The notes under the pieces: generated by a model | What the model was told of the DNA's origin: nothing | Seen by the model: the letters and a program-made list of their open reading frames with translations, nothing else | Database searches by the model: none | Shown: positions 1 through 64,000 of the stretch, in pieces | How positions within the stretch are numbered: position 1 is the first letter of the stretch | Layout of the letters: each line of letters starts with the position of its first letter | Translations under genes and position numbers: made by a program | NCBI RefSeq assembly: GCF_988243305.1 | Contig: NZ_OZ547136.1 | Length of the DNA: 64,000 nucleotides | Direction: 5' to 3' (one strand)

Positions 1-352
1 CCTGACGCTGTGTCGCCCTAACCGCACCGGCGATATCATGACTATTGGCGGTAATCGGCTGGTGCTGTTTCTCTCATTCTGTCGGATTAACGATCTGGAT
101 ACCGCGTTGAATCATATTTTCCCATTGCCGACTGGCGACATTTTCTCAAACCGTATGGTCTGGTTTGAAGATGATCAAATCAGTGCCGAGCTGGTGCAGA
201 TGCGCCTGCTTGCCCCAGAACAATGGGGCATGCCGCTGCCTTTAACGCAAAATTCTAAACCGGTCATTAATGCCGAGCACGATGGTCGCCACTGGCGACG
301 AATACCAGAACCAATGCGACTGTTAGATGATGCTGTGGAGCGCTCATCATGA
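1..352 (+). CDS. bcsE: Cellulose biosynthesis protein BcsE, C-terminal part (gene starts upstream of window)
   Basis: Open frame from position 2 with no stop, ending at 352 and overlapping the bcsF start by 4 bp; assignment by synteny upstream of bcsF/bcsG, not by recognising the sequence itself. Confidence 0.7.
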
Positions 353-540
353 TGACCATCAGCGATATCATTGAAATTATTGTCGTTTGCGCACTGATAT
401 TTTTCCCGCTGGGCTATCTGGCGCGGCACTCTTTGCGACGCATTCGCGACACCTTACGTTTGTTCTTTGCTAAACCTCGTTATGTTAAACCGGCCGGGAC
501 GTTACGCCGCACGGAAAAAGCCAGGGCAACCAAAAAATGA
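349..540 (+). CDS. bcsF: Cellulose biosynthesis small membrane protein BcsF (63 aa)
   Basis: 63-aa [27 protein letters not shown]... with one hydrophobic helix; 4-bp overlaps with both neighbours. Confidence 0.85.
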
Positions 541-2216
541 CTCAATTTACGCAAAATACCGCCATGCCTTCTTCCCTCTGGCAATACTGGCGCGGCCTTT
601 CCGGCTGGAACTTCTATTTTCTGGTTAAGTTCGGCCTGTTGTGGGCGGGATATCTTAACTTCCATCCGCTCCTCAATCTGGTGTTTGCCGCGTTTCTGCT
701 GATGCCCATTCCGCGCTACAGCCTGCATCGCTTACGCCACTGGATTGCCCTGCCGATCGGCTTTGCTTTGTTCTGGCATGACACCTGGTTACCTGGCCCG
801 GAAAGCATAATGAGCCAGGGTTCGCAGGTGGCGGGGTTCAGTACCGATTATTTAATCGACCTTGTCACACGCTTTATTAACTGGCAGATGATTGGGGCCA
901 TTTTTGTTTTATTAGTGGCCTGGTTATTCCTGTCACAATGGATTCGCATTACCGTTTTTGTGGTTGCCATTCTGCTATGGCTGAACGTACTTACCCTGGC
1001 GGGACCAAGTTTCTCCTTGTGGCCAGCCGGTCAACCGACGACCACTGTAACAACGACGGGTGGTAACGCAGCGGCAACCGTTGCGGCGACGGGTGGCGCA
1101 CCGGTAGTGGGTGATATGCCCGCACAAACTGCACCGCCAACAACGGCGAACCTTAACGCCTGGCTGAATAATTTCTATAACGCGGAGGCGAAACGTAAAT
1201 CGACCTTCCCGTCTTCGCTGCCCGCTGATGCTCAGCCATTTGAACTACTGGTGATTAATATCTGTTCGCTTTCCTGGTCGGATATAGAAGCCGCCGGGTT
1301 GATGTCGCATCCGCTGTGGTCGCATTTCGATATTGAGTTCAAGAACTTTAACTCCGCCACCTCCTACAGTGGCCCGGCGGCGATCCGTTTACTGCGCGCC
1401 AGCTGCGGGCAGACTTCGCACACTAATCTGTATCAACCGGCAAATAATGACTGCTATCTGTTTGATAACCTGTCGAAACTGGGCTTTACCCAGCACCTGA
1501 TGATGGGACATAACGGCCAGTTCGGCGGTTTTTTGAAAGAAGTTCGCGAAAATGGCGGCATGCAGACCGAATTGATGGATCAAACAAATTTGCCGGTTAT
1601 TTTGCTGGGCTTTGATGGTTCGCCGGTTTATGACGATACCGCCGTGCTTAACCGCTGGCTGGACGTTACCGAAAAAGATAAAAACAGCCGTAGTGCCACG
1701 TTCTACAACACGCTTCCACTGCATGACGGCAACCATTATCCGGGCGTCAGCAAAACAGCGGATTACAAAGCGCGGGCGCAGAAATTCTTTGATGAACTGG
1801 ACGCCTTCTTTACTGAACTGGAGAAATCGGGTCGTAAAGTGATGGTGGTCGTGGTGCCGGAACACGGTGGCGCGCTGAAGGGCGACAGAATGCAGGTATC
1901 TGGCCTACGTGATATCCCTAGCCCGTCTATCACAGACGTCCCCGTTGGGGTGAAATTCTTCGGCATGAAGGCACCACATCAGGGGGCACCGATTGTCATC
2001 GACCAACCGAGCAGCTTCCTGGCTATCTCCGATCTGGTGGTTCGCGTTCTTGATGGCAAGATTTTCTCCGAAGACAATGTTGACTGGAAAAAACTCACCA
2101 GTGGGTTGCCACAAACAGCACCGGTCTCAGAGAACTCAAATGCAGTAGTTATTCAATACCAGGATAAACCGTACGTTCGCCTGAACGGCGGCGACTGGGT
2201 GCCTTACCCGCAATAA
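537..2216 (+). CDS. bcsG: Cellulose phosphoethanolamine transferase BcsG (559 aa)
   Basis: 559-aa ORF with N-terminal membrane helices, T/A/G/P-rich linker and C-terminal alkaline-phosphatase-like domain; length matches BcsG. Confidence 0.92.
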
Positions 2217-2302
2217 GAACGAAAAAGGCCGCAGAGTTTCACCCCTGCGGCCTGGTCCGGGCGCAAATTGCCATTACGGCAGCCTGACGCCCGCATGACA
2301 CG

Positions 2303-2410
2303 TTACTTCCGCTTATTCAGCGAGTTCACGATCAGACTGGCAAGAATGCCAGCAATGACCGGAGCCGCTAAATCATGCCAGAAGGCCATGCCCAGTTCTG
2401 CGAGCGTCAT
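2303..2410 (-). CDS. Ldr-family type I toxin, 35 aa (copy 1, Trp->Ser variant near C-terminus)
   Basis: MTLAELGMAFWHDLAAPVIAGILASLIVNSLNKRK; ATG at 2408-2410 on minus strand; matches LdrD-type peptide as remembered. Confidence 0.8.
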   Translation of the reverse strand: MTLAELGMAFWHDLAAPVIAGILASLIVNSLNKRK

Positions 2411-2457
2411 ATAGCCGCCTCTGTTGTAATGACAACGTTTCGCGGCTATTCTTGAGT

Positions 2458-2524
2458 TGTTTGGGTTCAAGATTAGCCCCCGTGATGTTGTCAGGTGCAT
2501 ACCTGCAATATGCGGGGGTTTTCT
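2458..2524 (+). ncRNA. Rdl-type antisense sRNA (copy 1), ends in GC hairpin plus U-run
   Basis: cccccg...cggggg stem followed by ttttctctc; lies antisense to the ldr 5' leader; exact 5' end not determinable from sequence. Confidence 0.45.
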
Positions 2525-2785
2525 CTCTCCAGCAACCAATGCCACTAGGGATTAAGCCCCCGCAACATTGCGCCTCACCGGAACCCTTCCGGCTTGCCGC
2601 TGATTCTACGGCCATTTTTGTTCGTCGAAATCCATCACTTCTTCACTCTGTGCTGCGCATTCCGCAGAATATTATCCGCTTGCAACCGTTGCATTTTTCT
2701 TACGAAAAAGGCCGCAGAGTTTTATCCCTGCGGCCTGATCCGGGCGCAAATTGCCATTACGGCAGCCTGACGCCCGTCTGACACG

Positions 2786-2893
2786 TTACTTCCGCTTGTT
2801 CAGCCAGTTCACGATCAGACTGGCAAGAATGCCAGCAATGACCGGAGCCGCTAAATCATGCCAGAAGGCCATGCCCAGCTCTGCGAGCGTCAT
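2786..2893 (-). CDS. Ldr-family type I toxin, 35 aa (copy 2)
   Basis: MTLAELGMAFWHDLAAPVIAGILASLIVNWLNKRK; ATG at 2891-2893 on minus strand. Confidence 0.85.
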   Translation of the reverse strand: MTLAELGMAFWHDLAAPVIAGILASLIVNWLNKRK

Positions 2894-2940
2894 ATAGCCG
2901 CCTGAGTTGTAATGACAACGTTTCGCGGCTATTCTTGTAT

Positions 2941-3007
2941 TGTTTGGATGCAAGAATGGCCCCCGTGGTGTTGTCAGGTGCATACCTGCAACGTGCGGGG
3001 GTTTTCT
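2941..3007 (+). ncRNA. Rdl-type antisense sRNA (copy 2)
   Basis: Same hairpin plus U-run terminator as copy 1, offset by one repeat period. Confidence 0.45.
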
Positions 3008-3268
3008 CTCTCCAGCAACCAATGCCACCAGGGATAAAGCCCCCGCAACATTGCGCCTCACCGGAACCTTTCCGGCTTGCCGCTGATTCTACGACTGTTT
3101 TTCTGCTCCGGAATCCGTCACTTCTTCACTCTGTGCTGTGCATTCCGCAGAATATTATCCGCTTGCAACCGTTGCATTTTTCTTACGAAAAAGGCCGCAG
3201 AGTTTTATCCCTGCGGCCTGATCCGGACGCAACTTGCCATTACGGCAGCCTGACGCCCGTCTGACACG

Positions 3269-3376
3269 TTACTTCCGCTTATTCAGCCAATTCACGATCA
3301 TGCTGGCAAGAATGCCAGCAATGACCGGAGCCGCTAAATCATGCCAGAAGGCCATGCCCAGTTCTGCGAGCGTCAT
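3269..3376 (-). CDS. ldrD: Ldr-family type I toxin, 35 aa (copy 3, closest to the K-12 LdrD sequence as I recall it)
   Basis: MTLAELGMAFWHDLAAPVIAGILASMIVNWLNKRK; ATG at 3374-3376 on minus strand. Confidence 0.85.
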   Translation of the reverse strand: MTLAELGMAFWHDLAAPVIAGILASMIVNWLNKRK

Positions 3377-3425
3377 ATAGCCGCCTGTGTTGTAATGACA
3401 ACGTTTCGCGGCTATTCTTGAGTGG

Positions 3426-3492
3426 TCTAGGTTCAAGATTAGCCCCCGTGATGTTGTCAGGTGCATACCTGCAACGTGCGGGGGTTTTCTCT
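3426..3492 (+). ncRNA. Rdl-type antisense sRNA (copy 3)
   Basis: Hairpin cccccgtgatg...cgtgcggggg followed by ttttctctctcc. Confidence 0.45.
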
Positions 3493-3851
3493 CTCCAGCA
3501 ACCAATGCCACCAGGGATTAAGCCCCCGCAACATTGCGCCTCACCGGAACCTTTCCGGCTTGCCGCTGATTTTACGATTGCTTTTTACCGTCAGCACCCG
3601 GCAATCTTCCTCATTGCGCGATGCCTTCCAGCTTAATTTCTTTATTTGCAATAGTTGCAGTTCATATCCGAGCTGACTCCAGACTGGTAGTGAAATGCGC
3701 AATTTTGTAGAATTGCGCCTCCTCGCGACCTCCCCAGTGAATCTGTTGCCTCATTTTTTACATACTGCGTATTCGACTTCTCCACCTGTTGCGCAAGAGA
3801 AACTGGGTTTATTCATTTTTGCGAGGCCGACTTCTTTCTGGACAGGACTTT

Positions 3852-5123
3852 ATGCAGCACAACACACTACCGAAACACAATCAGAAATTGCCGTTTACAC
3901 GCTACGACTTCGGCTGGGTTTTATTATGCATAGGCATGGCGATTGGTGCCGGAACCGTGCTGATGCCAGTACAAATTGGCTTGAAGGGAATTTGGGTATT
4001 TATTACCGCAGCGATCATTGCTTATCCTGCCACCTGGGTAGTGCAGGACATTTATTTAAAAACCCTTTCTGAAAGCGATTCCTGTAATGACTACACCGAT
4101 ATTATCAGTCATTACCTGGGGAAGAACTGGGGAATTTTCCTCGGGGTTATCTACTTTTTGATGATTATCCACGGGATTTTTATCTACTCTCTCTCCGTGG
4201 TTTTCGACAGCGCCTCGTACCTGAAAACCTTCGGTTTAACCGATGCCGATCTTTCACAATCTCTACTTTATAAAGTCGCCATTTTCGCCGTACTGGTGGC
4301 AATTGCGTCTGGTGGTGAACGATTACTGTTTAAGATTTCCGGGCCAATGGTGGTGGTCAAAGTAGGGATTATCGTCGTGTTCGGTTTTGCGATGATCCCG
4401 CACTGGAATTTCGCCAATATAACCGCCTTCCCGCAAGCCTCCGTCTTTTTCCGCGATGTCCTGCTTACCATTCCCTTTTGCTTCTTTTCTGCGGTATTTA
4501 TTCAGGTACTTAACCCAATGAATATTGCCTATCGTAAACGGGAAGCGGATAAAGTACTGGCAACCCGGCTCGCGCTGCGTACCCACCGAATTAGTTATAT
4601 CACGCTCATTGCGGTGATCCTGTTTTTTGCCTTTTCGTTTACCTTCTCAATTAGCCACGAAGAAGCCGTTTCTGCCTTTGAACAAAATATCTCGGCACTG
4701 GCACTGGCCGCGCAGGTGATCCCTGGGCATATCATTCATATCACCTCTACGGTGCTGAATATCTTTGCCGTACTGACCGCATTCTTTGGCATTTATCTCG
4801 GTTTCCACGAGGCCATTAAAGGCATTATTCTCAATCTGTTAAGCCGAATTATTGATACCAAGAAAATTAACTCACGCATGCTGACTCTGGCGATCTGCGC
4901 TTTTATCGTCATTACGTTGACGATTTGGGTTTCGTTTCGTGTATCGGTGCTGGTGTTCTTTCAGTTGGGAAGCCCGTTATATGGCATTGTGTCGTGCCTC
5001 ATTCCGTTTTTCCTGATCTATAAAGTCGCACAACTGGAAAAACTTCGCGGGTTTAAAGCCTGGCTGATTCTGCTGTACGGCATTTTGTTATGCTTGTCGC
5101 CACTGTTGAAGCTGATTGAGTAA
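3852..5123 (+). CDS. yhjV: Inner-membrane amino-acid transporter family protein YhjV (423 aa)
   Basis: Multi-helix membrane protein starting [34 protein letters not shown]; start taken at the internal Met to match 423 aa. Confidence 0.88.
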
Positions 5124-5152
5124 ACCGGAGCGCATGGCCCCGGTTTTGTGAG

Positions 5153-6157
5153 TTACCGCTGCGGATTTTCATCCTGATCAACAGCAAAACAAGCTACCAG
5201 TTGACCGCCGTAGTCTTTTAGCTGCGGCTGCAACTGGGTGCAGGGGCCGAAGCGCCGACGACAGCGGGCGTTAAACGCGCAGCCCGGCGGTGGATTGAGC
5301 GGGCTTGGCAGTTCACCGGTGAGCTTGATGCGCTCGCGGCGATCGTCCGGGTTCAGGCGCGGCGTCGCGGAGAGTAGCGCCTGAGTGTACGGATGACGCG
5401 GATTATTGAAGATTTGGTCCTTCGTTCCCTTCTCCACGCAGCGGCCCAGGTACATCACCATCACTTCATCGGCAATGTGCTCAACCACTGACAGGTCGTG
5501 CGAGATAAAGACATAAGACAGCCCCAACTCCTGCTGCAAATCCATCATCAGATTCAGCACCTGCGCACGCACTGAAACGTCCAGCGCAGAAACCGGTTCA
5601 TCGGCAATCACCACATCCGGGTCGAGCATCAGACCACGGGCAATGGCGATACGCTGACGCTGACCGCCGGAGAACATATGCGGATAGCGGTCGTAATGCT
5701 CGGTTTTCAGGCCGACTTTCGCCATCATCGACAGGGCTTTTTCCCGACGCTGTTCTTTGCTTAAGCTGGTATTAATAAGCAGCGGCTCTTCAAGAATTTG
5801 CCCAACTTTTTTACGCGGATTTAGCGAACCATAGGGATTCTGAAAGACGATCTGGATTTTCTGCCGACGCAACTTCTGCGCCTGCGGATCGTGCTTGAGC
5901 AGATCCTGCCCCTGGTAATACAGCTCACCACCGGTGGGCATTTCGATCATCGTCAGCAACCGACCGAGGGTCGATTTACCGCAGCCAGATTCACCTACTA
6001 CTGCCAGCGTTTTGCCACGTTCAAGGTTAAACGAAACGCCGTCCAGCGCCTTCACCAGACGTTCCGGCGCGAACATACCTTTCTTCACCGGATAATGTTT
6101 TTTCAGGTCGATAGCCTGCAACAGCGGTTGTTGCGAGGTGGCCTCATGCGTACTCAT
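5153..6157 (-). CDS. dppF: Dipeptide ABC transporter ATP-binding protein DppF
   Basis: 334 aa with Walker [13 protein letters not shown] signature SGGQRQR and oligopeptide C-terminal domain; 4-bp overlap with dppD. Confidence 0.95.
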
Positions 6158-7137
6158 AGTGTCGGCCTCCCGGCATCATCAAGTGGGTAATGGCATTTGG
6201 ACTGACGCCCGTCAGCGAGCATATTCAGCGCCGGTTCTTCAGCGCGACATCTGTCAGTGGCATAGGGGCAGCGCGGGTTAAGCAGGCAGCCGTTCGGGCG
6301 GTCATACTTGCCGGGAACAACACCTGGCAACGACGCCAGACGTTCTTTGTCCTGAGCAAATTCCGGCAGCGCACGCAGCAATGCCTGAGTATATGGATGA
6401 CGCGGCGCATGGAAGATGGCGTGGGCATCGCCCGTTTCCACCACCTGGCCTGCATACATCACGATGATTTTATGTGCCGCTTCCGCCACCAGCGCCAGGT
6501 CATGGGTAATTAACACCAGCGCCATGTTCTCTTTCTGCTGTAGCTCCAGCAGTAGTTCAATGATTTGCGCCTGAATGGTCACGTCCAGCGCGGTGGTCGG
6601 CTCATCGGCAATCAGCAGCTTTGGCCGACAGGCAATCGCCATGGCGATCATCACGCGCTGGCTCATGCCGCCGGAAAGCTGATGCGGGTAAACATCCAGA
6701 CGCGAAGCCGGATCGGGAATACCGACCTGATTCAGCAGGTCAATCGCCCGCTGACGGCGGGTACTTTTGTTGCCGCCCTGATGCACCTTAATCGCTTCCA
6801 TAATCTGGAAACCCACGGTGTAGCACGGGTTAAGGCTGGTCATCGGGTCCTGGAAGATCATCGCCACTTCGGCACCCACCAGGTTGCGGCGCTCTTTTTC
6901 TGAGATACGCTGTAAATCCTGACCGTTAAACTCCAGCTTTTCCGCCATTACGCGGCCCGGATAATCAATCAGCCCCATAATCGCCAGCGAACTGACCGAT
7001 TTACCAGAGCCGGACTCACCCACAATCCCGACCACTTCGCCCTGTTTTACGCTGTAGCTGATGCGGTCTACGGCGCGGAACGGTGCGCTTTCGTCGCCGA
7101 AATGCACCGATAATTTATCTACATTTAATAACGCCAT
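6154..7137 (-). CDS. dppD: Dipeptide ABC transporter ATP-binding protein DppD
   Basis: 327 aa with Walker A GESGSGKS and signature LSGGMSQR. Confidence 0.95.
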
Positions 7138-7147
7138 CTCGAACCTC

Positions 7148-8050
7148 TTACTGCTTCAGTTTGGGATCGAGCGCGTCACGCAGACCGTCACCCATCAGGT
7201 TAAATGCCAGCACCGTCAGCAGGATCGCCAGACCCGGGAAGGTCACGACCCACCAGGCGCTTTGCGCGAACTGCAACACGTCGGAGAGCATGGTGCCCCA
7301 CTCCGGCGTTGGCGGCTGCGCCCCCATGCCGAGGAAACCAAGAGCAGCCATATCGAGAATGGCGTTAGAGAAACCGAGCGACGCCTGAACAATCAGAGGC
7401 GCAAGGCAGTTCGGGAAGATGTTAATAAACATCTGACGCATCGCCCCGGCACCTGCCACGCGAGACGCGGTAACGTAATCGCGATTCACCTCCACCAGCA
7501 CGGCGGCGCGGGTTAAGCGCACATAGTGCGGCAAGGCAACGAAGGTCAATGCCAGCGCGGCGTTACCAATCGACGGGCCGAAAATTGCCACCAGCACCAG
7601 TGCCAACAGCAAACTTGGCAGCGCCAGCATGATATCGACCACGCGCATGATGATGTTATCGACCAGGCCTCCGAAGTAACCGGCGATCAGGCCGAGAATA
7701 ACGCCCATAATCAGCGATAACACAACTACCAGACAGCCAACCAGCAGTGACAATCGCGCACCGTACATCAGACGCGACAGCACATCACGGCCTACGTCAT
7801 CGGTGCCCAGCAAGTGCGCCATGCTGCCGCCTTCCTGCCAGGCTGGCGGGGCGAGCAGTGCATCGCGGAACTGTTCCGCCGGGTTATAGGGTGCAATCCA
7901 GTTGGCAAAGATCGCGATAAACAGCACGATGACGACGTAAACCAGCCCGACGACCGCGCCTTTGTTGCGTTTAAAATAGTGCCAGAACTCCTGTAACGGG
8001 GTCATCGGCACCGGTGCGCTAATCACTTTATTTTCAGTAACCTGTGACAT
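7148..8050 (-). CDS. dppC: Dipeptide ABC transporter permease DppC
   Basis: 300-aa integral membrane permease in operon position. Confidence 0.95.
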
Positions 8051-8059
8051 GATGTCCCC

Positions 8060-9079
8060 TTACTTCTTATGACGAATACGCGGGTTCACCACGCCGTACA
8101 GCAGATCGACCAGCAAGTTGACGAGGATAATCATCGTCGCCACCAGCAATACGCCGCCCTGCACTACCGGATAGTCGCGGCGTTGCAGTGCGTCAATCAA
8201 CCAGCGCCCCAGACCGGGCCACGAGAAGATGGTTTCGGTCAGAATCGCCCCCGCCAGCAATGTTCCCACCTGGAGGCCGATAACGGTCACTACCGGCAGC
8301 ATCGCGTTACGCAGCGCATGGACGATAATCACCCGCATGCGGGTCAACCCTTTGGCGCGCGCGGTGCGGATATAATCTTCACCCAGCACTTCCAGCATCG
8401 AGGAGCGTGTCATACGCACAATGACCGCCAGCGGGATAGTACCCAGCACAATGGCGGGCAAGATCATATGGGCGACGGCATCGATAAAGTTACCGTCTTC
8501 ACCCCAGATGGCGGTGTCGATCAGCATAAAACCGGTTAACGGATTGGAATCATCGAGGAACACCATGTCGCTCACGCGACCGGAGACGGGCGTCAGGTTC
8601 CAGTGCACCGAAACCAGCATGATCAGCATCATGCCCCACCAGAAGATAGGCATTGAATAACCTGTCAGCGCCAGGCCAACCGCCGTGTGATCGAAAATGG
8701 AACCGCGTTTAACCGCAGCCAGCACACCAACCGGAATGCCGACCGCCGTCGCAAAAATCATCGCGCAGACACCAAGCTCCAGCGTGGCCTGAAAGCGCGG
8801 CACGAACTCTTCCCAAACCGGGATGCGGCTTTTCATTGAAATGCCTAGATCGCCATGCATAACGCCCCAAATGTAATGGAGATACTGCTGCCACATCGGT
8901 TTATCTAAGCCGAGTTCAGCCAGCAGCTGCGCGTGACGCTCTGGGGAGATCCCACGCTCGCCCGCCATGATCATCACCGGATCGCCCGGGATCATGTGGA
9001 CAAAGGCAAATGTGAGAAGGGTAATACCGATAAACGTGGGGATGACGAGTCCCAAACGTCGGAGAATAAACTGCAACAT
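8060..9079 (-). CDS. dppB: Dipeptide ABC transporter permease DppB (339 aa)
   Basis: Start placed at MLQFILRRLGLVIPTFIGITLL to give 339 aa; the ORF track's 42-codon upstream extension rejected. Confidence 0.9.
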   Translation of the reverse strand: MLQFILRRLGLVIPTFIGITLLTFAFVHMIPGDPVMIMAGERGISPERHAQLLAELGLDKPMWQQYLHYIWGVMHGDLGISMKSRIPVWEEFVPRFQATLELGVCAMIFATAVGIPVGVLAAVKRGSIFDHTAVGLALTGYSMPIFWWGMMLIMLVSVHWNLTPVSGRVSDMVFLDDSNPLTGFMLIDTAIWGEDGNFIDAVAHMILPAIVLGTIPLAVIVRMTRSSMLEVLGEDYIRTARAKGLTRMRVIIVHALRNAMLPVVTVIGLQVGTLLAGAILTETIFSWPGLGRWLIDALQRRDYPVVQGGVLLVATMIILVNLLVDLLYGVVNPRIRHKK

Positions 9080-9229
9080 AACCCGGATTCTCTGTAGTGA
9101 CCCGCAGCCTGGAACTGCGTGTCTGTATTGCTCACAAATCAATTCCCGCCCAGGTCGGGCAGGGAATGAAGTATTGCTGCCGGATGGCGCTGCACGCAGA
9201 GGCACAGCGCCACCGGGTATGGCTTTTAA

Positions 9230-10837
9230 TTATTCGATAGAGACGTTTTCGAAGTGATGTTTGCCTAATGGATCAACCACATAGCCTTTAACTTCTTTGC
9301 GTACCGGTTCAAACACGGTGGAGTGAGCGATGATCAGTGCCGGAGCCTGATCGTGCATCACCACCTGCGCTTGCTTGTACAGTTCAACGCGTTTGTTATG
9401 GTCGTCGGTAGCACGCGCCGGTTGAATCAGATCTTCAAACGGTTTGTAGCACCATTTTGAGTAGTTGGAGCCTTGTTCAGAGGCGGCGCAGCTGAACAGG
9501 GTGGCGAAGAAGTTATCCGGATCCCCGTTGTCGCCAGTCCAGCCCATCATTACCGTCTGATGCTCGCCATCTTTCGCACGCTTGAGATACTCACCCCATT
9601 CGTAGGTGACAATTTTGGCCTGCACGCCCACTTTCGCCCAGTCTGCCTGAATCATCTCTGCCATGCGGCGAGCATTCGGGTTATACGGACGTTGTACCGG
9701 CATTGCCCACAGGTCGATGGAGAAGCCTTTTTCCAGGCCCGCTTCTTTCAGCAAGGCTTTCGCTTTTTCGGGATCGTAGGTGTAGTCCTGAACGTCGTCG
9801 TTATAGCCCCACATGGTTGGCGGGATCAGGTTTTTCGCTGCCACGCCCGCGCCCTGATAAACCGCTTTGATGATCGCGTCTTTGTTCACCGCGTAGGTCA
9901 GAGCCTGGCGAACTTTCACATCATCGAGTGGTTTTTTCTGCACGTTATATGAAAGATAGCCGACGTTCAGCCCCGGCATTTCCATCAGGTTGATGGATTT
10001 ATCCTGCTTCATGCGAGCGATGTCTGCCGGGTTCGGGTACGGCATCACCTGGCATTCATTCTTCTGCAATTTCGCGTAACGCACGGAAGCATCAGGGGTA
10101 ATAGAGAAAACCAGCGTATCGATCTGCGGTTTGGTGCCCCAGTAGCCATCAAACGCTTTGTAGCGGATACGGGAATCTTTTTGGTACTGCTGTAACTGGA
10201 ACGGACCGGTGCCGATTGGGTTGAGGTCCAGTTTTTCCGGTGTACCGGCTTTCATCATCGCGTCAGCATATTCTTTTGACAGAATAGAGGCGAAGTCCAT
10301 TGCCAGATCCGCGAGGAACGGCGCTTCCGGGCGAGTCAGCACGAACTGAACGGTGTTATCGTCCACCTTTTTCACTTCGCTGATCAGCTCCGGCAAGCCC
10401 ATGCCTTCGAAGTATTCGTAGCTGCCGCCAGAGACTTTATGGTACGGGTTTTGCGCGTTTTTCTGACGATCGAACGAGAACACCACGTCATCGGCGTTCA
10501 GTTCGCGCGTCGGTTTGAATTCTTTGTTGTCGTGCCACTTCACACCTTTACGCAGATGGAAGGTATAGGTTTTTCCGTCTTCGCTGACTTCCCACTTTTC
10601 AGCGAGGCCCGGGATTACTTCGGTGGTGCCGATTTTAAATTCAACCAGGCGGTTATAAAGCGGCACGGAAGAGGCGTCATAGGTGGTACCGGAGGTAAAC
10701 AGCTGCGGGTTAAACCCTTCCGGAGATCCTTCTGAGCAATAAACCAGAGTTTTAGCCTGAACACTTGCTGCGACGGTCATAGCCACCAGGCTGAGACCAA
10801 GCTTCAGCATCCCTGACTTTTTCAAGGAAATACGCAT
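9230..10837 (-). CDS. dppA: Periplasmic dipeptide-binding protein DppA (535 aa, signal peptide)
   Basis: MRISLKKSGMLKLGLSLVAMTVAASVQA signal peptide followed by family-5 solute-binding domain. Confidence 0.95.
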   Translation of the reverse strand: MRISLKKSGMLKLGLSLVAMTVAASVQAKTLVYCSEGSPEGFNPQLFTSGTTYDASSVPLYNRLVEFKIGTTEVIPGLAEKWEVSEDGKTYTFHLRKGVKWHDNKEFKPTRELNADDVVFSFDRQKNAQNPYHKVSGGSYEYFEGMGLPELISEVKKVDDNTVQFVLTRPEAPFLADLAMDFASILSKEYADAMMKAGTPEKLDLNPIGTGPFQLQQYQKDSRIRYKAFDGYWGTKPQIDTLVFSITPDASVRYAKLQKNECQVMPYPNPADIARMKQDKSINLMEMPGLNVGYLSYNVQKKPLDDVKVRQALTYAVNKDAIIKAVYQGAGVAAKNLIPPTMWGYNDDVQDYTYDPEKAKALLKEAGLEKGFSIDLWAMPVQRPYNPNARRMAEMIQADWAKVGVQAKIVTYEWGEYLKRAKDGEHQTVMMGWTGDNGDPDNFFATLFSCAASEQGSNYSKWCYKPFEDLIQPARATDDHNKRVELYKQAQVVMHDQAPALIIAHSTVFEPVRKEVKGYVVDPLGKHHFENVSIE

Positions 10838-11060
10838 TATTCTGCTCCAATTGTGATGTTTGTTGTTTTAACCCTTTGCAGTGGGTTGTCGCTGCCTGAC
10901 CTTTTTTGTTTTTTGCCCGGTCGGGTCAACGTTATGAGGTGGGGATGCCGTACTAATTAACATCAGTGTAACAGTGCGGATCCTCCATAAAATGCCCCTC
11001 GTGACCTACAATCTGTCAACAGAATGTGAAAACGTCAATACAGCCAACCGGGATTTACAC
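10838..11060 (-). promoter_or_regulatory. dppA leader and promoter region (long 5' UTR, known GcvB sRNA target in E. coli)
   Basis: Position upstream of dppA plus established knowledge; transcription start not pinned from sequence. Confidence 0.4.
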
Positions 11061-11596
11061 CAACGGTGAGAATCCACAAACAAAGATTAAAAAAACTTCA
11101 AACAGCTATTTGCAGCAGAGAAATTTGTGCTACTCCAACATGACCAGAACAATCAGCTTAATATTTAGCAACAATTGGTGATTAAGTTTTATGCATTTTG
11201 TGAAAAAAATCTGAGGAAAAGGTGGATATCTGAGCGATTAATACCATGAACGCTAAAACGCACAGCGGAAAATGCCAGCGCCAGTCATAAGTAACGCAAA
11301 AAAAGATTTAAGCAAATATAAAAAAAGACAATGGTTTCTGTCACAAATCCGTTAATGGATAGTGAGATATGGGGCGCAAATTTGGCAGGGAAATGTGTGG
11401 TGTGTTGCCGTTTAGATCGGATAAGACGGATACGCTGTATCCCACAATGAGTGCGGTGCCGAATTTGGTCGGTGCCAGAGGATTACTCGCCACTTCGTGG
11501 CTCGCCCTGCGGGCCGTTGCTGGCGCAACGTTCTCTCGCTTCGCTCGAGTCGAACCTCCCTGCCCCCGGAGGTTCTCATCCTCATAGGCTACAAAT

Positions 11597-11624
11597 GCAA
11601 AAAAGCCTGCTCGTTGAGCAGGCT
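11597..11624 (-). terminator. Rho-independent terminator downstream of proK
   Basis: Hairpin agcctgctcgttgagcaggct flanked by A-run on plus strand (U-run on minus). Confidence 0.75.
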
Positions 11625-11633
11625 TTTCGAATT

Positions 11634-11710
<77 letters not shown>

Positions 11711-11801
11711 AATGCGGGGCGCATCTTACTGCGCAGATACGCCCTCGTCAATCCCTTAATAGCAAAATGCCTTTTGATCGGCGAGAAAGTCAGCAGGCCT
11801 C

Positions 11802-13493
11802 TTAGTTAGCCGCCGCCTCTCTTGCCTGCGGGATGTGGCACCAGTTGTTGTTTTCGTTAATTCCACCATCCGGTGAAGTATAGCCAAGACAACCCATGAT
11901 GGTGTCGTACAGCTCTACATGACGGCGTGGCACTTTCATGTCGGCTTCTTTTTTCAGCTGCGCAAATGCCTGCGCATTGGCCGGATTTTCTAGATATTTA
12001 TCTGACATCCAGACCATCATCGGCACACGGAACTGCTCCGGCGGTGCCAGTTCACGCGGTGTGCCGTGCAGGTGCTCGCGTTCATTAATTGACTCACCGT
12101 GGTCAGCTGCGTAGAACACAATCGCTTTCTTATCGCGAACCTGATCAATCACGCTGGAGATAAAGTGATCCACATAGGTCACCGAGTTGTCATAGGAGTT
12201 GATCATCTGCGCTTTGGTACAGCCGCTATCAACACCAATACATTCCGGCTTCCACTGCGCAAAGCTGCGCGGGTAACGCTGGGTGTAGTTAAAGTGCGAA
12301 CCTTTGGTATGCAAAATGATCAGATGCTTGCCATCCGGGTTGCGCCCCAGCGATTGCTGCATTTCGTCTACCAGCAACATATCATCTACCGGCTTGCCAC
12401 GGTTACGTGGCTCCGCACCAATCTGCTCACGATAAGCAATGTTGTCTGCCATCGTGTTGCTGTAGAACCACATTTCGCTTTGCATAGCGTAGAGATCAGA
12501 ACTGAATCCTAACTGCTTCAGCACCGCGAAAATGTTCTGTTCTTTTAATGTGCGCTGCGGATTATCTTCCGCGCCCCCCTGACGTACAAACATGCAACGC
12601 AGTGAGAGTTTAGTTGCGGTATCACAGGAGTAACCACGGAACGCTGCCAGATTTTTCTCCTGGGCCAGCTTCGGCGTGGTATTACGCTCATAGCCAAAAA
12701 TGCCCATATGGTCCCAACGCGTGGTTTCACCGATGATAAACACGACATAAGTGTCATCAACGTTTTGCGGTGCCTGATAAGTGAATTTCTTCGCCGGGTT
12801 AAGCAATGAATTATTATCGGAAGATTCATCGACCCGCGCCCAGGCATACAGCCCCAACGCAGAAAGCCAGTTTGATGGCAGATAAGAGTTCGCTACGACA
12901 CCGCCATAGCTGGGCAAATCAACACCGGTCGCCCTCTCCACTTTCTTCTGCTGGATATCCAGCAAACGAATCGGTGCCCAAACCATAATACCCGCCAGTA
13001 CGACGACCGCCAGGCTGCGAATACGCTGCCCTGGGGTTCGCAGTTGTCGGAGCAAGGTGTAGCGACAGCGGTTATTCCAGATAAGGATAAGAGGCAATGC
13101 GCTAACGGCGATTAACCAGAGAATAAAGTTCAGACCAACAACTTCTTTTGACAGGTCGATATCGGTGGTCATGACGGAAGCGATGATGCCATAACCAATG
13201 ACCACATTAAGGAAGGTCATGTAATAGCTGGCACCTGCGGAAAAGAGCACCACCAGCGACGCCAGAATACGCCAGCTACGGCGGCCAAACAGCGAAAGAA
13301 GACGTAGTAAAAAGAAGGTCACCAGTACGGTGGCGGCCAGTTCAACAACAGCAGAAATGCCTTTCCAGACGGTAAAATCGTGCGCATAGCTGCCGAAGCG
13401 GCGGTAAAAAACCGCGCCATTCATAAAAAGGCCAATATAGATTGCAAGCAAAAAGCTCAGCTTCTGCTGTGTAATCGATTTGATGTATCTCAT
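11802..13493 (-). CDS. eptB: Kdo2-lipid A phosphoethanolamine transferase EptB (563 aa)
   Basis: N-terminal membrane helices plus sulfatase-like domain; start taken at [21 protein letters not shown]. Confidence 0.9.
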
Positions 13494-13711
13494 GCAAACA
13501 AACCCTGGACAAACAGGTGATAACACCCTGCTTAATGGCTTTTCAGGCCAGGCAGGGGAAAAGTGCGGAGGTAGTCAGATAAGTAAAATCTACACGCGCG
13601 AATAAGTAGACCACAGCAAAGGGAAAAAGTGTGGGGAAAGAGTGTGCACGAAGCACAAATTTACAAAAATGCAAGTTTGAAAAGAGACTTTAGCGTTACA
13701 AAAAGCAGTAA

Positions 13712-13745
13712 AAAGGGCCAGTTAACTGGCCCAAATTTTACGCGT
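13712..13745 (-). terminator. Rho-independent terminator downstream of yhjX
   Basis: Hairpin gggccagttaactggccc with U-run on minus strand. Confidence 0.6.
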
Positions 13746-13816
13746 CATTGTTTATACATTGCGTTGAAGCGTTTGATTCACACTAAGGCTAAAGCCCAGT
13801 AGCTCGCGGCAGATGA

Positions 13817-15025
13817 TTAAAGGGAGCCATGCGCCTCACGCAACATTTTCTGCTCTGGCTGACGAATCGTCGTAGAGAGCGCCAGTGACAGAATCAGCAG
13901 GGCGAAAATCACGTAGAAGGTCACATAGAAGCCGCCAAACAGTGAGGCGATAATCGACCCACAAATGCTGCCGATACCGAAACCGAGATAAATCACACCG
14001 TAGTTTTTCGCCAGGTTATTGAGGCCGAAGAACTCACTGACCAGTGACGGGAACACCGTGATAGTGCCGCCAAAGTTAAACGCCACGCAGGCAATCGCTG
14101 CAAAGAACGTCACTGCATTCAATGGTGCAAACAGCAGGGCCGCCATACCCACCAGCGAAATCACCTGACCAATGGTGATAACACGGATTCGGGCGATTTT
14201 GTCAGACAGTATCCCCAGAACCAGACGACCTGAAAGGTTGGCGATGGAAATAACAGTGACTGCATTGGCTGCGGAAACCACATCAAGGTGTGCCAGACTT
14301 TGGGCGATATCTTTCGCTACCCCAATCACGTACAGGCCGCTCATGCAGGCAGTCAGGAACATTACCGCTAACATCCAGTACTGCGGTTTACGCATCGACT
14401 CTGCCAGCGTGTAATCTTTCTCCACGACACCATTGCTGGTTTTCACTTCCTGTTTTGGTGCGTCTTTCATTAACGTTGCGCCGAAAACAATCATCACCAG
14501 CGCAATCGCTCCCCAAATCACAAATGTTTTTTCCAGACCCACCGTTTCCAGCAGCTGCGTGTCGATAAATTTGAAACCCAGGCTACCCAGACCATAAGAA
14601 CCGATAGCGAACGCGGAGATCAGACCTTTACGCTCCGGAAACCACTTCACGCAGTTAGAGAGCGTCAGCAGGTAACCCGCGCCATCCGCCAGACCGACCA
14701 GCACACCGGCGCTTAACCACAGCATCATCAGGTTGTCAGAATGCGCTGTCAGGAAGAAGCCTAATCCCAGCAAAATGCCGGAAGCCATAGTGACGCGTTT
14801 AACGCCAAAACGTTCCTGTAATTTCCCCGCAACAGAAGATGAAATTGCCAGCCCCAGACTTAACAAGCCGAAAGAGAAAGCGACCTGGCTTACCGGCGCA
14901 TCCAGCTTGGCAGAAAGCGCGCCGTTAAACAGGCTCCAGGTATAAACCGACCCCAGCGCAAACTGGGTAATGATAGTACCGATGAGTGTCAACCAGCGGG
15001 TACGCTGATAATTTGAAGGTGTCAT
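13817..15025 (-). CDS. yhjX: MFS transporter YhjX (putative pyruvate/oxalate-formate antiporter family, 402 aa)
   Basis: 12-helix MFS protein starting MTPSNYQRTRWLTLIGTIITQF. Confidence 0.9.
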   Translation of the reverse strand: MTPSNYQRTRWLTLIGTIITQFALGSVYTWSLFNGALSAKLDAPVSQVAFSFGLLSLGLAISSSVAGKLQERFGVKRVTMASGILLGLGFFLTAHSDNLMMLWLSAGVLVGLADGAGYLLTLSNCVKWFPERKGLISAFAIGSYGLGSLGFKFIDTQLLETVGLEKTFVIWGAIALVMIVFGATLMKDAPKQEVKTSNGVVEKDYTLAESMRKPQYWMLAVMFLTACMSGLYVIGVAKDIAQSLAHLDVVSAANAVTVISIANLSGRLVLGILSDKIARIRVITIGQVISLVGMAALLFAPLNAVTFFAAIACVAFNFGGTITVFPSLVSEFFGLNNLAKNYGVIYLGFGIGSICGSIIASLFGGFYVTFYVIFALLILSLALSTTIRQPEQKMLREAHGSL

Positions 15026-15108
15026 GGCAGTATTCCTGCAGTAATAAAAAGGAAAAATCTCTGCTGACAACCATAACGAAGTGCACTTTATGCCTGGGGA
15101 AAAACGGC

Positions 15109-15139
15109 ATGAAATGCCATCAGAACGGAATGAAATGCA
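15109..15139 (-). promoter_or_regulatory. Direct-repeat response-regulator site in the yhjX promoter (YpdB/PyrR-type boxes)
   Basis: Two copies of GGCATTTCAT / TGCATTTCAT (read on minus strand) separated by exactly 11 bp, upstream of yhjX; matches the published YpdB motif as remembered. Confidence 0.6.
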
Positions 15140-15253
15140 TTAGTTCAGGAATGAATGACTCGACAATTATTCACTAAATTTATTATTTAGTAAGTTAGCA
15201 CCCACTATCGCCACAACTGTTGTTATCCAATGGTTTCAATTGTATCTATAACG

Positions 15254-15958
15254 TTAAAATCTGGCACTAACCCCCATCGTATACAGATAGTCGCTATTGT
15301 TAGTGGTATTTTCTGCCTGAGATAGCGCAGCATAGGCAGCAATATTTTGATTGAGCAACATATCAGCGCCTACGGTGACATCCAGCCAGTTGCCGTTCTG
15401 GTTTGTCGCCGTCATCCGGCTCAGGCCTGATTGCGCCTTCCAGATATTCTCGCCAAATTGCTGGTTATAGCTGATTTGCGCCCAGGGTCGGAGATCGCCA
15501 AGCCGGGAGTCAACACGCCAGCCTAAGGTACTCACGCTGGCATGCCATAACGGATCGGCCAGCGTGGTAGTACTGTCGCCAAACTCGTTATACATCGAGG
15601 TGGTTGTGCCATCGTAATGTAATGCCGCGACCGGGCCGGTTGTAACCTGCTCATATAAAGGAAAATTCCAGCCCATACTCATACTGCTGGTCACATCCAC
15701 AGGAGTTTCTTCCGCCAGATTGACTTCCAGTCCCAGCGCCCTTTGGCTACTTTGAATACGTTGCGACAAAATATCGTTGTAATCAGGTTGGTGATCACTA
15801 TCCCAGGTGTAACGCTCTGTGGAATGTCCGGGTTGCGTATCAACGATATATTCTTGTTGCCAGGCGTAAGCTGTGTTGAGAAAAAAGGCACTGATTACCA
15901 CACTCGCCAGCAGGCTTAGCTGCCAGCGACCACCGCTTTTTTTTATGATCATTAACAC
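15254..15958 (-). CDS. yhjY: Conserved protein YhjY (predicted outer-membrane beta-barrel/autotransporter-like, signal peptide)
   Basis: About 232-aa ORF with N-terminal signal peptide and C-terminal aromatic residue; start uncertain by 2 codons. Confidence 0.8.
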   Translation of the reverse strand: MLMIIKKSGGRWQLSLLASVVISAFFLNTAYAWQQEYIVDTQPGHSTERYTWDSDHQPDYNDILSQRIQSSQRALGLEVNLAEETPVDVTSSMSMGWNFPLYEQVTTGPVAALHYDGTTTSMYNEFGDSTTTLADPLWHASVSTLGWRVDSRLGDLRPWAQISYNQQFGENIWKAQSGLSRMTATNQNGNWLDVTVGADMLLNQNIAAYAALSQAENTTNNSDYLYTMGVSARF

Positions 15959-16109
15959 GACTCCAGGGAAGAGCCGAATTCGGCAATATTATTGTCATTG
16001 TATGAAGGATATCGGGCATAGTAGCCCTGTATTAAATATTGACTTTTTCACCGATGCGTCAAGAAAAGCGGCTGAAATTTTTACGATCGGGTACATAGCG
16101 AGGGAAAGT

Positions 16110-16673
16110 ATGGAACGTTGCGGCTGGGTGAGTCAGGACCCGCTTTATATTGCCTACCATGATAATGAGTGGGGCGTGCCTGAAACTGACAGTAAAAAAC
16201 TGTTCGAAATGATCTGCCTTGAAGGGCAGCAGGCTGGATTATCGTGGATCACCGTCCTCAAAAAACGCGAAAACTATCGCGCCAGCTTTCATCAGTTCGA
16301 TCCGGTGAAGGTGGCTGCAATGCAGGAAGAGGATGTCGAAAGACTGGTACAGTACGCCGGGATTATCCGCCATCGCGGGAAAATTCAGGCAATTATTGGT
16401 AATGCGCGGGCGTACCTGCAAATGGAACAGAACGGCGAACCGTTTGCCGACTTTGTCTGGTCGTTTGTCAATCATCAACCACAGGTGACACAAGCCACAA
16501 CGTTGAGCGAAATCCCTACATCTACGCCCGCCTCCGACGCTCTATCTAAAGCCCTGAAAAAGCGTGGTTTTAAGTTTGTTGGTACCACAATCTGTTACTC
16601 CTTTATGCAGGCATGTGGGCTGGTGAATGATCATGTGGTTGGCTGCTGTTGCTATCCGGGAAATAAACCATGA
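16110..16673 (+). CDS. tag: DNA-3-methyladenine glycosylase I (Tag, 187 aa)
   Basis: MERCGWVSQDPLYIAYHDNEWGVPETDSKKLFEMICLEGQQAGLSWITVLKKRENYRA...; start at internal ATG 16110. Confidence 0.93.
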   Translation: MERCGWVSQDPLYIAYHDNEWGVPETDSKKLFEMICLEGQQAGLSWITVLKKRENYRASFHQFDPVKVAAMQEEDVERLVQYAGIIRHRGKIQAIIGNARAYLQMEQNGEPFADFVWSFVNHQPQVTQATTLSEIPTSTPASDALSKALKKRGFKFVGTTICYSFMQACGLVNDHVVGCCCYPGNKP

Positions 16674-17110
16674 TTCGGGAAGCGCAACGTTCAGAACTCC
16701 CCGCGATCCTCGAACTGTGGCTGGAAAGTACAACCTGGGGGCATCCCTTTATAAAAGCGAATTACTGGCGTGATTGCATTCCGCTGGTGCGGGATGCCTA
16801 TCTTGCCAACGCGCAAAACTGGGTCTGGGAAGAAGACGGTAAGCTTCTCGGTTTTGTCAGCATTATGGAAGGCCGATTTCTGGCTGCAATGTTTGTCGCA
16901 CCGAAGGCCGTCAGACGCGGTATTGGTAAGGCGCTAATGCAGTATGTGCAGCAGCGCCATCCCCATCTGATGCTGGAGGTTTATCAAAAAAATCAACCGG
17001 CGATAGATTTTTACCATGCGCAAGGTTTTCACATTGTCGACTGCGCATGGCAGGATGAAACCCAACTACCCACCTGGATTATGAGCTGGCCGGTGGTTCA
17101 AACGCTGTAA
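16670..17110 (+). CDS. yiaC: GNAT-family N-acetyltransferase YiaC
   Basis: 146-aa ORF with acetyl-CoA binding motif [10 protein letters not shown]; 4-bp overlap with tag. Confidence 0.85.
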
Positions 17111-19412
17111 GTGTCAGTTCCGGACCGTTGTATTTTTCCAGCCATGCCAGCGCCGTATTACCCGCACAGCCATTCCCTAGCCGCGAGCTGGGGAGATCTT
17201 TGGTCAGAACGTTCACCGCGCCGTTTTTACAAATACCGTCAGCGGTTAAATCCAGATCCGGCCATGCCCCTTCATGAATACAAATCACGCCAGGTTTAAT
17301 TCCCTCGCTAATGACCGCTCCGGCAAGAATTTGCCCGCGTGCGTTCCACAACCGAACAATATCGCCATCTTGTATGCCGCGCGCCTGGGCATCGTCAGGA
17401 TGAATGGTAACAGGCTCACGATTTGCCACCGCGTACAATTCGCGCAGAGAACTGTAATTCAGCTGGCTGTGCAGACGATGTGCCGGATGAGCAGAAAGTA
17501 CCTGCAACTGTTCCGGTTCGGCATTGCCCTGCCATTCGTCCGGTTCCAGCCACATTGGATGCCCAGGGCAATCCGGATAAGCGTAATCGGCAATACGCTG
17601 CGAGAAGATTTCAATCTTGCCGCTGGCGGTTTTTAATGGATGCGCCTGCGGATCGCGGCGAAAATCGGCGAAGCGAATAAACCGCTCGCTGTCCGGGTTT
17701 TCCGGTATCTCAATTAACTGGTTGGCTTGCCAGAACTCAGCAAATGGCGGCAATTCAACCTGCTGGCTTGCCCCGCGCTGCCGGGCAACGTTATAAAACG
17801 TTTCCAGCCATTGCAGCTCACTTTTTCCTTCCGTAAACCGCGCATAGCCGCCCTTCTCCCAACGTTCACTCAACTCGGCAAAGACATCAAAATCATTACG
17901 CGCTTCATAACGTGGCGGCACCACTTGTTTCATCGGCACCAGATGCTGATTGCTGTAATCGCCGGTCATGGTGAGATCATTACGCTCAAACGAAGTGGTC
18001 GCAGGCAGAACGATATCCGCGTGTTTCGCCGCCGCCGTCCAGAAGCATTCAGAGATCACCACCAGCTCCGGTTTTTGCCAGGCACGGATCAGGCGATTGG
18101 TATCCTGATGATGAGTAAAGTTGGCACCGCCCGCCCACCAGATAAAACGAATATCCGGGAAATGTCGGTTCATACCGTTGTGTTGATATGCGCCACCAGG
18201 GTTTTCCAGTGCTTCAACAATGCGGGCAACAGGGATTTTATCTACCGCATCGGTGCAGCCAGGCAAGCTGCCCTGCATGGAAGAGAGCACCGCAGCGCGG
18301 CGCGTGGGGTTACCACCATTGGCAAAATGGTAAGAAAGTCCAAAACCGCCGCCGGGTGTGCCGATTTGCCCCAACATTGCCGCCAGCGTGACGATCATCC
18401 AATGTTTTTGCTCACCAAACTGTTGACGCTGCATTCCCCAGCCAGCCATCAGCATGGTCGTGTTTTGGTGGAAAAGAGCCGCCAGCTCGCGGATTTTCTC
18501 TGCGTTAACCCCACAAATCCCTGCCGCCCATTCGGCGGTTTTGGCTATTCCGTCACTCTCGCCCAGCAAATAAGAGGCGAAGACGGCATAACCGGTGGTG
18601 CAACGCGCCAGAAACGCTTCGTCGTGCCAACCATTTTCCACCAGCGTATGGGCGATCCCCAGCATCAGCGCAACATCGGTGCCCATGTGCGGTGCCACCC
18701 ACTCCATTTTATCGCCAAAGAACTCAACGGTTTCCGATCGCATTGGATCAATGCAGATCAGCTTTTTCCCGCTGTCACGCAGTGCAGAAAAGTAAGAAAG
18801 CCCCTGCTCATCGGATGCATTCCACGCAATTTTCAGCGTATTGAGTGGGTTAGCACTCCACAGCACCACGACATCGCTATGTTCCAGCACCAACGGCCAA
18901 CTGGTTTGCTGTTGATAAACTTCGCTGCCACCCACGACATACGGCATGATCGCCTGTGCCGCGCCGGTCGAATAATCCCCCAGATGCCCGGTATAACCGC
19001 CTGCCAGCGCCATATAGCGTTGTAATAATGTCGAGGCCTTATGCAGCACGCCGTTTGAACGCCAGCCGTAGGAACCAGCAAAAATCGATGCCGGACCATA
19101 AGCCTCACGAATGCGTTTATGTTGTTGGTGAATAAGCTCCAGCGCCTCATCCCAACTCACACGAACAAATTCATCCTGCCCGCGAATGCCTTGCGGTTTT
19201 TCCGGTGACGCGAGAAAGCCTTTGCGCACCATTGGAAATCGTACCCGCGTATTGCTGTGAACCTGGTCGCGAACCGCGCTCTGCAAGGAGTTTTCCATTC
19301 CTGTGGTTAACGCGCCACGCGAGCTAAGCACGGTTTCGCCGTCAGTTTCAACCAGCATGGGCCCCCAGTGGGCGGCAGTCAGAACGGAATATCGTGAGGA
19401 TGAGTTGGCCAA
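17079..19412 (-). CDS. bisC: Biotin sulfoxide reductase BisC (molybdopterin oxidoreductase, 777 aa)
   Basis: 777-aa DMSO-reductase-family protein lacking a signal peptide (cytoplasmic), in expected position. Confidence 0.92.
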
Positions 19413-19564
19413 ACCGAAGACTCCTGAAAGGTTAGATGTATTGAGCAGTTAAATATTACTTACAAATTTCCGAGTATTCCCAGGAATAATCTTCATGTTC
19501 ACGCGGCATAATCTCCCGCCACGGAACCCGTGGCAAAGAATAAAAAGGTTATTAAGGATTAACA

Positions 19565-20224
19565 ATGAAGAAACGTGTTTATCTTATTGCCGCCGTAGTG
19601 AGTGGCGCTCTGGCGGTATCTGGCTGCACAACTAACCCTTACACCGGCGAACGCGAAGCAGGTAAATCTGCTATCGGCGCAGGTCTGGGCTCTCTCGTTG
19701 GCGCGGGTATTGGTGCGCTCTCTTCTTCGAAGAAAGATCGCGGTAAAGGCGCGCTGATTGGCGCAGCAGCAGGCGCAGCTTTGGGCGGCGGCGTGGGTTA
19801 TTACATGGATGTGCAGGAAGCGAAGCTACGTGACAAAATGCGCGGCACTGGTGTTAGCGTAACCCGCAGCGGGGATAACATTATCCTCAATATGCCGAAC
19901 AATGTGACCTTCGACAGCAGCAGCGCGACCCTGAAACCGGCAGGCGCTAACACCCTGACCGGCGTGGCAATGGTGCTGAAAGAGTATCCGAAAACGGCGG
20001 TTAACGTGATTGGTTATACCGACAGCACGGGTGGTCACGACCTGAACATGCGTCTCTCCCAGCAGCGTGCGGATTCCGTTGCCAGCGCGTTGATCACCCA
20101 GGGCGTGGACGCCAGCCGCATCCGTACTCAGGGCCTTGGCCCGGCTAACCCAATCGCCAGCAACAGCACTGCAGAAGGTAAGGCGCAAAACCGCCGTGTA
20201 GAAATTACCTTAAGCCCGCTGTAA
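19565..20224 (+). CDS. yiaD: OmpA-family outer-membrane lipoprotein YiaD
   Basis: Lipobox LAVSGC, Gly-rich segment, C-terminal OmpA-like domain ending NRRVEITLSPL. Confidence 0.88.
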   Translation: MKKRVYLIAAVVSGALAVSGCTTNPYTGEREAGKSAIGAGLGSLVGAGIGALSSSKKDRGKGALIGAAAGAALGGGVGYYMDVQEAKLRDKMRGTGVSVTRSGDNIILNMPNNVTFDSSSATLKPAGANTLTGVAMVLKEYPKTAVNVIGYTDSTGGHDLNMRLSQQRADSVASALITQGVDASRIRTQGLGPANPIASNSTAEGKAQNRRVEITLSPL

Positions 20225-20327
20225 TCCCTTTCATGCCAGGTGATGCAGAAATCACCTGGCATTCTTCAGTTTTCCTTCATCATATTTCAGGCTAAGGTGA
20301 TCGCCTTATCAGTGAATGGAGAGAAGC

Positions 20328-21302
20328 ATGAAGCCGTCCGTTATCCTCTACAAAGCCTTACCTGATGATTTACTGCAACGCCTGCAAGAGCATTTCACCG
20401 TTCACCAGGTGGCAAACCTCAGCCCACAAACCGTCGAACAAAATGCAGCAATTTTTGCCGAAGCTGAAGGTTTACTGGGTTCAAACGAGAATGTTGATGC
20501 CGCATTGCTGGAAAAAATGCCGAAACTGCGTGCCACATCAACGATCTCCGTCGGCTATGACAATTTTGATGTCGATGCGCTTACCGCCCGAAAAATTCTG
20601 CTGATGCACACGCCAACCGTATTAACAGAAACCGTCGCCGATACGCTGATGGCGCTGGTGTTGTCTACCGCTCGTCGGGTTGTGGAGGTAGCAGAACGGG
20701 TAAAAGCAGGCGAATGGACCGCGAGCATAGGCCCGGACTGGTACGGCACTGACGTTCACCATAAAACACTGGGCATTGTCGGGATGGGACGGATCGGTAT
20801 GGCGCTGGCACAACGTGCGCACTTTGGTTTCAACATGCCCATCCTCTATAACGCGCGCCGCCACCATAAAGAAGCAGAAGAACGCTTCAACGCCCGCTAC
20901 TGCGATTTGGATACACTGTTACAAGAGTCAGATTTCGTTTGCCTGATCCTGCCGTTAACTGATGAAACGCATCATCTGTTTGGCGCAGAACAATTCGCCA
21001 AAATGAAATCCTCCGCCATATTCATTAATGCCGGACGTGGCCCGGTGGTTGATGAAAATGCACTGATTGCTGCATTGCAGAAAGGGAAAATTCACGCTGC
21101 CGGGCTGGATGTCTTCGAACAAGAGCCACTGTCCGTAGATTCGCCGTTGCTCTCAATGGCCAACGTCGTCGCAGTACCGCATATTGGATCTGCCACCCAT
21201 GAGACGCGTTATGGCATGGCCGCCTGTGCCGTGGATAATTTGATTGATGCGTTACAAGGAAAGGTTGAGAAGAACTGTGTGAATCCGCACGTCGCGGACT
21301 AA
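20328..21302 (+). CDS. ghrB: Glyoxylate/hydroxypyruvate reductase B (GhrB/TkrA, 324 aa)
   Basis: D-2-hydroxyacid dehydrogenase fold with NAD-binding GIVGMGRIG; start at [12 protein letters not shown]. Confidence 0.9.
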
Positions 21303-21351
21303 GCCGCGACTGCGTGGAGTAAAGCCCGATAATCGCTCGGGCTTTTACTCT

Positions 21352-22062
21352 TTATTGGGTTGCAGTAACTGCTGTAGTCCAGGCCTGATTAAACGCCTGA
21401 TGCTGTGCCGGTAATGGCGCAATCAGTTTGTTATATTCACTTGCCTGTTGTGACGTCGGGAACTGGATGCCATTTGCGACAAAGCTCACCTGAGTACCTT
21501 GCTGAGCAATGTAGTCTCCAACCATCACCAGTTGTTGCGTGAAAGTTTGTGCCGCCGGAATCAACGGTTGCAATGCATCAGCTGGCGTCGTTACCACTTT
21601 GGTGAATGCCTGATCGAAGACCGGTTTCAGGTCATCGCTCTGTTTTAGCGCAGAGTGCGCAGCATCGGCCTGCAACTTCGCATTTTGCAGCTGTTGCGCC
21701 AGTACGCCCAGAGAACCGTTCATTTCACGCAGTGGGCCGCTTTGCGTAACGTAATCCTGCGGTACGCGAATTGCGTTAACGCTGTCTACGACCGGGCGCA
21801 GACCGGAATCCATCGCCTGATTCACCTGCTGAGAATAACCATACAGAATCGCGTAATCAGAGACAAAAGGACCAAACTGTTTTTTCTGATCGGCAGTCAG
21901 GGTTGGTAGACGTTCACCGCTACGCATCACTGTATTCTGCAGGAAGTCGATAAACGCTTTACGCTGATCGCCTTCTTTATCAAAACACCCACTCAGGCTA
22001 ACTACCATTAATAACGCCGCAAGAGGCGCAAACCAGCGAGAGCAGGACTTTCCTGTCGCCAT
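21352..22062 (-). CDS. yiaF: Putative lipoprotein YiaF (236 aa)
   Basis: Signal peptide with lipobox LSGC; start at MATGKSCSRWFAPLAALLMVV; longer ORF-track start rejected. Confidence 0.8.
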   Translation of the reverse strand: MATGKSCSRWFAPLAALLMVVSLSGCFDKEGDQRKAFIDFLQNTVMRSGERLPTLTADQKKQFGPFVSDYAILYGYSQQVNQAMDSGLRPVVDSVNAIRVPQDYVTQSGPLREMNGSLGVLAQQLQNAKLQADAAHSALKQSDDLKPVFDQAFTKVVTTPADALQPLIPAAQTFTQQLVMVGDYIAQQGTQVSFVANGIQFPTSQQASEYNKLIAPLPAQHQAFNQAWTTAVTATQ

Positions 22063-22495
22063 TTTCTTACTCCTTTCACCCAAAAAAAGCGCACAACGAC
22101 ACACGCGTGTCTGACGTGACAAGGATAGTCCAGGACAGGCTTGCAGGATACCCTTTCTACGTAATCTTCCTGGTAAAATCATGGAGAAAATGAAACAAGG
22201 TTAATTTGTTGTTTCATTGTTAAAAAATGATAGTGCCGTTGCTTTTTTTGTAGCCCGAGATTTACGCCTTCTCAGAACGTTAGATTTTCGAAATCTTTAC
22301 AAACCGGGAGTGGTAAGAGATATATCGGCATTTATCAGATCGTTAGGTGGCTATAAGTCACGCTAAATGACTGGCTGAATCGAATCATAGCCAGAGCATG
22401 CCCTGACTTCACCCCGCTGTGTCTGCTTTTCCCGACTATTCTTAATGAGCTTCGATGCAATTCACGATCCCGCAGTGTGATTTGAGGAGTTTTCA

Positions 22496-22786
22496 ATGGA
22501 ATATAAAGATCCAATGCATGAGCTGTTGAGCAGCCTGGAACAGATTGTTTTTAAAGATGAAACGCAGAAAATTACCCTGACGCACAGAACAACATCCTGT
22601 ACCGAAATTGAGCAGTTACGAAAAGGGACAGGATTAAAAATCGATGATTTCGCCCGGGTTTTGGGCGTATCAGTCGCCATGGTAAAGGAATGGGAATCCA
22701 GACGCGTGAAGCCTTCAAGTGCCGAACTAAAATTGATGCGTTTGATTCAAGCCAACCCGGCATTAAGTAAGCAGTTGATGGAATAG
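22496..22786 (+). CDS. yiaG: XRE-family HTH transcriptional regulator YiaG
   Basis: 96-aa ORF with C-terminal HTH (LRKGTGLKIDDFARVLGVSVAMVKEWE). Confidence 0.8.
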   Translation: MEYKDPMHELLSSLEQIVFKDETQKITLTHRTTSCTEIEQLRKGTGLKIDDFARVLGVSVAMVKEWESRRVKPSSAELKLMRLIQANPALSKQLME

Positions 22787-22870
22787 ACTTTTATCCACTT
22801 TATTGCTGTTTACGGTCCTGATGACAGGACCGTTTTCCAACCGATTAATCATAAATATGAAAAATAATTG

Positions 22871-22899
22871 TTGCATCACCCGCCAATGCGTGGCTTAAT
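22871..22899 (+). promoter_or_regulatory. cspA promoter (-35 TTGCAT, 17-bp spacer, -10 CTTAAT) preceded by AT-rich UP element
   Basis: Hexamers read directly at 22871-22876 and 22894-22899; matches the known cspA promoter. Confidence 0.8.
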
Positions 22900-22907
22900 G
22901 CACATCA

Positions 22908-23066
22908 ACGGTTTGACGTACAGACCATTAAAGCAGTGTAGTAAGGCAAGTCCCTTCAAGAGTTATCGTTGATACCCCTCGTAGTGCACATTCCTTTAAC
23001 GCTTCAAAATCTGTAAAGCACGCCATATCGCCGAAAGGCACACTTAATTATTAAAGGTAATACACT
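22908..23066 (+). promoter_or_regulatory. cspA 159-nt 5' UTR (cold-box / RNA thermosensor leader)
   Basis: Leader beginning ACGGTTTGACGTACAGACC... runs to the ATG at 23067; established cspA biology. Confidence 0.8.
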
Positions 23067-23279
23067 ATGTCCGGTAAAATGACTGGTATCGTAAAATGGT
23101 TCAACGCTGACAAAGGCTTCGGCTTCATCACTCCTGACGATGGCTCTAAAGACGTGTTCGTACACTTCTCTGCTATCCAGAACGATGGTTACAAATCTCT
23201 GGACGAAGGTCAGAAAGTGTCCTTCACCATCGAAAGCGGCGCTAAAGGCCCGGCAGCTGGTAACGTAACCAGCCTGTAA
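23067..23279 (+). CDS. cspA: Major cold-shock protein CspA (70 aa)
   Basis: [70 protein letters not shown]. Confidence 0.98.
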
Positions 23280-23306
23280 TCTCTGCTTAAAAGCACAGAA
23301 TCTAAG

Positions 23307-23337
23307 ATCCCTGCCATTTGGCGGGGATTTTTTTATT
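23307..23337 (+). terminator. cspA rho-independent terminator
   Basis: Hairpin tccctgcc-attt-ggcgggga followed by tttttttatttg. Confidence 0.8.
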
Positions 23338-23466
23338 TGTTTTTCAGGAAATAAATAATCGATCGCGTAATAAAATCTATTATTATTTTTGTGAAAAATA
23401 AATTTGGGTGCAATGAGAATGCGCAACGCCGTAAGAAAGGCGGGAATAACTTCCCGCCGAAGACTC

Positions 23467-23619
23467 TTACTCTTTCAAATTGCAGGCTAAAAATGCCGCC
23501 AGCTCATAACTCCCCTGTTTAATATGCAATTCACACAGTGAATCTCTTATCATCCAGGTGAAAAATAAAAGCGTGCAACAAATCACTATTAAAGAAAGTA
23601 ATCTATATTTCTGCGGCAT
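23467..23619 (-). CDS. hokA: Hok-family type I toxin HokA (50 aa)
   Basis: MPQKYRLLSLIVICCTLLFFTWMIRDSLCELHIKQGSYELAAFLACNLKE; an in-frame 20-codon upstream extension exists in the ORF track. Confidence 0.85.
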   Translation of the reverse strand: MPQKYRLLSLIVICCTLLFFTWMIRDSLCELHIKQGSYELAAFLACNLKE

Positions 23620-23896
23620 TCCCAGCCTCCTGTGTTGATTTCCAACGAGTAAGAGGCTAACCTTATGGTGTTCAGGCATAGGGTAGCCTCACTTTGATTT
23701 ATAGTCAGGTGGGGCTTTTCTCTGTCTGCCTTTCGGTGAATACCTGAGACAAACAGTCTCAAGCACCCGCAGCTATTCTAGCTTAATAAGTTCGTTTCTT
23801 CTCCTTGATATAATCCTAAAAAAATCTCATAAAATTAATATATGAGACAATCTTTATTCAGCAGAAGATTATTAAAGGTTGCTCTATTATTTAGCG

Positions 23897-23922
23897 ATAA
23901 AAAAGCCTGCCAGATGGCAGGC
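23897..23922 (-). terminator. glyS rho-independent terminator
   Basis: Hairpin agcctgcc-agat-ggcaggct with flanking A/T runs just after the glyS stop. Confidence 0.8.
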
Positions 23923-23940
23923 TTTTTAATAACGGCGTTA

Positions 23941-26010
23941 TTACTGCAACAGCGAAATATCCGCAACGCGCAGGAACAGTTCGCGCAGTTTCTCCAGCAT
24001 GGTCAAACGGTTAATACGCAATTCTTTGTCATCAACCATGACCATCACTTTATCGAAGAAGGCATCAACCGGTTCACGCAATTCAGCCAGTTCGACCAGC
24101 GCGTCCTGGTAACGACCTTCGGCGAAGTACGGCTCCAGTTTATCGCGCAGCACAACCACCTGCATCGCCAGTTTAATTTCTTCCGGCTCTTTCAGAGTAG
24201 AAGCATTCACGCGATCGCTCAGCACTTCGTCAGACTTCGCCAGAATGTTAGATACACGCTTGTTCGCCGCCGCCAGTGCTGCAGCTGCTTCCAGGGTACG
24301 GAAGTGCGATACCGCTTTCATTCGGGCATCGAAATCAGCCGGACGCGTCGGACGACGTGCCAGTACCGCCTGGATGGTGTCAACGGTGTAACCTTCGTCC
24401 TGATACCAGGCGCGGAAGCGACCGAGCATAAAGTCGATAACATCATCAACCACGTTGGCATTAGTCAGCTTATCGCCATACAGACGCACTGCTTCTTCGG
24501 TCAGCGTTTGCAGATCAAGGTTGAGGTTCTTCTCAACGATAATGCGCAGCACGCCAAGTGCGGCACGACGCAGCGCAAACGGGTCTTTATCGCCTTTCGG
24601 ATGCTGACCGATACCGAAAATACCCGCCAGGGTGTCCATCTTGTCAGCAATCGCCAGCGCACAAGCCACTGGGTTAGACGGCAGGTCATCACCGGCAAAA
24701 CGCGGCTGATACTGCTCGTTCAGCGCCACTGCCACATCTTCCGCTTCGCCATCGTGACGCGCGTAGTGCATCCCCATAACGCCCTGGGTGTCGGTGAACT
24801 CGAAGACCATGTTGGTCATCAGGTCACACTTAGACAGCAGGCCCGCACGGGTTGCGTGGTTAACGTCAGCGCCAATCTGTTCAGCAATCCAGCCAGCCAG
24901 CGCCTGGATGCGGTCAGTTTTGTCGCGCAGTGTACCCAGCTGTTGCTGAAACAACACGGTTTGCAGGCGCGGCAGGTTATCTTCCAGACGTTTTTTACGG
25001 TCGGTGTTGAAGAAGAACTCGGCATCCGCCAGACGTGGACGAACGACTTTCTCGTTACCAGAGATAATTTGCTGCGGATCTTTCGATTCGATGTTGGCAA
25101 CGAAGATAAAGTTCGGCAGCAGTTTGCCGTCGTTCGCATACACCGGGAAGTATTTCTGGTCACCTTTCATGGTGTAAACCAGCGCTTCAGACGGCACCGC
25201 GAGGAATTTCTCTTCGAATTTTGCGGTCAGCACAACCGGCCATTCCACCAGCGAAGCCACTTCTTCCAACAGGCTTTCGCTTAAGTCAGCGTTACCGCCA
25301 ATCTTACGTGCTGCTTCTTCGGCATCGGCTTTAATCTTCGCCTTACGTTCTTCGTAATCGGCGATGACTTTCCCGCGCTCACGCAGAATTTCCGGATACT
25401 GATCGGCGTTATCGATGGTGAATTCCGGCTCGCCCATAAAGCGGTGGCCGCGAATCACGCGATCGGACTGAATGCCCAGAATGGTAGCCGGAATAACTTT
25501 GTCGCCCAGCAGCAGGGTCACGGTGTGCACCGGACGCACGAAGTGCACGTCGCTTGCACCCCAGCGCATCAGTTTCGGGATCGGCAGTTTCGCCAGCGAA
25601 GTTGCAACCATATTCGGCAGCAGTGCTTCGGTGCTTTCGCCCTTCACGTGGGCGCGATACAGCAGCCATTCGCCTTTATCGGTAGTCAGACGCTCAGCCT
25701 GGTCAACGGTAATACCGCAACCACGCGCCCAACCTTCTGCCGCTTTGCTCGGTTTGCCTTCAGCGTCGAACGCCTGGGCAATCGCCGGGCCGCGTTTTTC
25801 GATTTCACGATCCGGTTGCGCTTCCGCCAGGTTAGCTACTTTCAGCGCCAGACGACGCGGAGCAGCAAACCATTGAACGGTGCCGTGTGCGAGGCCAGCG
25901 TTATCCAGCTCCACAGTAAAGTTCGCAGCAAAGGACTCAGCCAGGCTGCGCAGTGCTTTTGGTGGCAGCTCTTCAGTGCCGATTTCCACCAGAAAAGTTT
26001 TCTCAGACAT
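23941..26010 (-). CDS. glyS: Glycine--tRNA ligase beta subunit (689 aa)
   Basis: 689-aa [23 protein letters not shown]..., immediately downstream of glyQ. Confidence 0.97.
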
Positions 26011-26019
26011 AGCCGCCTC

Positions 26020-26931
26020 TTACTTATCTTTGTTGCACATCGGGAAGCCGAGGGCTTCACGGGAAGCGTAGTATGCTTCTGCCACTGCTTTGGTCAGGGT
26101 GCGAATGCGCAGAATGTAGCGCTGACGCTCAGTGACGGAGATGGCTTTACGCGCATCCAGCAGGTTGAAGCTGTGGGCGGCTTTCAGAATACGCTCGTAG
26201 GCTGGCAGCGGCAGCGGATTTTCCAGCGCCAGCAACTGCTGCGCTTCTTTCTCGTACTGCTCGAAGCAGGTGAACAGGAAGTCCACGTCCGCGTATTCGA
26301 AGTTGTAAGTGGACTGCTCCACTTCGTTCTGATGGAACACGTCGCCGTAGGTGGTTTTACCCAGCGGGCCGTCGCTCCAGACCAGGTCGTAAACGCTGTC
26401 TACGCCCTGAATGTACATGGCCAGACGTTCCAGACCGTAGGTGATCTCGCCGGTAACCGGTTTACACTCCAGACCACCAACCTGCTGGAAGTAAGTGAAC
26501 TGCGTCACTTCCATGCCGTTTAGCCACACTTCCCAGCCCAGTCCCCAGGCACCCAACGTCGGGTTTTCCCAGTTATCTTCCACGAAACGGATATCGTGGA
26601 TAGTCGGGTCCATGCCCAGCTCTTTCAGAGAACCAAGGTACAGCTCCTGAATATTGTCCGGCGATGGCTTAATGACCACCTGGAACTGATAGTAGTGCTG
26701 TAAACGGTTGGGGTTTTCGCCGTAGCGACCATCGGTCGGGCGACGAGAAGGCTGAACATAAGCAGCCGCCATCGGTTCTGGCCCCAGCGCGCGCAGACAG
26801 GTCATTGGGTGAGAGGTTCCCGCGCCGACTTCCATGTCCAATGGTTGAACAATGGTGCAGCCCTGGCGAGCCCAGTAATCCTGTAAGGTCAGGATCAAGC
26901 CCTGGAAGGTCCTGGTATCAAACTTTTGCAT
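26020..26931 (-). CDS. glyQ: Glycine--tRNA ligase alpha subunit (303 aa)
   Basis: 303-aa [45 protein letters not shown]... Confidence 0.97.
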
Positions 26932-27025
26932 ATTATTTCGTGCTGGATACGTGTGGATTTAAAGGAAGGGATCAGTATACCCGCTGGATGGAAGATATAC
27001 AGTACGAAACGGGAAAAAGCAGGGC

Positions 27026-27334
27026 TTAACGCATGGAAAGATGCAAAAAATGGCCATCTGCGTCAAAAGAACAGACAAACTGCTCTTTACGGAAGGTATA
27101 ACCGCGCATTTCGTAGCTCCCCTGGAACTGTTCAAATGCGGTGACGTCGATTTTTTGCGCACCTGTATTATAGCGTTTTGCCGCCTGATCTTTGCATAGC
27201 CCTTCCATATTCAACGAACGCTGAGGATCAACCTTTACCCGTTGTGCTTTCTGCACGGGTGGCGGTGTAGAACAACCCACTAGCGCCATAAGCACCATAA
27301 GTGCCATTGCCGGAAAGAAAGAGTTCATCATCAT
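27026..27334 (-). CDS. ysaB: Small lipoprotein YsaB
   Basis: About 100-aa ORF with signal peptide and lipobox LVGC; which of three consecutive Met codons starts it is uncertain. Confidence 0.75.
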   Translation of the reverse strand: MMMNSFFPAMALMVLMALVGCSTPPPVQKAQRVKVDPQRSLNMEGLCKDQAAKRYNTGAQKIDVTAFEQFQGSYEMRGYTFRKEQFVCSFDADGHFLHLSMR

Positions 27335-27508
27335 TAAATTACCGTCTGGTTTGCAGGTGAGTCTTATTATTTATATCGGTATAGTGGCTGATATCTTACG
27401 AATTTCCTTAAGCCTCTATAAGCTGTAGTGATAAAACTCAGATTATTCCAGTGCGCCAACCGAATGATTTATCGGTCAGACTTTTTTTAACCAGATACAG
27501 AGACACAG

Positions 27509-28504
27509 ATGCAGCCCAAAATTTACTGGATTGATAACCTGCGAGGGATAGCGTGTTTAATGGTGGTGATGATTCACACCACTACCTGGTATGTGACCAA
27601 TGCTCATAGTGTTAGCCCCGTCACATGGGATATCGCCAATGTTCTGAATTCTGCCTCTCGTGTCAGCGTGCCGCTATTTTTCATGATTTCCGGCTATCTC
27701 TTTTTTGGCGAACGCAGCGCCCAGCCGCGCCATTTCTTGCGTATCGGCTTATGTCTGCTTTTTTATAGCGCAATCGCACTGCTCTACATTGCGCTGTTTA
27801 CCTCCATCAATATGGAGTTAGCGCTGAAAAACCTGCTGCAAAAGCCAGTGTTTTACCACTTGTGGTTTTTCTTCGCGATTGCGGTGATTTATCTGGTTTC
27901 ACCACTGATTCAGGTGAAGAACGTCGGCGGAAAAATGTTGCTGGTGCTAATGGTGGTGATTGGTATTATCGCTAACCCAAACACAGTGCCGCAGAAAATT
28001 GACGGTTTTGAATGGCTGCCAATTAACTTATATATCAATGGCGATACTTTTTACTACATCCTTTATGGCATGTTGGGCCGCGCTATAGGGATGATGGACA
28101 CACAGCATAAAGCACTGTCGTGGGGGAGCGCCGCACTGTTTGCGACGGGGGTTTTTATTATCTCTCGCGGGACATTATATGAATTGCAGTGGCGCGGAAA
28201 TTTTGCCGATACCTGGTATCTTTACTGTGGGCCGATGGTTTTTATCTGCGCAATCACGCTATTGACTCTGGTTAAAAACACGCTGGATACGCGTACCGTT
28301 CGCGGACTTGGCTTAATCTCCCGCCATTCGTTGGGTATATACGGATTCCACGCCTTGATTATCCATGCACTGCGCACCCGGGGGATTGAGCTTAAAAACT
28401 GGCCAATACTCGATATTATTTGGATCTTTTGCGCGACGTTGGCAGCGAGTTTGTTACTTTCTATGCTGGTACAACGAATCGACAGAAACAGACTAGTGAG
28501 TTAA
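27509..28504 (+). CDS. wecH: O-acetyltransferase WecH (YiaH), acyltransferase-3 family membrane protein
   Basis: 331-aa polytopic membrane protein [24 protein letters not shown]... Confidence 0.85.
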
Positions 28505-28545
28505 ATAAAGGCCCGGTCACATTGGACTGACCGGGCTTATGTGAA

Positions 28546-28986
28546 TTATTCGCTGTATTCTTCCTGGGTAACCTGTGTTTCTTTTGGTGGGTTTATTCCG
28601 GCATCACGAATATTCTTCTGCACCGCTACTGCACCAAACAAGCTTAAGAAGAAAGCTAGTCCATAAAAACCTTTCTCGCTGAGTAATAATGTCGCATTCC
28701 ACAGACCTACCATCAGTAATGCAACAGAGATAATAAAGACAGTCAGGCAGGTCATATAATAAATGGAAGTGGTCGGTATGCCTTCATACTTGTCCCGAAC
28801 GGTCTTTTGATAAGACGCCGCAGAAAACAGTCCTAATACCAGTACGGCAAAATAATATCCTTTTTCATTTAACTGCATCTCTGCATTCCATAGCCCTAAC
28901 AGATAGGTAACGATACCACCAACGAGAGCTATCCATGACACAATACTGAATGCCGGAGAATAGGTTGATATTTTGTTGTCCATCAC
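28546..28986 (-). CDS. yiaA: Inner membrane protein YiaA
   Basis: 146-aa ORF with four hydrophobic helices; paralogous to adjacent yiaB. Confidence 0.85.
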
Positions 28987-29028
28987 AGTATTCCTTTCAT
29001 TCCTGAATGTGTAAGAGTTTTATGTTGC

Positions 29029-29370
29029 TCATGCCGGGCGAAACAAACGCATTTGACCAAACAAGCAGACAAAAAAGGCGATAGGGTAGATCACCATTTC
29101 ATAAGCATTGATAGGTGCGTTTAAAACACCGATAAACAAGAGACCGATAGTGATTAACGCAACTAACTGGCAGATGTGGGTAAAAAAATCATCCAGTTGC
29201 CCGAGTTTTTCTGCGCGAAGATATGCATAGTTGCCAAAAGTTGCCGTCATTAACACGCCAAGAAAATAGCCTTTTCCACTTAACAATGGGCATGAGATCC
29301 ATAGCCCAAGCAGATAAACCAGCGCCCCGACAACAAATAATATTTTTGCCACAGTCTTTGAGGTTTTCAT
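29029..29370 (-). CDS. yiaB: Inner membrane protein YiaB (113 aa)
   Basis: Start placed at MKTSKTVAKILFVVGALVYL; upstream 14 codons of the ORF track rejected. Confidence 0.82.
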   Translation of the reverse strand: MKTSKTVAKILFVVGALVYLLGLWISCPLLSGKGYFLGVLMTATFGNYAYLRAEKLGQLDDFFTHICQLVALITIGLLFIGVLNAPINAYEMVIYPIAFFVCLFGQMRLFRPA

Positions 29371-29537
29371 AACGAGCTCCATATCTACCAGTGATACATT
29401 ACGAGTAACCAACGAAAGACAAAACTGAAAAATGCCATTAACAAATGATTTCAGAATAAATTCATACTAAATATTAATTAATTACTGATATATATAGATG
29501 TGAATTATCCCCCACCCGGTCAGGCAGGGGATAACGT

Positions 29538-30992
29538 TTACGCCATTAATGGCAGAAGTTGCTGATAGAGGCGACGGAACGTTTCTCGTCGTGGCTGATA
29601 AGCGGCATAACGCTGCGCATCTGGTAGATGCGACTGTTCTAACGGCAGTTGCGGCAACAACTCAATGAGCGATTTCTCTGGATTCGCCGCAATCTGCGCC
29701 AGCCTTGCTGCGCCCAGTGCTGGCCCCACATCCCCCCCCGTACGGTAATCGAGCCGCTGACCGCTGATATCCGCCAGCATCTGACGCCAGTACTCACTAC
29801 GCGCCCCGCCACCAATCAACGTAACACTTTGCGGTTTAATGCCGCAGGCATGCACGACATCCATGCCATCTGCCAGCGCATAACCCACGCCTTCCAGCAC
29901 TGCTCGCGCCAGTTCCTTGGGACCATGTTGATGAGTCAAACCAAAGAAAACCCCCTTCGCCTGGGGATTATTGTGTGGTGTACGCTCGCCGGAAAGATAA
30001 GGCAGAAACCAAACTGGCTCGGCACTTTCATCAGCCTGTTGAGCAGCCGCGATTAAAGCTGGGACATTGTTCAGGCCCGTTAATTTCGCAGCCCAATCCA
30101 GACACGACGCTGCACTCAGCATCACAGACATTAAATGCCAACGCTGCGGTAGCGCATGGCAAAAGCTGTGTACGGCGCTTTCTGGCTTGCTTAAGAACCC
30201 TTCGCTGACAGCAAAATAGACCCCCGACGTCCCCAGCGATAACATTGCCTGATTAGCATCAACCATTCCTACACCAACCGCACCAGCTGCATTATCACCA
30301 CCGCCTGCGACAACTGGCACCGCCGCCATACCCCACGCTTTCGCAACTTCAGGTAACAAAGCACCAGTAATTTCGCTGCCTTCGTATAATGCGGGCATCT
30401 GGTCACGAGATAAGTGGCAAGCCTGCAGCATGACGTCACTCCAGTCACGCTTTGCGACATCCAGCCACATGGTGCCAGCTGCGTCAGACATATCGCTGGC
30501 AAACTCCCCCGTCATACGCAGACGCAAGTAATCTTTCGGTAACAATACTTTGTCGATTTGACGGAATATCTCCGGCTCATGCCGCTGAACCCATAGCAAT
30601 TTAGGCGCAGTAAATCCGGGCATCATCAGGTTACCGGTAATCACCCGCGATTGCGGAACTCGCGCTTCCAGCAAAGCGCACTCTTGCGCACAGCGCCCGT
30701 CGTTCCACAAAATGGCAGGGCGTAATAACCGTTGCTGGGCATCCAGTAAGGTTGCACCGTGCATCTGGCCGGCAATACCCAATGCTTTAACGTCCTGCAG
30801 AGAATGCTGATCGCCCAGGGCTTTCATTGCGCGATCAGTTGCCTGCCACCACTGTTCCGGGTCTTGTTCCGACCAGAGTGGATGCGGGCGCGAAACGGTC
30901 AGCTTTTCCGTTTGCGAAGCAACCACCTCGCCCTGCTCGTTGAGCAAAATAACTTTTACGCCCGAGGTGCCAAGATCTATCCCGATATACAT
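29538..30992 (-). CDS. xylB: Xylulokinase XylB (484 aa)
   Basis: FGGY-family kinase MYIGIDLGTSGVKVILLNEQGEVV... Confidence 0.95.
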   Translation of the reverse strand: MYIGIDLGTSGVKVILLNEQGEVVASQTEKLTVSRPHPLWSEQDPEQWWQATDRAMKALGDQHSLQDVKALGIAGQMHGATLLDAQQRLLRPAILWNDGRCAQECALLEARVPQSRVITGNLMMPGFTAPKLLWVQRHEPEIFRQIDKVLLPKDYLRLRMTGEFASDMSDAAGTMWLDVAKRDWSDVMLQACHLSRDQMPALYEGSEITGALLPEVAKAWGMAAVPVVAGGGDNAAGAVGVGMVDANQAMLSLGTSGVYFAVSEGFLSKPESAVHSFCHALPQRWHLMSVMLSAASCLDWAAKLTGLNNVPALIAAAQQADESAEPVWFLPYLSGERTPHNNPQAKGVFFGLTHQHGPKELARAVLEGVGYALADGMDVVHACGIKPQSVTLIGGGARSEYWRQMLADISGQRLDYRTGGDVGPALGAARLAQIAANPEKSLIELLPQLPLEQSHLPDAQRYAAYQPRRETFRRLYQQLLPLMA

Positions 30993-31063
30993 ATCGATCG
31001 TTCCTTAAAAAAATGCCCGGTATCGCTACCGATAACCGGGCCAACGGACTGCACAGTTAGCCG

Positions 31064-32386
31064 TTATTTGTCGAACAGATAATGGTTTACCAGATTTTCC
31101 AGTTGCTCCTGGCGACCACTCTGATGCACCGGAGACAAATTGTGTTCCTGAGCATATTTGGCTAAATCTGCCAGTGACATTTGGCCTTTCAGGATTTGCT
31201 GGCCTAATTCGCTATTCCAGCCGGAATAACGCTGCGCGATGCGTTTATCCAGCTCACCATCTTCAATCATGCGTGCTGCAATTTTCAGCGCCAACGCCAT
31301 CGTATCCATCGCGCCGATATGACCGTAAAACAGATCATATTTATCAGTACTTTGACGACGTACTTTGGCATCGAAGTTCAGACCGCCGGTGGTGAAACCG
31401 CCTGCTTTGAGAATTTCATACATCACCAGCGCATTCTCTTCCACACTGTTCGGGAACTGGTCGGTATCCCAGCCCAGTTGTGCATCGCCACGGTTAGCGT
31501 CGACAGAACCGAACAGGCCAAGCGCAATGGCGGTGGCTATTTCATGATGGAAAGAGTGACCTGCCAGCGTCGCGTGGTTAGCTTCAATGTTCAGTTTAAT
31601 CTCTTTTTCCAGACCAAACTGTTTCAGGAAGCCATAGACTGTCGCAGCATCGTAATCATATTGATGTTTGGTCGGTTCTTGCGGTTTCGGTTCGATAAGC
31701 AACGTACCCTGGAAGCCGATTTTATGTTTATGCTCAACCACCATCTGCATAAAGCGGCCCAGTTGTTCACGCTCCTGACGCAGGTCGGTATTTAACAGCG
31801 TTTCGTAACCTTCACGACCGCCCCACAGGACATAGTTTTCACCACCCAATTTATGGGTTGCTTCCATCGCTGTAACAACTTGCGTTGCCGCCCAGCTGAA
31901 GACTTCAGGATCTGGGTTCGTCGCAGCACCCGCACCGTAGCGAGGGTTTGTAAAGCAGTTAGCGGTTCCCCACAGCAGCTTCACGCCGCTCTCTTCTTGC
32001 TTGCCTGCCAGGACATCAACCATTTGCGCAAAATTATTGATGTACTCTTTTAACGACGCGCCCTCAGGGGAAACATCCACATCGTGGAAGCAATAAAATG
32101 GCACATGTAACTTGTGGAAAAACTCAAATGCGACATCTGCTTTACGCTTCGCCAACGCCAGTGCCTCACCAGGCTGCTGCCACGGACGATTAAACGCCCC
32201 CACACCAAACATGTCCGCCCCGTTCCAGCAGAAGGTGTGCCAGTAGCAGGCGGCAAAACGCAAGTGCTCTTCCATACGCTTGCCCAACACCAGTTCGTCG
32301 GGATTATAGTGATGGAATGCTAACGGGTTAGAGGATTTTGAGCCTTCATAACGAACGCGATCGAGCTGGTCAAAATAGGCTTGCAT
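31064..32386 (-). CDS. xylA: Xylose isomerase XylA (440 aa)
   Basis: Start at [24 protein letters not shown]; 4-codon upstream extension rejected. Confidence 0.95.
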
Positions 32387-32751
32387 ATTGAACTCCATAA
32401 TCAGGTAATGCCGCGGGTGATGGATGATGTCGTAATATTGGGCACTCCCTTTCAGTTGCTCAATTATGTTATTTCACACTGCTATTGAGATAATTCACAA
32501 GTGTGCGCTCGCTCGCAAAATAAAATGGAATGAGGAAACTGGGTAATTCCTCGAAGAGAAAAATGCAATAAGTACAATTGCGCAACAAAAGTAAGATCTC
32601 GGTCATAAATCAAGAAATAAACCAAAAATCGTAATCGAAAGATAAAAATCTGTAATTGTTTTCCCCTGTTTAGTTGCTAAAAATTGGTTACGTTTATCGC
32701 GGTGATTGTTACTTATTAAAGCTGTCCTCTACCTACAGAAGGCCCTACACC
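32387..32751. promoter_or_regulatory. Divergent xylA / xylF promoter region (XylR and CRP-cAMP control in E. coli)
   Basis: AT-rich intergenic region between the divergent xylAB and xylFGHR operons; assignment from established knowledge, individual sites not mapped. Confidence 0.6.
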
Positions 32752-33744
32752 ATGAAAATAAAGAACATTCTACTCACCCTTTGCACCTCACTTCTGCTTA
32801 CCAACGTTGCGGCACACGCCAAAGAAGTCAAAATAGGTATGGCGATTGATGATCTCCGTCTTGAACGCTGGCAAAAAGATCGAGATATTTTTGTGAAAAA
32901 GGCAGAATCTCTCGGCGCGAAAGTATTTGTACAGTCTGCAAATGGCAATGAAGAAACACAAATGTCGCAGATTGAAAACATGATTAACCGGGGCGTCGAT
33001 GTTCTTGTCATTATTCCGTATAACGGTCAGGTATTAAGTAACGTTGTAAAAGAAGCCAAACAAGAAGGTATTAAAGTATTAGCTTACGACCGTATGATTA
33101 ACGATGCGGATATCGATTTTTATATTTCTTTCGATAACGAAAAAGTCGGTGAACTGCAGGCAAAAGCCCTGGTCGATATTGTTCCGCAAGGTAATTACTT
33201 CCTGATGGGCGGCTCGCCGGTAGATAACAACGCCAAGCTGTTCCGCGCCGGGCAAATGAAAGTGTTAAAACCTTACGTTGATTCCGGAAAAATTAAAGTC
33301 GTTGGTGACCAATGGGTTGATGGCTGGTTACCGGAAAACGCATTGAAAATTATGGAAAACGCGCTAACCGCCAATAATAACAAAATTGATGCTGTAGTTG
33401 CCTCAAACGATGCCACCGCAGGTGGGGCAATTCAGGCATTAAGTGCGCAAGGTTTATCAGGGAAAGTAGCAATTTCCGGCCAGGATGCGGATCTCGCAGG
33501 TATTAAACGTATTGCTGCCGGTACGCAAACTATGACGGTGTATAAACCTATTACATTGTTGGCAAATACTGCCGCAGAAATTGCCGTTGAGTTGGGCAAT
33601 GGTCAGGAACCAAAAGCAGATACCACTCTGAATAATGGTCTGAAAGATGTTCCCTCCCGCCTGCTGACACCGATCGATGTGAATAAAAACAACATCAAAG
33701 AAACGGTAGTTAAAGACGGATTCCACAAAGAGAGCGAGCTGTAA
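32752..33744 (+). CDS. xylF: D-xylose ABC transporter periplasmic binding protein XylF (330 aa)
   Basis: Start at MKIKNILLTLCTSLLLTNVAAHA signal peptide. Confidence 0.93.
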   Translation: MKIKNILLTLCTSLLLTNVAAHAKEVKIGMAIDDLRLERWQKDRDIFVKKAESLGAKVFVQSANGNEETQMSQIENMINRGVDVLVIIPYNGQVLSNVVKEAKQEGIKVLAYDRMINDADIDFYISFDNEKVGELQAKALVDIVPQGNYFLMGGSPVDNNAKLFRAGQMKVLKPYVDSGKIKVVGDQWVDGWLPENALKIMENALTANNNKIDAVVASNDATAGGAIQALSAQGLSGKVAISGQDADLAGIKRIAAGTQTMTVYKPITLLANTAAEIAVELGNGQEPKADTTLNNGLKDVPSRLLTPIDVNKNNIKETVVKDGFHKESEL

Positions 33745-33821
33745 GCGTTACGCCCCGGCGGGGAGCGGGGGCGTGATTTCTCTCCATGCCGCGTGAATGA
33801 ATTGGCTTAGGTGGAGTCGTT

Positions 33822-35363
33822 ATGCCTTATCTACTTGAAATGAAGAACATTACCAAAACCTTCGGCAGTGTGAAGGCGATTGATAACGTCAGCTTGCGGT
33901 TGAATGCTGGCGAAATCGTCTCACTCTGTGGGGAAAATGGGTCTGGTAAATCAACGCTGATGAAAGTGCTGTGTGGTATTTATCCCCATGGCTCCTACGA
34001 AGGCGAAATTATTTTTGCGGGAGAAGAGATTCAGGCGAGTCACATCCGCGATACCGAACGCAAAGGTATCGCCATCATTCACCAGGAATTGGCCCTGGTG
34101 AAAGAATTGACTGTGCTGGAAAATATCTTCCTGGGTAACGAAATAACCCACAATGGCATTATGGATTATGACCTGATGACACTACGCTGTCAGAAGCTGC
34201 TCGCACAGGTCAGTTTATCCATTTCACCCGATACCCGCGTTGGCGATTTAGGGCTTGGGCAACAACAACTGGTTGAAATTGCCAAGGCACTTAATAAACA
34301 GGTGCGTTTGTTAATTCTCGATGAACCGACAGCCTCATTAACTGAGCAGGAAACGTCGGTTTTACTGGATATTATTCGCGATCTGCAACAGCACGGTATC
34401 GCCTGTATTTATATTTCGCACAAACTCAACGAAGTCAAAGCGATTTCCGATACGATTTGCGTTATTCGCGACGGTCAGCACATTGGTACGCGTGATGCTG
34501 CCGGAATGAGTGAAGACGATATTATCACCATGATGGTCGGGCGAGAGTTAACCGCGCTTTACCCTAATGAACCACATACCACCGGAGATGAAATATTACG
34601 TATTGAACATCTGACGGCATGGCATCCGGTTAATCGTCATATTAAACGAGTTAATGATGTCTCGTTTTCCCTGAAACGTGGCGAAATACTGGGTATTGCC
34701 GGACTCGTTGGTGCCGGACGTACAGAGACCATTCAGTGCCTGTTTGGCGTGTGGCCCGGACAATGGGAAGGAAAAATTTATATTGATGGCAAACAGGTAG
34801 ATATTCGTAATTGTCAGCAAGCCATCGCCCAGGGGATTGCGATGGTCCCCGAAGACAGAAAGCGCGACGGTATCGTTCCGGTAATGGCGGTTGGTAAAAA
34901 TATTACCCTCGCCGCACTCAATAAATTTACCGGCGGTATTAGCCAGCTTGATGACGCGGCAGAGCAAAAATGTATTCTGGAATCAATCCAGCAACTCAAA
35001 GTTAAAACGTCGTCCCCCGACCTTGCTATTGGACGTTTGAGCGGCGGTAATCAGCAAAAAGCGATCCTCGCTCGCTGCCTGTTACTCAACCCGCGCATTC
35101 TCATTCTTGATGAGCCTACCAGGGGTATCGATATTGGCGCGAAATACGAGATCTACAAATTAATTAACCAACTCGTCCAGCAGGGTATTGCCGTTATTGT
35201 CATCTCTTCCGAATTACCTGAAGTGCTCGGCCTTAGCGATCGTGTACTGGTGATGCATGAAGGGAAACTAAAAGCCAACCTGATAAATCATAACCTGACT
35301 CAGGAGCAGGTGATGGAAGCCGCATTGAGGAGCGAACATCATGTCGAAAAGCAATCCGTCTGA
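33822..35363 (+). CDS. xylG: D-xylose ABC transporter ATP-binding protein XylG (513 aa, duplicated ABC domains)
   Basis: Two Walker A motifs (GENGSGKST and GLVGAGRTE) and two ABC signatures. Confidence 0.95.
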
Positions 35364-36522
35364 AGTGAAATTGGCCGTACCGACATCCGGTGACTTTTCC
35401 GGGCTGAAGTCACTGAATTTGCAGGTCTTCGTGATGATTGCAGCTATCATCGCAATCATGCTGTTCTTTACCTGGACCACCGATGGTGCCTACTTAAGCG
35501 CCCGTAACGTCTCCAACCTGTTACGCCAGACCGCGATTACCGGCATCCTCGCAGTAGGAATGGTGTTCGTCATAATTTCTGCTGAAATCGACCTTTCCGT
35601 CGGCTCAATGATGGGGCTGTTAGGTGGCGTCGCGGCGATTTGTGACGTCTGGTTAGGCTGGCCTTTGCCACTGACCATCATTGTAACGCTGGTTCTGGGA
35701 CTGCTTCTCGGTGCCTGGAACGGATGGTGGGTCGCGTACCGTAAAGTCCCTTCATTTATTGTCACTCTCGCGGGCATGTTGGCATTTCGCGGCATACTCA
35801 TTGGCATCACCAACGGCACGACTGTTTCCCCCACCAGCGCCGCGATGTCACAAATCGGGCAAAGCTATCTACCCGCCAGCACCGGCTTCATCATTGGCGC
35901 GCTTGGCTTAATGGCTTTTGTTGGCTGGCAATGGCGCGGAAGAATGCGCCGTCAGGCTTTGGGTTTGCAGTCTCCGGCCTCTACCGCAGTTGTCGGTCGC
36001 CAGGCATTAACGGCGATTATCGTCTTAGGCGCAATCTGGCTGTTGAACGATTACCGTGGCGTTCCCACTCCTGTTCTGCTGCTGACGTTGCTGTTACTCG
36101 GCGGAATGTTTATGGCAACGCGGACGGCATTTGGACGACGCATTTATGCCATCGGCGGCAATCTGGAAGCAGCACGGCTCTCCGGGATTAACGTTGAACG
36201 CACCAAACTTGCCGTGTTCGCAATTAACGGATTAATGGTAGCCATCGCCGGATTAATCCTCAGTTCTCGACTTGGCGCTGGTTCACCTTCTGCGGGGAAT
36301 ATCGCCGAGCTGGACGCAATTGCAGCATGCGTGATTGGCGGCACCAGTCTGGCAGGCGGCGTCGGGAGCGTGGCCGGAGCGGTAATGGGGGCATTCATCA
36401 TGGCTTCACTGGATAACGGCATGAGTATGATGGATGTACCGACCTTCTGGCAGTATATCGTTAAAGGTGCGATTCTGTTGCTGGCAGTATGGATGGACTC
36501 CGCAACCAAACGCCGTTCTTGA
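35341..36522 (+). CDS. xylH: D-xylose ABC transporter permease XylH (393 aa)
   Basis: Polytopic permease; 23-bp overlap with xylG. Confidence 0.95.
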
Positions 36523-36599
36523 TTTTGATAAAAATTTTCTCAAAGCCGGTAACGTATTACCGGTTTTGAGTTTTTGCATGATTCAGCAGGAAAAGAACC

Positions 36600-37778
36600 A
36601 TGTTTACTAAACGTCACCGCATCACATTACTGTTCAATGCCAATAAAGCCTATGACCGGCAGGTAGTAGAAGGCGTAGGGGAATATTTACAGGCGTCACA
36701 ATCGGAATGGGATATTTTCATTGAAGAAGATTTCCGCGCCCGCATTGATAAAATCAAGGACTGGTTAGGAGATGGCGTCATTGCCGACTTCGACGACAAA
36801 CAAATCGAGCAAGCGCTGGCTGATGTCGACGTCCCCATTGTTGGGGTTGGCGGCTCGTATCACCTTGCAGAAAGTTACCCACCCGTTCATTACATTGCCA
36901 CCGATAACTATGCGCTGGTTGAAAGCGCATTTTTGCATTTAAAAGAGAAAGGCGTTAACCGCTTTGCTTTTTATGGTCTTCCGGAATCAAGCGGTAAACG
37001 TTGGGCCACTGAACGCGAATATGCATTTCGTCAGCTTGTCGCCGAAGAAAAGTATCGCGGAGTGGTTTATCAGGGATTAGAAACCGCGCCAGAGAACTGG
37101 CAACACGCGCAAAATCGGCTGGCAGACTGGCTACAAACGCTGCCACCGCAAACCGGGATTATTGCCGTTACTGACGCCCGGGCGCGGCATATTCTGCAAG
37201 TATGTGAACATCTACATATTCCCGTACCGGAAAAATTATGCGTGATTGGCATCGATAACGAAGAACTGACCCGCTATCTGTCGCGTGTCGCCCTTTCTTC
37301 GGTCGCTCAGGGCGCGCGGCAAATGGGCTATCAGGCGGCAAAACTGTTGCATCGATTATTAGATAAAGAAGAAATGCCGCTACAGCGGATTTTGGTCCCA
37401 CCAGTTCGCGTCATTGAACGGCGCTCAACAGATTACCGCTCGCTGACCGATCCCGCCGTTATTCAGGCCATGCATTACATTCGTAATCACGCCTGTAAAG
37501 GGATTAAAGTGGATCAGGTACTCGATGCGGTCGGGATCTCGCGCTCCAATCTTGAGAAGCGTTTTAAAGAAGAGGTGGGTGAAACCATCCATGCCATGAT
37601 TCATGCCGAGAAGCTGGAGAAAGCGCGCAGTCTGCTGATTTCAACCACCTTGTCGATCAATGAGATATCGCAAATGTGCGGTTATCCATCGCTGCAATAT
37701 TTCTACTCTGTTTTTAAAAAAGCATATGACACGACGCCAAAAGAGTATCGCGATGTAAATAGCGAGGTCATGTTGTAG
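36600..37778 (+). CDS. xylR: Xylose operon transcriptional activator XylR (AraC family, 392 aa)
   Basis: N-terminal periplasmic-binding-like sensor domain plus C-terminal AraC HTH. Confidence 0.93.
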   Translation: MFTKRHRITLLFNANKAYDRQVVEGVGEYLQASQSEWDIFIEEDFRARIDKIKDWLGDGVIADFDDKQIEQALADVDVPIVGVGGSYHLAESYPPVHYIATDNYALVESAFLHLKEKGVNRFAFYGLPESSGKRWATEREYAFRQLVAEEKYRGVVYQGLETAPENWQHAQNRLADWLQTLPPQTGIIAVTDARARHILQVCEHLHIPVPEKLCVIGIDNEELTRYLSRVALSSVAQGARQMGYQAAKLLHRLLDKEEMPLQRILVPPVRVIERRSTDYRSLTDPAVIQAMHYIRNHACKGIKVDQVLDAVGISRSNLEKRFKEEVGETIHAMIHAEKLEKARSLLISTTLSINEISQMCGYPSLQYFYSVFKKAYDTTPKEYRDVNSEVML

Positions 37779-37842
37779 CGATGATGAGAATTGTCGGCGT
37801 CACATCAGGTAACCCAGCACAACCACCTGATACGAGCAAAAG

Positions 37843-37870
37843 CCTTATCCGACTGACAAGTCGGATAAGG
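37843..37870 (-). terminator. Hairpin between convergent xylR and bax (probable bax terminator)
   Basis: ccttatccga-ctgacaag-tcggataagg with partial U-run on minus strand. Confidence 0.5.
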
Positions 37871-37885
37871 CTCGAGGAAATGCAA

Positions 37886-38710
37886 TTACATATGTGCCGC
37901 GATTAACCGTTGGTTATCCTGGTACATTGCGAACAGGTAGTTGTTATAACTCTTCCCTTTGGTCGAGTAGCCCTTCAGCTTGTGAATCATCGCTGTGGCA
38001 GTCACTTCCTGATCCGCTTTACGCAGCTGTGCACGCGATTTACGGAACGAAGAGTAAGCCGGGTGAGTATTCAGGTTAGTGACATAGGCGCTCACCGATT
38101 CTTTGACAGAACTAAACTGTGAGTACCCCTTCACTTTACCCGGCGCATTAGTACAACGTCCTTTCATGCATTTCATGCCGAACAGGTTGTTGTTGTTGCG
38201 CGCCAGCTTCGACGTTCCCCAACCGCTTTCTGCTGCAGCCATCGTCGCCACCATACTAGTGGGGATAATGTCTACGCGTTCAAGCAAGGTATTCCACGGG
38301 ATTTTGCGCGTATTACCAGACCACTTCACCTTGTAGCGTTTGGCGATGTCTTTCAGACGCGCACGCTCAGCAGGTGACCATTGGCCCTGATACTGTTTTG
38401 AAATGAGCCAGTTACGTTCCGCAGTAATGGCCGCATTTTGGCTGGTAATGTAAGGCATTACAGTCCGGAGAAACGCCTTTTTCCTTGGTGTTCCGGAAGG
38501 GTATTTTCGCAAATCAGGAAGTGAACTACTCTTTGCACTATTGCGAGAATACTCTTGTTTACTGCTTACCTGTTTATTACTAGCTTTAGTTAAGTGGGAC
38601 TTTTGACTCGCTGTTGTTGTGTGCGTCTTCGCTAACACCTCACTCGAAAACACCAGAGTGAGTAACATAAGAATCATCGCCCCATATCGTCGTATGGGAG
38701 TCAAAATCAT
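37886..38710 (-). CDS. bax: Bax protein (putative glucosaminidase-domain protein, 274 aa)
   Basis: 274-aa ORF with signal peptide, recognised by sequence and position. Confidence 0.85.
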   Translation of the reverse strand: MILTPIRRYGAMILMLLTLVFSSEVLAKTHTTTASQKSHLTKASNKQVSSKQEYSRNSAKSSSLPDLRKYPSGTPRKKAFLRTVMPYITSQNAAITAERNWLISKQYQGQWSPAERARLKDIAKRYKVKWSGNTRKIPWNTLLERVDIIPTSMVATMAAAESGWGTSKLARNNNNLFGMKCMKGRCTNAPGKVKGYSQFSSVKESVSAYVTNLNTHPAYSSFRKSRAQLRKADQEVTATAMIHKLKGYSTKGKSYNNYLFAMYQDNQRLIAAHM

Positions 38711-38938
38711 CAGGTCTCCTGGTCGGATTTAATCATTCCAACACCTTATATTTTTCACAAATTTGAGAGTTGAATCTCAAATCATATCAAAAATAGCTGT
38801 CAAGAGCACCCCAAGGAATAGTCCAAATCTGAAACTATGTCACGAGTTAACGATTCAGATTGGCGCTAAATCGCAGAAAATGTGGGGTTTATCGCAAAAT
38901 TCAGCCGTTTTTTGCGCGCGATCGCTCACCCTTGCTTC

Positions 38939-38968
38939 TCATCCTGTGGACTTACCGCTCAGGGATGA
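38939..38968 (+). promoter_or_regulatory. Candidate MalT boxes in the malS promoter
   Basis: GGATGA-type hexamers at 38939-38944 (inverted) and 38963-38968, about 60-90 bp upstream of malS; malS is MalT-dependent in E. coli. Confidence 0.4.
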
Positions 38969-39029
38969 GTTTTGTCTGGCTTATCGCTGGCAAACTGTCT
39001 GAAATCGCAGCAATAAGGACTCATCCGCC

Positions 39030-41060
39030 ATGAAACTCGCCGTCTGTTTTCTGACACTCCTTCCTGGCTTCGCCGTTGCCGCCAGCTGGACTTCTCCGGG
39101 ATTCCCTGCCTTTAGCGAACAGGGGACGGGAACATTTGTCAGCCACGCGCAGTTGCCCAAAGGTACGCGTCCACTAACGCTAAATTTTGACCAACAGTGC
39201 TGGCAGCCTGCGGATGCGATAAAACTCAATCAGATGCTTTCCCTGCAACCTTGTAGCAACACGCCGCCTCAATGGCGATTGTTCAGGGACGGCGAATATA
39301 CGCTGCAACTAGACACCCGCTCCGGTACACCAACATTGATGATTTCCATCCAGAACGCCGTCGAACCGGTAGCAAGCCTGGTCCGTGAATGCCCGAAATG
39401 GGATGGATTACCGCTCACACTGGATGTCAGCGCCACTTTTCCGGAGGGAGCCGCTGTCCGGGATTATTACAGCCAGCAAATTGCGATAGTGAAGAACGGT
39501 CAAATAACGTTACAACCCGCTGCCACCAGCAACGGTTTACTCCTGCTGGAACGGGCAGAAACTGACACATCCGCCCCTTTCGACTGGCATAACGCCACGG
39601 TTTACTTTGTGCTGACAGATCGTTTCGAAAACGGCGATCCCAATAATGACCAGAGTTACGGACGTCATAAAGACGGTATGGCAGAAATTGGCACTTTTCA
39701 CGGCGGCGATTTACGCGGCCTGACCAACAAACTGGATTACCTCCAGCAGCTGGGCGTCAATGCTTTATGGATAAGTGCCCCATTTGAGCAAATTCACGGC
39801 TGGGTCGGCGGCGGTACAAAAGGCGATTTCCCGCATTATGCCTACCACGGTTATTACACACAGGACTGGACGAATCTTGATGCCAATATGGGCAGTGAAG
39901 CCGATCTACGGACACTGGTTGATAGCGCGCATCAGCGCGGTATTCGTATTCTCTTTGATGTCGTGATGAACCACACCGGCTATGCCACACTGGCGGATAT
40001 GCAGGAGTATCAGTTTGGCGCGTTATATCTTTCTGGTGACGAAGTGAAAAAAACGTTGGGTGAACGCTGGAGCGACTGGAAACCTGCCGCCGGGCAAACC
40101 TGGCATAGCTTTAACGATTACATTAATTTCAGCGACAAAACAGGCTGGGATAAATGGTGGGGAAAAAACTGGATCAGAACCGATATCGGCGATTACGACA
40201 ATCCTGGATTCGACGATCTCACCATGTCGCTGGCCTTTTTGCCGGATATCAAAACAGAATCCACCACCGCCTCTGGCCTGCCTGTATTCTATCAAAACAA
40301 GTCAGATACCCACGCCAAAGCCATTGACGGCTATACGCCGCGCGATTACTTAACCCACTGGTTAAGCCAATGGGTCCGCGACTACGGTATTGATGGTTTT
40401 CGGGTCGATACCGCCAAACATGTTGAGTTGCCCGCCTGGCAGCAACTGAAAACTCAGGCCAGCGCCGCACTTCGCGAATGGAAAAAAGCTAACCCCGAGA
40501 AAGCATTAGATGACAAACCTTTCTGGATGACCGGTGAAGCCTGGGGCCACGGCGTGATGCAAAGTGACTACTATCGCCACGGCTTCGATGCGATGATCAA
40601 TTTCGATTATCAGGAGCAGGCGGCTAAAGCAGTCGATTGTCTGGCGCAGATGGATACGACCTGGCAGCAAATGGCGGAGAAATTGCAGGATTTCAACGTG
40701 TTGAGCTACCTCTCGTCGCATGATACCCGCCTGTTCCGTGAAGGGGGCGACAAAGCAGCAGAGTTATTATTATTAGCGCCAGGCGCGGTACAAATCTTTT
40801 ATGGTGATGAATCCTCGCGTCCGTTCGGCCCCACCGGTTCGGATCCGCTGCAAGGTACGCGTTCGGATATGAACTGGCAGGATGTTAGCGGTAAATCTGC
40901 CGCCAGCGTCGCGCACTGGCAGAAAATCAGCCAGTTCCGCGCCCGCCATCCCGCAATTGGCGAGGGCAAACAAACGACACTTTCGCTGAAGCAGGGCTAC
41001 GGCTTTGTTCGTGAGCATGGCGACGATAAAGTGCTGGTCATCTGGGCTGGGCAACAGTGA
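39030..41060 (+). CDS. malS: Periplasmic alpha-amylase MalS (676 aa)
   Basis: Signal peptide plus GH13 motifs (DVVMNH, GFRVDTAKH). Confidence 0.93.
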   Translation: MKLAVCFLTLLPGFAVAASWTSPGFPAFSEQGTGTFVSHAQLPKGTRPLTLNFDQQCWQPADAIKLNQMLSLQPCSNTPPQWRLFRDGEYTLQLDTRSGTPTLMISIQNAVEPVASLVRECPKWDGLPLTLDVSATFPEGAAVRDYYSQQIAIVKNGQITLQPAATSNGLLLLERAETDTSAPFDWHNATVYFVLTDRFENGDPNNDQSYGRHKDGMAEIGTFHGGDLRGLTNKLDYLQQLGVNALWISAPFEQIHGWVGGGTKGDFPHYAYHGYYTQDWTNLDANMGSEADLRTLVDSAHQRGIRILFDVVMNHTGYATLADMQEYQFGALYLSGDEVKKTLGERWSDWKPAAGQTWHSFNDYINFSDKTGWDKWWGKNWIRTDIGDYDNPGFDDLTMSLAFLPDIKTESTTASGLPVFYQNKSDTHAKAIDGYTPRDYLTHWLSQWVRDYGIDGFRVDTAKHVELPAWQQLKTQASAALREWKKANPEKALDDKPFWMTGEAWGHGVMQSDYYRHGFDAMINFDYQEQAAKAVDCLAQMDTTWQQMAEKLQDFNVLSYLSSHDTRLFREGGDKAAELLLLAPGAVQIFYGDESSRPFGPTGSDPLQGTRSDMNWQDVSGKSAASVAHWQKISQFRARHPAIGEGKQTTLSLKQGYGFVREHGDDKVLVIWAGQQ

Positions 41061-41237
41061 CTTTTCCGGCTTCCCGTTCGTCAGTACCTCGGGAAGCCGC
41101 CAACCAGGATAAAATGTCAGCTCTAATCAGCGTTGCAGGATAAAGCACCGCTCCCTCTTCAACAGAGCGATTTGCACCCCAGCAAATGTAGCGTTATTGT
41201 TACCTTCCTTGCTACAGAGTTCGACAGATATCCCGCT

Positions 41238-42491
41238 ATGACATTCTCCCTTTTTGGTGACAAATTTACCCGCCACTCCGGCATTACGCTGCTGATGGAA
41301 GATCTGAACGACGGTTTACGCACGCCTGGCGCGATTATGCTCGGCGGCGGTAATCCAGCGCAGATCCCGGAAATGCAGGACTACTTCCAGACGCTACTGA
41401 CCGACATGCTGGAAAGTGGCAAAGCGACTGATGCACTGTGCAATTACGACGGTCCACAGGGGAAAACGGAGCTACTCACACTGCTTGCCGGAATGCTGCG
41501 CGAGAAGTTGGGTTGGGATATCGAACCACAGAATATTGCACTAACAAACGGCAGCCAGAGCGCGTTTTTCTACTTATTTAATCTGTTTGCCGGACGCCGT
41601 GCCGATGGTCGGGTCAAAAAAGTGCTGTTCCCGCTGGCACCTGAATATATTGGCTACGCTGACGCCGGACTGGAAGAAGATCTGTTTGTCTCTGCGCGTC
41701 CGAATATTGAACTGCTGCCGGAAGGCCAGTTTAAATACCACGTCGATTTTGAGCATCTGCATATTGGCGAAGAAACCGGGATGATTTGCGTCTCCCGGCC
41801 GACGAATCCAACAGGCAATGTGATTACTGACGAAGAGTTGCTGAAGCTTGACGCGCTGGCGAATCAACACGGCATTCCGCTGGTGATTGATAACGCTTAT
41901 GGCGTCCCGTTCCCGGGTATCATCTTCAGCGAAGCGCGCCCGCTGTGGAATCCGAATATCGTACTGTGCATGAGTCTTTCCAAGCTGGGGCTACCTGGCT
42001 CCCGCTGCGGCATTATCATCGCCAATGAAAAAATCATCACCGCCATCACCAATATGAACGGCATTATCAGCCTGGCACCTGGCGGTATTGGTCCGGCGAT
42101 GATGTGTGAAATGATTAAGCGTAACGATCTGCTGCGCCTGTCTGAAACAGTCATCAAACCGTTTTACTACCAGCGTGTTCAGGAAACTATCGCCATCATT
42201 CGCCGCTATTTACCGGAAGATCGCTGCCTGATTCATAAACCGGAAGGAGCCATTTTCCTCTGGCTATGGTTTAAGGATTTGCCCATTACGACCGAGCAGC
42301 TCTATCAGCGCCTGAAAGCACGCGGCGTGCTGATGGTGCCGGGGCACAACTTCTTCCCAGGGCTGGATAAACCGTGGCCACATACACATCAATGTATGCG
42401 CATGAACTACGTGCCGGAGCCGGATAAAATTGAGGCGGGTGTGAAGATTCTGGCAGAAGAGATAGAAAGAGCCTGGGCTGAAAGTCACTAA
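41238..42491 (+). CDS. avtA: Valine--pyruvate aminotransferase AvtA (417 aa)
   Basis: Start at MTFSLFGDKFTRHSGITLLMEDLNDG; 35-codon upstream extension rejected. Confidence 0.9.
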   Translation: MTFSLFGDKFTRHSGITLLMEDLNDGLRTPGAIMLGGGNPAQIPEMQDYFQTLLTDMLESGKATDALCNYDGPQGKTELLTLLAGMLREKLGWDIEPQNIALTNGSQSAFFYLFNLFAGRRADGRVKKVLFPLAPEYIGYADAGLEEDLFVSARPNIELLPEGQFKYHVDFEHLHIGEETGMICVSRPTNPTGNVITDEELLKLDALANQHGIPLVIDNAYGVPFPGIIFSEARPLWNPNIVLCMSLSKLGLPGSRCGIIIANEKIITAITNMNGIISLAPGGIGPAMMCEMIKRNDLLRLSETVIKPFYYQRVQETIAIIRRYLPEDRCLIHKPEGAIFLWLWFKDLPITTEQLYQRLKARGVLMVPGHNFFPGLDKPWPHTHQCMRMNYVPEPDKIEAGVKILAEEIERAWAESH

Positions 42492-42496
42492 AAATT

Positions 42497-42595
42497 GCCT
42501 GATGCGCTACGCTTATCAGGCCTACATGATTTCTGCAATATATTGAATTTGGTAGAATTTGTAGGCCGGATAAGGCGTTTTAGCCGCATCCGGCA
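42497..42595. repeat. BIME: two REP palindromes in inverted orientation
   Basis: gcctgatgcgctacgcttatcaggcctac (42497-42525) and gtaggccggataaggcgttttagccgcatccggca (42561-42595). Confidence 0.8.
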
Positions 42596-42641
42596 TAAAC
42601 AAAGCGCACTATTCCGGCGTTGAGAAACGCCGGAAAACGTT

Positions 42642-43115
42642 TCAAACAGGCTGCTGCCGTAGCCGATGCCGCTGCACTTTCTCGACATCCATGCACTGCA
42701 ACGCCTTTGTCGGGCAGGCTTCAACACAGGCCGGCCCCGTCTCCCGATGCCAGCACAGATCGCACTTAATCGCCCTCGCCTTTTTGCGCGAAGAAACGAC
42801 CTCCATCGCACCAAACGGGCAAGCCAGCATACAGCTTTTACACCCAATGCAACGTGATTGTTCAACGAAAATATGCCCATGTTCGCGGCTTATCGCGTCA
42901 ACAGGGCAGACATTCGCGCACGGTGCATCTTCACACTGATGGCAGGCTACAGCCGTGGTCCATGTGTGGTCTTTAATGACACGAATACGGGAAATAAACT
43001 CGTCTGGTGACAACGCAGCGCAATCCTGATTCTCCTGATGCGACACTGCGCAAGCCACTTCACAGGTACGGCAACCGATACATTTCGTCGCATCCGCAAT
43101 AATAAACCGGTTCAT
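42642..43115 (-). CDS. ysaA: Ferredoxin-like 4Fe-4S cluster protein YsaA
   Basis: Multiple CxxCxxCxxxCP motifs (CIGCRTCEVAC, CIGCKSCMLACP); start between 43115 and 43121. Confidence 0.8.
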   Translation of the reverse strand: MNRFIIADATKCIGCRTCEVACAVSHQENQDCAALSPDEFISRIRVIKDHTWTTAVACHQCEDAPCANVCPVDAISREHGHIFVEQSRCIGCKSCMLACPFGAMEVVSSRKKARAIKCDLCWHRETGPACVEACPTKALQCMDVEKVQRHRLRQQPV

Positions 43116-43216
43116 GATCACTCCTTTGCACTAAAACAGCAGAGTGCCAGAGAGCGCGTCTCTACTGCTTTGATCCAACGAAGGAAATGTTAAAGTTTTG
43201 GCACTTGTCCAAAGGG

Positions 43217-44065
43217 TTATGTGATCGCGCCCTGGTCGTCCCTGACAGTAAATCCCAGTTCATTAGAAATAGCCTGCGCGGTTTCACGCAGTGGTTTCAG
43301 GAGATTTTTCTCCCCCACCTGTTTCAGACGTGATGTCGAAAGCGAAATCGACACGGCGTACGGCACCCGCCCATGAATATCAAACACCGGAACAGCAATA
43401 CAGGAGACGCCGAGTTCGTTTTCTTCTCTGTCCATCGCCGCTCCGCTTTCACGAATGTGCGCCAGTTCGTCGAACATCGCGGGCAGCTCGGTAATGGTAT
43501 TGCGGGTTAACGGCTGGATCTCATGTTGATGGCTTTTCCAGTATGACTTCACGTAGTCCGGGTGACCAAACGCCATGTAGATCTTGCCCATTGCGGAACA
43601 GTAGAGCGGCATATGCTGGCCTATATAGGCACGGGTTCGCAGCATCCCGGTTGTGGGTTCCAGCTTATAAATCAAAATAGCGTGATCGTCTTCGCGGCTG
43701 GAGAAGTTAATGGTTTCACCAGTGGCGATGTTCAGTGCCTCAAGATGCGGAGCGGCGATATGAATGATATTCAGCGAAGACAGCGCCTTCTGCCCGACGG
43801 CAATAAATTTGGTAGTCAGGCGGTAACTCCCTGCGGCGGGCGCGGTGGTCACATAGCCGCAGGATTGTAATCCCTGCAATAAGCGATGGACGGTACTCTT
43901 ATTTAAACCAGCCAGCTCCGAAAGATGCGCCAACGGACAACCGTTTGGATAGTTGCTCAAAATCTCAATCAGCATCAACCCGCGAAACAGACTCTGGCTT
44001 CCGGCTGGACGCTCTTTTTCCTGCGCCATCTCGTTCTCTTTTTTTCCCATCACTTCTTTCCCCAT
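43217..44065 (-). CDS. yiaJ: IclR-family transcriptional repressor YiaJ
   Basis: N-terminal winged HTH plus IclR effector domain; divergent from yiaK. Confidence 0.85.
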   Translation of the reverse strand: MGKEVMGKKENEMAQEKERPAGSQSLFRGLMLIEILSNYPNGCPLAHLSELAGLNKSTVHRLLQGLQSCGYVTTAPAAGSYRLTTKFIAVGQKALSSLNIIHIAAPHLEALNIATGETINFSSREDDHAILIYKLEPTTGMLRTRAYIGQHMPLYCSAMGKIYMAFGHPDYVKSYWKSHQHEIQPLTRNTITELPAMFDELAHIRESGAAMDREENELGVSCIAVPVFDIHGRVPYAVSISLSTSRLKQVGEKNLLKPLRETAQAISNELGFTVRDDQGAIT

Positions 44066-44265
44066 TTTGTCGCGTCCTGATGGTAGCGCAAAGTGTGTCG
44101 TAGTTCACGATCTCGACAGATAATTTATAACCACTTGATTTTTAAGTTTTTTGAAATTCATCAATCAGATTGCTTTGTTAAAAAGCGATCGATATATTTG
44201 AAATCAGATTTCGCATATTGAAATTTTAAGCCAAAAAAGCGATCAAAAAAACAAGGAAGCCAGGG

Positions 44266-45264
44266 ATGAAAGTGACATTTGAGCAGTTAAAAGCAGCCTT
44301 TAATCGAGTCTTAATTTCACGCGGCGTTGACAGCGAAACGGCTGATGCCTGTGCCGAAATGTTCGCCCGCACCACCGAATCCGGCGTTTATTCTCACGGC
44401 GTCAACCGTTTCCCTCGTTTCATTCAACAACTGGAAAACGGCGATATCATTCCTGATGCCCAACCCAAACGTATAACCAGCCTCGGCGCAATTGAACAGT
44501 GGGACGCCCAGCGTTCGATCGGTAACCTGACAGCGAAAAAGATGATGGATCGCGCCATCGAACTGGCTGCCGATCATGGTATTGGTCTGGTGGCACTACG
44601 TAATGCCAACCACTGGATGCGCGGCGGCAGCTACGGCTGGCAGGCGGCGGAAAAAGGCTATATTGGCATTTGCTGGACCAACTCCATCGCCGTAATGCCG
44701 CCGTGGGGCGCAAAAGAGTGTCGCATCGGCACCAACCCGCTGATCGTCGCCATTCCTTCTACCCCAATCACCATGGTCGATATGTCGATGTCGATGTTCT
44801 CTTACGGCATGTTAGAAGTTAACCGTCTGGCAGGCCGTCAGCTCCCGGTCGATGGTGGCTTTGATGATGAGGGCAATTTGACCAAAGAACCTGGCGTTAT
44901 CGAGAAGAATCGCCGCATTTTACCGATGGGCTACTGGAAAGGTTCTGGCATGTCGATTGTGCTGGATATGATCGCCACTCTCCTTTCCGACGGCGCATCG
45001 GTTGCCGAAGTCACCCAGGACAACAGCGACGAATACGGCGTTTCGCAAATCTTTATCGCCATCGAAGTGGATAAATTGATCGACGGCCCCACCCGCGATG
45101 CCAAGCTGCAACGCATCATGGATTACGTTACTACAGCTGAACGCGCTGACGAAAACCAGGCCATCCGCTTACCCGGCCACGAATTTACTACCCTGCTGGC
45201 CGAAAACCGCCGTAACGGCATCACCGTTGATGACAGCGTGTGGGCCAAAATCCAGGCGTTATGA
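44266..45264 (+). CDS. yiaK: 2,3-diketo-L-gulonate reductase YiaK
   Basis: 332-aa Ldh/Mdh-2 family protein, first gene of the yiaK-S operon. Confidence 0.9.
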
Positions 45265-45272
45265 GGAGATAA

Positions 45273-45743
<471 letters not shown>

Positions 45744-45860
45744 TCGAATAATCGTCTACGCCAGAACGCCTGGGTAATGTTATTGCTCTAACTATATTAA
45801 TAATTCAGGTTGCTGCACATGCAACTTGAATTATGACAGACATAGCCTCAAGGAATAGCT

Positions 45861-46334
45861 ATGAAAAAAATACTTGAAGCAATACTGGCGATTAATCTCG
45901 CCGTACTTTCCTGTATTGTGTTTATAAACATTATTTTAAGATATGGTTTTCAGACAAGCATTTTATCTGTAGATGAATTGTCACGTTATTTATTTGTCTG
46001 GTTAACATTTATTGGCGCAATTGTGGCTTTTATGGATAACGCCCACGTTCAGGTCACCTTTCTGGTGGAGAAACTCTCCCCCGCATGGCAGCGACGAGTC
46101 GCTCTGGTTACCCATTCCTTAATCTTATTTATTTGTGGCGCACTGGCCTGGGGCGCAACGCTAAAAACAATTCAGGACTGGAGCGATTATTCACCGATCC
46201 TCGGTTTGCCCATCGGCCTGATGTATGCCGCTTGTCTGCCCACCAGCCTCGTTATCGCATTCTTTGAACTGCGTCATTTATATCAACTCATCACGCGTAG
46301 CAATTCTCTAACGTCGCCACCGCAAGGAGCTTAA
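45861..46334 (+). CDS. yiaM: TRAP transporter small permease YiaM
   Basis: 157-aa four-helix DctQ-like protein. Confidence 0.88.
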
Positions 46335-46336
46335 TC

Positions 46337-47614
46337 ATGGCTGTGCTGATTTTTCTGGGCTGTCTGTTGGGTGGTATTGCTATCGGTTTGCCTATTGCCT
46401 GGGCACTGTTGTTGTGCGGGGCGGCGTTAATGTTCTGGCTGGAGATGTTTGATGTCCAGATCATGGCACAAACGCTGGTGAACGGAGCCGACAGCTTCTC
46501 CCTGCTGGCGATTCCGTTCTTTGTGCTGGCGGGTGAAATCATGAATGCGGGCGGCTTGTCAAAACGCATTGTTGACCTGCCGATGAAACTGGTGGGGCAT
46601 AAACCAGGCGGGCTGGGCTACGTCGGCGTGCTGGCGGCTATGATTATGGCAAGCCTTTCTGGTTCTGCCGTTGCGGATACCGCCGCCGTTGCCGCTCTAC
46701 TGGTGCCGATGATGCGCAGCGCCAACTACCCGGTCAACCGGGCGGCGGGGCTGATTGCCTCTGGCGGCATTATCGCGCCAATTATTCCCCCTTCCATTCC
46801 GTTTATTATTTTCGGCGTTTCCAGCGGATTATCCATCAGTAAGCTGTTTATGGCGGGCATTGCCCCTGGCATGATGATGGGCGCAACGCTGATGCTTACC
46901 TGGTGGTGGCAGGCCAGTCGCCTTAATTTACCCCGCCAGCAAAAAGCAACGATGCAGGAAATCTGGCACTCTTTTGTCTCCGGTATCTGGGCGCTGTTTC
47001 TTCCAGTCATCATTATTGGCGGGTTTCGCTCCGGTCTGTTTACCCCTACCGAAGCCGGGGCCGTTGCTGCTTTCTATGCGCTGTTTGTCGCCACAGTTAT
47101 TTACCGTGAAATGACCTTCGCCACACTTTGGCATGTGCTCATTGGCGCAGCGAAAACGACCTCAGTGGTGATGTTTCTGGTGGCCTCGGCACAAGTTTCC
47201 GCCTGGCTGATAACCATTGCTGAACTGCCGATGATGGTTTCTGATTTACTGCAACCGCTGGTCGATTCACCGCGTCTGCTGTTTATCGTCATTATGGTGG
47301 CTATCCTGATTGTCGGCATGGTCATGGATTTAACGCCGACGGTATTAATTCTTACCCCGGTATTAATGCCTTTAGTTAAAGAGGCAGGAATCGATCCGAT
47401 TTATTTCGGTGTCATGTTTATCATTAACTGCTCAATCGGCTTAATTACACCGCCTATCGGTAATGTGCTTAACGTTATTTCAGGGGTGGCAAAACTCAAA
47501 TTCGATGATGCAGTCAGAGGCGTTTTCCCTTACGTCCTGGTTTTATATTCATTATTAGTCGTATTTGTTTTTATTCCCGATCTCATCATCCTCCCTTTGA
47601 AATGGATTAATTAA
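46337..47614 (+). CDS. yiaN: TRAP transporter large permease YiaN
   Basis: 425-aa DctM-like polytopic membrane protein. Confidence 0.9.
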   Translation: MAVLIFLGCLLGGIAIGLPIAWALLLCGAALMFWLEMFDVQIMAQTLVNGADSFSLLAIPFFVLAGEIMNAGGLSKRIVDLPMKLVGHKPGGLGYVGVLAAMIMASLSGSAVADTAAVAALLVPMMRSANYPVNRAAGLIASGGIIAPIIPPSIPFIIFGVSSGLSISKLFMAGIAPGMMMGATLMLTWWWQASRLNLPRQQKATMQEIWHSFVSGIWALFLPVIIIGGFRSGLFTPTEAGAVAAFYALFVATVIYREMTFATLWHVLIGAAKTTSVVMFLVASAQVSAWLITIAELPMMVSDLLQPLVDSPRLLFIVIMVAILIVGMVMDLTPTVLILTPVLMPLVKEAGIDPIYFGVMFIINCSIGLITPPIGNVLNVISGVAKLKFDDAVRGVFPYVLVLYSLLVVFVFIPDLIILPLKWIN

Positions 47615-47626
47615 AAGGAAAATATT

Positions 47627-48613
47627 ATGAAATTACGCTCTGTAACCTACGCATTATTCATTGCTGGCCTGACTGCATTCAGCACATCTTCTCTGGCGGC
47701 ACAATCTTTACGTTTCGGTTATGAAACCTCACAAACCGACTCGCAACATATTGCGGCGAAAAAATTCAATGAATTATTACAGGAAAAAACCAAAGGCGAA
47801 CTGAAATTAAAATTGTTTCCGGATAGCACCCTCGGTAATGCGCAGGCGATGATCAGCGGCGTGCGTGGCGGCACTATTGATATGGAGATGTCTGGCTCTA
47901 ACAACTTTACGGGGCTCTCGCCCGTCATCAACCTGCTCGACGTCCCTTTCCTGTTCCGCGATACCGCTCACGCGCATAAAACGCTCGACGGCAAAGTCGG
48001 TGATGATCTGAAAGCCTCACTTGAAGGTAAGGGACTGAAAGTACTGGCCTACTGGGAAAACGGCTGGCGCGATGTCACCAACTCGCGCGCACCGGTTAAA
48101 ACCCCCGCCGACCTGAAAGGGCTGAAAATTCGCACCAACAATAGCCCGATGAATATCGCCGCATTCAAAGTCTTTGGCGCTAACCCGATCCCGATGCCGT
48201 TTGCCGAAGTCTATACCGGGCTGGAAACGCGCACTATCGACGCTCAGGAACACCCGATCAACGTCGTCTGGTCAGCAAAATTTTTCGAAGTACAGAAGTA
48301 CCTTTCTCTGACGCACCACGCCTATTCGCCACTTCTGGTGGTGATCAACAAAGCGAAGTTTGATGGCTTAAGCCCGGAATTCCAGCAGGCGCTGATCTCA
48401 TCTGCGCAGGAAGCGGGTAACTACCAGCGCAAACTGGTTGCTGAAGATCAGCAAAAAATCATCGATGGCATGAAAGAAGCGGGCGTGGAAGTCATCACCG
48501 ATCTCGACCGCAAAGCCTTTAGCGACGCGCTGGGTACTCAGGTCCGCGACATGTTTGTAAAAGATGTTCCGCAGGGCGCTGACCTGCTGAAAGCCGTGGA
48601 TGAGGTGCAATAA
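47627..48613 (+). CDS. yiaO: TRAP transporter periplasmic solute-binding protein YiaO
   Basis: 328-aa DctP-like protein with signal peptide. Confidence 0.9.
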   Translation: MKLRSVTYALFIAGLTAFSTSSLAAQSLRFGYETSQTDSQHIAAKKFNELLQEKTKGELKLKLFPDSTLGNAQAMISGVRGGTIDMEMSGSNNFTGLSPVINLLDVPFLFRDTAHAHKTLDGKVGDDLKASLEGKGLKVLAYWENGWRDVTNSRAPVKTPADLKGLKIRTNNSPMNIAAFKVFGANPIPMPFAEVYTGLETRTIDAQEHPINVVWSAKFFEVQKYLSLTHHAYSPLLVVINKAKFDGLSPEFQQALISSAQEAGNYQRKLVAEDQQKIIDGMKEAGVEVITDLDRKAFSDALGTQVRDMFVKDVPQGADLLKAVDEVQ

Positions 48614-48616
48614 ACC

Positions 48617-50113
48617 ATGACGCAATACTGGCTGGGGTTAGATTGTGGCGGTAGCTGGCTGAAAGCCGGGCTGTATGACCGCGAAGGCCGGGAGGCAGGC
48701 GTGCAGCGCCTGCCGCTGTGCGCATTAAGCCCGCAGCTAGGTTGGGCAGAGCGCGATATGGCAGAACTGTGGCAATGCTGCATGGCTGTCATTCGCGCCC
48801 TGCTTACTCATACTGGCGTTAGCGGGGAACAAATAGTGGGTATCGGCATCTCCGCACAGGGAAAGGGCTTGTTTTTGCTGGATAAAAACGACAAGCCGCT
48901 CGGTAACGCCATTTTGTCCTCGGATCGCCGGGCGATGGAAATCGTTCGTCGCTGGCAGGAAGATGGCATCCCGGAAAAACTCTACCCGCTGACGCGACAA
49001 ACCTTGTGGACCGGGCATCCGGTGTCGCTGTTACGCTGGCTGAAAGAGCACGAACCGGAACGCTACGCGCAAATTGGCTGCGTGATGATGACGCACGACT
49101 ACCTGCGCTGGTGTTTAACCGGCGTCAAAGGTTGCGAAGAGAGCAATATTTCTGAGTCCAATCTCTACAACATGAGTCTTGGGGAATATGACCCGTGCCT
49201 CACCGACTGGCTGGGGATCGCTGAAATCAACCACGCCCTGCCGCCTGTTGTCGGATCTGCCGAAATCTGCGGGGAAATCACCGCTCAGACAGCCGCACTG
49301 ACCGGTCTGAAAGCGGGTACGCCCGTTGTCGGCGGCCTGTTTGATGTGGTTTCCACCGCACTCTGTGCCGGGATCGAAGACGAATTTACCCTTAATGCGG
49401 TGATGGGCACCTGGGCGGTGACCAGCGGAATAACCCGTGGTTTACGTGACGGTGAAGCGCATCCGTATGTCTATGGTCGCTACGTTAACGATGGTCAATT
49501 TATCGTTCACGAAGCCAGCCCCACCTCTTCCGGCAACCTCGAATGGTTTACCGCACAGTGGGGAGAAATCTCGTTTGATGAGATTAACCAGGCCGTTGCC
49601 AGCTTGCCAAAGGCCGGGGGCGATCTCTTTTTCCTGCCGTTCCTGTACGGCAGCAACGCCGGACTCGAGATGACCAGCGGTTTCTACGGGATGCAGGCCA
49701 TTCACACCCGCGCACACCTGTTGCAGGCCATTTATGAAGGCGTGGTGTTCAGCCATATGACCCATCTCAACCGGATGCGCGAACGTTTTACTGATGTGCA
49801 CACCCTGCGCGTCACTGGCGGCCCGGCGCATTCCGATGTCTGGATGCAAATGCTGGCGGACGTCAGCGGGCTGCGTATCGAACTGCCGCAGGTGGAAGAA
49901 ACCGGCTGCTTTGGTGCGGCACTTGCCGCCCGCGTCGGCACCGGAGTTTATCGCGATTTCAGCGAAGCCCAACGTGATTTACAGCACCCGGTACGCACCC
50001 TGCTGCCGGATATGACCGCCCATCAGCTTTACCAACAAAAATACCAACGCTATCAGCATCTCATTGCCGCACTTCAGGGCTTTCACGCCCGCATCAAGGA
50101 GCACACATTATGA
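48617..50113 (+). CDS. lyxK: L-xylulose/3-keto-L-gulonate kinase LyxK
   Basis: 498-aa FGGY-family kinase. Confidence 0.9.
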   Translation: MTQYWLGLDCGGSWLKAGLYDREGREAGVQRLPLCALSPQLGWAERDMAELWQCCMAVIRALLTHTGVSGEQIVGIGISAQGKGLFLLDKNDKPLGNAILSSDRRAMEIVRRWQEDGIPEKLYPLTRQTLWTGHPVSLLRWLKEHEPERYAQIGCVMMTHDYLRWCLTGVKGCEESNISESNLYNMSLGEYDPCLTDWLGIAEINHALPPVVGSAEICGEITAQTAALTGLKAGTPVVGGLFDVVSTALCAGIEDEFTLNAVMGTWAVTSGITRGLRDGEAHPYVYGRYVNDGQFIVHEASPTSSGNLEWFTAQWGEISFDEINQAVASLPKAGGDLFFLPFLYGSNAGLEMTSGFYGMQAIHTRAHLLQAIYEGVVFSHMTHLNRMRERFTDVHTLRVTGGPAHSDVWMQMLADVSGLRIELPQVEETGCFGAALAARVGTGVYRDFSEAQRDLQHPVRTLLPDMTAHQLYQQKYQRYQHLIAALQGFHARIKEHTL

Positions 50114-50772
50114 GCCGACCACTTCTGCAACTGGCCCTCGACCACTCATCACTTGAAGACGCACAGCGCGACGTGATGCTGTTAAAAGACAGCGTCGATA
50201 TCGTCGAAGCGGGCACCATTCTCTGTTTAAACGAAGGGCTTGGCGCAGTGAAAGCCTTGCGCGAACAGTGCCCGAACAAAATCATCGTCGCTGACTGGAA
50301 GGTCGCCGATGCCGGTGAAACGCTCGCGCAACAGGCGTTTGGCGCAGGCGCTAACTGGATGACCATCATCTGCGCCGCACCGCTCGCGACGGTAGAAAAA
50401 GGTCACACAATGGCGCAACGCTGCGGTGGTGAAATCCAGATCGAGCTGTTCGGTAACTGGACGCTGGACGACGCCCGCGACTGGCATCGTATTGGCGTGC
50501 GGCAGGCGATTTATCATCGTGGTCGTGATGCACAGGCCAGCGGGCAACAGTGGGGCGAAGCCGATCTGGCACGCATGAAGGCGCTTTCCGATATCGGCCT
50601 TGAGCTTTCCATTACCGGCGGTATTACTCCTGCTGATCTGCCACTGTTTAAAGATATTCGCGTGAAAGCGTTTATTGCCGGGCGAGCACTGGCAGGCGCG
50701 GCAAATCCGGCACAGGTGGCAGGCGATTTCCATGCGCAAATCGACGCTATCTGGGGAGGCGCGCGTGCGTAA
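50110..50772 (+). CDS. sgbH: 3-keto-L-gulonate-6-phosphate decarboxylase SgbH
   Basis: 220-aa OMP-decarboxylase-like ORF; 4-bp overlap with lyxK. Confidence 0.9.
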
Positions 50773-51625
50773 TCATCCGTTAGGGATTTATGAAAAAGCG
50801 CTGGCGAAAGATCTCTCCTGGCCGGAGCGGCTGGTGCTGGCAAAAAGCTGCGGCTTTGATTTTGTCGAAATGTCGGTGGATGAAACTGACGAGCGTCTGT
50901 CACGCCTTGACTGGAGCGCCACACAAAGGACTTCGCTGGTTGCCGCGATGATCGAAACGGGTGTTGCCATTCCGTCAATGTGCCTGTCCGCACATCGTCG
51001 CTTTCCCTTTGGTAGCCGTGACGACGCGGTACGCCAGAGAGCACGGGAGATCATGAGTAAAGCGATTCGCCTGGCGCGCGATCTCGGCATTCGTACTATT
51101 CAACTGGCAGGTTACGACGTCTATTACGAAGACCACGACGAAGGCACCCAGCAACGTTTTGCTGAAGGGCTGGCGTGGGCGGTCGAACAGGCGGCGGCAT
51201 CACAAGTCATGCTGGCAGTGGAGATTATGGATACCGCGTTTATGAACTCCATCAGCAAATGGAAAAAATGGGACGAGATGCTCGCCTCGCCGTGGTTCAC
51301 CGTCTACCCGGACGTCGGCAACCTCAGCGCCTGGGGCAATGATGTTCCCGCCGAACTGAAACTGGGCATTGATCGTATCGCCGCGATCCACCTGAAAGAC
51401 ACCCAGCCAGTCACCGAGCAAAGCCCCGGACAGTTCCGCGACGTGCCGTTTGGCGAAGGCTGCGTCGATTTCGTTGGCATCTTCAAAACGCTGCATGAAC
51501 TGAACTATCGCGGTTCTTTCCTGATTGAGATGTGGACCGAAAAAGCCAAAGAGCCGGTGCTGGAGATTATTCAGGCGCGGCGCTGGATTGAAGCGCGTAT
51601 GCAGGAGGCTGGATTTATATGTTAG
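50765..51625 (+). CDS. sgbU: L-xylulose-5-phosphate 3-epimerase SgbU (286 aa, GTG start)
   Basis: GTG at 50765 gives 286 aa starting (M)[22 protein letters not shown]; overlaps sgbH stop. Confidence 0.88.
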
Positions 51626-52314
51626 AGCAACTGAAAGCCGACGTGCTGGCGGCAAATCTGGCACTTCCCGCTCACCATCTGGTGACGTTCACCTGGGGCA
51701 ATGTCAGCGCGGTAGACGAAGCGCGGCAATGGATGGTAATCAAACCTTCCGGCGTCGAGTACGACGTGATGACCGCCGACGATATGGTGGTGGTTGAGAT
51801 AGCCAGCGGTAAGGTGGTAGAAGGCAGTAAAAAGCCCTCGTCCGACACGCCAACGCATCTGGCGCTTTACCGTCGCTATGCCGAAATCGGTGGCATTGTG
51901 CATACCCACTCGCGCCACGCCACCATCTGGTCGCAGGCTGGGCTGGATCTCCCCGCCTGGGGCACCACGCACGCTGATTATTTCTATGGTGCCATCCCCT
52001 GCACGCGACAGATGACCGTAGAGGAGATTAACGGCGAATATGAATATCAGACCGGCGAAGTGATCATTGAAACTTTCGAAGAACGCAGCAGGAGTCCGGC
52101 ACAAATCCCGGCGGTACTGGTACATTCTCACGGCCCGTTCGCCTGGGGAAAAAATGCCGCCGATGCGGTGCATAACGCCGTGGTGCTGGAAGAGTGTGCC
52201 TATATGGGCCTGTTCTCGCGCCAGCTTGCGCCGCAGCTCCCTGCGATGCAAAACGAACTGTTAGATAAGCACTACCTGCGTAAGCATGGGGCCAATGCCT
52301 ATTACGGGCAGTAA
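51619..52314 (+). CDS. sgbE: L-ribulose-5-phosphate 4-epimerase SgbE
   Basis: 231-aa class II aldolase/AraD-like ORF; 7-bp overlap with sgbU. Confidence 0.9.
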
Positions 52315-52345
52315 TCCCTCACGCCGGGGCTTCATTGCCCCGGCA

Positions 52346-53161
52346 CTACGAATTGATATGTTCCTTGCTGTAACGTCGCTTCCACGCAGCTGGCGTTAAA
52401 CCGGTGTGTTTGCGAAAAATCTGCCGGAAATAGCCAACGTCATTAAACCCGCACAACGCCGCCACTTCAGTGAGCGATCGCGCTTCGCTAATTAACAGCT
52501 TTTCGGCTTCGCGCACTCGCTGGCGATGAATTGCTTCTGTTAACGTCAGATGAAACACCCGCCGATAGACGCGCCCAAGATAATCGGCATTGCAGTACAG
52601 CTCGCGGGCTAAAAGCGCCGTGGAAAGCGGGCGATGATATTGCGTGCGGATCAGTTTCTGCGCTTTCCAGGCAAGCGTGGTACCTGCGGCATCGGCCTGT
52701 TCATCAAGACGCGCGTCACGGGTGAGTTGCTGCAAAATCAGCAGCACAATAAACTCCAGCGCCGGAGTGCGTTGATGCTTTTCCTGTTCGCTTAAGAACT
52801 GGCGAAACAGGGCCACCAGCGCCTGCGGATCGGCAACCTTCGTTTGTTGCGGCACGCTAAGATGAGTGAGCCAGCGCGGGTCGCTATCCGGCGCTTTAAC
52901 CTCAAAATGCAGCCAGTAAAATTTGAGATCGGCGGGAAAATCCTCTACCCCAACATGCTGTCGGTTCGGCCAGAGTAATAAACTCTCTCCCGCATCGACC
53001 AGAAATATCCGCTCTTCTTCCTGAATCGCTAATCGACCTTTTTCGACAAAGATAATTTCCCATGACTCCAGCCGCCTTGCCGGATGCCTCCCTACGCCAC
53101 GGGAAATAAATAATCCACCATTTTGCACTTTAATCGGTAACGTTATGGATAATTCGAGCAT
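52346..53161 (-). CDS. AraC-family transcriptional regulator (cupin-like sensor domain plus C-terminal double HTH)
   Basis: 271-aa ORF; C-terminal AraC signature region ...LSTALLARELYCNADYLGRVYRRVFHLTLTEAIHRQRVREAEKLL...GFNDVGYFRQIFRKHTGLTPAAWKRR; divergent from transporter gene. Confidence 0.85.
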   Translation of the reverse strand: MLELSITLPIKVQNGGLFISRGVGRHPARRLESWEIIFVEKGRLAIQEEERIFLVDAGESLLLWPNRQHVGVEDFPADLKFYWLHFEVKAPDSDPRWLTHLSVPQQTKVADPQALVALFRQFLSEQEKHQRTPALEFIVLLILQQLTRDARLDEQADAAGTTLAWKAQKLIRTQYHRPLSTALLARELYCNADYLGRVYRRVFHLTLTEAIHRQRVREAEKLLISEARSLTEVAALCGFNDVGYFRQIFRKHTGLTPAAWKRRYSKEHINS

Positions 53162-53386
53162 TGATATGTAATTTCCCGCTTATTCATTAATGATTAAACA
53201 CATTACCTTTTGATTATGAATCAAAAACATTAATTTCACCTGATCCAATTCACACTTTTAAATTCAGGTCGGAATCGTCACCTTTTTTTACTCTTTTCTC
53301 GCCTTGTTGATATTCCCGTTCACGGCAGAATTAATCATGTCATTGCAATAAAACTAAAAATTGCTCCCTATTCACGAGGAATATCT

Positions 53387-54787
53387 ATGACCTCTACACC
53401 GATTACTGCCGCTGATATCGCTAAAGGTAAAATTGACGATGCGTTATCTGTACGGGAAAAAATAGGCTACGGCCTGGGTGACGCAGGCGGCACCGTAATA
53501 ACTTGCCTGATCATGAACTTTCTCACCTTTTTCTACACCGACGTTTTTGGCTTAACTCCGGCGCTGGTCGGCACGCTGTTTATTGCACTGCGCGTGTTTG
53601 ATGCCATCTCCGACCCGGTGATGGGCGTCATTGCCGACCGGACGCAAAGTCGCTGGGGGCGCTTTCGTCCGTGGCAGTTATGGATTGCCATTCCCATCGG
53701 CATTATCGGCATCCTGACGTTCACCGTGCCAGATGCCAGCATGGGAGTAAAAATCGCCTGGGCGTTCGGCACTTACCTGCTCCTTTCAGTCGGTTATACC
53801 GCCATCAACGTGCCGTACTGCGCGCTGATCAACACCATGACCACCCGCCACAATGAAGTGATCTCCTGCCAGTCCTGGCGATTCGTTCTCTGCGGCGTAG
53901 CGGGATTTCTGGTTTCGGTAGGCTTACCGTGGATGGTAGATCTCTTCGGTCAGGGTAATGCCGCGCGCGGCTATCAACTGGGCGTCGGCGTGCTGTGCGC
54001 CATCGCTGTGGTGATGTTCCTGTGCTGTTTCTTCTGGGTTCGTGAACGGGTGCCACTCTCCACAATGGGGAAATTTACCCTGCGCGAACATCTTGCCGGG
54101 CTGCGAAACAACGACCAACTACTGCTGATGCTGGTCATGTCTTTCCTGCTGATTAACGTCTTTAACATTCGCGGCGGTGGGTATATGTACTTCATTACCT
54201 ACGTCTTACAAGGCAGTACGGGCTACACGTCGCTGTTCTTCACCATGGTCACCTTCGCCTCCATTATCGGCTCGGTGATTGTCAGCCCGTTAACGCGGCG
54301 TTTCGATACCGTCAAAATTTATTACTACACCAACCTGCTCCTCGCTGCGCTGGCGGTGTTGATGTGGTTCCTGCCCTCCGGCCCGGCTTATCAAACGCTG
54401 TGGCTGGCGGTGATCCTCGGTAATGGCGTGATTCTTGGCTTCACATTGCCACTGCACTTCTCATTGATGGCCTTTGCCGATGACTACGGCGAGTGGAAAA
54501 CCCGCGTACGTTCTTCCGGCATGAACTTCGCCTTCAATCTGTTTTTCATCAAACTGGCCTGGGCCTCCAGCGCCGGGATCATCAGCCTGCTGTTTATTTT
54601 TGTCGCCTACCAGCCAGGCGTGGAAAACCAGACCACCAGTTCGCTTGGCGGGATCACGGCGATGGAAACATTACTGCCTGCGCTATTCCACCTGCTGCTG
54701 GCAGGGGCGATCCGCTTTTGCAAACTCAATAACCCTATGATGTCACGCATTGCTACCGACCTGCGTCAGCGTCATGTACAGCCTTAA
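53387..54787 (+). CDS. GPH-family (MelB-like) glycoside:cation symporter
   Basis: 466-aa 12-helix protein with GPH N-terminal signature GYGLGDAGG...[17 protein letters not shown]...[28 protein letters not shown]. Confidence 0.88.
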
Positions 54788-54797
54788 GGAGCACAAG

Positions 54798-56762
54798 ATG
54801 AACATTTCGGAAGTCGATCTGCATAAACTGACGGTCAGCGATCCGTTCCTCGGTCAGTACCAACAACTGGTCCGCGATGTGGTGATTCCTTATCAGTGGG
54901 ACGCCTTGAACGATCGTATCCCAGAAGCGGAACCCAGCCATGCGATTGAAAACTTTCGCATTGCCGCAGGACTGCAAGACGGTGAATTTTACGGGATGGT
55001 GTTTCAGGACAGCGACGTCGCCAAATGGCTGGAAGCGGTAGCCTGGTCGCTGTGCCAGAAGCCGGATGCCGAACTGGAAAAAACCGCTGACGAGGTAATC
55101 GAACTGGTCGCTTCCGCCCAGTGCGAAGATGGCTATCTCAATACTTACTTTACGGTAAAAGCGCCCGAAGAACGCTGGAGCAATCTGGCGGAGTGTCATG
55201 AACTTTACTGCGCCGGTCATCTGATTGAAGCCGGAGTCGCCTTCTTCCAGGCCACGGGCAAGCGGCGCTTGCTGGAAGTGGTTTGCCGTCTGGCCGATCA
55301 TATCGACAGCGTATTTGGTCCAGGTGAAAGTAAGTTACACGGTTATCCTGGTCACCCGGAAATTGAACTGGCGCTAATGCGCCTGTATGAAGTGACCGAA
55401 GAGCCGCGCTACCTGGCGCTGACGAACTATTTTGTCGAACAGCGTGGTGCGCAACCGCACTATTACGACCAGGAATATGAAAAGCGCGGGCAGACCTCGC
55501 ACTGGCACACCTACGGCCCGGCGTGGATGGTGAAAGATAAAGCCTACAGCCAGGCGCATTTGCCCATCGCACAGCAACAAACCGCCATCGGACATGCAGT
55601 ACGCTTTGTATATCTGATGACTGGCGTCGCACATCTGGCGCGTTTAAGTCACGATGAAAGCAAGCGTCAGGATTGCCTGCGGCTGTGGAACAATATGGCC
55701 CAGCGTCAGTTATATATTACCGGCGGCATTGGCTCACAAAGCAGCGGCGAAGCGTTCAGCAGCGATTACGATCTGCCGAATGACACGGTTTACGCCGAAA
55801 GCTGTGCTTCCATCGGCCTGATGATGTTCGCCCGGCGAATGCTGGAAATGGAAGGCGACAGTCAATATGCCGATGTGATGGAGCGCGCACTGTACAACAC
55901 CGTGCTCGGCGGCATGGCGCTGGATGGCAAACATTTCTTCTATGTGAATCCGCTGGAAGTACATCCAAAATCGCTGAAATTCAACCATATCTACGATCAC
56001 GTTAAGCCGATCCGCCAGCGTTGGTTTGGTTGCGCTTGTTGTCCGCCAAATATCGCCCGCGTGCTGACCTCGATTGGTCATTATCTCTACACGCCGCGTG
56101 AAGATGCGTTGTATATCAACATCTACGCAGGAAACAGCATGGAAGTGCCGGTAGAAAATGGCACGTTGCGCCTGCGGGTTAGCGGGAACTATCCGTGGCA
56201 GGAACAGGTGACAATTGCGGTTGAATCGCCCCAGCCGGTGCGTCATACGCTGGCTTTACGTCTGCCGGACTGGTGCACACAGCCGCAGATCATATTGAAT
56301 GGGGAAGAGGTCGGGCAGGATATTCGTAAAGGGTATTTGCACATTACCCGCGAATGGCAGGAGGGCGACACACTGAATCTGACTTTGCCAATGCCGGTAC
56401 GTCGCGTTTACGGTAACCCTCTGGTGCGTCACGTCGCCGGAAAAGTGGCGATTCAGCGCGGCCCGCTGGTGTATTGCCTGGAACAGGCCGACAACGGCGA
56501 GTCACTGCATAACCTGTGGCTGCCTACCGATGCGCCATTTACGACCTTTGACGGCAAGGGATTGTTCCGCCATAAGATCTTAATCCAGGCACCGGGTTAC
56601 CGGTATGAACAGAGCAATCCAGAGCAGCAACCGCTGTGGCATTACGACAGCGCGCCAGCCAAACGCCAGCCGCAAACCCTGACCTTTATCCCGTGGTTTA
56701 GCTGGGCCAACCGGGGTGAAGGCGAAATGCGGATCTGGGTGAATGAGGAAACCAGCGCATGA
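54798..56762 (+). CDS. Glycoside hydrolase family 127-like protein (DUF1680; predicted beta-L-arabinofuranosidase)
   Basis: 654-aa ORF from ATG 54798 with SD aaggag 11 bp upstream; contains ESC and CACC motifs matching my recollection of the GH127 Glu-x-Cys / Cys-Cys zinc and nucleophile site. Confidence 0.72.
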   Translation: MNISEVDLHKLTVSDPFLGQYQQLVRDVVIPYQWDALNDRIPEAEPSHAIENFRIAAGLQDGEFYGMVFQDSDVAKWLEAVAWSLCQKPDAELEKTADEVIELVASAQCEDGYLNTYFTVKAPEERWSNLAECHELYCAGHLIEAGVAFFQATGKRRLLEVVCRLADHIDSVFGPGESKLHGYPGHPEIELALMRLYEVTEEPRYLALTNYFVEQRGAQPHYYDQEYEKRGQTSHWHTYGPAWMVKDKAYSQAHLPIAQQQTAIGHAVRFVYLMTGVAHLARLSHDESKRQDCLRLWNNMAQRQLYITGGIGSQSSGEAFSSDYDLPNDTVYAESCASIGLMMFARRMLEMEGDSQYADVMERALYNTVLGGMALDGKHFFYVNPLEVHPKSLKFNHIYDHVKPIRQRWFGCACCPPNIARVLTSIGHYLYTPREDALYINIYAGNSMEVPVENGTLRLRVSGNYPWQEQVTIAVESPQPVRHTLALRLPDWCTQPQIILNGEEVGQDIRKGYLHITREWQEGDTLNLTLPMPVRRVYGNPLVRHVAGKVAIQRGPLVYCLEQADNGESLHNLWLPTDAPFTTFDGKGLFRHKILIQAPGYRYEQSNPEQQPLWHYDSAPAKRQPQTLTFIPWFSWANRGEGEMRIWVNEETSA

Positions 56763-56786
56763 TGCGACGCTTAACGCGTCTTATCA
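56762..56786. repeat. REP-like imperfect palindrome at the 3' end of the GH127 gene
   Basis: gatgcgacgc-ttaa-cgcgtcttatc. Confidence 0.4.
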
Positions 56787-56833
56787 GTATCAACATATCG
56801 GTGCGGTTGCCCGCCAACCATCGAAACGCGAGA

Positions 56834-57244
56834 TTAAACGCCCGGCAATACACGCCGGGCAGCTTCCGCCAGAAACGCACTTCTGTTGGCATAGTCTGGG
56901 TTATTGCGCACGTAGGTATCAATCTTGTTCAGTAATCTTTTTGGCATCGTAATATTGATACGTTCAGCCCGACCTTCGAACTGATTCATATTGATATCCA
57001 CCAGCAACCATTGCCCGCCAATAAAGTCCTGCGCACGCTGGACCAGATGTGTTTCCACAGAGCCTGGAAGCGGCAACTCTTCATTCATCTCGCATAAGGT
57101 TTCGAAGTGCGCGACCAGTGCACTTCGCGCATCCTGGAAAGCGTAGTCCAGCGTATCACCAGCAAAATAACAGCCTGGAACATCAGGGAAAAAACCGCTG
57201 GCACTGCCGTCAGGATCACTGTGGATATAGGCGGGATAAAACAT
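56834..57244 (-). CDS. hicB: HicB-family antitoxin (N-terminal HicB fold plus C-terminal ribbon-helix-helix)
   Basis: 136-aa ORF MFYPAYIHSDPDGSASGFFPDVPGCYFAGDTLDYAFQDARSALVAHFE... with C-terminal RHH-like NRSAFLAEAARRVL; strong SD aggagg upstream. Confidence 0.8.
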   Translation of the reverse strand: MFYPAYIHSDPDGSASGFFPDVPGCYFAGDTLDYAFQDARSALVAHFETLCEMNEELPLPGSVETHLVQRAQDFIGGQWLLVDINMNQFEGRAERINITMPKRLLNKIDTYVRNNPDYANRSAFLAEAARRVLPGV

Positions 57245-57260
57245 ATTGCCTCCTGAAATT

Positions 57261-57446
57261 TTAAAATGTTAAACCAGCCTGACGCCCAATTTGCGCCAGC
57301 GTACCGGGCTTAATATCTTTTTTAGGGTGCGGAACCGTCACCAGACCCGGATGAACAGGGTGGCGGAACTGATGATGACTGCCACGGGTTCGAATATGTT
57401 CCCAGCCATGCTGCTTCAGGATGGCGATCACGTCTGCACTTTTCAC
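57261..57446 (-). CDS. hicA: HicA-family toxin (YcfA-like mRNA interferase, 61 aa, GTG start)
   Basis: (M)KSADVIAILKQHGWEHIRTRGSHHQFRHPVHPGLVTVPHPKKDIKPGTLAQIGRQAGLTF; conserved GSH...H and VTVPHP..D motifs; 16 bp upstream of hicB. Confidence 0.8.
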   Translation of the reverse strand: MKSADVIAILKQHGWEHIRTRGSHHQFRHPVHPGLVTVPHPKKDIKPGTLAQIGRQAGLTF

Positions 57447-57671
57447 ATCCCTGCCCTTCCATGATTATACACACGATACACACACAATTAGCGATAACAA
57501 TCACGATAGCGCGATTTATATGGGCCGTCAGGGGGATAAAGTTGACTCGCTCGGAAGGAGAATAACGGTGTGCAGTAACTTGTTGAAAAGATGCGAGGAG
57601 ACTCGTAATTAAGTTCAATCAATATTCAGTCATTCAAGACGTAGACATTTGAATTGGTAAAACGCGCAAAC

Positions 57672-57702
57672 GTCGCATCAGGCAATGAATACCCGATGCG
57701 AC
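57672..57702. repeat. REP-like palindrome between hicA promoter region and aldB 3' end
   Basis: gtcgcatc-aggcaatgaataccc-gatgcgac. Confidence 0.45.
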
Positions 57703-57714
57703 CAGCTTCTTACA

Positions 57715-59253
57715 TCAGAACAGCCCCAACGGTTTATCCGAGTAGCTCACCAGCAGGCACTTGGTTTGCTGGTAATGCTCAAGCATCATCTTATGGGTTT
57801 CGCGTCCGATGCCCGACTGTTTGTAGCCGCCAAACGCTGCGTGTGCCGGGTAGGCATGATAACAGTTGGTCCACACGCGCCCAGCCTGAATGCCGCGCCC
57901 CATCTTATAGGCCAGATTACCGTTGCGGCTCCAGACACCCGCGCCCAGGCCATATTGCGTGTCGTTCGCCAGCTCCAGCGCTTCTTCCATCGTTTTGAAG
58001 GTGGTCACCGCCAGCACCGGACCAAAAATTTCTTCCTGGAACACGCGCATATTATTCTGACCAAACAGAATCGTCGGTTCGAGGTAGTAGCCGTCTTTCA
58101 GTTCGCCTTCCAGCAGCTTGCGCCGCCCGCCGGTGAGCACGTCTGCGCCCTCTTTTTTACCGATATCAATGTAGTTGAGGATGGTTTCCAGTTGCCCGTG
58201 AGAAACCTGCGCCCCCATTTGCGTCACGCTGTCGAGCGGGTTACCGCTGCGAATGCTTTCGACACGGCGGATGGCGCGTTCCATAAAGCGTTCGTAGATA
58301 GACTCCTGCACTAAAGCACGGCTTGGACAGGTGCAAACTTCGCCCTGGTTAAAGGCAAACAGTGCAAAGCCTTCCAGCGCTTTATCGAAAAAGGCATCTT
58401 CTTCATCCATCACATCAGCAAAGAAGATATTTGGGGATTTGCCGCCCAGCTCCAGCGTCACCGGAATAATGTTTTGCGTGGCGTACTGCATAATTTGTTG
58501 GCCCACTTCCGTTGAGCCGGTAAACGCCACTTTGGCGATGCGTTTCGAGGTCGCCAGATATTCGCCAATTTCCCCACCAGCGCCGTTAACCACGTTCACC
58601 ACGCCCGGCGGCAGTAAATCACCGACGAGTTCCATTAGCAGCAGTACAGAAAGCGGGGTAAGACGTGCGGGTTTCAGCACCACACAGTTGCCCGCCGCCA
58701 GCGCGGGAGCCATTTTCCAGCTCGCCATCAGCAGCGGGAAGTTCCACGGAATAATCTGCCCCACCACGCCTAACGGTTCGTGGAAGTGATAAGCCACAGT
58801 TTCGCTATCCACTTCACTAATACCGCCTTCCTGCGCCCGAATACACGAGGCAAAATAGCGAAAATGGTCAATCGCCAGCGGCACATCAGCAGCACTGGTT
58901 TCGCGAATGGGTTTGCCGTTATCCCAGGTTTCAGCGGTCGCTAACAGTTCGAGGTTCTGCTCCATCCGATCGGCAATCTTAAACAGAATCGCCGCGCGAT
59001 CCTGCACCGAGGTATGCGCCCATTTATCTTTCACTTTGTGCGCAGCATCCAGCGCCAGATCGATATCTCGTTTGCCCGAAGACGCCACTTCGCACAGCAG
59101 CTGCCCGGTCACCGGCGTCAGGTTCTGGTAATACTCGCCGTCGGCAGGGGCTACCCATTCGCCGCCAATAAAGTTGTCGTAGCGGGCTTTTAACTTGAGG
59201 GGGAAACCATACTCGCCGGGCTTAATCTGTGCTGAAGGGGGATTATTGGTCAT
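57715..59253 (-). CDS. aldB: Aldehyde dehydrogenase B (AldB, 512 aa)
   Basis: Start at [36 protein letters not shown]; ALDH motifs (ELGGKSP, catalytic Cys in [11 protein letters not shown]). Confidence 0.93.
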
Positions 59254-59453
59254 GATCGTCTCCTTGCGGTGTGAGGTATAACAAGGGTAGACGTGACTGG
59301 CGAAATCTTCGCCAGTCGGTAACAGCTTTACGACGGCTATCACGAATTTACGGGCAAGGACTACAGAGATAACTAAAACTCTCTCAAAAATCGCAAATTT
59401 TGAGAGAGTTTAAAAAATGGCTGACAATTAGCCAGCCATTGGGGGAATGATGA

Positions 59454-60605
59454 TTACATCGCAGCGCGATAAATTGCCACAATCTCTTCGTGAGTTGCCT
59501 GAATCGGGTTAGTAAACCCACACGCATCTTTCAGGGCATTGGTGGCCAGTACCGCGAAATCCTCTTCTTTCACGTTCAGGTCACGCAGGCCTGCCGGGAT
59601 ATTCACTTTCTTCGCCAGTTCACGGATGGCATTGATGCACGCTTCTGCGCCTTCCGCGTCATTTTTGCCTGTCACGTTAACGCCCATGGCAGCAGCACAG
59701 TCACGCAGACGCGCAGCAGCGACTTTGCTGTTGAACACCTGAACGTGTGGCAGCAGAACGGCATTACATACACCATGTGGCAGGTTGTAGAAACCGCCCA
59801 GCTGGTGCGCCATCGCATGAACATAACCAAGAGATGCGTTGTTGAATGCCATGCCAGCGAGGAACTGGGCATAAGCCATTGCTTCACGCGCTTTAGCATT
59901 GCTGCCATCTTCAACGGCTAACGGCAGATTTTCGGCAATCATGGTCACCGCTTTCAGTGCGCAAGCGTCAGTGATCGGCGTTGCAGCAATTGAAACATAC
60001 GCTTCAATAGCGTGTGTTAAGGCATCCATACCGGTTGCGGCGGTCAGTGACTTCGGCATACCGATCATCAGAGAGGAGTCATTGACAGAAAGCAGCGGAG
60101 TCACGTGCTTATCAACAATCGCCATTTTGATGTGACGCGCTTCGTCAGTGATGATGCAGAAACGGGTCATTTCAGAGGCCGTACCCGCCGTGGTATTGAT
60201 GGCGATCATCGGCAGCTGCGGTTTTGCAGAGCAGTCAACGCCTTCATAATCGCGAATATCGCCACCATTGGCCGCCACCAGCGCAATACCTTTTGCGCAG
60301 TCGTGTGGAGAACCACCGCCTAAGGAAATCACGCTATCGCAATTATTTTCTTTAAGTAATTTCAAACCTGCAGCGACGTTTTCCGTGGTGGGGTTAGGTT
60401 GGGTGCCATCATAAATAACACTAAAAATATTGCGTTCTTCCAGTGCTTTTTGCACATCACCCGCCATACCCAATTTCGTTAACATATTGTCAGTGACAAT
60501 TAAGGTACGGGTAAATCCATAATCTGCCATCATATTCATTGCATCATTCAATGAATCAGCACCAATAACATTCACGGAAGGAATAAAAAAGGTTGAAGCT
60601 GCCAT
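59454..60605 (-). CDS. yiaY: Iron-containing (group III) alcohol dehydrogenase YiaY
   Basis: 383-aa ORF with Fe-ADH metal-binding His motifs. Confidence 0.9.
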
Positions 60606-60700
60606 AACACACTCCTGAAAGTGTAAAAAAGGGCGGGCAGCTTACTGAGGATTTTCATTTGAAAATATGATCAGTATTATTGATTATCAAAATTAATCTA

Positions 60701-60741
60701 ATAAAAAGCACATTGTATTCATTAAACAATGTGCTTTTTTT
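60701..60741 (-). terminator. Rho-independent terminator downstream of selB (hairpin flanked by A/T runs on both sides)
   Basis: aagcacattgt-attcattaa-acaatgtgctt flanked by aaaaa and ttttttt. Confidence 0.7.
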
Positions 60742-60794
60742 AAATTCATAAGAATTTTGTATTAATTTATTTTAAAACTTAATTAATCATTTCC

Positions 60795-62639
60795 TTATTT
60801 TTCCGGAAATAATAATGCGTCGCGCAATAAATGATCATTTCCACGACGACGCGTAAAGCCAATGCGGTCAAAATATTCCAAAATCTGAATTGCCAGCTTT
60901 CGGCCTACACCTAAGCGATCGCGGAAATCCGCCGCGCAGGTTGAACCACACTCCTGATCGAGATCGCGGATCATATTGGCAAACTCGACAATCCGATCGT
61001 TACGGTAATAACGATCTTTAACGATCGCGGTAATTATCCCCTGCTGCGCCGCCTGGCGTAGCGTCAGGCGCATTGCCTGCTCGTCGGTTCCCGTCTCTTT
61101 TGCCAGGTCACGCACCCACCACGGTTCGTCACCAAACAGCGGCTCTGCTTTTTGCCAGATGACCTGCTGCTCTTCGCTGAAGCCCGCTTTATGATCCGGC
61201 AGATGCAGCCAACCGTGATGACTGAGGATGTCGCCGCTTTCGCGCATCTTTTCAATCAGCAACAGTACCAGCGCTTCATCTTCCATTGGCAACGCCATAC
61301 GTCGCAGACGTTCGCGCCCAGGACCAGGTTCATCGCGATGTTGCTCATGATAAGTCGCTAATGTGTCGAGAATTTTCCGCTGCCAGCGGGCGGCAACCGG
61401 CGCATTCAACAAGCTATAACCAGCCTGAATATAGCCAGGCTGTTGCAGCAGTTCGCGCATCCCTTCGCCGTTGAGCTGCCGTGCCCAGGCGAAATCCGCA
61501 AGGTTAACCGCTCCGCATTCCAGATGAACAGATAACGCATCGGCATCACTCTGCGCCCGTGCAAGAGACGCCAGCCATTGCAGATATTCCGGCTTACGCT
61601 TACCGCGACGCGGCGGGTTAAGCATCACCACACGCGCCCCCGCCAGCGTGTTGCGGGCCGAGATATCGCGCAGCACCAGGCGATCGTTATCCGCCAGCCA
61701 TAGCGGCGTGTCGAACACCAGCTCGGCAAGGTTATCTTCCAGCAGCGAAACGCGTCCCGTGACGTGGCTGGCGGCGTGGTGAATATGCAGCGGCTGCCAC
61801 TGGGTCAGCGGTGTATGGGTTTGAAGCTCGACAATCACCCGTGTGAAAGGCTCCGGCGGCGCATCGGCAAGCAGCCAGTCACCACGGTGAATCTGCTCTT
61901 TTTCCGCATCACCCGCGATGTTAAGCGCGATACGCTGACCGGCATGGGCAGTTTCTGTTGGCTGATTTTGCGCATGCAGCGCACGCACGCGCATCGGTTT
62001 ATTTACACCAGTCAGCCATAGTGAATCGCCTACCTTCACTTCCCCGCTTAACGCCGTACCGGTGACGACCAGCCCGGCACCTTTTACGGTAAATGCACGG
62101 TCGATCGCGAGGCGGAAACTATGTTGGCTGGCGTGTTCACGTTCTGGTAACTGAAGCAAATGCTCGCGCAGGGCATCAATTCCCCGACCTTCGGTTGCTG
62201 CGGTGATAAACAGTTTTGCCTCAGCAAAACCGTATTCCCGCAGCACCTCCTTTACCTGGCGTTCAACCTCATCAACACGCGCTTCGTCCACGCGATCGGC
62301 TTTGGTCAGCGCCACTGTCAGCATCGGGTTACCGGTCAGCTGCAAAATCGCCAGATGCTCACGGGTCTGTTCCATCACGCCGTCATCGCACGCCACCACC
62401 AACAGCGCGTGATCGATACCACCAACGCCAGCCAGCATGTTGGAAAGAAACTTTTCATGACCGGGTACGTCGATAAAACCAGGCACGCGGCCATCCGGCT
62501 GCGGCCAGTAGGCATAACCGAGATCGATGGTCATGCCGCGCTTTTTTTCTTCCGGCAGACGATCGGCATTTACGCCAGTAATCGCCTGCAATAAGGTTGT
62601 TTTGCCGTGGTCAACGTGTCCGGCAGTCGCAATAATCAT
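60795..62639 (-). CDS. selB: Selenocysteine-specific elongation factor SelB (614 aa)
   Basis: N-terminal GTPase motifs [20 protein letters not shown]; 4-bp overlap with selA. Confidence 0.95.
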
Positions 62640-64000
62640 TTCAACAACATCTCCAAAAACCGTTGCTCATCTTCAAGGCAGCGTAAATCCAGCCACAATC
62701 GTCCGTCATAAATACGACCAATCACCGGCACTGGCAATTCACGCCAGCGGGCGGCTAATGACTCAAGGTGGCTACCGCGTCCATCATGGGGTGTAAACGT
62801 TAATGCCGCGCTCGGCAGGCGATCAACCGGCAGCGAACCACTGCCAATCTGCGAAAGACATGGCATAACCTGTACCGCAAACTCCGCGCCGTAATGTGCG
62901 GCAAGGGGAGCCTGTAAACGTTGTGCCTGGATTTGAATGACCTCTGCGCTGCGGGTAAGCAGGCGCAGGGTCGGTAATTTTTCACTCAGAGCTTCAGGGT
63001 GTAAATAAAGACGCAACGTGGCTTCCAGCGCCGCGAGGGTCATTTTATCCGCGCGTAATGCACGCTTCAGCGGGTGGCTTTGCAGGCGGGCGATCATCTC
63101 TTTTTTACCAACGATAATCCCTGCCTGCGGCCCGCCTAACAACTTGTCGCCGGAGAAACTCACCAGACTGACGCCCGCCGCAATCAACTCCTGCGGCATT
63201 GGCTCTTTCGGCAAACCGTACTGGCTAAGATCGACCAGCGAGCCACTGCCTAAATCAGTCACCACGGGAATATCCAGTTCTTTGCCAAGCGCCACCAGTT
63301 CAGCTTCGTCTATCGCTTTGGTGAACCCCTGAATGCTGTAGTTACTGGTATGTACTTTCATCAACAGTGCGGTATTTTCATTCACCGCCTGACGATAATC
63401 ATTCGCGTGCGTGCGGTTGGTGGTCCCTACTTCGTGTAGGGTGCAGCCTGCCTGACGCATGACATCAGGAATACGAAACGCGCCGCCAATCTCCACCAGT
63501 TCGCCGCGAGAAACCACCACCTCTTTCCCGCTAGCAGTGGCCGCCAACATCAATAACACCGCCGCCGCATTGTTATTAACGATACAGGCATCTTCCGCCC
63601 CCGTAATACGGCACAGCAGCTGCGCCAGCGCCCGATCGCGATGTCCGCGTCCGGCGTCGTCCAGATCGTACTCGAGGGTCACTGGCGAACGCATAGCCTG
63701 CGCAACGGCTTCCACCGCGGCTTCCGCCTGTAAAGCTCGACCAAGGTTGGTATGCAGCACGGTTCCCGTCAGGTTGATCACCGGACGCAGCGCGCTCTGC
63801 GCCTCCTTCGTCAGTCGGGCATCGACTTCTTGCGCCCAGTTTTCACACCATGCGGGCAGCGTCTGGCTGTCACGAATCACTTCTCGCGCTTCGTCAAGCA
63901 TCTGACGCAGCAATTCCACCACGCGGGTGTGACCATAAGTATCACGCAAAGAAAGGAAGGAGCTATCGCGCAATAAGCGATCAATAGCCGGAAGTTGACT
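62636..64000 (-). CDS. selA: L-seryl-tRNA(Sec) selenium transferase SelA, 3' portion (N-terminus beyond window end)
   Basis: 445 codons visible of a 463-aa protein, ending ...[21 protein letters not shown]; PLP-lysine region present. Confidence 0.93.

Follow-up and report, generated by a model that had tools for sequence, protein, structure and literature searches.

A probable two-part interdomain tether in Escherichia coli BcsG: a low-complexity segment of nearly fixed length with a rare in-frame deletion allele

We found that the Thr/Ala/Gly/Pro-rich segment of bcsG in a window of 64,000 nucleotides (the whole stretch of DNA analyzed, from contig NZ_OZ547136.1 of NCBI RefSeq assembly GCF_988243305.1) very probably encodes the interdomain tether of BcsG, in which about 30 disordered residues are followed by an ordered GD(M/I)PAQTAPPT stretch and of which both the length and the sequence are under selection. 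The BcsG linker is already known and is textbook-level for the bacterial cellulose field; the details that are new are its two-part anatomy, a length of 43 residues that is fixed in five genera, purifying selection and a recurrent natural deletion of 11 residues. The tether is constrained in evolution: E. coli and four neighboring genera share a single linker length, and the linker sequence has diverged no faster than that of the folded domains, which argues for a length or sequence requirement in what has been published as a "flexible linker". The features of bcsG that enter the argument are the following:

537..2216, plus strand: bcsG coding sequence, 559 aa and a stop codon (ORF list, Pfam PF11658, PDB 9b8v_B)
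948..1001, plus strand: last transmembrane helix TM5, aa 138-155, from the end of which the linker starts (AlphaFold2 helix, hydrophobic windows 112-161)
1011..1106, plus strand: disordered tether proper, aa 159-190, Thr/Ala/Gly-rich (pLDDT, ortholog identity)
1023..1151, plus strand: Thr/Ala/Gly/Pro-rich low-complexity segment, aa 163-205 (P163-N205) (translation, composition)
1107..1151, plus strand: conserved GD(M/I)PAQTAPPT segment, aa 191-205, predicted to be ordered (pLDDT, ortholog conservation)
1152..2213, plus strand: periplasmic catalytic domain of the alkaline-phosphatase fold, aa 206-559 (PDB matches, AlphaFold2)

The bcsG product is assigned by sequence matches as the phosphoethanolamine transferase of the cellulose synthase complex. 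The ORF matches the CBP_BcsG family (PF11658) with an E-value of 7e-236 and 784 bits (cut-off 24.8) across profile positions 1-516 of 516; the E. coli BcsG chains of 9b8v (9b8v_B) and 9fmv match over the full length of the protein, and crystal structures of the catalytic domain match at aa 163-559 (6pcz_A) and aa 185-559 (5ojh_A). The key residues C243, Y277, S278, C290, C306, H396, E442, H443 and R458 are in place, and are invariant or nearly so in an alignment of 110 sequences. They comprise the catalytic Ser278, the metal ligands Cys243/Glu442/His443 together with His396, the Cys290-Cys306 disulfide, and Tyr277 and Arg458 (PMC8892547). Directly upstream of bcsG lie the 3′ end of bcsE (38-352) and bcsF (349-540), in the operon order bcsE-bcsF-bcsG. 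ATGA overlaps join the bcsE stop to the bcsF start (349-352) and the bcsF stop to the bcsG start (537-540), which suggests that the three genes might be translationally coupled.

E. coli Z1323HEC0462 (human, South Korea) has exactly the same bcsG nucleotide sequence as the window (100% identity). Compared with K-12 (DH5alpha record), the bcsG of the window shows differences at 20 sites, with a single amino acid change, S511T, that lies outside the linker, and it carries the minority synonymous allele T at 1031. The 90%-identity protein cluster that contains E. coli BcsG has 19377 members, some of which are 523-aa proteins named BcsE; these names are probably a clustering artifact, perhaps bridged by fused or mis-called ORFs, and member counts of this cluster are not readable as BcsG counts.

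The stretch 1020-1151 translates in the bcsG frame exactly as the preliminary description quoted it, and its low complexity is confirmed by composition. T, A, G and P make up 77% of aa 163-205 versus 24% of the remaining BcsG; of all 43-residue stretches of the protein, this one has the lowest entropy (2.77 bits, median 3.76), and its 33 T/A/G/P residues exceed the maximum of 28 that was reached by 43-residue windows in 5000 shuffles of the protein. An AlphaFold2 model built from the 110-sequence alignment (mean pLDDT 87) has helices at 24-36, 44-55, 61-82, 103-132 and 138-155, plus short interface helices, in agreement with the five transmembrane helices of the BcsG membrane domain in the cryo-EM descriptions (PMC11379886, PMC11470070). 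In this model, aa 159-188 of the tether fall below a pLDDT of 50 (10-residue block means of 36, 30 and 41) and are flanked by regions above 84; the block means then climb to 84 (aa 191-200) and 95 (aa 201-210), and the catalytic domain, with H203-218 as its first helix, lies mostly above 90. The proposal that the segment is a flexible linker from the membrane anchor to the catalytic domain is thus supported by both the cryo-EM papers and the low pLDDT of aa 159-188. The extent that had been given to this linker holds in part: aa 159-190 are disordered, but the last ~15 residues (aa 191-205) are conserved and confidently modeled and therefore seem to belong to the catalytic domain and not to the free linker. 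The GD(M/I)PAQTAPPT segment within them is conserved in all orthologs down to 74% identity, even in those with an unrelated N-terminal part of the linker. Published linker lengths are ~30 (PMC8892547), ~45 (PMC11379886) and 48 residues (PMC11470070), and the split into a disordered tether and an ordered stretch reconciles the three.

Among 116 full-length orthologs with at least 74% identity, the linker is exactly 43 aa in 75, and the whole range is 40-46. The 43-residue form is that of Escherichia, Salmonella, Citrobacter, Enterobacter and Kosakonia, and Klebsiella, Kluyvera, Cronobacter and their relatives have linkers of 40-46 residues. In the wider family, sampled by 102 representatives at 33-56% identity, the linkers measure about 0-74 residues with a median of 24, as inferred for these distant members from the spacing of two alignment anchors, R137 and F213; the near-zero values may reflect a different N-terminal domain. 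Family-wide, the linker is free to vary in both length and sequence; from Escherichia through Kosakonia it is nearly fixed (43 residues, 81-84% identity).

For selection, we compared the window with Salmonella, Enterobacter hormaechei, Citrobacter freundii and Kosakonia radicincitans by means of dN and raw proportions, as dS is incalculable for several region pairs in which the synonymous differences are above the Jukes-Cantor limit. Synonymous differences in the linker affect 64-83% of synonymous sites, which amounts to saturation. Amino acid identity in the four genus pairs is 81-84% for the linker, 79-85% for the membrane domain and 80-84% for the catalytic domain, and dN is 0.09-0.12 in the linker versus 0.10-0.14 in the catalytic domain. 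Because amino acid identity is high despite saturated synonymous sites, we conclude that purifying selection acts on the linker peptide in E. coli and close relatives. It maintains the length of the tether and much of its sequence, so that the tether is not a hypervariable site. Over all close orthologs, the disordered part is 61-77% identical versus 79-85% for the folded domains, a conservation beyond the needs of a passive spacer that hints at an unrecognized sequence-specific role.

The catalytic domain and the linker are unresolved in cryo-EM though the full-length protein is present (PMC11379886, PMC11470070). In the literature model, the proposed catalytic cycle requires the head to turn by ~90 degrees and to undergo a translation (PMC11379886, PMC11470070, PMC8892547), and it has been estimated that the extension of the linker could exceed 80 Å, or 10-15 nm (PMC11379886, PMC11470070). 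BcsG is the enzyme that moves phosphoethanolamine from membrane phosphatidylethanolamine onto nascent cellulose. In this model, Ser278 is loaded with phosphoethanolamine at the membrane surface, and the disordered tether (aa 159-190), leading from TM5, would allow the catalytic head to move back and forth from there to the glucan as it leaves BcsA/BcsB, a shuttle step that we infer from the published model. The only recurrent change in the length of the tether is a rare 33-bp deletion of the RecA-independent type between 10-nt direct repeats, and the resulting 32-residue linker still falls inside the range of the wider family. We found no experiments on the BcsG linker itself in the literature searched. 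A rough random-coil estimate gives an end-to-end distance of ~70 Å for 43 residues, and the BcsB crown is ~70 Å high (PMC11379886); we suggest that the fixed length of the tether may reflect a required reach. It is doubtful that the tether is a tuned molecular ruler, whose length of 43 residues and T/V-rich sequence selection has fitted to the BcsB crown height and to a given frequency or position of pEtN, so that the deletion allele would alter the modification. If such a ruler did exist, the 11-residue deletion would change the degree or pattern of pEtN and hence the architecture of the biofilm.

Another reading is a sequence-specific element: the conserved T/V-rich tract would either bind a partner such as the membrane surface, the nascent glucan, BcsB or a neighboring BcsG protomer, or define a precise reach that fits the ~70 Å BcsB crown. 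We regard this as rather unlikely. The linker dN, as low as that of the catalytic domain in all four genus pairs with their saturated synonymous sites, is consistent with such an element, as are the conservation of most positions at 80% or more among 43 distinct 43-residue linker variants and the closeness of the random-coil estimate to the published BcsB height (PMC11379886); however, the N-terminal part of the linker is an unrelated T/A/S-rich sequence in Klebsiella, Kluyvera and Cronobacter (40-46 residues), sequence and length are free family-wide, AlphaFold2 gives the tract no structure, and the allele with the 11-residue deletion retains an intact ORF in a widely sampled clone. An interdomain tether under selection is the reading that we prefer to such an element.

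The preliminary description had also raised the possibility that the repetitive codons of the segment are a site of slippage or of length variation between strains, and a hypermutable site of this kind, acting as a hotspot for length variants that are possibly adaptive, can be weighed against the genomes. The linker has the same length in about 99.8% of ~5350 complete E. coli genomes, a collection that is clinically biased and clonal; the E. coli counts derive from coverage and identity bands and from designed junction queries, with rows inspected among the matches listed. A 401-nt query matched 5349 of 5426 complete genomes, with 59 of 59 sampled full-length rows colinear. With a 175-nt linker query, 5346 genomes were matched, 5345 of them over at least 80% and all at 95% identity or more, and the 39 full-length rows sampled were all colinear and spanned exactly 175 nt. 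Both queries are blind to indels, a 33-bp deletion still leaving at least 80% coverage of the 175 nt. We accordingly used four overlapping 55-nt tiles, in which a 3-nt indel would bring the identity below 95%: no alignment fell below this value in the 5291, 5311, 5344 and 4303 genomes matched, with 3-nt indels possible in the 55, 35, 2 and ~1040 genomes that had no seed match to the respective tile. Sensitive blastn with a 90-nt core matched 5346 genomes, 5340 over at least 80% and six below, the six being the five carriers of the 33-bp deletion and strain PK6. Any change of length here concerns about ten of the 5349 complete genomes (0.2%). A 90-bp deletion between AACAACG repeats was also considered and is excluded indirectly, as coverage of the 175-nt query drops below 80% in PK6 alone.

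At the DNA level, the repetitiveness of the codons proved to be compositional only: GGT, ACG and GCA occur five times each and GCG four times, with at most two in succession, and Tandem Repeats Finder detected no tandem repeats in bcsG at a score of 30 or more. The exact-repeat scan yielded mostly short two-copy matches, of which only a 10-mer with 33-nt spacing and an 8-mer with 183-nt spacing are meaningful:

978..985, plus strand: 8-mer TGGCTGAA, left microhomology of a 183-bp deletion (repeat scan)
1054..1063, plus strand: direct repeat copy 1, CGACGGGTGG, left end of the 33-bp deletion (longest exact repeat in 1001-1170)
1087..1096, plus strand: direct repeat copy 2, CGACGGGTGG, right end of the 33-bp deletion (exact-repeat scan)
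1161..1168, plus strand: 8-mer TGGCTGAA, right microhomology of the 183-bp deletion (repeat scan)

The 10-nt CGACGGGTGG is the exact core of an imperfect 25-nt pair (1039-1063/1072-1096, 72% identical, 33 nt apart), which is the only internal repeat of the segment. From the 10-nt direct repeat at 1054/1087, a 33-bp in-frame deletion is therefore predicted. A junction query for slippage between the CGACGGGTGG copies was contiguous over 90 nt in exactly five genomes (5/5345, 0.09%), the next best rows ending at position 79, and the junction of the reciprocal 33-bp duplication matched no genome. Length conservation in E. coli is thus not strict. The deletion, diagnosed by the junction k-mer AACAACGACGGGTGGCGCACC as opposed to the wild-type k-mers ACGACGGGTGGTAACGCAG and GCGGCGACGGGTGGCGCACC, removes 1054-1086 of the window, i.e., 11 codons in frame, to give a 548-aa BcsG with a 32-residue linker. 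Four of the carriers (FDAARGOS_1267, USA; B1172, Czech Republic, feces; AST216, Japan; AF5, UK, blood culture) share an identical sequence of 5290 nt, with bcsG annotated as intact (WP_001519015.1), so that a deletion allele with an intact ORF is carried by an internationally sampled, human-associated clone. The fifth, PCP06171 from Galapagos seawater, has a bcsG with 34 differences from that of the other four and a premature stop; it is nearest to the K-12 type (15 differences). As the polymorphic sites nearest to the deletion, 1031 and 1118, match the separate background of each carrier, the deletion arose at least twice, unless a recombination tract of less than 87 bp is invoked. The exact 548-aa protein is present in 666 contigs of a large protein collection, in which each of the two common 559-aa alleles has at least 1000; we found no mention of the 33-bp (11-residue) deletion allele in the searchable literature. 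The 32-residue allele probably retains its function, given that most linkers of the family have 15-35 residues and that a widely sampled clone keeps the ORF intact. As a natural linker-shortening mutant that lacks 11 residues and keeps its ORF, it is usable to test whether reach limits the modification of cellulose.

A few other rare deletions touch the segment. PK6 lacks 979-1072 (94 bp), and its bcsG is annotated as frameshifted; an E. coli O157 draft contig (GCA_036256975.1, protein P0007) lacks 978-1160, an in-frame loss of 183 bp between the TGGCTGAA repeats that takes out the end of TM5 and the whole linker; and a metagenome-assembled protein (P0285) lacks residues 116-170 (55 aa). Multi-kb bcs deletions end near 1134 in ETEC1746 and near 1219 in TUM9757. 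These were surveyed around the linker segment, with no enrichment claimed relative to the rest of bcsG, and one deletion in the catalytic domain (P0014) was met by chance. On the whole, we consider a hypermutable slippage site quite unlikely. There is indeed an imperfect direct repeat of 33 nt built around an exact 10-mer, its predicted 33-bp deletion exists with at least two origins, and the three further rare deletions (94 bp, 183 bp, 55 aa) and the ETEC1746 deletion end in or next to the segment; but no tandem array or triplet run of more than two is found, the product occurs in only the five genomes and the duplication in none, the length is identical in five genera despite saturated synonymous divergence, and one deletion is found in the catalytic domain too. 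The earlier suggestion of a length-variable site is hence mostly refuted, the rare deletion allele being the part of it that stands. The segment is not a simple-sequence contingency locus: we looked for both a tandem array and frequent polymorphism and found neither.

In LtaS, a related enzyme of Gram-positive bacteria, the linker is cleaved and a soluble catalytic domain is released. BcsG has an LtaS-like architecture of five transmembrane helices, a linker and an alkaline-phosphatase-fold domain, with Ala-x-Ala motifs in the linker sequence (A178-A179-A180), and by analogy a periplasmic protease or signal peptidase might cut it there. This is very unlikely for BcsG, as the full-length enzyme is present in the cryo-EM sample (PMC11379886) and neither cleavage nor proteolysis of BcsG was found in the BcsG literature searched. 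Finally, a constraint on the nucleotide sequence rather than the peptide, from an antisense gene, small RNA or regulatory site over the linker codons (the ORF list has two 50-aa antisense ORFs, 975-1127 and 991-1143), can be dismissed with near certainty because synonymous sites are saturated between genera, and 1000-1170 has no match to an Rfam family and no promoter-like or terminator-like site. The peptide-level tether is the reading carried forward here.

Independent inactivations of bcsG or bcs are seen in scattered E. coli, namely the premature stop of PCP06171, the 94-bp frameshift of PK6 and the multi-kb deletions of ETEC1746 and TUM9757, which join bcsG remnants to bcsZ-side or bcsA PilZ-domain remnants; the bcsC of ETEC1746 has an internal stop too. 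These recall the bcsG stop codon of the invasive Salmonella Typhimurium D23580 (PMC6611641).

Immediately after bcsG, the window has an Ldr/Rdl type I toxin-antitoxin module in three tandem 483-bp copies (2219-3668), with 35-aa Ldr ORFs on the minus strand (ends 2303, 2786 and 3269), Rfam rdlD matches at 2459-2524, 2942-3007 and 3425-3490, and paired terminator-like hairpins in every copy. Three copies are present in the window, Z1323HEC0462, the DH5alpha record and TUM9757, and one copy in PK6, N24, ETEC1746, the O157 contig, all five strains with the 33-bp deletion and a Salmonella contig. It is this array that truly varies in length in the neighborhood, and not the bcsG linker. Elsewhere in the window, Rfam matches are found to the following:

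11466-11710, minus strand: RtT RNA, next to a tRNA (gathering-score match)
22907-23334, plus strand: cspA thermoregulator (gathering-score match)
23617-23768, minus strand: sok antitoxin RNA (gathering-score match)
42518-42560, minus strand: ES036 sRNA (just above threshold)

Among known systems, the BcsG linker of the E. coli Bcs macrocomplex (PMC11379886, PMC11470070; reviewed in PMC8892547) is the same object as the segment analyzed here, with nothing different in kind. The lipid A phosphoethanolamine transferases EptA and MCR-1, which share only 11-13% identity with BcsG (PMC8892547), likewise combine a membrane domain, a flexible connection and a periplasmic alkaline-phosphatase-fold domain for which large movements have been proposed (PMC11470070). 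In EptA, however, donor and acceptor both stay in the membrane and a short reach is enough, whereas BcsG must reach a polymer that is leaving the BcsB crown. A low-complexity Thr/Pro/Ala/Gly tract between the two domains of a cellulose-acting enzyme is likewise seen in the Pro/Thr-rich linkers of cellulases and other carbohydrate-active enzymes, which are often O-glycosylated and vary widely in length. We know of no glycosylation of the BcsG linker, and unlike the cellulase linkers it hardly changes in length within the clade. Simple-sequence contingency loci likewise undergo repeat-mediated changes of length inside coding sequences, but the BcsG linker differs from them in its lack of a tandem array, in a change that is in frame rather than an on/off frameshift, and in the occurrence of this change in 0.09% of genomes.

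Follow-up and report, generated by a model that had tools for sequence, protein, structure and literature searches.

A probable three-unit allele of the Escherichia coli LDR-D locus with tandem ldrD/rdlD toxin–antitoxin modules between bcsG and yhjV

The interval between bcsG and yhjV was analysed in a 64,000-nucleotide stretch of DNA (NCBI RefSeq assembly GCF_988243305.1, contig NZ_OZ547136.1; the whole stretch is referred to as the window). With a probability of about 0.9, what lies here is an allele of the E. coli chromosomal LDR-D locus with three units, each a complete and apparently functional ldrD/rdlD module, arranged in tandem. As judged from its sequence, each module is an Ldr/Rdl type I toxin–antitoxin system of the LdrD group by its peptide, its antisense RNA, its long 5′ UTR and terminator, and its locus.

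Materials and methods

What was computed here is the array's anatomy, its membership of the family, its frequency in the population and its recombinant structure; toxicity, repression by Rdl, promoters and leader-ORF coupling rest on published work with K-12 ldrD/rdlD or on inference. The length and the 5′ ends of the ldr mRNA follow reviews and general knowledge. Coverage of a 3-kb query could not tell one, two and three copies apart (BLAST pieces may overlap), and copies were counted with a junction-only query.

Results

Positions 2219–3586 were returned by Tandem Repeats Finder as one array with a period of 483, 2.8 copies, 93% matches and 0 indels (score 2433), and a separate repeat search of the window gave three copies spaced at 483 + 483. 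The three head-to-tail units of about 483 bp described in the initial annotation are thereby confirmed. The 82 bp past the third core (3586–3667) are homologous in register with the inter-unit spacers: 43 of the 82 positions are identical, against 22.5 ± 3.9 in shuffles, and this match is seen at offset 0 only. The array therefore consists of three full units over 2219–3667 (Table 1); it does lie where it was first placed, at 2217–3577, but extends slightly further. The three units differ from one another at about 6% of core positions, with at least 25 differences per pair, and unit 3 shares 95.5% identity with the K-12 LDR-D unit over its core.

Table 1. Features of the LDR-D array and its flanks (window coordinates).
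Feature	Position	Strand	Evidence and remarks
bcsG (cellulose phosphoethanolamine transferase), left flank	537–2216	+	ORF; Pfam CBP_BcsG, 784 bits; annotated bcsG in matching genomes
LDR-D unit 1, 483 bp	2219–2701	.	Tandem Repeats Finder and repeat search; core 93.8% identical to unit 2 and unit 3 cores
ldr-1 mRNA intrinsic terminator	2226–2253	−	11-bp stem, then TTTTCGT; 10 nt 3′ of bcsG stop codon
ldr-1, 35 aa, MTLAELGMAFWHDLAAPVIAGILASLIVNSLNKRK	2303–2410	−	ORF; Ldr_toxin, 83.4 bits; Ser at residue 29 against the conserved Trp of the family
Candidate Rdl-1 and Rdl-2 promoters	2424–2452, 2907–2935	+	Same hexamers as candidate Rdl-3 promoter; by eye
Rdl-1 antitoxin RNA	2459–2524	+	RF01813, 86.2 bits; fold z = −4.2; own terminator called
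Leader AUG, units 1 and 2	2498–2500, 2981–2983	−	Same AUG as in unit 3
Candidate −10 boxes TAGAAT, units 1 and 2	2603–2608, 3086–3091	−	By eye
LDR-D unit 2, 483 bp	2702–3184	.	Tandem Repeats Finder and repeat search; core comparison
ldr-2 mRNA intrinsic terminator	2709–2736	−	Terminator scan
ldr-2, 35 aa, MTLAELGMAFWHDLAAPVIAGILASLIVNWLNKRK	2786–2893	−	ORF; Ldr_toxin, 90.7 bits
Rdl-2 antitoxin RNA	2942–3007	+	RF01813, 81.7 bits; fold z = −3.2
LDR-D unit 3	3185–3667	.	Conserved core 3185–3586; 3586–3667 is the diverged spacer counterpart
ldr-3 mRNA intrinsic terminator	3192–3219	−	Terminator scan
ldr-3, 35 aa, MTLAELGMAFWHDLAAPVIAGILASMIVNWLNKRK	3269–3376	−	ORF; Ldr_toxin, 93.2 bits; 34/35 identical to K-12 LdrD
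Candidate Rdl-3 promoter TTGTAA, 17 nt, TATTCT	3390–3418	+	By eye; 8/12 consensus; ends 6 nt before Rdl 5′ end
Rdl-3 antitoxin RNA	3425–3490	+	RF01813, 90.4 bits; fold z = −4.9; in-unit offset as in K-12 rdlD
Leader AUG, unit 3	3464–3466	−	Inside Rdl-complementary stretch, opposite Rdl loop; in frame, 90 nt upstream of ldr AUG
Candidate ldr-3 −10 box TAAAAT	3569–3574	−	By eye
yhjV (putative transporter), right flank	3852–5123	+	ORF; Pfam; annotation in matching genomes

On the minus strand of each unit, the proposed 35-residue toxin ORF was found to match the Pfam family Ldr_toxin (PF13940) over residues 1–35 of 35 with 83–93 bits (cut-off 27). The peptides of ldr-2 and ldr-3 end in ...NWLNKRK and that of ldr-1 in ...NSLNKRK (W29S). 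The Ldr/Fst signature (PMC2887945) is a conserved tryptophan behind the transmembrane helix, with a charged C-terminus after it. The unit 1 peptide, which lacks this tryptophan, may have reduced toxicity or none, but it is a common variant (the exact W29S peptide was found on at least 1000 public contigs).

The hairpin aggccgcag...ctgcggcct is seen at the start of all three units, as noted initially. Its copy at 2226–2253 has a folding energy of −22.9 kcal/mol on the minus strand (z = −5.0) and −18 kcal/mol on the plus strand. The terminator scan called the minus strand only, 50 nt 3′ of each ldr ORF; the plus strand has no T-run at this hairpin and no terminator was called there, which leaves the proposed role as the bcsG terminator unsupported. 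The hairpin is the terminator of the ldr mRNA. At the other end, the conserved ldr leader covers about 186 nt before the AUG, back to the candidate −10 box, near which the 5′ end would lie.

Opposite each leader, the Rfam model RF01813 (rdlD) was matched in full length (model positions 1–66 of 66) by three RNAs scoring 82–90 bits, against a gathering score of 50. Each starts 49 nt upstream of the ldr AUG, on the strand opposite to ldr, and folds into a free 5′ tail, a long GC-rich hairpin and a U-run (z −3.2 to −4.9); K-12 rdlD occupies offset 240–303 of its unit. The family match, the folds and the terminator scan agree with the Rdl-like antisense RNA, ending in a GC hairpin and U-run, that had been read from the letters. 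A σ70 promoter scan of 2100–3900 gave no site at a threshold of 9/12, where 1.4 are expected by chance, and the promoters named in Table 1, picked out by eye, are therefore weak matches to the consensus.

A regulatory leader ORF, ldrX, has been proposed for ldr (PMC4147584; PMC8594479), and the AUG within the leader is its putative start. In most units this upstream in-frame AUG opens an extended ORF of 65 residues. A conserved leader peptide was considered and dropped, because a stop codon breaks the frame in the units of some strains and the peptide is poorly conserved. The leader-ORF model itself lacks experimental confirmation (PMC4147584).

The locus, gene order and offsets of ldrD/rdlD in K-12 MG1655 are those found here, and K-12 LdrD is one residue (L3F) away from ldr-3; K-12, however, has one unit against three in the window. 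The array of BL21(DE3) is identical in architecture, with three 483-bp units, two junctions and the same flanking genes. Its units are mosaics that are 94–96.5% identical to the window units, its Rdl 5′-tail types come in a different order and its unit 1 encodes the K-12 LdrD peptide. The K-12 ldrA/B/C–rdlA/B/C genes resemble the present array in family, module anatomy and head-to-tail tandem arrangement, and parts of their leaders are strongly conserved with respect to LDR-D. They differ in lying between kdsA and chaA, in their period (535 bp against 483 here) and in sequence (about 72% nucleotide identity), and LdrA-type peptides are 60–63% identical (21–22 of 35 residues) to the peptides here. 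An array of the ldrABC type was ruled out by peptide identity, period and flanks. The paralogues have been divided into an ‘LdrB-group’ and an ‘LdrD-group’ (PMC2887945).

The hok/sok systems share with ldr/rdl a long 5′ UTR, an antisense RNA that lies opposite the leader and not the ORF, and the proposal of a translationally coupled leader ORF, but their toxin family is unrelated to Ldr. For ldr, in contrast to hok/sok, no 3′ processing step is known. Against the Rfam sok model (RF01794) the ldr leaders scored 26–30 bits, far below the gathering score of 59, and hok/sok identity was ruled out by these sub-threshold scores together with toxins that match Ldr_toxin only. The window does hold hokA/sokA, at 23617–23768. 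The ibs/sib and zorO–orzO/zorP–orzP systems are likewise duplicated within one intergenic region with strain-variable copy number (PMC2887945; PMC11264685), though their toxins and RNAs differ from those of ldr/rdl. The copy-number distribution of zor/orz has been published across about 2,200 genomes; no such survey for ldr at bcsG–yhjV was found in the literature searched.

Among 5,426 complete E. coli genomes, a collection skewed to clinical and laboratory strains, the bcsG–yhjV locus holds one copy in about 39%, two in 10%, three in 33% and four or more in 17% (952 genomes, four of which were checked directly), with three copies the commonest multi-copy state. At least one inter-unit junction is present in 3,304 of these genomes, which together contain 6,989 chromosomal junctions, at most 4 per genome. 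In a spread sample of 59 chromosomes, one, two, three and four copies were found in 23, 8, 18 and 10 genomes, respectively. Two independent complete genomes carry the same three-unit locus at 99.9% identity, and diverged versions of it are present in about one third of complete E. coli genomes. For BL21(DE3), three ldrD/rdlD pairs between bcsG and yhjV have been reported with transcriptome evidence (Kim et al., Nucleic Acids Res 2017, PMC5435950). The three-copy arrangement at this locus is already known and common; with such a frequency and a published precedent, the suggestion of the initial annotation that this strain amplified the module is not supported.

Comparison with K-12 MG1655 located both loci named in the initial annotation, the single ldrD/rdlD at bcsG–yhjV and the ldrABC triplet at kdsA–chaA. 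Unequal recombination was upheld as the mechanism of copy-number change, since arrays differ by multiples of 482–484 bp and single-copy alleles consist exactly of the head of one unit and the tail of another from multi-copy alleles. The K-12 unit has 0 mismatches to unit 1 of T7Express (BL21 lineage) over 1–393 and 0 to its unit 3 from 268 onward, and the flanks of the two strains are identical at 700/700 and 898/900 positions; the single unit of O170 likewise pairs a head from Nissle unit 1 with a tail from Nissle unit 2. The K-12 chimaera is the product expected of a two-unit deletion by unequal recombination, and the K-12 single copy thus looks like a derived, collapsed form, a direction that is read from one pairwise comparison and one further example rather than from a phylogeny.

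Variant blocks are spread as a mosaic over units and strains. The array is probably an old polymorphic tandem repeat, of which E. coli genomes have between 1 and about 5 copies; unequal homologous recombination between units of 94–97% identity changes the copy number and at the same time shuffles the variant blocks. In keeping with this age, the bcsG–yhjV locus of E. whittamii and Escherichia sp. E1V33 has 1–2 units. An exact 18-mer scan of species-representative genomes, which did not reach E. albertii, E. fergusonii, Shigella or Salmonella, gave five Escherichia loci and chance matches; at the Buttiauxella match there is no Ldr ORF.

Diversity within the unit has its hot spot in the single-stranded 5′ tail of Rdl. 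Over 54 units, the mean pairwise difference of this tail is 17.7% (16 nt), that of the other core segments 2.4–4.5%, except for 12.3% at the promoter-proximal edge. Pairs of identical tails within the same array number 1 against 6.6 expected (shuffle P = 0.004, in a test that ignores shared ancestry and positional orthology), a result that is only suggestive of tails being distinct within arrays beyond chance. For the tails in the window, duplexes were calculated at −24 to −26 kcal/mol for cognate and −6 to −22 kcal/mol for non-cognate pairs.

Discussion

A unit may be expected to work as follows. From the minus strand, an ldr mRNA of about 375 nt (the length predicted from the candidate −10 box of ldr-3 to the terminator) would be transcribed with a long 5′ UTR, the 35-codon ORF and its own intrinsic terminator, and would encode a small hydrophobic membrane toxin. 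From the plus strand, within the region encoding this 5′ UTR, the 66-nt Rdl would be made, with perfect complementarity to the cognate ldr leader, the upstream AUG included. Rdl is thought to block translation of the leader and with it the coupled translation of ldr, and the Rdl–ldr duplex would be a substrate of RNase III. In K-12, overexpressed LdrD is toxic and RdlD relieves the toxicity (Kawano et al. 2002, summarised in PMC4147584); repression of Ldr synthesis by Rdl in a hok/sok-like leader-ORF model has been described (PMC4147584; PMC8594479) and the ldrD–rdlD RNase III duplex has been captured (PMC7373196).

Recent amplification of a K-12-like single ldrD/rdlD unit in this strain would account for the difference in copy number from K-12, would use a process, unequal crossing-over, that does expand tandem repeats and would suit an exact allele that only two genomes match at ≥99%. 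It is nevertheless very improbable: the divergence between unit cores of about 6% far exceeds the approximately 2–3% divergence of the flanks between strains, three-unit arrays are present in BL21 as in about one third of complete genomes, and every unit has a counterpart in some other strain that it resembles more than it does the units beside it (for instance, TCM3e1 unit 4 for unit 3, at 98.5% identity, and Nissle unit 1 for unit 1, at 98.0%). The K-12 unit, moreover, is itself a chimaera of BL21 (or BL21-like) units 1 and 3. An assembly artefact, in which a single unit was expanded or a larger array collapsed, is equally hard to credit. Short-read assembly has long had difficulty with tandem repeats of about 0.5 kb, and the window alone cannot verify the copy number, but the units are told apart by their many pairwise differences, the two independent genomes carry the same three units at 99.9% identity, and arrays of 1–4 units in exact 483-bp steps occur in thousands of complete, mostly long-read genomes.

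One or more units might also be decaying relics, so that fewer than three modules function. The main candidate is unit 1, whose toxin has the lowest Pfam score and is devoid of the tryptophan that Fozo et al. (PMC2887945) call a superfamily signature, and chromosomal hok/sok copies are often inactivated (general knowledge; also PMC2887945). This seems unlikely all the same, as the ORF is intact in every unit, each Rdl scores above the Rfam gathering threshold, both terminators and the candidate promoter hexamers are retained throughout, and the unchanged W29S peptide on so many contigs argues for maintenance over random decay.

It is doubtful, though conceivable, that the tandem units are partly orthogonal modules and not redundant copies. 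The 5′ tail is where Rdl is expected to touch the ldr leader first. Were selection to maintain the differences between tails, each Rdl would act preferentially on the ldr of its own unit, much as has been shown for Sib/Ibs, and the number of toxins under separate control would follow from the length of the array. Tail diversity may instead reflect relaxed constraint in a stretch that neither codes nor has a structural function. The hot spot extends to a few bases ahead of where Rdl starts, and one tail is common to K-12 rdlB and rdlC; both observations weaken the case for orthogonal modules.

[quoted passage not shown] Its consequences are practical. K-12, the reference for nearly all work on ldr/rdl, has a minority allele that looks collapsed, and studies of ‘ldrD’ deletion or expression in other strains must reckon with 2–4 paralogous units; the repeat is also a likely spot for errors of assembly and annotation. 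The hot spot in the Rdl tail offers a cheap, testable question on antitoxin specificity within arrays.

Structure of the array

A single array was returned by Tandem Repeats Finder at 2219-3586 (period 483, 2.8 copies, 93% matches, no indels), and a separate repeat search located three copies at spacings of 483 and 483. The next 82 bp after the third core (3586-3667) were compared with the two inter-unit spacers and were identical at 43 of 82 positions (shuffles 22.5 ± 3.9), at offset 0 only. Because this segment aligns in register with the spacers, the array comprises three complete 483-bp units (2219-3667), the distal part of unit 3 being diverged. The spacers are recognisable counterparts, roughly 50% diverged, of the segment leading from the last unit to yhjV, and this homology indicates that sequence lying upstream of the ldr promoter was part of the originally duplicated segment. 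Upstream of the -10 boxes the internal units differ from the terminal units.

All three ORFs gave end-to-end matches to Pfam Ldr_toxin (83-93 bits; cut-off 27 bits) and each unit contained an Rdl RNA scoring above the Rfam rdlD gathering score of 50 bits. The feature is real and correctly named ldr/rdl; the three tandem units of about 483 bp described in the initial annotation are borne out by the repeat searches and by the Pfam and Rfam matches.

The array is flanked by bcsG and yhjV, and outside it the window corresponds to an ordinary stretch of E. coli chromosome running from bcsE to lyxK. It includes a second type I locus, hokA/sokA, adjoining the cspA thermoregulator; the adjacent cold-shock gene is named cspE in the annotation of the closest genome. 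An RtT repeat RNA adjoins a tRNA; in the closest genome tRNA-Pro is followed there by two RtT copies, and in the window only one RtT reached the gathering score.

Features of the array and of the surrounding window (three positions refer to units 1, 2 and 3 in that order)
Feature	Position	Strand	Basis or remark
ldr ORFs, 35 codons	2303-2410, 2786-2893, 3269-3376	minus	ORF call
Rdl RNAs	2459-2524, 2942-3007, 3425-3490	plus	full-length Rfam rdlD matches, 82-90 bits
ldr mRNA terminators	2253-2226, 2736-2709, 3219-3192	minus	terminator scan
Candidate ldr -10 box TAAAAT, unit 3	3574-3569	minus	by eye
ldr AUG and stop, unit 3	3376, 3269	minus	leader ~186 nt
Candidate Rdl promoter TTGTAA, 17 nt, TATTCT, unit 3	3390-3418	plus	by eye
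Leader AUG facing Rdl loop	2498-2500, 2981-2983, 3466-3464	minus	
ldr leaders, RF01794 (sok/hok-leader)	2408-2561, 2891-3044, 3374-3527	minus	sub-threshold, 26-30 bits; gathering score 59
Rdl-tail diversity hot spot	2452-2475, 2935-2958, 3418-3441		tail plus few bases upstream of Rdl start
Ldr-1 codon 29	2324-2326	minus	
Inter-unit spacers	2620-2701, 3103-3184		
RtT repeat RNA	11466-11710	minus	98.7 bits
cspA thermoregulator	22907-23334	plus	501 bits
hokA/sokA	23617-23768	minus	Rfam sok, 124 bits

Transcripts and terminators

A promoter scan of the array region gave no site at threshold, and the candidate ldr and Rdl hexamers were picked by eye; in units 1 and 2 the candidate ldr -10 box reads TAGAAT. 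The predicted ldr transcript of unit 3 is ~375 nt long, in agreement with the roughly 370 nt reportedly found for the stable ldr mRNA by Kawano and colleagues in 2002. Rdl-3 lies at the same offset within its unit as the annotated K-12 rdlD. In the folds of all three Rdl RNAs a long hairpin precedes a U-run and the 5' tail is left free (z = -3.2 to -4.9).

Rdl lies clear of the ldr ORF and covers instead a stretch of the ldr leader in which an AUG occurs. This AUG precedes the ldr AUG by 90 nt and shares its frame, giving an extended product of 65 aa in each of the three units and in K-12; the frame is interrupted by a stop codon in some other strains. The leader AUG opposite the Rdl loop is possibly that of the proposed leader ORF ldrX. 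The weak RF01794 matches of the ldr leaders echo the hok-like layout considered in published work.

The hairpin that opens each unit had been read as doubling as the bcsG terminator, which the sequence does not support. In all three units the terminator scan called an intrinsic minus-strand terminator consisting of AGGCCGCAGGG...CTGCGGCCT and a downstream TTTTCGT; on the plus strand it called nothing at these hairpins, where no T-run follows the stem. The hairpin is thus reassigned as the terminator of the ldr mRNA. Its first copy, 10 nt past the bcsG stop codon, might impede bcsG read-through.

Copy number across E. coli

The locus was found in 5,425 of 5,426 complete E. coli genomes using a 3-kb query. 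In an evenly spaced sample of 59 chromosomes one unit was counted in 23 (including K-12 derivatives and O157:H7), two in eight (including Nissle 1917 and ATCC 25922), three in 18 (including a BL21 derivative) and four in ten; four-unit arrays were checked directly in four genomes. A junction-only query (2612-2710) matched 3,304 genomes with 6,989 chromosomal junctions and a maximum of four per genome, corresponding to up to five units. Combining the junction counts with the 952 genomes of the four-or-more class gave approximate shares of 39% with one unit (~2,121 genomes), 10.5% with two (~571), 33% with three (~1,781) and 17.5% with four or more (~952), in a collection that over-represents clinical and laboratory strains. 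A triple array at bcsG-yhjV is not unusual, and the window carries a common, already published allele of a well-known locus; for BL21(DE3), three ldrD/rdlD pairs at this position have been described (PMC5435950). Among complete E. coli genomes only NY1601 and Z1323HEC0462 (each 99.9%) matched the window's own mosaic at ≥99% identity.

Ldr gene number in enterobacterial genomes ranges from 2 to 10, and lineage-specific duplications and losses have been inferred; Fozo et al. detected no indication that type I systems spread horizontally (PMC2887945). The LDR query had 29 plasmid matches among the E. coli genomes (e.g. NZ_CP195449.1, 122138-122501), and on one plasmid of 195 kb a toxin about 81% identical is annotated as belonging to the Ldr family.

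Origin of the array

MG1655 carries a single ldrD/rdlD between bcsG and yhjV; its ldrABC/rdlABC units, spaced by 535 bp, lie between kdsA and chaA. The initial annotation was right in giving K-12 one copy here and a triple array elsewhere. The K-12 ldrABC units are only ~72% identical to the window units (peptides 60-63%), and by these identities the window array belongs to the LdrD group and is no transposed ABC array.

Amplification in this strain by unequal recombination had been proposed; the mechanism stands and the direction does not. The window units differ from one another at ~6% of core positions, while identities to units of other strains are as high as 98.0% for unit 1 (with Nissle unit 1), 97.2% for unit 2 (with TCM3e1 unit 3) and 98.5% for unit 3 (with TCM3e1 unit 4). 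Each unit is therefore nearer to a unit of another strain than to its neighbours, and the array is old. The flanks of K-12 and of a BL21-lineage genome are identical (700/700 and 898/900), and the single K-12 unit agrees at every position with BL21 unit 1 over 1-393 and with unit 3 from 268 onward, with 20 core-position differences from unit 2. A crossover of units 1 and 3 within 268-393, removing 966 bp, would give exactly the K-12 unit, which argues that the reference strain has a 966-bp deletion allele; duplication of the K-12 unit as the origin of the array cannot explain such a chimaera. The single unit of an O170:H18 strain is likewise composite, with its head from Nissle unit 1 and its tail from Nissle unit 2, and both chimaeras point to unequal homologous recombination. 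At this locus E. whittamii has one unit and Escherichia sp. E1V33 has two, so that the module at bcsG-yhjV is older than E. coli and arrays of more than one unit are not confined to that species. As judged from these comparisons, the K-12 direction is contraction and the window holds one of the common multi-unit alleles.

Variation in the Rdl 5' tail

Across 54 units from 21 genomes, the single-stranded 16-nt 5' tail of Rdl showed a mean pairwise difference of 17.7%, against about 2.4-4.5% in most core segments. Among 16-nt windows, diversity was highest in those beginning at 3418-3427 (17.7-21.8% for the tail plus a few preceding bases). The only other elevated core segment was the -10/upstream (promoter-proximal) edge of ldr (12.3%), at which the internal units differ from the terminal ones. 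The tails fell into ten haplotypes, assembled from reshuffled blocks.

Unit-specific antitoxins have been shown for Sib/Ibs, and selection for them may conceivably underlie the tail diversity, although we consider this unlikely. Identical tails within an array occurred as one pair against 6.6 expected (shuffle P = 0.004, a value that ignores shared ancestry and positional orthology). Among the window's three tails, 2-6 of 17 positions vary, with predicted tail duplexes of -24 to -26 kcal/mol for cognate and -6 to -22 kcal/mol for non-cognate pairs. A tail under little constraint fits equally well; the hot spot reaches slightly beyond the 5' end of Rdl, by a few bases, and K-12 rdlB and rdlC have one tail in common, both of which weaken the case for selection.

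Proposed mechanism and the Ldr-1 variant

Overproduced LdrD kills the K-12 cell and condenses its nucleoid, and RdlD counteracts it (PMC4147584). Rdl pairs with the leader rather than with the ribosome-binding site, and for this reason a model resembling that of hok/sok, as yet unconfirmed, has been proposed in which Rdl blocks translation of ldrX, to which ldr translation is coupled (PMC4147584, PMC8594479). RNase III acts on the ldrD-rdlD duplex as a substrate (PMC7373196). Since all elements are intact in the three units, the same mechanism is predicted for each: Rdl would pair with the ldr leader and block translation of ldrX and, with it, the coupled translation of ldr.

The one reservation about a mechanism shared by all three units is Ldr-1, in which Ser replaces the conserved Trp (LIVNSLNKRK), a residue that Fozo et al. 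regard as a superfamily signature (PMC2887945). At least 1000 public contigs encode exactly the Ldr-1 peptide, which argues for a maintained, widespread variant and against a private lesion.

Follow-up and report, generated by a model that had tools for sequence, protein, structure and literature searches.

Does the serine that replaces a tryptophan near the C terminus of the first of three tandem Ldr toxin peptides mark a copy that is losing its function, or an inherited variant of a working gene? The question was raised by a sequence-only reading of the window, the whole 64,000-nucleotide stretch of DNA analysed here. That reading held that the repeats were diverging, that the first toxin copy might be attenuated and that its antisense partner differed as well. 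We examined the layout of the locus, the signals of the variant unit, the distribution of the allele among sequenced genomes and the record of residue 30 across the toxin family.

The LDR-D array and the change at residue 30

The array occupies positions 2219-3667, between bcsG and yhjV. On its left, bcsG (537..2216, plus strand, assigned from its ORF and the annotation of matching genomes) is convergent with the ldr ORFs. On its right lies yhjV (3852..5123, plus strand), placed within the ORF at 3789-5123 from its first ATG, at 3852; the resulting 1272-nt ORF has the same length as the yhjV CDS annotated in matching genomes. Three 483-bp units on the minus strand were delimited by repeat search, TRF and alignment: unit 1 (2219..2701), at the bcsG-proximal edge, with a Ser30 ldr and a TA-type Rdl; unit 2 (2702..3184), with Leu26 and Trp30, also read by translation; and the yhjV-proximal unit 3 (3185..3667), with Met26 and Trp30. 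The repeat search returned three copies at a spacing of 483, and TRF gave a tandem period of 483, 2.8 copies and 93% matches over 2219-3586. In unit 3 the repeat stops near 3586, and the remainder diverges from units 1 and 2 (alignment columns 1-100 differ in copy 3). The locus thus has the form of an LDR element, tandem direct repeats of about 500 bp with one ldr ORF and one Rdl per unit, every Rdl having a terminator-like 3′ end. The 3′ end of ldr copy 1 carries a terminator-like hairpin (2226..2253, minus strand) that faces the 3′ end of bcsG and whose G+C-rich stem recurs at 2709-2736 and 3192-3219.

All three ldr ORFs lie on the minus strand, and their 35-residue translations match the Pfam family PF13940 (Ldr_toxin, cut-off 27 bits) over the full length, residues 1-35. 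Copy 1 (2303..2410) encodes MTLAELGMAFWHDLAAPVIAGILASLIVNSLNKRK and scores 83.4 bits; copy 2 (2786..2893; Leu26, Trp30, ending ...SLIVNWLNKRK) scores 90.7 bits and copy 3 (3269..3376; Met26, Trp30, ending ...SMIVNWLNKRK) 93.2 bits. The peptides also align end to end with the LdrD NMR structure 5LBJ (residues 1-35, E = 1e-16). On the plus strand, the Rdl RNAs at 2459..2524 (unit 1), 2942..3007 (unit 2) and 3425..3490 (unit 3) match the Rfam rdlD family RF01813 with 86.2, 81.7 and 90.4 bits, respectively, against a gathering score of 50. By that measure the most divergent Rdl is that of copy 2, not that of copy 1. The Rdl of unit 1 lies opposite the 5′ leader, 49 nt upstream of the ldr start codon, as in a type I toxin-antitoxin module. 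The full-length Pfam matches, the 5LBJ alignment, the Rfam matches and the presence of the K-12 unit at the same site together identify the locus as the LDR-D type I toxin-antitoxin module in a three-unit form.

The ldrD/rdlD locus (LDR-D) of E. coli K-12 was described by Kawano et al. (2002), as cited in PMC2887945. It shares with the window its site between bcsG and yhjV, the 35-residue toxin family, the cis-antisense Rdl (RF01813) and the orientation convergent with bcsG, but it has one unit instead of three; K-12 LdrD carries Phe3, Met26 and Trp30, whereas copy 1 carries Leu3, Leu26 and Ser30. Toxicity on over-production and translational repression by Rdl have been published only for K-12 LdrD and LdrA (PMC8309996, PMC12643268).

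The serine itself is beyond dispute. Translation of the minus strand gives codon TCG at 2321..2323 in copy 1 where copies 2 and 3 have TGG, in agreement with the earlier reading; the variant base, 2322, is g on the plus strand in copy 1 and c in the other copies. The C termini read ...ASLIVNSLNKRK in copy 1, ...ASLIVNWLNKRK in copy 2 and ...ASMIVNWLNKRK in copy 3, and Ser30/Trp30 is the sole difference between the peptides of copies 1 and 2. By the Fst/Ldr signature (Fozo et al. 2010), copy 1 lacks the tryptophan found in copies 2 and 3 and keeps the charged NKRK tail. The PXXXG motif is present in all three copies as P17-V-I-A-G21.

Divergence among the repeats, also claimed from the sequence alone, is borne out: over 384 aligned positions, the units show 19-22 differences. 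One replacement in a 35-codon ORF is expected at this level of divergence, and the only notable aspect of the copy-1 change is which residue was replaced.

Between bcsG and yhjV, the copy number of LDR-D units ranges from 1 (K-12) to 5 (042, SMS-3-5), and inner units have been duplicated in blocks (for example, u2/u4 and u3/u5 of 042). Klebsiella michiganensis also has a bcsG-adjacent Ldr array, which places the origin of the array site before the Escherichia-Klebsiella split.

Elsewhere in the window, a second type I toxin-antitoxin locus lies at 23467-23768 on the minus strand, just downstream of cspA (22907-23334). Its Rfam sok match (124 bits) overlies an apparently intact Hok-type ORF within a 70-aa mok-like ORF (...MPQKYRLLSLIVICCTLLFFTWMIRDSLCELHIKQGSYELAAFLACNLKE). 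A tRNA-Pro(CGG) on the minus strand (11634-11710) precedes a repeat RNA element of the RtT type, which spans 11466-11601 (98.7 bits).

Putative expression signals and the antisense RNA of unit 1

A consensus promoter scan found no sigma-70 match in 2200-3800. By eye, a TTGTAA (2424-2429) and a TATTCT (2447-2452) separated by a 17-nt spacer stand upstream of Rdl, and a TAGAAT stands upstream of the ldr leader, both below the scan threshold; the promoters of ldr and Rdl are thus putative. A GAGG Shine-Dalgarno sequence is read 7 nt before the ATG of the unit 1 ldr. In a predicted 381-nt ldr mRNA with assumed transcript ends, the Ser allele adds one G-C pair to a coding-region hairpin (−182.8 versus −180.6 kcal/mol) and leaves the accessibility of the Shine-Dalgarno sequence unchanged, the 5′ end again being assumed. 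With ORF, GAGG sequence, Rdl hairpin and terminator all intact, unit 1 is most likely still an expressed ldr/rdl pair.

Immediately upstream of the ldr ATG, the minus strand reads CAGAGG (2418-2422), CTCAGG (2901-2905) and CACAGG (3384-3388) in units 1, 2 and 3, so the GAGG core occurs in copy 1 only. On the opposite strand, these variable bases come just before the putative −35 box of Rdl. In all three units the ldr frame can be followed from the ATG back across the Rdl-complementary region to an upstream GTG without a stop codon, giving extended ORFs of 80, 91 and 80 aa (2303-2545, 2786-3061 and 3269-3511, minus strand). These extended frames could be due to chance, or could be a leader frame coupled to ldr translation as in mok/hok.

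The antisense partner of copy 1 does differ, as had been noted: in Rdl positions 2505-2518, copy 1 reads gcaaTAtgcggggg and copies 2 and 3 read gcaaCGtgcggggg, with TA instead of CG at 2509..2510 (plus strand). The two bases correspond to positions 51/52 of the Rfam model, paired with 29/28, where one G-C pair becomes G.U and one U.G becomes U-A; cmscan flags no non-canonical pair in the TA form. The predicted fold energy is essentially unchanged (−30.2 versus −31.7 kcal/mol), and the predicted hairpin is stable (z = −4.2) and the same as that of copy 3. Since both hairpin pairs are kept and fold and energy hardly move, the Rdl change is a structure-preserving polymorphism.

That the toxin and Rdl changes belong together, as implied by the mention of both in one breath, is not supported across strains. 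TA, present in 300 of the 5426 genomes, is combined with Ser30 in the window, NY1601, Z1323HEC0462, FDAARGOS_497 and IMT16316, but the Rdl carries CG in 8 of the 13 Ser30 units examined, and TA accompanies Trp30 in unit 1 of Nissle as well as in the last units of IAI39, SMS-3-5 and ECCNB12-2. Ser30 occurs with at least five different Rdl haplotypes, which indicates that recombination has separated the two sites. A compensatory co-change of toxin and antitoxin was rejected because of this lack of linkage. The Rdl CG-to-TA change is a separate polymorphism and no partner of the toxin change; it recombines freely relative to Ser30.

Distribution and array-edge position of the Ser30 allele

The frequency of the allele was determined with a 30-base query that has the variant at its centre, an arrangement in which each 28-base megablast word spans the Ser codon. 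Of 5426 complete E. coli genomes, 317 (∼6%) carry the exact 30-mer, each of them once and always on the chromosome, and in all 60 rows listed the site lies under an annotated intact Ldr CDS. In a collection of 15 billion proteins, the Ser30 peptide is found on at least 1,000 contigs and is as frequent as K-12 LdrD (995). The variant peptide is already known, as RefSeq WP_000170736.1, an annotated Ldr family protein, and the identical peptide is annotated as a CDS in NY1601, Z1323HEC0462, 042, IAI39, SMS-3-5 and others. Carriers include 042, IAI39, SMS-3-5, CE10 and ST648, which we take to be phylogroup D and F strains, and the allele is associated with at least six bcsG protein alleles. Ser30 is therefore a widespread inherited allele, neither new nor specific to one strain: an unexceptional polymorphism that segregates in a type I toxin-antitoxin array of a known kind, with no new system involved. 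Frequent occurrence of the Ser form among functional Ldr peptides had been named beforehand as a ground for giving up attenuation; as far as frequency goes, these counts show the form to be common.

The same counts dispose of an artefact. Tandem repeats are prone to collapse and consensus errors, but the same base in 317 independent complete genomes is no sequencing error, and the whole NY1601 array differs from that of the window at a single one of 1701 positions; an assembly fault at this site is refuted, with next to no probability left to it.

At its 3′ end, the bcsG of the window is nearest to the 042/118UI type (two differences in 480 nt). In the strains 042, IAI39, SMS-3-5 and others that encode WP_000170736.1, the identical peptide is likewise in the bcsG-proximal unit, but the Rdl of that unit is usually CG where the window has TA. 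Over positions 36000-56000 of the window (the malS, lyxK, yiaN, avtA region), the best identity among the 5426 complete E. coli genomes is 98.5-99.0%. Set against the 1700/1701 match of the array to NY1601, this suggests that the source strain is mosaic or belongs to a sparsely sampled lineage.

When a degenerate 30-mer around codon 30 was searched against genome contigs, only two loci were returned: a Trp30 sequence in an E. coli representative, and NZ_JABWSY010000055.1, a low-coverage contig of 503 bp from a ‘Bacillus sp.' assembly. Neither is informative on the age of Ser30 outside E. coli. The contig codes for an LdrD of the E. coli type (MPFAELG...NWLNKRK) and is almost certainly contamination.

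To place the allele within its arrays, we examined 13 Ser30 arrays (the window and 12 genomes) out of the 317 carriers. In all 13, Ser30 is confined to the bcsG-proximal unit and is not repeated; each array, of 2-5 units in all, also holds one to four units with Trp30. Compared with unit 1 of other strains, that of Nissle with its Trp30 among them, unit 1 of the window shows 1-9 differences in 384 positions; compared with the other units of its own array, it shows 19-22. Because unit 1s are closer across strains than to their own arrays, the edge unit is an old positional orthologue, which refines the claim of diverging repeats: unit 1 has evolved separately in its position. The DNA of the Ser30 ORF is identical in 12 of the 13 arrays, and that of ST2747 adds a conservative V18I. 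This pattern fits a single origin of Ser30, although the absence of differences among Ser30 lineages has low power (∼2.5 expected, P ∼0.08 by our own Poisson estimate) and both the single-origin and the edge-protection steps rest on 13 sampled arrays of 317.

A plausible course of events can be proposed. A single TGG-to-TCG transversion on the edge-unit haplotype would have produced the allele that now stands in ∼6% of complete genomes. Duplication of inner units is visible at the protein level (u3 = u5 in 042, u2 = u3 in IAI39), and unequal crossing-over or gene conversion would shuffle these units while rarely reaching Ser30 at the edge. The repeat homology that extends from the Ser codon to the array boundary is only 103 nt long and is broken by 6-7 mismatches; it contains no perfect run longer than 38 nt with unit 2 or 26 nt with unit 3. 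Such short, interrupted homology would explain why Ser30 seems to have been neither copied inward nor erased.

The constancy of the allele bears on the suggestion that copy 1 is dead or decaying, with Ser30 inactivating the toxin and the unit persisting because deletion of an edge unit is rare. The loss of the family's signature residue speaks for this, and Ser30 is never the sole copy in the 13 sampled arrays, which is consistent with redundancy. However, no second lesion has followed in any sampled lineage (V18I is the one further change), which makes a dead copy less likely than neutrality; the CDS is annotated as intact in every one of the 60 listed genomes; and Rdl, Shine-Dalgarno sequence and terminator are kept, with Rdl substitutions that preserve pairing. 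We regard a dead copy as improbable.

The opposite possibility is that Ser30 is an adaptive, sub-functionalised paralogue, for example with an altered interaction with the host factor YajC or with Trp30 Ldr peptides, selected in phylogroup D/F-type strains. The allele has indeed remained unchanged through several recombination backgrounds, but edge protection and drift explain the pattern equally well, and its frequency (317/5426) is modest. Adaptation is speculative and more improbable still.

The signature tryptophan and the possible attenuation of copy 1

Trp30 is the published signature residue of the Fst/Ldr superfamily (PMC2887945, PMC7472228, PMC8147318), so the replaced site is a meaningful one to have singled out. 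Replacement by serine lowers the Pfam score by 7.3 bits (from 90.7 to 83.4), and a weak, sub-threshold NCBIfam Fst match is lost. That this tryptophan is otherwise invariant is true of the copies seen, but the statement was based on three copies only. Homologues whose tail is intact were collected from 1.84 billion representatives and by cluster look-ups, and with few exceptions they carry Trp at position 30. One exception is an E. coli allele resembling LdrB, with Leu30 and a retained Trp31; it is found on 998 contigs and forms the middle unit of the array on the chaA side. In Klebsiella michiganensis, every copy of the bcsG-adjacent array (1-3 units) has Arg30 (...IVSRMDNRK), in two main forms found on 694 and 596 contigs, and a rare allele has Cys30 (11 contigs). 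The K. michiganensis array resembles that of the window in its synteny beside bcsG and in having a residue 30 other than Trp, but its Arg30 is in all copies and not at the edge only, and arginine can still anchor at the interface.

A further exception is Fst-pAD1, which lacks the signature Trp (PMC2887945); it has Val at the site and is toxic, on which ground reviews call the residue ‘not essential' (PMC7472228, PMC8147318). Since Fst-pAD1 also lacks the signature, its absence does not exclude copy 1 from the superfamily. Like copy 1, Fst-pAD1 is a small single-pass toxin that naturally lacks the signature Trp and has the PXXXG motif, which lies within the transmembrane helix of Fst/Ldr peptides (PMC7472228). 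It differs in coming from a Gram-positive plasmid, in an antisense RNA that overlaps the 3′ end and not the 5′ leader, in its acidic C terminus and in a replacement residue that is hydrophobic, unlike Ser. Given the Val, Leu, Arg and Cys exceptions, Trp30 has been lost repeatedly, in parallel in several lineages, and its loss is compatible with long-term retention of the locus.

What serine would do at this position can be considered from the predicted architecture of the module, in which each unit would produce two RNAs, the ldr mRNA, which encodes a single-pass membrane peptide of 35 residues, and an Rdl that is cis-antisense to the 5′ leader of that mRNA. In LdrD, the tryptophans W11 and W30 bracket the hydrophobic stretch. 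Ser30 removes the aromatic residue where the transmembrane helix meets the cytoplasmic KRK tail. Trp contributes about −1.85 kcal/mol on the Wimley-White interfacial scale and Ser about +0.13 kcal/mol, so that the replacement would cost about 2 kcal/mol of interfacial anchoring. Our best guess is that the Ser30 peptide is still membrane-active and somewhat weaker. Such weakening would be tolerated because at least one Trp30 copy remains in each array sampled. Attenuation, as first suggested, is in these terms a plausible biophysical guess.

The serious rival is neutrality, by which the Ser30 form would be as toxic as the Trp30 form and would have drifted on the edge unit. Trp loss need not weaken the toxin, as Fst-pAD1 is toxic with Val and K. 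michiganensis has Arg30 fixed in every copy; the Leu30 allele on its 998 contigs, the verdict of the reviews, and the presence of Ser30 in ∼6% of genomes alongside at least six bcsG protein alleles point the same way. On the other hand, apart from the cases named and the Cys30 allele, the retrieved full-length Ldr homologues with an intact tail have Trp30. Val, Leu and Arg can sit or anchor at the membrane interface, as Ser cannot, and the Leu30 allele retains Trp31. We consider neutrality possible, somewhat short of an even chance. The account that we prefer, of a standing Ser30 allele in an intact edge unit, with a weaker peptide and a separate Rdl polymorphism, is as a whole reasonably probable.

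In the literature searched, we found neither the Ser30 (W30S) Ldr allele, nor its restriction to the edge unit, nor a role for the signature Trp in Ldr peptides. The small new points are the ∼6% prevalence, the confinement to the edge unit, the absence of linkage to the Rdl variant and the parallel loss of Trp elsewhere. For the biology of these arrays, the locus offers a clean example of an array-edge repeat that escapes homogenisation. If, improbably, Ser30 were a selectively maintained paralogue, weakened or modulatory, that altered the action of YajC or of the Trp30 toxins of its array, the tandem array of phylogroup D/F-type E. coli would be a graded set of toxins and not a redundant one. 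Because copies 1 and 2 differ in protein by Trp30/Ser30 alone, the array is a natural experiment, of modest importance, on the one residue that defines the Fst/Ldr superfamily.

Follow-up and report, generated by a model that had tools for sequence, protein, structure and literature searches.

The long AT-rich DNA upstream of dppA as a probable extended cis-regulatory region with two modules conserved across Enterobacteriaceae

The DNA preceding dppA in the window (i.e., the whole 64,000-nucleotide stretch analysed here) is best explained, with a probability of about 65%, as the complete cis-regulatory region of this gene. This region extends from 10838 to 11347, and its distal modules would be clusters of binding sites in a wrapped or looped complex that tunes a single known promoter, P1. 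Its proximal part, formed by the promoter and the leader, is already known. The distal part is not a neutral spacer and encodes neither a protein nor an independent small RNA. In fact, approximately 345 bp upstream of the promoter are constrained family-wide, both in blocks of sequence and in exact length. Few nutrient-uptake genes of enteric bacteria are expressed as strongly or regulated as heavily as dppA, a textbook target of the small RNA GcvB. To our knowledge, the transcriptional control of dppA is poorly mapped, and a search of the literature on the dppA promoter, or on dppA together with proK, found nothing on the upstream region.

dppA (9230-10837, minus strand) codes for a periplasmic dipeptide-binding protein of 535 aa and was assigned from the list of open reading frames and from the annotated dppA of matching E. 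coli genomes. The next gene upstream, proK (11634-11710, minus strand), codes for tRNA-Pro(CGG), as identified with ARAGORN and with the Rfam tRNA model (60.7 bits). Both genes are on the same strand and are separated by 796 bp, in agreement with the roughly 800 bp given in an earlier note on this DNA; the gap is 99.9% identical to that of E. coli strain Res13-Lact-PER13-34. The same note had described the stretch from 11100 to 11340 as very AT-rich with poly-A tracts, and its composition bears this out: its GC content is 0.353, compared with 0.396 for 10838-11340 and 0.514 for the whole window, and only 82 of the 6376 windows of 241 bp in the 64 kb (1.3%) are equally AT-rich. Additionally, four of the 20 A7/T7 runs of the 64 kb are found here as A7 runs on the plus strand (11089-11095, 11203-11209, 11298-11304 and 11320-11326). 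No open reading frame longer than 51 aa is present within 10838-11340 and none of those found is conserved, as was expected from the claim that the region holds no convincing ORF. By contrast, the third of the gap next to proK (11348-11633) is of another nature, with a GC content of 0.542, a REP-like palindrome and an RtT-like repeat. The elements on this side (terminator, RtT-like repeat and variable spacer) account for about 290 of the 800 bp and lie outside 10838-11340.

Immediately downstream of proK, an intrinsic terminator hairpin (AAAAGCCTGCTCAACGAGCAGGCTTTTTT; 11601-11627, minus strand) was read from the sequence; several Rfam leader models match it with their terminator portion. The adjoining RtT-like repeat unit (11466-11601, minus strand), 32 nt downstream of proK, matches the full length of the Rfam model RF00391 (model positions 1-130) with 98.7 bits, for a gathering value of 45; the K-12 copy scores 101.3 bits. 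The unit closes with a 25-nt copy of the 3′ end of proK, giving a direct repeat (11460-11484 and 11628-11652) whose two copies are 168 bp apart, and PGAP labels it “RtT sRNA” in a near-identical genome. It thus resembles the 178-bp repeats of the tyrT operon (RtT RNA, RF00391), which likewise follow a tRNA gene and end in a copy of the 3′ end of that tRNA, but it follows proK instead of tyrT/tyrV and its copy number varies between strains. Gap sizes of 742, 796, 910 and 912 bp were observed. For instance, the K-12 reference has one full RtT unit plus REP/naRNA4 elements in a gap of 910 bp, one MG1655-derived assembly has a gap of 742 bp, and strain Ec-U9-2 has one full unit and a truncated second one in a gap of 912 bp. 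The repeat also contains an arginine-rich ORF of 57 aa (11412-11585), which we take to be reminiscent of the Tpr peptide of the tyrT operon. Between the repeat and the AT-rich region lies a GC-rich spacer (11348-11465) that is not conserved, varies among strains and is unalignable across genera; it holds a REP-like palindrome (GGATACGCTGTATCC, within approximately 11400-11450). At the equivalent place, K-12 carries a REP cluster that scores as naRNA4 (RF02564, 69 bits), and some strains have an insertion of IS621 (IS110 family) in the spacer, in strain 03_3503 at about 11407 (locus L004, 3570-5020). The RtT-like repeat is unrelated to the AT-rich region and is already annotated.

At the dppA end of the gap, published transcript data fix the start of transcription. 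A SMRT-Cappable-seq table gives a dppA transcript at 3705889-3707870 of NC_000913.3 (minus strand), and 3707870 is the only start listed for this gene; it corresponds to position 11002 of the window, 165 nt before the dppA AUG. Published data for K-12 also place a strong 3′ end, and a site of transcription termination, just downstream of dppA, at 3705889. The spacer between dppA and dppB is about 150 bp in the window (9080-9229) and about 307 bp in locus L001 (586-892), an assembly derived from K-12 MG1655. The core promoter P1 (11010-11038, minus strand) was recognised by its distance to the TSS and by its conservation: it consists of TTGACG (11038-11033) and CAGATT (11015-11010) separated by 17 nt, and the −10 hexamer ends 8 nt upstream of the TSS. 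Its sequence (TATTGACGTTT...CTnTTGACAGATTGTAGG) shows little or no variation in an alignment of 24 genera, and the mean identity over 11003-11045 is 0.898 (75 non-Escherichia species against the window). The 5′ untranslated leader (10838-11002, minus strand), as delimited by the published TSS mapped to the window, is 165 nt long in Escherichia and, measured from the same point 2 nt ahead of the invariant GAGGGGC, 163 nt long in Salmonella. Both lengths presumably agree with those obtained by primer extension and 5′-RACE in the literature. Near the start codon, a CA-rich target of GcvB (10845-10878, minus strand; −41 to −8) overlaps the Shine-Dalgarno sequence GGAG. Its sequence, CAAAGGGTTAAAACAACAAACATCACAATTGGAG (10878-10845), is identical to the GcvB-dppA site of Kim et al. 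2012 (Table S6), and the predicted minimum free energy (MFE) fold of the leader leaves it unpaired. The proximal part is consequently what the earlier note took it to be, the dppA promoter followed by a long GcvB-regulated leader, as both the TSS at 11002 and the GcvB site at 10878-10845 match published data.

The leader starts with a 5′ hairpin domain (10932-11002, minus strand), delimited by the MFE fold and by a published RNA 3′ end. The predicted hairpin itself (11000-10936) has an MFE of −19.7 kcal/mol with z = −1.84. Comparison among species supports its basal helix, in which 59.6% of the cells are paired, compared with 35-49% in slid controls, with partial and modest support from covariation. 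The full E. coli MFE structure of this hairpin (SL1) was only partly supported, as the basal helix holds and the apical part fails the comparison. The Term-seq tables of Adams et al. 2021 contain a strong 3′ end at K-12 3707800 (minus strand) that is not Rho-dependent. This position is 10932 in the window, 95 nt upstream of the dppA ORF and 4 nt past the 5′ hairpin; a leader-derived RNA of approximately 71 nt therefore exists in published data. The 3′ end is very abundant and no U-tract precedes it, and dppA is absent from the main text of that paper. A second leader hairpin (10889-10931, minus strand) has a conserved A-rich loop, GGGyAAAAAAyAAAtAAAGG, and its stem shows changes between genera that look compensatory (CCAGACC/GGTCTGG versus CCGGACC/GGTCCGG). 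The A-rich loop could be a candidate site for the distal face of Hfq, which binds ARN motifs. Many genera have an extra GCC-TTCG-GGC hairpin just upstream of this second hairpin, which E. coli lacks. We know of no characterisation of the leader fragment of about 71 nt.

The argument for an extended control region derives from what lies upstream of P1. The comparison set comprised 80 Enterobacteriaceae loci encoding DppA at 90-100% identity. Identity was scored as the mean against the window across 75 non-Escherichia species; dppA of these genomes was also scored at its four-fold degenerate sites, whose identity of 0.571 served as neutral proxy. Two conserved modules were found. The proximal one (11046-11135; −44 to −133) has a mean identity of 0.795, well above the four-fold sites, and contains TGTAAATCC, TTCTCAC (11072-11066), a T7 tract followed by AATCTTTGTTTG (11095-11077) and the invariant dyad TAGCAyAAATTTCyCTGCTG (11132-11113). 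The distal one (11221-11347; −219 to −345) has an identity of 0.743 and is formed by the blocks TTTGTGACAnnnTCCATTG, T7-TATAT, TCTTTTTTcGCGTTgCTTATGG, CAGCATTTTCCGCTGTGCGTTTTAACGTTC and GGTATTAATCGCTCAGATAATCA. Between them, the middle spacer (11136-11220) has an identity of 0.564, approximately that of the four-fold sites, and its length is fixed, with nearly no insertions or deletions across genera. Beyond 11348, identity drops to 0.36 and then to 0.15, so that the boundary at 11347 nearly coincides with the limit of 11340 in the earlier note. Conservation beyond the known promoter and leader is therefore present as far as 11347, and the blocks that carry it support the suggestion that the gap leaves room for extra regulatory elements.

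The constraint on distances within the region is even more striking. Of 80 sequences, 79 have TAGCAYAAWTTT at 92 bp from P1, and 48 of 49 have AATCGCTCA at 199 bp; TCCATTG is 294-296 bp away in 74 of 79 sequences, and 59 of these have it at 295 bp, although, as the species are related, such counts overstate the number of independent events. By contrast, the leader varies between 149 and 288 nt across genera, and the dppA-dppB spacer differs by approximately 150 bp even within E. coli. We propose that the spacing upstream is fixed to within 1 bp, while the length of the leader is free, because the distal and proximal sites must keep defined faces of the helix. A more specific and rather tentative reading of the same data (79 sequences from more than 20 named genera) is that the distal module is a long-range operator or enhancer-like cluster that would contact the proximal module through a loop or wrap of fixed geometry, and that, in the lineages of Escherichia and Citrobacter, may also serve as a promoter under specific conditions. 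Looping at dppA is suggested here by the fixed spacing.

The conserved DNA travels with dppA rather than with its neighbour. A tRNA-Pro gene is found 620-1657 bp upstream of dppA, on the same strand, in 55 of the 80 loci; where proK is absent, the conserved block stays with dppA, which is still preceded by at least 560 bp of non-coding DNA. Among loci L030-L084, the tRNA gene at this position codes for tRNA-Pro(CGG) in Escherichia, Salmonella, Citrobacter and Klebsiella and for tRNA-Pro(UGG) in Enterobacter, Lelliottia, Leclercia, Buttiauxella and Cedecea. Within E. coli, a search of 5426 complete genomes matched the distal region in 5422, as a single copy. No annotation lies beneath the match among the 12 matches listed, nor in NC_000913.3, and no paralogous copies, which might hint at a shared regulator, were found elsewhere in E. 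coli. In two subspecies of Salmonella enterica, diarizonae and arizonae (L009 and L012, aligned to 11290-11330), the T-rich TTTTTTTATAT is replaced by the GC-rich CTTTCGCCGCCGTTTGC and the CTTATGG block is changed. As the remaining distal module is kept in both, this is a lineage-specific partial loss, and the T-rich part is consequently dispensable in at least one lineage.

Long conserved gaps of this sort invite the search for a hidden gene, and the earlier note had considered that there was room for small-RNA elements. Nothing of the kind was found in the distal part. A simple scan reported no terminator-like sites in 10700-11850 (nor did it report the proK terminator hairpin), and the published Term-seq tables contain no 3′ end between K-12 3707800 and 3708616, the latter being the 3′ end of proK. 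At E ≤ 10, the only Rfam match in 10838-11340 is a snoRNA at chance level (E = 7.1), and NC_000913.3 has no annotation in the distal part. RNA structure was rejected there as well, since RNAalifold, applied to 272 nt of the distal region, found only one invariant helix of 5 bp with a covariation term of 0 and no conserved structure. The only short RNA documented in the region is the leader-derived one that ends at 10932. Two small ORFs were considered as possible peptide genes. The ORF of 11 codons at 11288 (MTGAGIFRCAF*) looked conserved in 24 genera, many of which keep the ATG and the stop 11 codons apart and conserve the end ...IFRCAF*. In the wider view of 79 sequences, however, single-nucleotide deletions in L025, L066, L077 and L080 disrupt its frame while the nucleotide sequence stays conserved; additionally, its ATG is lost in E. 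albertii, in both Salmonella subspecies, in Franconibacter and in others, and no Shine-Dalgarno sequence precedes it. The leader ORF at 10988 (MEDPHCYTDVN) is preceded by a Shine-Dalgarno-like GAGGGG, but many genera have AGG, CGG, GGG or AAG in place of its start codon and its length varies, and it was rejected because neither is conserved. It is consequently very unlikely that the distal part holds a gene for a separate small RNA, or for a small protein or leader peptide such as either of these ORFs. Conserved blocks, a spacer of fixed length and free sequence, a tolerance of no more than 1 bp in either direction, and the lack of a coding or RNA signal together argue for a function at the level of DNA.

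A promoter within the distal module would be another way to account for its conservation. At its outer edge, a consensus scan found the promoter-like hexamers GTGACA-18-TATATT (11315-11344, minus strand), which score 10/12 in E. coli and sit exactly where conservation across genera begins, with a nearly invariant GTGACA. According to this alternative, a second, condition-specific promoter (P2), with a start near 11308, would produce a dppA leader of about 470 nt in which the conserved blocks act at the RNA level, and published transcript maps, which cover only a few growth conditions, could have missed it. The comparative data speak against this idea. Only 25 of 79 sequences have the critical A2 and T6 of a sigma-70 −10 element, because most genera have TATATA, TATGGA or TATGCA instead, and bases beside the putative promoter, for instance TCCATTG, are better conserved than the −10-like hexamer itself. 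Moreover, neither conserved RNA structure nor covariation is observed downstream, the SMRT-Cappable-seq table lists no dppA start at P2, and a search of the Cappable-seq 2016 supplements for a published TSS here gave no match. The expected number of such hexamer pairs in this AT-rich stretch is, by chance, 1.3 ± 1.2. P2 was downgraded on account of the 25 of 79 sequences and of the lack of a published start, and we consider this alternative quite unlikely; the distal hexamers are probably not a promoter.

As for the proteins that might bind the modules, two factors have been linked to dppA by published work. Zare et al. 2009 observed, by ChIP-qPCR, a 3.4-fold enrichment of Lrp upstream of dppA, the position within the approximately 800 bp not being given, and a positive effect of Lrp on dppA, with a 1.6-fold change in transcript (PMC2689187). 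Shimada et al. 2011 reported dppA, with no position given, as a new target of CRP in genomic SELEX (PMC3105977). We scanned the region with consensus sequences for 16 factors (Lrp, IHF, CRP, FNR, ArcA, Fis, Nac, ArgR, TyrR, Fur, PurR, NtrC, ModE, GcvA, PhoB and DnaA), and these scans gave no convincing site, most matches being within about 2 SD of the shuffle expectation. For Lrp, the consensus YAGHAWATTWTDCTR has three matches with at most three mismatches, compared with 1.6 ± 1.6 in shuffles, which is not above chance. One of them (11118-11132; 12 of 15 positions of the consensus, with AG-N9-CT geometry) lies in the invariant dyad of the proximal module; this Lrp-like dyad is only a lead. 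There are more CRP-like and TyrR-like matches than expected (10 versus 2.7 ± 2.4 and 6 versus 0.9 ± 1.4 in shuffles, respectively), but all of them have two or three mismatches and palindromes were counted on both strands, and these weak matches mostly overlap the core promoter. The only CRP-like TGTGA-N6-TCACA sites found deviate at two or three positions (11199-11214, 11330-11345 and 11065-11082), and a TGTGA half-site at 11345-11341 is conserved.

The A/T tracts of the region also recur with a period of 10.5 bp: the spectral peak is 4.04, compared with a shuffle mean of 0.96, and 0.6% of the shuffles reach it, although the significance is marginal after correction, as this period was one of ten tested. 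Such a periodicity is compatible with intrinsic curvature of the DNA. The Lrp ChIP and CRP SELEX results, combined with the A/T periodicity, favour a wrapped or looped complex of the Lrp type on P1.

Conservation might nevertheless carry no specific regulatory function. AT-rich DNA with phased A-tracts is a generic substrate of H-NS, and the region upstream of dppA is AT-rich with tracts roughly in phase, so generic selection could have kept it as a curved buffer, rich in AT and coated by H-NS, which shields dppA against read-through out of proK and eptB; otherwise, a low local rate of mutation or of insertions and deletions could have preserved it. The 85 bp in the middle evolve at the rate of four-fold sites, and the motif scans point to no specific factor, as such explanations would allow. 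However, composition alone does not predict that blocks that are not AT-rich (CAGCATTTTCCGCTGTGCG, AATCGCTCAG and the invariant dyad of the proximal module) reach identities of 0.74-0.80 and thus exceed the neutral proxy of 0.57. Additionally, conservation ends abruptly at 11347, and the published occupancy by Lrp, together with its positive effect (PMC2689187), also speaks against this reading. We therefore regard conservation without a specific regulatory function as unlikely.

Taking an extended control region as the best explanation, the region can be read as follows. The sigma-70 promoter P1 fires at 11002 and produces the 165-nt leader, in which the 5′ hairpin domain and the hairpin with the A-rich loop are followed by a single-stranded, CA-rich target of GcvB and Hfq that covers the ribosome-binding site. 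Upstream of P1, the two conserved modules (−44 to −133 and −219 to −345), which flank about 85 bp that drift in sequence and not in length, would be clusters of sites for global or architectural DNA-binding proteins, embedded in approximately 345 bp of AT-rich DNA whose four T7/A7 tracts appear to be roughly in helical phase. As to the factors bound at these modules, we infer that Lrp is the best-supported candidate, in view of its published ChIP enrichment and positive effect, and CRP, as a published SELEX target, may be another, while IHF, H-NS and Fis are made plausible only by the base composition. The bound proteins would wrap or loop the DNA into a nucleoprotein complex and in this way adjust P1, the only known promoter, to the supply of amino acids, nitrogen and carbon.

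For experimenters, the comparison provides precise module boundaries (11046-11135 and 11221-11347). It also corrects a tempting misreading, as no gene for a small RNA or a peptide is concealed in the long gap. From the point of view of annotation, this is ordinary regulatory DNA, and the only RNA elements in the gap, the dppA leader and the RtT repeat, have already been described. If the geometry of loop or wrap proposed for the distal module is true, dppA would offer a natural model, so far overlooked, of how a feast/famine regulator controls transcription in a geometry-dependent way.

In its proximal part, the window does not differ from what is known of dppA. TSS, leader length and GcvB target all match the promoter and GcvB-regulated 5′ UTR described in E. 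coli and Salmonella, and the control region is the standard E. coli allele, with a leader identical to that of K-12. For the distal part, the comparison has to be made with other genes. ilvIH and gltBDF are activated by Lrp through extended upstream regions with multiple sites, often with the help of IHF. Like them, dppA is preceded by AT-rich DNA that extends over more than 200 bp and in which clusters of putative sites lie apart from each other, and it has published Lrp enrichment and a positive Lrp effect, as well as one AG-N9-CT dyad; by contrast, the matches to the Lrp consensus at dppA are within chance, and its likeness to these promoters is a tentative one. Regions that control transcription by looping, such as araO2-araI, gal OE-OI and the deo operators, offer a second parallel: no repeated operator sequence is common to the distal and proximal modules of dppA, but the distal module lies approximately 200-300 bp from the promoter-proximal sites, across a spacer of fixed length and free sequence. 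The distal modules of dppA are thus most likely a new example of a familiar kind, the extended upstream regulatory region, and as such are unsurprising in kind.

Follow-up and report, generated by a model that had tools for sequence, protein, structure and literature searches.

The 3′ ends of tRNA genes are classic integration sites, and at the attL/attR junctions of integrative elements that target tRNA genes the 3′ part of the tRNA, from the T loop onwards, is found as a direct repeat. The repeated units at tyrT are co-transcribed and processed. The rtT RNA (rttR) of the tyrT-tyrV operon was reportedly the subject of work by Bosl and Kersten in 1991. Elements of this kind, the tRNA-linked repeats (TLRs), came to light in 1978 (Egan and Landy) and were catalogued by Rudd in 1999, with 22 elements at ten loci of Escherichia coli K-12; a TLR is defined by an 18-19 bp 3′ end that is identical to the upstream tRNA or rRNA (PMC8144298). 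An earlier claim that rtT acts in the stringent response was withdrawn, and no function is known for TLRs (PMC8144298). Ribosomal RNA operons also carry TLRs: rrA, rrB and rrF are located downstream of the 5S rRNA in rrnA, rrnB and rrnD, their RNAs are made by read-through of the terminator T1, and the ends of these RNAs were attributed to RNase E acting at the repeated sequence (PMC8144298). For proK, which encodes tRNA-Pro(CGG), the transcript is reported to be monocistronic, about 113 nt long, and to end at T1, and RNase E cleaves the precursor immediately after CCA, in the AU-rich trailer (PMC5291269).

In the window, by which we mean the whole stretch of DNA analysed (64,000 nt), proK was the only tRNA gene called by ARAGORN. 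A repeat finder revealed a 25-nt direct repeat with 23/25 identity and a start-to-start spacing of 168 nt, in which the copy at 11628-11652 corresponds to the last 19 nt of proK and the 6-nt trailer AATTCG, and the copy at 11460-11484 has GG for AT at the two mismatched positions (CTGGCACCGACCA vs CTATCACCGACCA). The chance expectation for 25-mers with at most two mismatches is 3e-7, and no further match to the repeat with at most four mismatches was found on either strand of the 64-kb window. The observation of the earlier note that the proK 3′ end and its six flanking nucleotides recur close to the gene is therefore real and far above chance. Also real is the T-arm-like stretch that it had seen further along, with the minus-strand letters GGAGGTTCGACTC, a match to the proK T-arm 5′ half; the features had been recognized correctly, and only their positions were off, by a few bases. 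An additional, inverted T-arm-like copy, absent from the earlier note, was found next to this stretch. The positions of all features are given in Table 1.

Table 1. Features at and downstream of proK (positions in the window)
Feature	Position	Strand	Basis
proK promoter-like site, TTGACG, 17-nt spacer, TAAGAT	11723-11751	-	consensus scan; by itself no proof of function
proK, tRNA-Pro(CGG), source of the repeated 3′ end	11634-11710	-	ARAGORN; Rfam tRNA model, 60.7 bits
proK 3′ trailer AAUUCG, AU-rich, directly after CCA	11628-11633	-	read from sequence
Intrinsic terminator T1 of proK, AAAAGCCUGCUC/GAGCAGGCUUUU hairpin followed by a U run	11599-11627	-	inverted repeat
tRNA-linked repeat of the RtT family (orthologous to K-12 rpK); one complete 168-bp repeat unit	11466-11601	-	Rfam RF00391
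Inverted T-arm-like segment GAGGAUGAGAACCUCCG, provides the 5′ strands of P1 and P2	11567-11583	-	15/17 complementary to the proK T arm
Copy of the proK T-arm 5′ half (GGAGGUUCGA and CUC), 3′ strand of P2	11547-11559	-	12/13 match
Non-tRNA core, about 62 nt, four small hairpins	11485-11546	-	minimum-energy fold
Core hairpins P3; P4; P5; P6	11533-11549; 11515-11530; 11504-11514; 11489-11501	-	
Copy of the proK 3′ end (AAUCCUCUGGCACCGACCA) and trailer AAUUCG; AUCCUC is the 3′ strand of P1	11460-11484	-	
Decayed REP-like palindrome directly after the unit	11414-11449	-	allele alignments

The sequence of tRNA-Pro(CGG) was invariant across the 40 Enterobacteriaceae loci compared. The promoter-like site upstream of the gene fits the short proK 5′ leader mapped previously (PMC5291269). 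Between proK and the repeat element lies T1, the stem of which is a perfect 12-nt inverted repeat with a 3-nt loop. A simple terminator scan missed T1, and the assignment was made from the inverted repeat together with the published mapping.

To identify the element, we scanned positions 10700-11900 with the Rfam models. The model of the RtT RNA (RF00391) matched 11466-11601 over its full length (model positions 1-130 of 130) with 98.7 bits and E=1.6e-20, compared with a gathering score of 45, and the two fragments described in the earlier note turned out to be the 3′ end and an internal part of this single element. The Rfam RtT model also matched the TLRs of the lysT-valT operon and of serX in K-12, and weakly those of the arg cluster; therefore, RtT and TLR are one family. 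The element at proK has the properties of a TLR: it lies 33 nt downstream of the gene on the same strand, it has a period of 168 bp, where tandem units of about 150-180 bp are typical, and its 3′ end reproduces that of proK at 17/19 positions in the window allele (19/19 in the K-12-type allele), followed by the trailer at 6/6 positions. The K-12 locus aligns with the window and contains the ortholog of our element. The coordinates of proK in an older K-12 genome release differ from those in NC_000913.3 by what we take to be an offset of 1,977 bp. The strain table in PMC8144298 (Front Microbiol 2021) lists delta(rpK) as 3706471-3706638, i.e. 168 bp, in the coordinates of that older release. After correction for the offset, the deleted fragment occupies positions 1049-1216 of the K-12 locus in our set (L005), directly beside proK, and coincides with the Rfam match there (1049-1182, 101 bits). 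Since the 168-bp deletion adjoins proK and coincides with the K-12 Rfam match, the element is the known proK TLR. We conclude, with a probability of about 0.9, that the fragment noticed beside proK is the 3′ end of an RtT-family TLR linked to this gene, called rpK in E. coli K-12.

The element is already catalogued, under the names rpK in EcoGene, RtT in Rfam and 'RtT sRNA' in RefSeq, and little changes overall in what is known of it. E. coli ST2747 (NZ_CP007394.1) contains the window with 100% identity, and RefSeq places an 'RtT sRNA' there at exactly the position of the element, and the same annotation is found at proK in other E. coli genomes. In the curated K-12 record, rttR at tyrT is the only element of this kind that is annotated. 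The earlier note had named explanation of the match by a known regulatory element as an outcome that would speak against its own reading, and a known element (RF00391, a TLR) indeed explains the match.

Comparison of E. coli strains revealed that the proK locus is polymorphic in copy number. Three aligned alleles differ by entire 168-bp units: a full unit is missing from strain W60, one full and one partial unit are present in K-12 and YJ3, and UTAK-13 has two full units, which are annotated as two tandem RtT copies. Tandem Repeats Finder reported no repeat at the K-12 locus, which contains only about 1.6 copies; the tandem nature of the repeat is shown by the allele alignment. Among 5426 complete E. 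coli genomes, the TLR core was found in 2667, in 2955 places and in at most four places per genome, and in most genomes it is 100% identical over 69 nt. Together, these data show that the 168-bp unit at proK is repeated in tandem, has the tRNA 3′ end and its copy as boundaries, and is present in 0 to 4 copies. The element is dispensable, given that about half of E. coli genomes lack it, and the natural alleles with zero, one or two copies constitute ready material for tests of TLR function.

The window carries a minority allele, the 3′ flank of which is shared by 279 of the 5426 complete genomes (about 5%). Its element occupies the same site directly downstream of proK as K-12 rpK and has the same 168-bp unit, the same core and the same Rfam match. 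It differs from rpK in having GG for AT in the 3′ end (17/19 vs 19/19 identity to the tRNA) and CCUAU, not CUCAU, in the 5′ strand. The repeat of K-12-type alleles also includes the trailer and the terminator, and where the window has the decayed REP-like palindrome, these alleles have a second terminator along with a partial second unit and a pair of intact REPs, all of which the window lacks. The intact REP pair of K-12-type strains is recognized by Rfam as naRNA4 (RF02564, 69 bits; L005 876-955, L001 2849-2928 and L002 2681-2760), whereas no naRNA4/REP match was obtained for positions 10700-11900 of the window. Owing to the two differences in the 19-nt 3′ end and to the lack of a second terminator behind the unit, the window allele deviates from the textbook form of a TLR.

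On the minus strand, the order of the parts is as follows: proK, the trailer AAUUCG, T1 (the 12-bp hairpin and the U run), a 15-nt linker, GAGGAUGAGAACCUCCG, GGGGCAG, GGAGGUUCGA, the GC-rich core of about 62 nt, AAUCCUCUGGCACCGACCA (T-arm 3′ half, acceptor 3′ strand and CCA), and again AAUUCG. With respect to the tRNA, the core is placed in the T loop, between GGUUCGA and AUCC. The predicted fold of the element consists of a closing helix P1 (GAGGAU/AUCCUC) around five hairpins, with an energy of -55.6 kcal/mol and z = -3.58. We evaluated this minimum-energy structure of the window sequence on our own alignment of 109 units, in which the row for the K-12 locus (L005) is partly misaligned, without material effect on the counts. 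In these 109 units, 88% of the cells were paired, as compared with 32-41% in slid controls; 13 pairs were changed on both sides, and the covariation score of 0.169 was reached by none of 500 shuffles. Helix P4 was paired in 99.8% of the cells, and in P6 four of the five pairs were changed on both sides. The RNA of the element folds as a closed multi-hairpin structure that is supported by covariation, and the 109-unit alignment shows the conserved secondary structure characteristic of the RtT family. Some of the covariation in P1 and P2 follows the type of the tRNA (pair 65:82 in P2, for instance, is U-A or C-G depending on the linked tRNA) and could be templated by the tRNA instead of selected. 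The three outermost pairs of the window structure (GCC/GGC), which the GG variant enables, were considered as a further conserved helix. They are paired in only 32% of the units, and so the outer helix is not a feature of the family.

An Arg-rich ORF of 57 aa, with its start codon at the AUG of AUGAGGAUGAGAACC within the TLR, is located at 11412-11585 on the minus strand. It is in frame with the 29-aa 'protamine-like' tpr that is annotated inside rttR at tyrT, with a similarity of 6/12. We considered it as a tpr-like gene and rejected this assignment: the similarity to K-12 Tpr is weak, and the changes in the hairpins are compensatory, which indicates a constraint at the level of RNA and not of protein. 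The ORF is probably a by-product of the GC-rich hairpins and not a gene.

A pattern scan of one genome per species yielded 182 matches at 120 loci, of which four loci (L030, L032, L049 and L058), non-enterobacterial and without tRNA flanks, were judged to be chance matches. The nearest upstream tRNA was tRNA-Tyr for 97 of the 182 matches, tRNA-Pro(CGG) for 50, tRNA-Pro(UGG) for eight and tRNA-Arg(ACG) for one, and the element was found between proK and dppA in many genera of Enterobacteriaceae. When the last 19 nt of 151 units were compared with tRNA 3′ ends, the mean number of mismatches was 0-1.7 to the unit's own tRNA and 3-8 to the other tRNAs; the single Arg unit had no mismatch to its own tRNA. 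A variant of the tRNA-Tyr acceptor (CGCCACCA) was carried by 10/10 of the linked TLRs, which indicates concerted evolution of the TLR ends with the tRNA. Where Pro(CGG) units had an exact tRNA end, the repetition extended into the trailer and the terminator, with 28/30 identity. The co-evolution of TLR ends with the tRNA and the copy-number polymorphism of the proK TLR (0 to 4) are by-products of this analysis.

The GG variant of the proK TLR 3′ end (CUGGCACCGACCA; 11467-11478 in the window) recurs in at least ten species from several genera, namely, besides the window, at the loci L014, L024, L025, L060, L070, L095, L107, L123 and L124. Despite its presence in the TLRs, 40/40 tRNA-Pro(CGG) genes keep CUAUCACCGACCA. 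At another group of loci, a tRNA-Tyr gene appears 'interrupted' by about 63 nt in the T loop: these are chimeras that begin with the full tRNA-Tyr 5′ part, switch to a TLR core at the T loop and end with the normal tRNA-Tyr 3′ end. The 5′ parts match tRNA-Tyr at 67/67 positions in Citrobacter sp. MGH106 (L101, core at 3106) and at 64/67 in Leclercia adecarboxylata (L100, 2800), and further chimeras were found in Trabulsiella (L036:1114 and L112:1981) and Kosakonia sacchari (L096). ARAGORN called no tRNA in the tRNA-Tyr::core chimeras. In Oceanobacter kriegii (L021, 1223-1382), a TLR with a shorter core that lacks P6 lies beside tRNA-Arg(ACG) and has a 3′ end identical to it at 19/19 positions; thus, the family extends beyond Enterobacterales.

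From the pattern of alleles we infer that the tRNA 3′ end may exchange sequence with its downstream copies, by gene conversion and unequal homologous recombination, and that units may thereby be created, deleted and homogenized. The tRNA-Tyr::core chimeras, with the 67/67 match in Citrobacter, are the kind of product that would be expected from such exchanges.

A close relative is rtT at tyrT, which belongs to the same family and has the same inverted T-arm-like segment, a T-arm 5′ half, a homologous core and a tRNA 3′ end, and which is also arranged in tandem, with a 178-bp unit. The tRNA-derived parts of rtT match tRNA-Tyr, whereas those of the proK unit match tRNA-Pro, and the RF00391 scores are 133-137 bits at tyrT and 99-101 bits at proK. 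The tyrT units have no preceding intrinsic terminator, whereas the proK unit is situated behind an efficient one. The layout of the rRNA-linked elements rrA, rrB and rrF (gene, T1, TLR with a copied gene 3′ end, T2) is that of the K-12-type proK loci. They differ from the proK TLR in having another core, in binding Hfq and CsrA and in being linked to rRNA, and the window allele has no T2. The 3′ end of the TLR repeats the sequence at which RNase E cuts after the CCA of proK. By analogy with rtT at tyrT and with rrA/B/F, a transcript that read through T1 would probably be cleaved by RNase E at the repeated end and yield a discrete, CCA-ended RNA of about 135 nt, since the TLR 3′ end copies the RNase E site of proK. 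Because the proK transcript is reported to be monocistronic, about 113 nt long and terminated at T1, the proK TLR may be transcribed rarely or never.

A more far-reaching interpretation of the family is that TLRs are not passive debris but self-maintaining, tRNA-templated elements, and that the GG variant is selected on the TLR RNA itself. Under such a scheme, the core in its T-loop position would have on its flanks three segments that the linked tRNA (Tyr, Pro-CGG, Pro-UGG or Arg) continually rewrites, and it could recombine into intact tRNA genes, as illustrated by the Citrobacter and Leclercia chimeras. The GG variant lengthens the closing helix in the window and persists in at least ten species although the tRNA is invariant. 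If this interpretation were true, the TLR RNA might serve, for example, as a CCA-ended mimic of the tRNA acceptor or as a decoy for RNase E. We consider this interpretation unlikely.

The assignment of the element to the TLR family has to be weighed against three other explanations of the repeat, two of which had been put forward in the earlier note. One is that the element is a decayed tRNA duplicate, i.e. a second copy of proK that arose by tandem duplication, lost its 5′ part, acquired junk in the T loop and is now a dying pseudogene. The tRNA-derived pieces that it presupposes are indeed there in the correct order (both T-arm halves, the acceptor 3′ strand, CCA and the trailer), and other genera provide examples of a TLR core attached to a complete tRNA-Tyr 5′ part (67/67 in Citrobacter L101, 64/67 in Leclercia L100). 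However, no tRNA cloverleaf with D and anticodon arms was detected at 11460-11601, either by ARAGORN, one of the programs that the earlier note had recommended, or by the Rfam tRNA model with E up to 10. The supposed junk is, moreover, the most conserved part of the element, with invariant columns and compensatory changes in more than 100 units from many genera and at four types of tRNA. Since the core is common to units linked to different tRNAs, independent decay is impossible as its source. The name of a tRNA-derived duplicate fits the element only loosely: pieces of it come from a tRNA, but a conserved non-tRNA core with covarying hairpins is no part of a tRNA pseudogene, and this explanation is in our view very improbable.

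The position of the element in the long proK-dppA intergenic region, on the dppA strand, together with the lack of a second terminator between the element and dppA in the window allele, would agree with a role in cis in the regulation of dppA, as a promoter-distal operator or as a barrier to transcription. Such a role is harder to reconcile with the absence of a full unit from about half of E. coli genomes and the presence of two to four units in others, with the distance of about 620 bp between the end of the element and the dppA start codon, and with the association of the family with tRNA and rRNA genes, not with dppA. We regard it as highly improbable. A promoter-like site (GTGACA, 18-nt spacer, TATATT) was observed at 11315-11344 on the minus strand, in the AT-rich interval that separates the TLR from dppA; it is a consensus match only, at 10/12 positions.

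The earlier note had suggested that the proK-dppA region be compared across genomes for an island between the repeats. We searched 5422 E. coli genomes with a query in which the eptB-proK end was joined to the unique sequence upstream of dppA. In 4811 genomes, proK and the dppA upstream region were within about 950 bp of each other, and in 611 (about 11%) they were farther apart. Seven of these 611 larger-gap loci were inspected, and neither an integrase nor an island was present between proK and dppA in any of the seven; all seven large insertions were IS elements located in the downstream REPs, which belonged either to the IS3/IS1397 family (L128, L131 and L003) or to IS621 (L129, L130 and L132). 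In other E. coli strains, the REPs that directly follow the proK TLR have repeatedly been targeted by IS elements, and the IS in L129 comes with a rearrangement that separates dppA from the locus. In other species, dppA starts 780-1351 bp after proK in 20 of the 22 loci with at least 1.5 kb of downstream sequence; in the remaining two, proK is followed by a LacI-type regulator or by coaA, and no integrase was found.

The third explanation, and the one that the earlier note had emphasized, is that an element with a tyrosine integrase once entered the genome at the 3′ part of proK, or was excised there, and left the short direct repeat as a scar; the repeat, which spans the T loop to the tRNA 3′ end and beyond, resembles attachment sites of the T-loop type, but the 143 bp between its copies are a conserved, structured member of a known RNA family and not a remnant of variable or foreign DNA, the element is amplified in tandem with a 168-bp period, the same architecture is found at tRNA-Tyr, tRNA-Pro(UGG), tRNA-Arg, the lysT-valT operon and serX, rRNA operons carry TLRs too (PMC8144298), and the inserts in E. 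coli were IS elements without an integrase in 7/7 cases while dppA is adjacent in 20/22 loci of other species, which leaves this explanation with next to no credibility. We rejected it because of the conserved RtT/TLR element, its 168-bp tandem arrangement, its occurrence in many genera and the restriction of the seven inspected insertions to IS elements. Unlike attL/attR, the repeats at proK are free of integrase and cargo, enclose an RNA-family element and are iterated in tandem. In Enterobacteriaceae, a short direct repeat of a tRNA 3′ end beside the gene is consequently insufficient for calling an integrase scar; TLRs give the same signature and should first be masked with Rfam RF00391.

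In two of the E. coli loci with larger gaps (L129 and L130), the lpfABCDE operon for long polar fimbria is inserted between yhjX and eptB (locus positions 1910-7355). This insertion is on the opposite side of eptB from proK and is not located at the tRNA gene.

Follow-up and report, generated by a model that had tools for sequence, protein, structure and literature searches.

The DNA directly upstream of yhjX in the window (the whole stretch of 64,000 nucleotides that was analysed) very probably carries the YpdB/PyrR operator of this gene that has already been characterised in Escherichia coli K-12. We make this call because the match to a published binding fragment, the identity of the gene and the published binding data agree. 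A sequence-only reading of the window had judged the element to be well supported but known biology, and rightly so, as it is the same element as the one studied by Behr et al. 2016 (PMC4847170). Our additions are modest refinements: a 13-nt unit, a conserved third unit, a fixed T/G contrast at position 11 and a variable inverted box, termed D. As found, the element has little significance, because the promoter is a characterised one, and the modest value of the additions lies in refining the published model by comparison across species.

The repeats lie upstream of yhjX in a syntenic locus

The ATG at position 15025 on the minus strand opens a reading frame that encodes a 402-amino acid MFS protein, which matches the Pfam family MFS_1 with an E-value of 3.5e-35. 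In the matching genomes RefSeq annotates this gene as yhjX, with eptB and yhjY on either side, the same arrangement as in K-12. The locus region was matched in 5422 of 5426 complete E. coli genomes. The features discussed in this study are as follows.

13817 to 15025, minus strand: yhjX coding sequence, the regulated gene (RefSeq annotation yhjX; Pfam MFS_1).
15070 to 15075, minus strand: putative -10 hexamer TATGGT of the YpdB-dependent yhjX promoter, assigned by conservation only.
15081 to 15094, plus strand: element D, an inverted box of degenerate sequence in the presumed -35/-10 spacer (GTGCACTTTATGCC; 9.4 bits).
15100 to 15105, minus strand: conserved kTTTT tract (GTTTTT on the coding strand) that follows unit B directly and adjoins the expected -35 position.
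15106 to 15118, minus strand: unit B, which is the published low-affinity YpdB site B and lies proximal to the promoter (coding strand GGCATTTCATGCC; published 10-nt motif at 15118-15109; equal to site B of the K-12 SPR fragment).
15119 to 15126, minus strand: 8-nt variable spacer from A to B, of low information and fixed length in 81 aligned sequences.
15127 to 15139, minus strand: unit A, the distal YpdB site A, published as high-affinity (coding strand TGCATTTCATTCC; published 10-nt motif at 15139-15130).
15140 to 15147, minus strand: 8-nt variable spacer from C to A, likewise of low information and fixed length in the 81 sequences.
15148 to 15160, minus strand: unit C, the third unit, which keeps the 21-bp phase exactly (coding strand AGTCATTCATTCC, also given as GTCATTCATTCC).

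On the coding (minus) strand the two boxes read GGCATTTCAT at 15118-15109 and TGCATTTCAT at 15139-15130, which corresponds to ATGAAATGCC at 15109-15118 and ATGAAATGCA at 15130-15139 on the plus strand; the plus strand runs across the operator as ...cggcATGAAATGCCatcagaacggaATGAAATGCAttagttcaggaatgaatgact... The gap between the boxes is exactly 11 bp and the period 21 bp. Both are oriented like yhjX, and the 10-nt motif of unit B ends 83 nt before the start codon. The exact two-box pattern occurs once in the 64 kb and in none of 100 dinucleotide-preserving shuffles, and the single 10-mer ATGAAATGCM is found three times compared to 0.6 expected. Sequence and shuffles thus bear out the two 10-bp boxes with an 11-bp gap that the sequence-only reading had reported upstream of yhjX, and the interval in which it had placed them, 15100-15160, spans the whole element.

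Unit B is itself nearly palindromic (GGCAT-TTC-ATGCC). In E. coli DX6 (NZ_CP126345.1) site B is interrupted after GGCATTTC by an IS1 element, at the equivalent of approximately window position 15110. The insertion deletes the promoter-proximal part and the start of yhjX, which makes this strain a natural knockout of the regulated gene.

The boxes coincide with the published YpdB sites

The MG1655 annotation has renamed YpdA/YpdB as PyrS/PyrR. The same naming is used in PMC7660256, where yhjX is induced 678-fold by 3 mM pyruvate, in agreement with the pyruvate-inducible yhjX of the sequence-only reading. Activation has a threshold of approximately 600 uM pyruvate, and the motif is detectable in several other genera (PMC5552118). 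PyrR contains a receiver domain (Response_reg) and a LytTR domain; these domains, together with a 21-bp repeat architecture that fits them, uphold the assignment to the LytTR type. The ypdAB genes lie outside the 64-kb window, and their presence in this strain is assumed from their near-universality in E. coli, where ypdB is found in 5422 and the operator in 5421 of the 5426 complete genomes.

YpdB binds a direct repeat of GGCATTTCAT in the yhjX promoter (Behr et al. 2016, PMC4847170). The native part of the promoter fragment that was used in these binding studies, CGCGTCATTCATTCCTGAACTAAGGCATTTCATTCCGTTCTGATGGCATTTCATGCCG, is described as covering all DNase I-protected nucleotides, and it is from this description of the oligonucleotide that we took the protected region. 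Positions 15162-15105 of the window (coding strand) are identical to this K-12 fragment at 56 of 58 bases. The distal and the proximal box map to sites A and B, which were defined by mutation (PMC4847170), and site B is identical. The sequence-only reading had likened the boxes to the YpdB/PyrR binding site, and both of them coincide with the published sites. Thus gene identity, synteny and the match to the published fragment agree on a YpdB/PyrR site at yhjX. With K-12 sequences, the distal site A is bound at approximately 1.2 nM with slow on and off rates, and the proximal site B at approximately 21 nM with fast on and off rates (PMC4847170).

The operator is built of 13-nt units in a strict 21-bp register

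A protein-guided scan with one genome per species yielded 80 yhjX loci with 84-99% protein identity from more than 20 enterobacterial genera (Escherichia, Citrobacter, Enterobacter, Buttiauxella, Kluyvera, Lelliottia, Kosakonia, Cedecea, Yokenella, Atlantibacter, Klebsiella oxytoca and others). None of the 81 sequences has a gap in the alignment block corresponding to 15160-15097, and the 21-bp period is strictly kept. In these 81 promoters the conserved unit is 13 nt long, nGCATTTCAT[T/G]CC, and is separated by 8-nt variable spacers, so that the published 10-nt motif gains three more conserved bases. Mean information per position is 1.66 bits in unit C, 1.87 bits in unit A and 1.71 bits in unit B, compared to 0.57 bits in the spacers; averaged over all unit positions it is 1.75 bits, and the difference to the spacer positions is significant (Mann-Whitney p = 2e-8).

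The individual units have the forms nG(T/C)C(A/G)TTCAT(T)CC for C, (G/T)GCATTTCATTCC for A and nGCA(y)(y)TCATGCC for B. Position 11 is T in site A in 80 of 81 sequences and G in site B in all 81, and this T/G contrast is a fixed difference between the two sites. Unit C shares G2 and TTCATTCC (15155-15148) with unit A and is off consensus at positions 3-5, where it has TCA in place of CAT. Its TTCAT and C12 are invariant in all 81 sequences. Unit C is as constrained as site B, and hence it is no chance weak copy. The sequence-only reading had noted a third, weaker copy (gaatgaatga, at approximately 15149-15158). The copy does exist; in evolutionary terms the word "weaker" does not hold, as the copy is in phase and strongly conserved.

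With a position weight matrix (PWM) trained on non-Escherichia orthologues only, units A, B and C of the window score 21.8, 21.1 and 13.8 bits, respectively. Taken together at 21-bp spacing, the three units sum up to 56.8 bits, compared to -11.5 bits at the second-best position of the window. One perfect 13-nt box of the YpdB type, TGCATTTCATGCC, stands alone at 38167-38179 (plus strand, 21.0 bits) within a 274-amino acid open reading frame at 37886-38710 (minus strand), which by position is bax. It has no partner 21 bp away. Shuffled sequences yield on average 0.43 PWM matches above 14 bits. As this 13-mer lies inside a coding sequence and lacks a phased partner, it is probably due to chance.

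Conservation extends beyond the units. The four positions following unit B (15104-15101) are T in 80-81 of the 81 sequences. We infer that this tract may help to bend the DNA or be contacted by YpdB or RNA polymerase. A second conserved block is found at 15194-15209 (coding strand GATAGTGGGTGCTAAC), with patches continuing to approximately 15245, around 35-50 bp upstream of unit C. Most genera, from Escherichia to Kosakonia, have this block, the consensus of which is GATAG(Y)R-N3-(R)CT(A/C)AC, and it had no match among the motifs tried.

The window carries a common operator allele

Both changes that distinguish the operator of the window from that of K-12 affect position 1 of a unit (A1, G to T; C1, C to A), which is the least conserved position of the units. 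Of the 81 species, 52 have G and 29 have T at A1; at B1, 43 have T and 30 have G. The exact allele of the window is present in 1625-1626 complete E. coli genomes (approximately 30%, ST131 included), and the exact 44-bp core with the T allele in 1626 of 5395 matching E. coli genomes. YpdB binding was measured on the K-12 allele, with G at position 1 of site A (PMC4847170). The T allele of the window at site A is also that of UTI89, in which induction of the native yhjX transcript is seen in the wild type and is lost in a btsS ypdB double mutant (PMC9765748). Since the position is degenerate, the allele common and UTI89 with the same allele still induces, the T allele of site A, which is common in B2-type E. 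coli, is probably neutral.

Between window positions 5000 and 29000 every gene is syntenic with K-12 and UTI89, and the best identity over these 24 kb among the 5426 complete E. coli genomes is at most 99.1%. The E. coli lineage of the window is therefore not closely represented among these genomes; its local yhjX promoter allele is nonetheless common.

Promoter geometry and the inverted box D

The only -10-like hexamer that is conserved in all genera is TAnnnT, which is found in essentially all of the 81 sequences and always 29-30 nt after unit B. This would place the -10 hexamer, TATGGT, at 15075-15070 and the transcription start at approximately 15062-15065. With a start near 15063, unit B would extend from about -55 to -43, unit A from -76 to -64 and unit C from -97 to -85. 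No -35 consensus is recognisable in the yhjX promoter, and the lack of this hexamer, with unit B then presumably abutting the -35 region, fits an activator-dependent promoter. A literature search for an experimental transcription start of yhjX returned nothing usable. The single sigma-70-like site that a simple promoter scan detected lies far upstream (15267-15239) and is no better than in shuffles. Another -10 candidate, TAAAGT (15090-15085), for which box B would overlap the -35 region, was rejected, as its sequence in UTI89 is TAAAGC and the Enterobacter clade does not conserve it.

Element D, the inverted box, is found at the same offset in other species. It scores more than 10 bits in 21 of the 81 and at least 19 bits in 11 of them, and its score in Escherichia is 9.4 bits. 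A perfect box (GGCATGAAATGC on the coding strand) is found in Yokenella, Pseudescherichia, Kosakonia, Phytobacter and others, and among the 81 species D is absent from the Enterobacter clade. In genera with a perfect box, D could add self-limiting repression.

In the 5' leader, a palindrome GCAG-GAAUA-CUGC at 15031-15046 encloses the Shine-Dalgarno sequence AGGA of yhjX together with a GGA motif and is kept across genera. CsrA-dependent activation of YhjX is mentioned in PMC11508082. Folding of the leader is no better than that of shuffles (z = -0.41), and we therefore make no claim of RNA structure for the palindrome. A search of 14900-15400 against Rfam gave no match at E <= 1.

Two protomers or three on the yhjX operator

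According to the 'AB-BA' model, an activated YpdB monomer would first bind the distal site A (approximately 1.2 nM), and a second monomer would then bind the proximal site B cooperatively (approximately 21 nM, with fast on and off rates). In this model, the occupied site B would bring in RNA polymerase, and quick release from B and then from A would result in pulsed expression. The boxes are 21 bp, or two helical turns, apart and so lie on the same face of the DNA. Unit C would most likely hold a third protomer or stabilise binding at A. The operator may hold two protomers, C then being a flank that sets the shape of the DNA, or three.

That exactly two YpdB protomers sit on A and B, with C being flanking DNA that provides shape or bendability, or the site of another factor, comes close to an even chance of being correct. 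SPR interaction-map analysis resolves two binding events, and the authors ascribe the difference in affinity between A and B to flanking nucleotides (PMC4847170). Moreover, when site A is mutated all YpdB binding is lost, even though C and B are intact, and when site B is mutated a single interaction at 23 nM is left (PMC4847170). As an intact C does not sustain binding once A is mutated, it does not act as an independent site. Its departure from the consensus at positions 3-5 and its score of only 13.8 bits also fit two protomers. The core of C (G2, TTCAT and C12), however, keeps the 21-bp phase exactly in all 81 promoters, which fits a degenerate third copy and not a generic shape element. 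In addition, C is contained in the fragment that is described as DNase I-protected, and the fragment of the paralogous YehT/BtsR likewise has three phased copies (PMC4847170). C was left unmutated in all SPR oligonucleotides of that study (PMC4847170).

The reading that these last observations favour is that the yhjX operator is a three-unit array, in which C provides a third YpdB contact, either as the site of a protomer or as an anchor responsible for the tenfold higher affinity of A, and that triple 21-bp arrays may be shared by both enterobacterial pyruvate-sensing LytTR systems. We put it forward tentatively, as a serious possibility that falls short of an even chance. C may act as a third site that binds cooperatively, or as the flanking sequence that gives A its advantage over B, and either role would explain why A is bound more tightly despite identical 10-nt motifs in K-12. 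If true, such a role could account for the A/B affinity gap and revise the 'AB-BA' model of pulsed LytTR expression.

It is very improbable that the repeats serve another regulator, such as the paralogous BtsR/YehT or a global factor, and that the dependence on YpdB is indirect. Purified YpdB-D53E binds the fragment at nanomolar affinity, and mutations in the boxes abolish binding (PMC4847170). No copy of the BtsR motif ACCRCTYA lies in the yhjX intergenic region, and its six occurrences in the window, a number that matches chance, are all elsewhere; the cross-talk that has been reported is between kinase and regulator and still acts via YpdB. Finally, a functionless chance duplication in an AT-rich intergenic region is hardly credible: short repeats are frequent in general, and an unrelated perfect 13-mer occurs in the bax reading frame, but the two-box pattern is missing from all shuffles, units and spacing are kept over more than 20 genera while the spacers vary, and YpdB binding has been demonstrated (PMC4847170).

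Comparison with known LytTR operators

The K-12 yhjX operator is the same element at the same locus. It shares with the window 56 of 58 bases, site B, the 11-bp spacer, the orientation and the 83-nt distance to the start codon, and it differs in having G instead of T at position 1 of site A and C instead of A at position 1 of unit C.

Other LytTR operators (AgrA P2/P3 of S. aureus, ComE, PlnC/PlnD and VirR; PMC4847170) resemble that of yhjX in architecture. They consist of two direct repeats of 9-11 nt that are 11-13 nt apart, with a period of approximately 21 bp, and monomers bind to successive repeats, of which the proximal one adjoins the -35 region, as unit B presumably does. They have no consensus in common, however, and the yhjX operator adds a third in-phase unit and has a unit of 13 nt, compared to 9-10 nt.

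A parallel to the third unit is provided by btsT (yjiY) of E. coli, the target of the paralogous LytS/LytTR pyruvate-sensing system with the regulator BtsR/YehT, whose operator has a repeat period of approximately 21 bp like that of yhjX. The protected btsT fragment (PMC4847170, Table 1) contains three copies of the motif, GCCGCTCA, ACCGCTTA and ACCACTCA, at steps of 20 and 21 bp, and thus mirrors the arrangement at yhjX. The BtsR/YehT system differs from that of yhjX in its unrelated motif, ACCRCTYA, in its higher affinity for pyruvate and in its dependence on cAMP-CRP.
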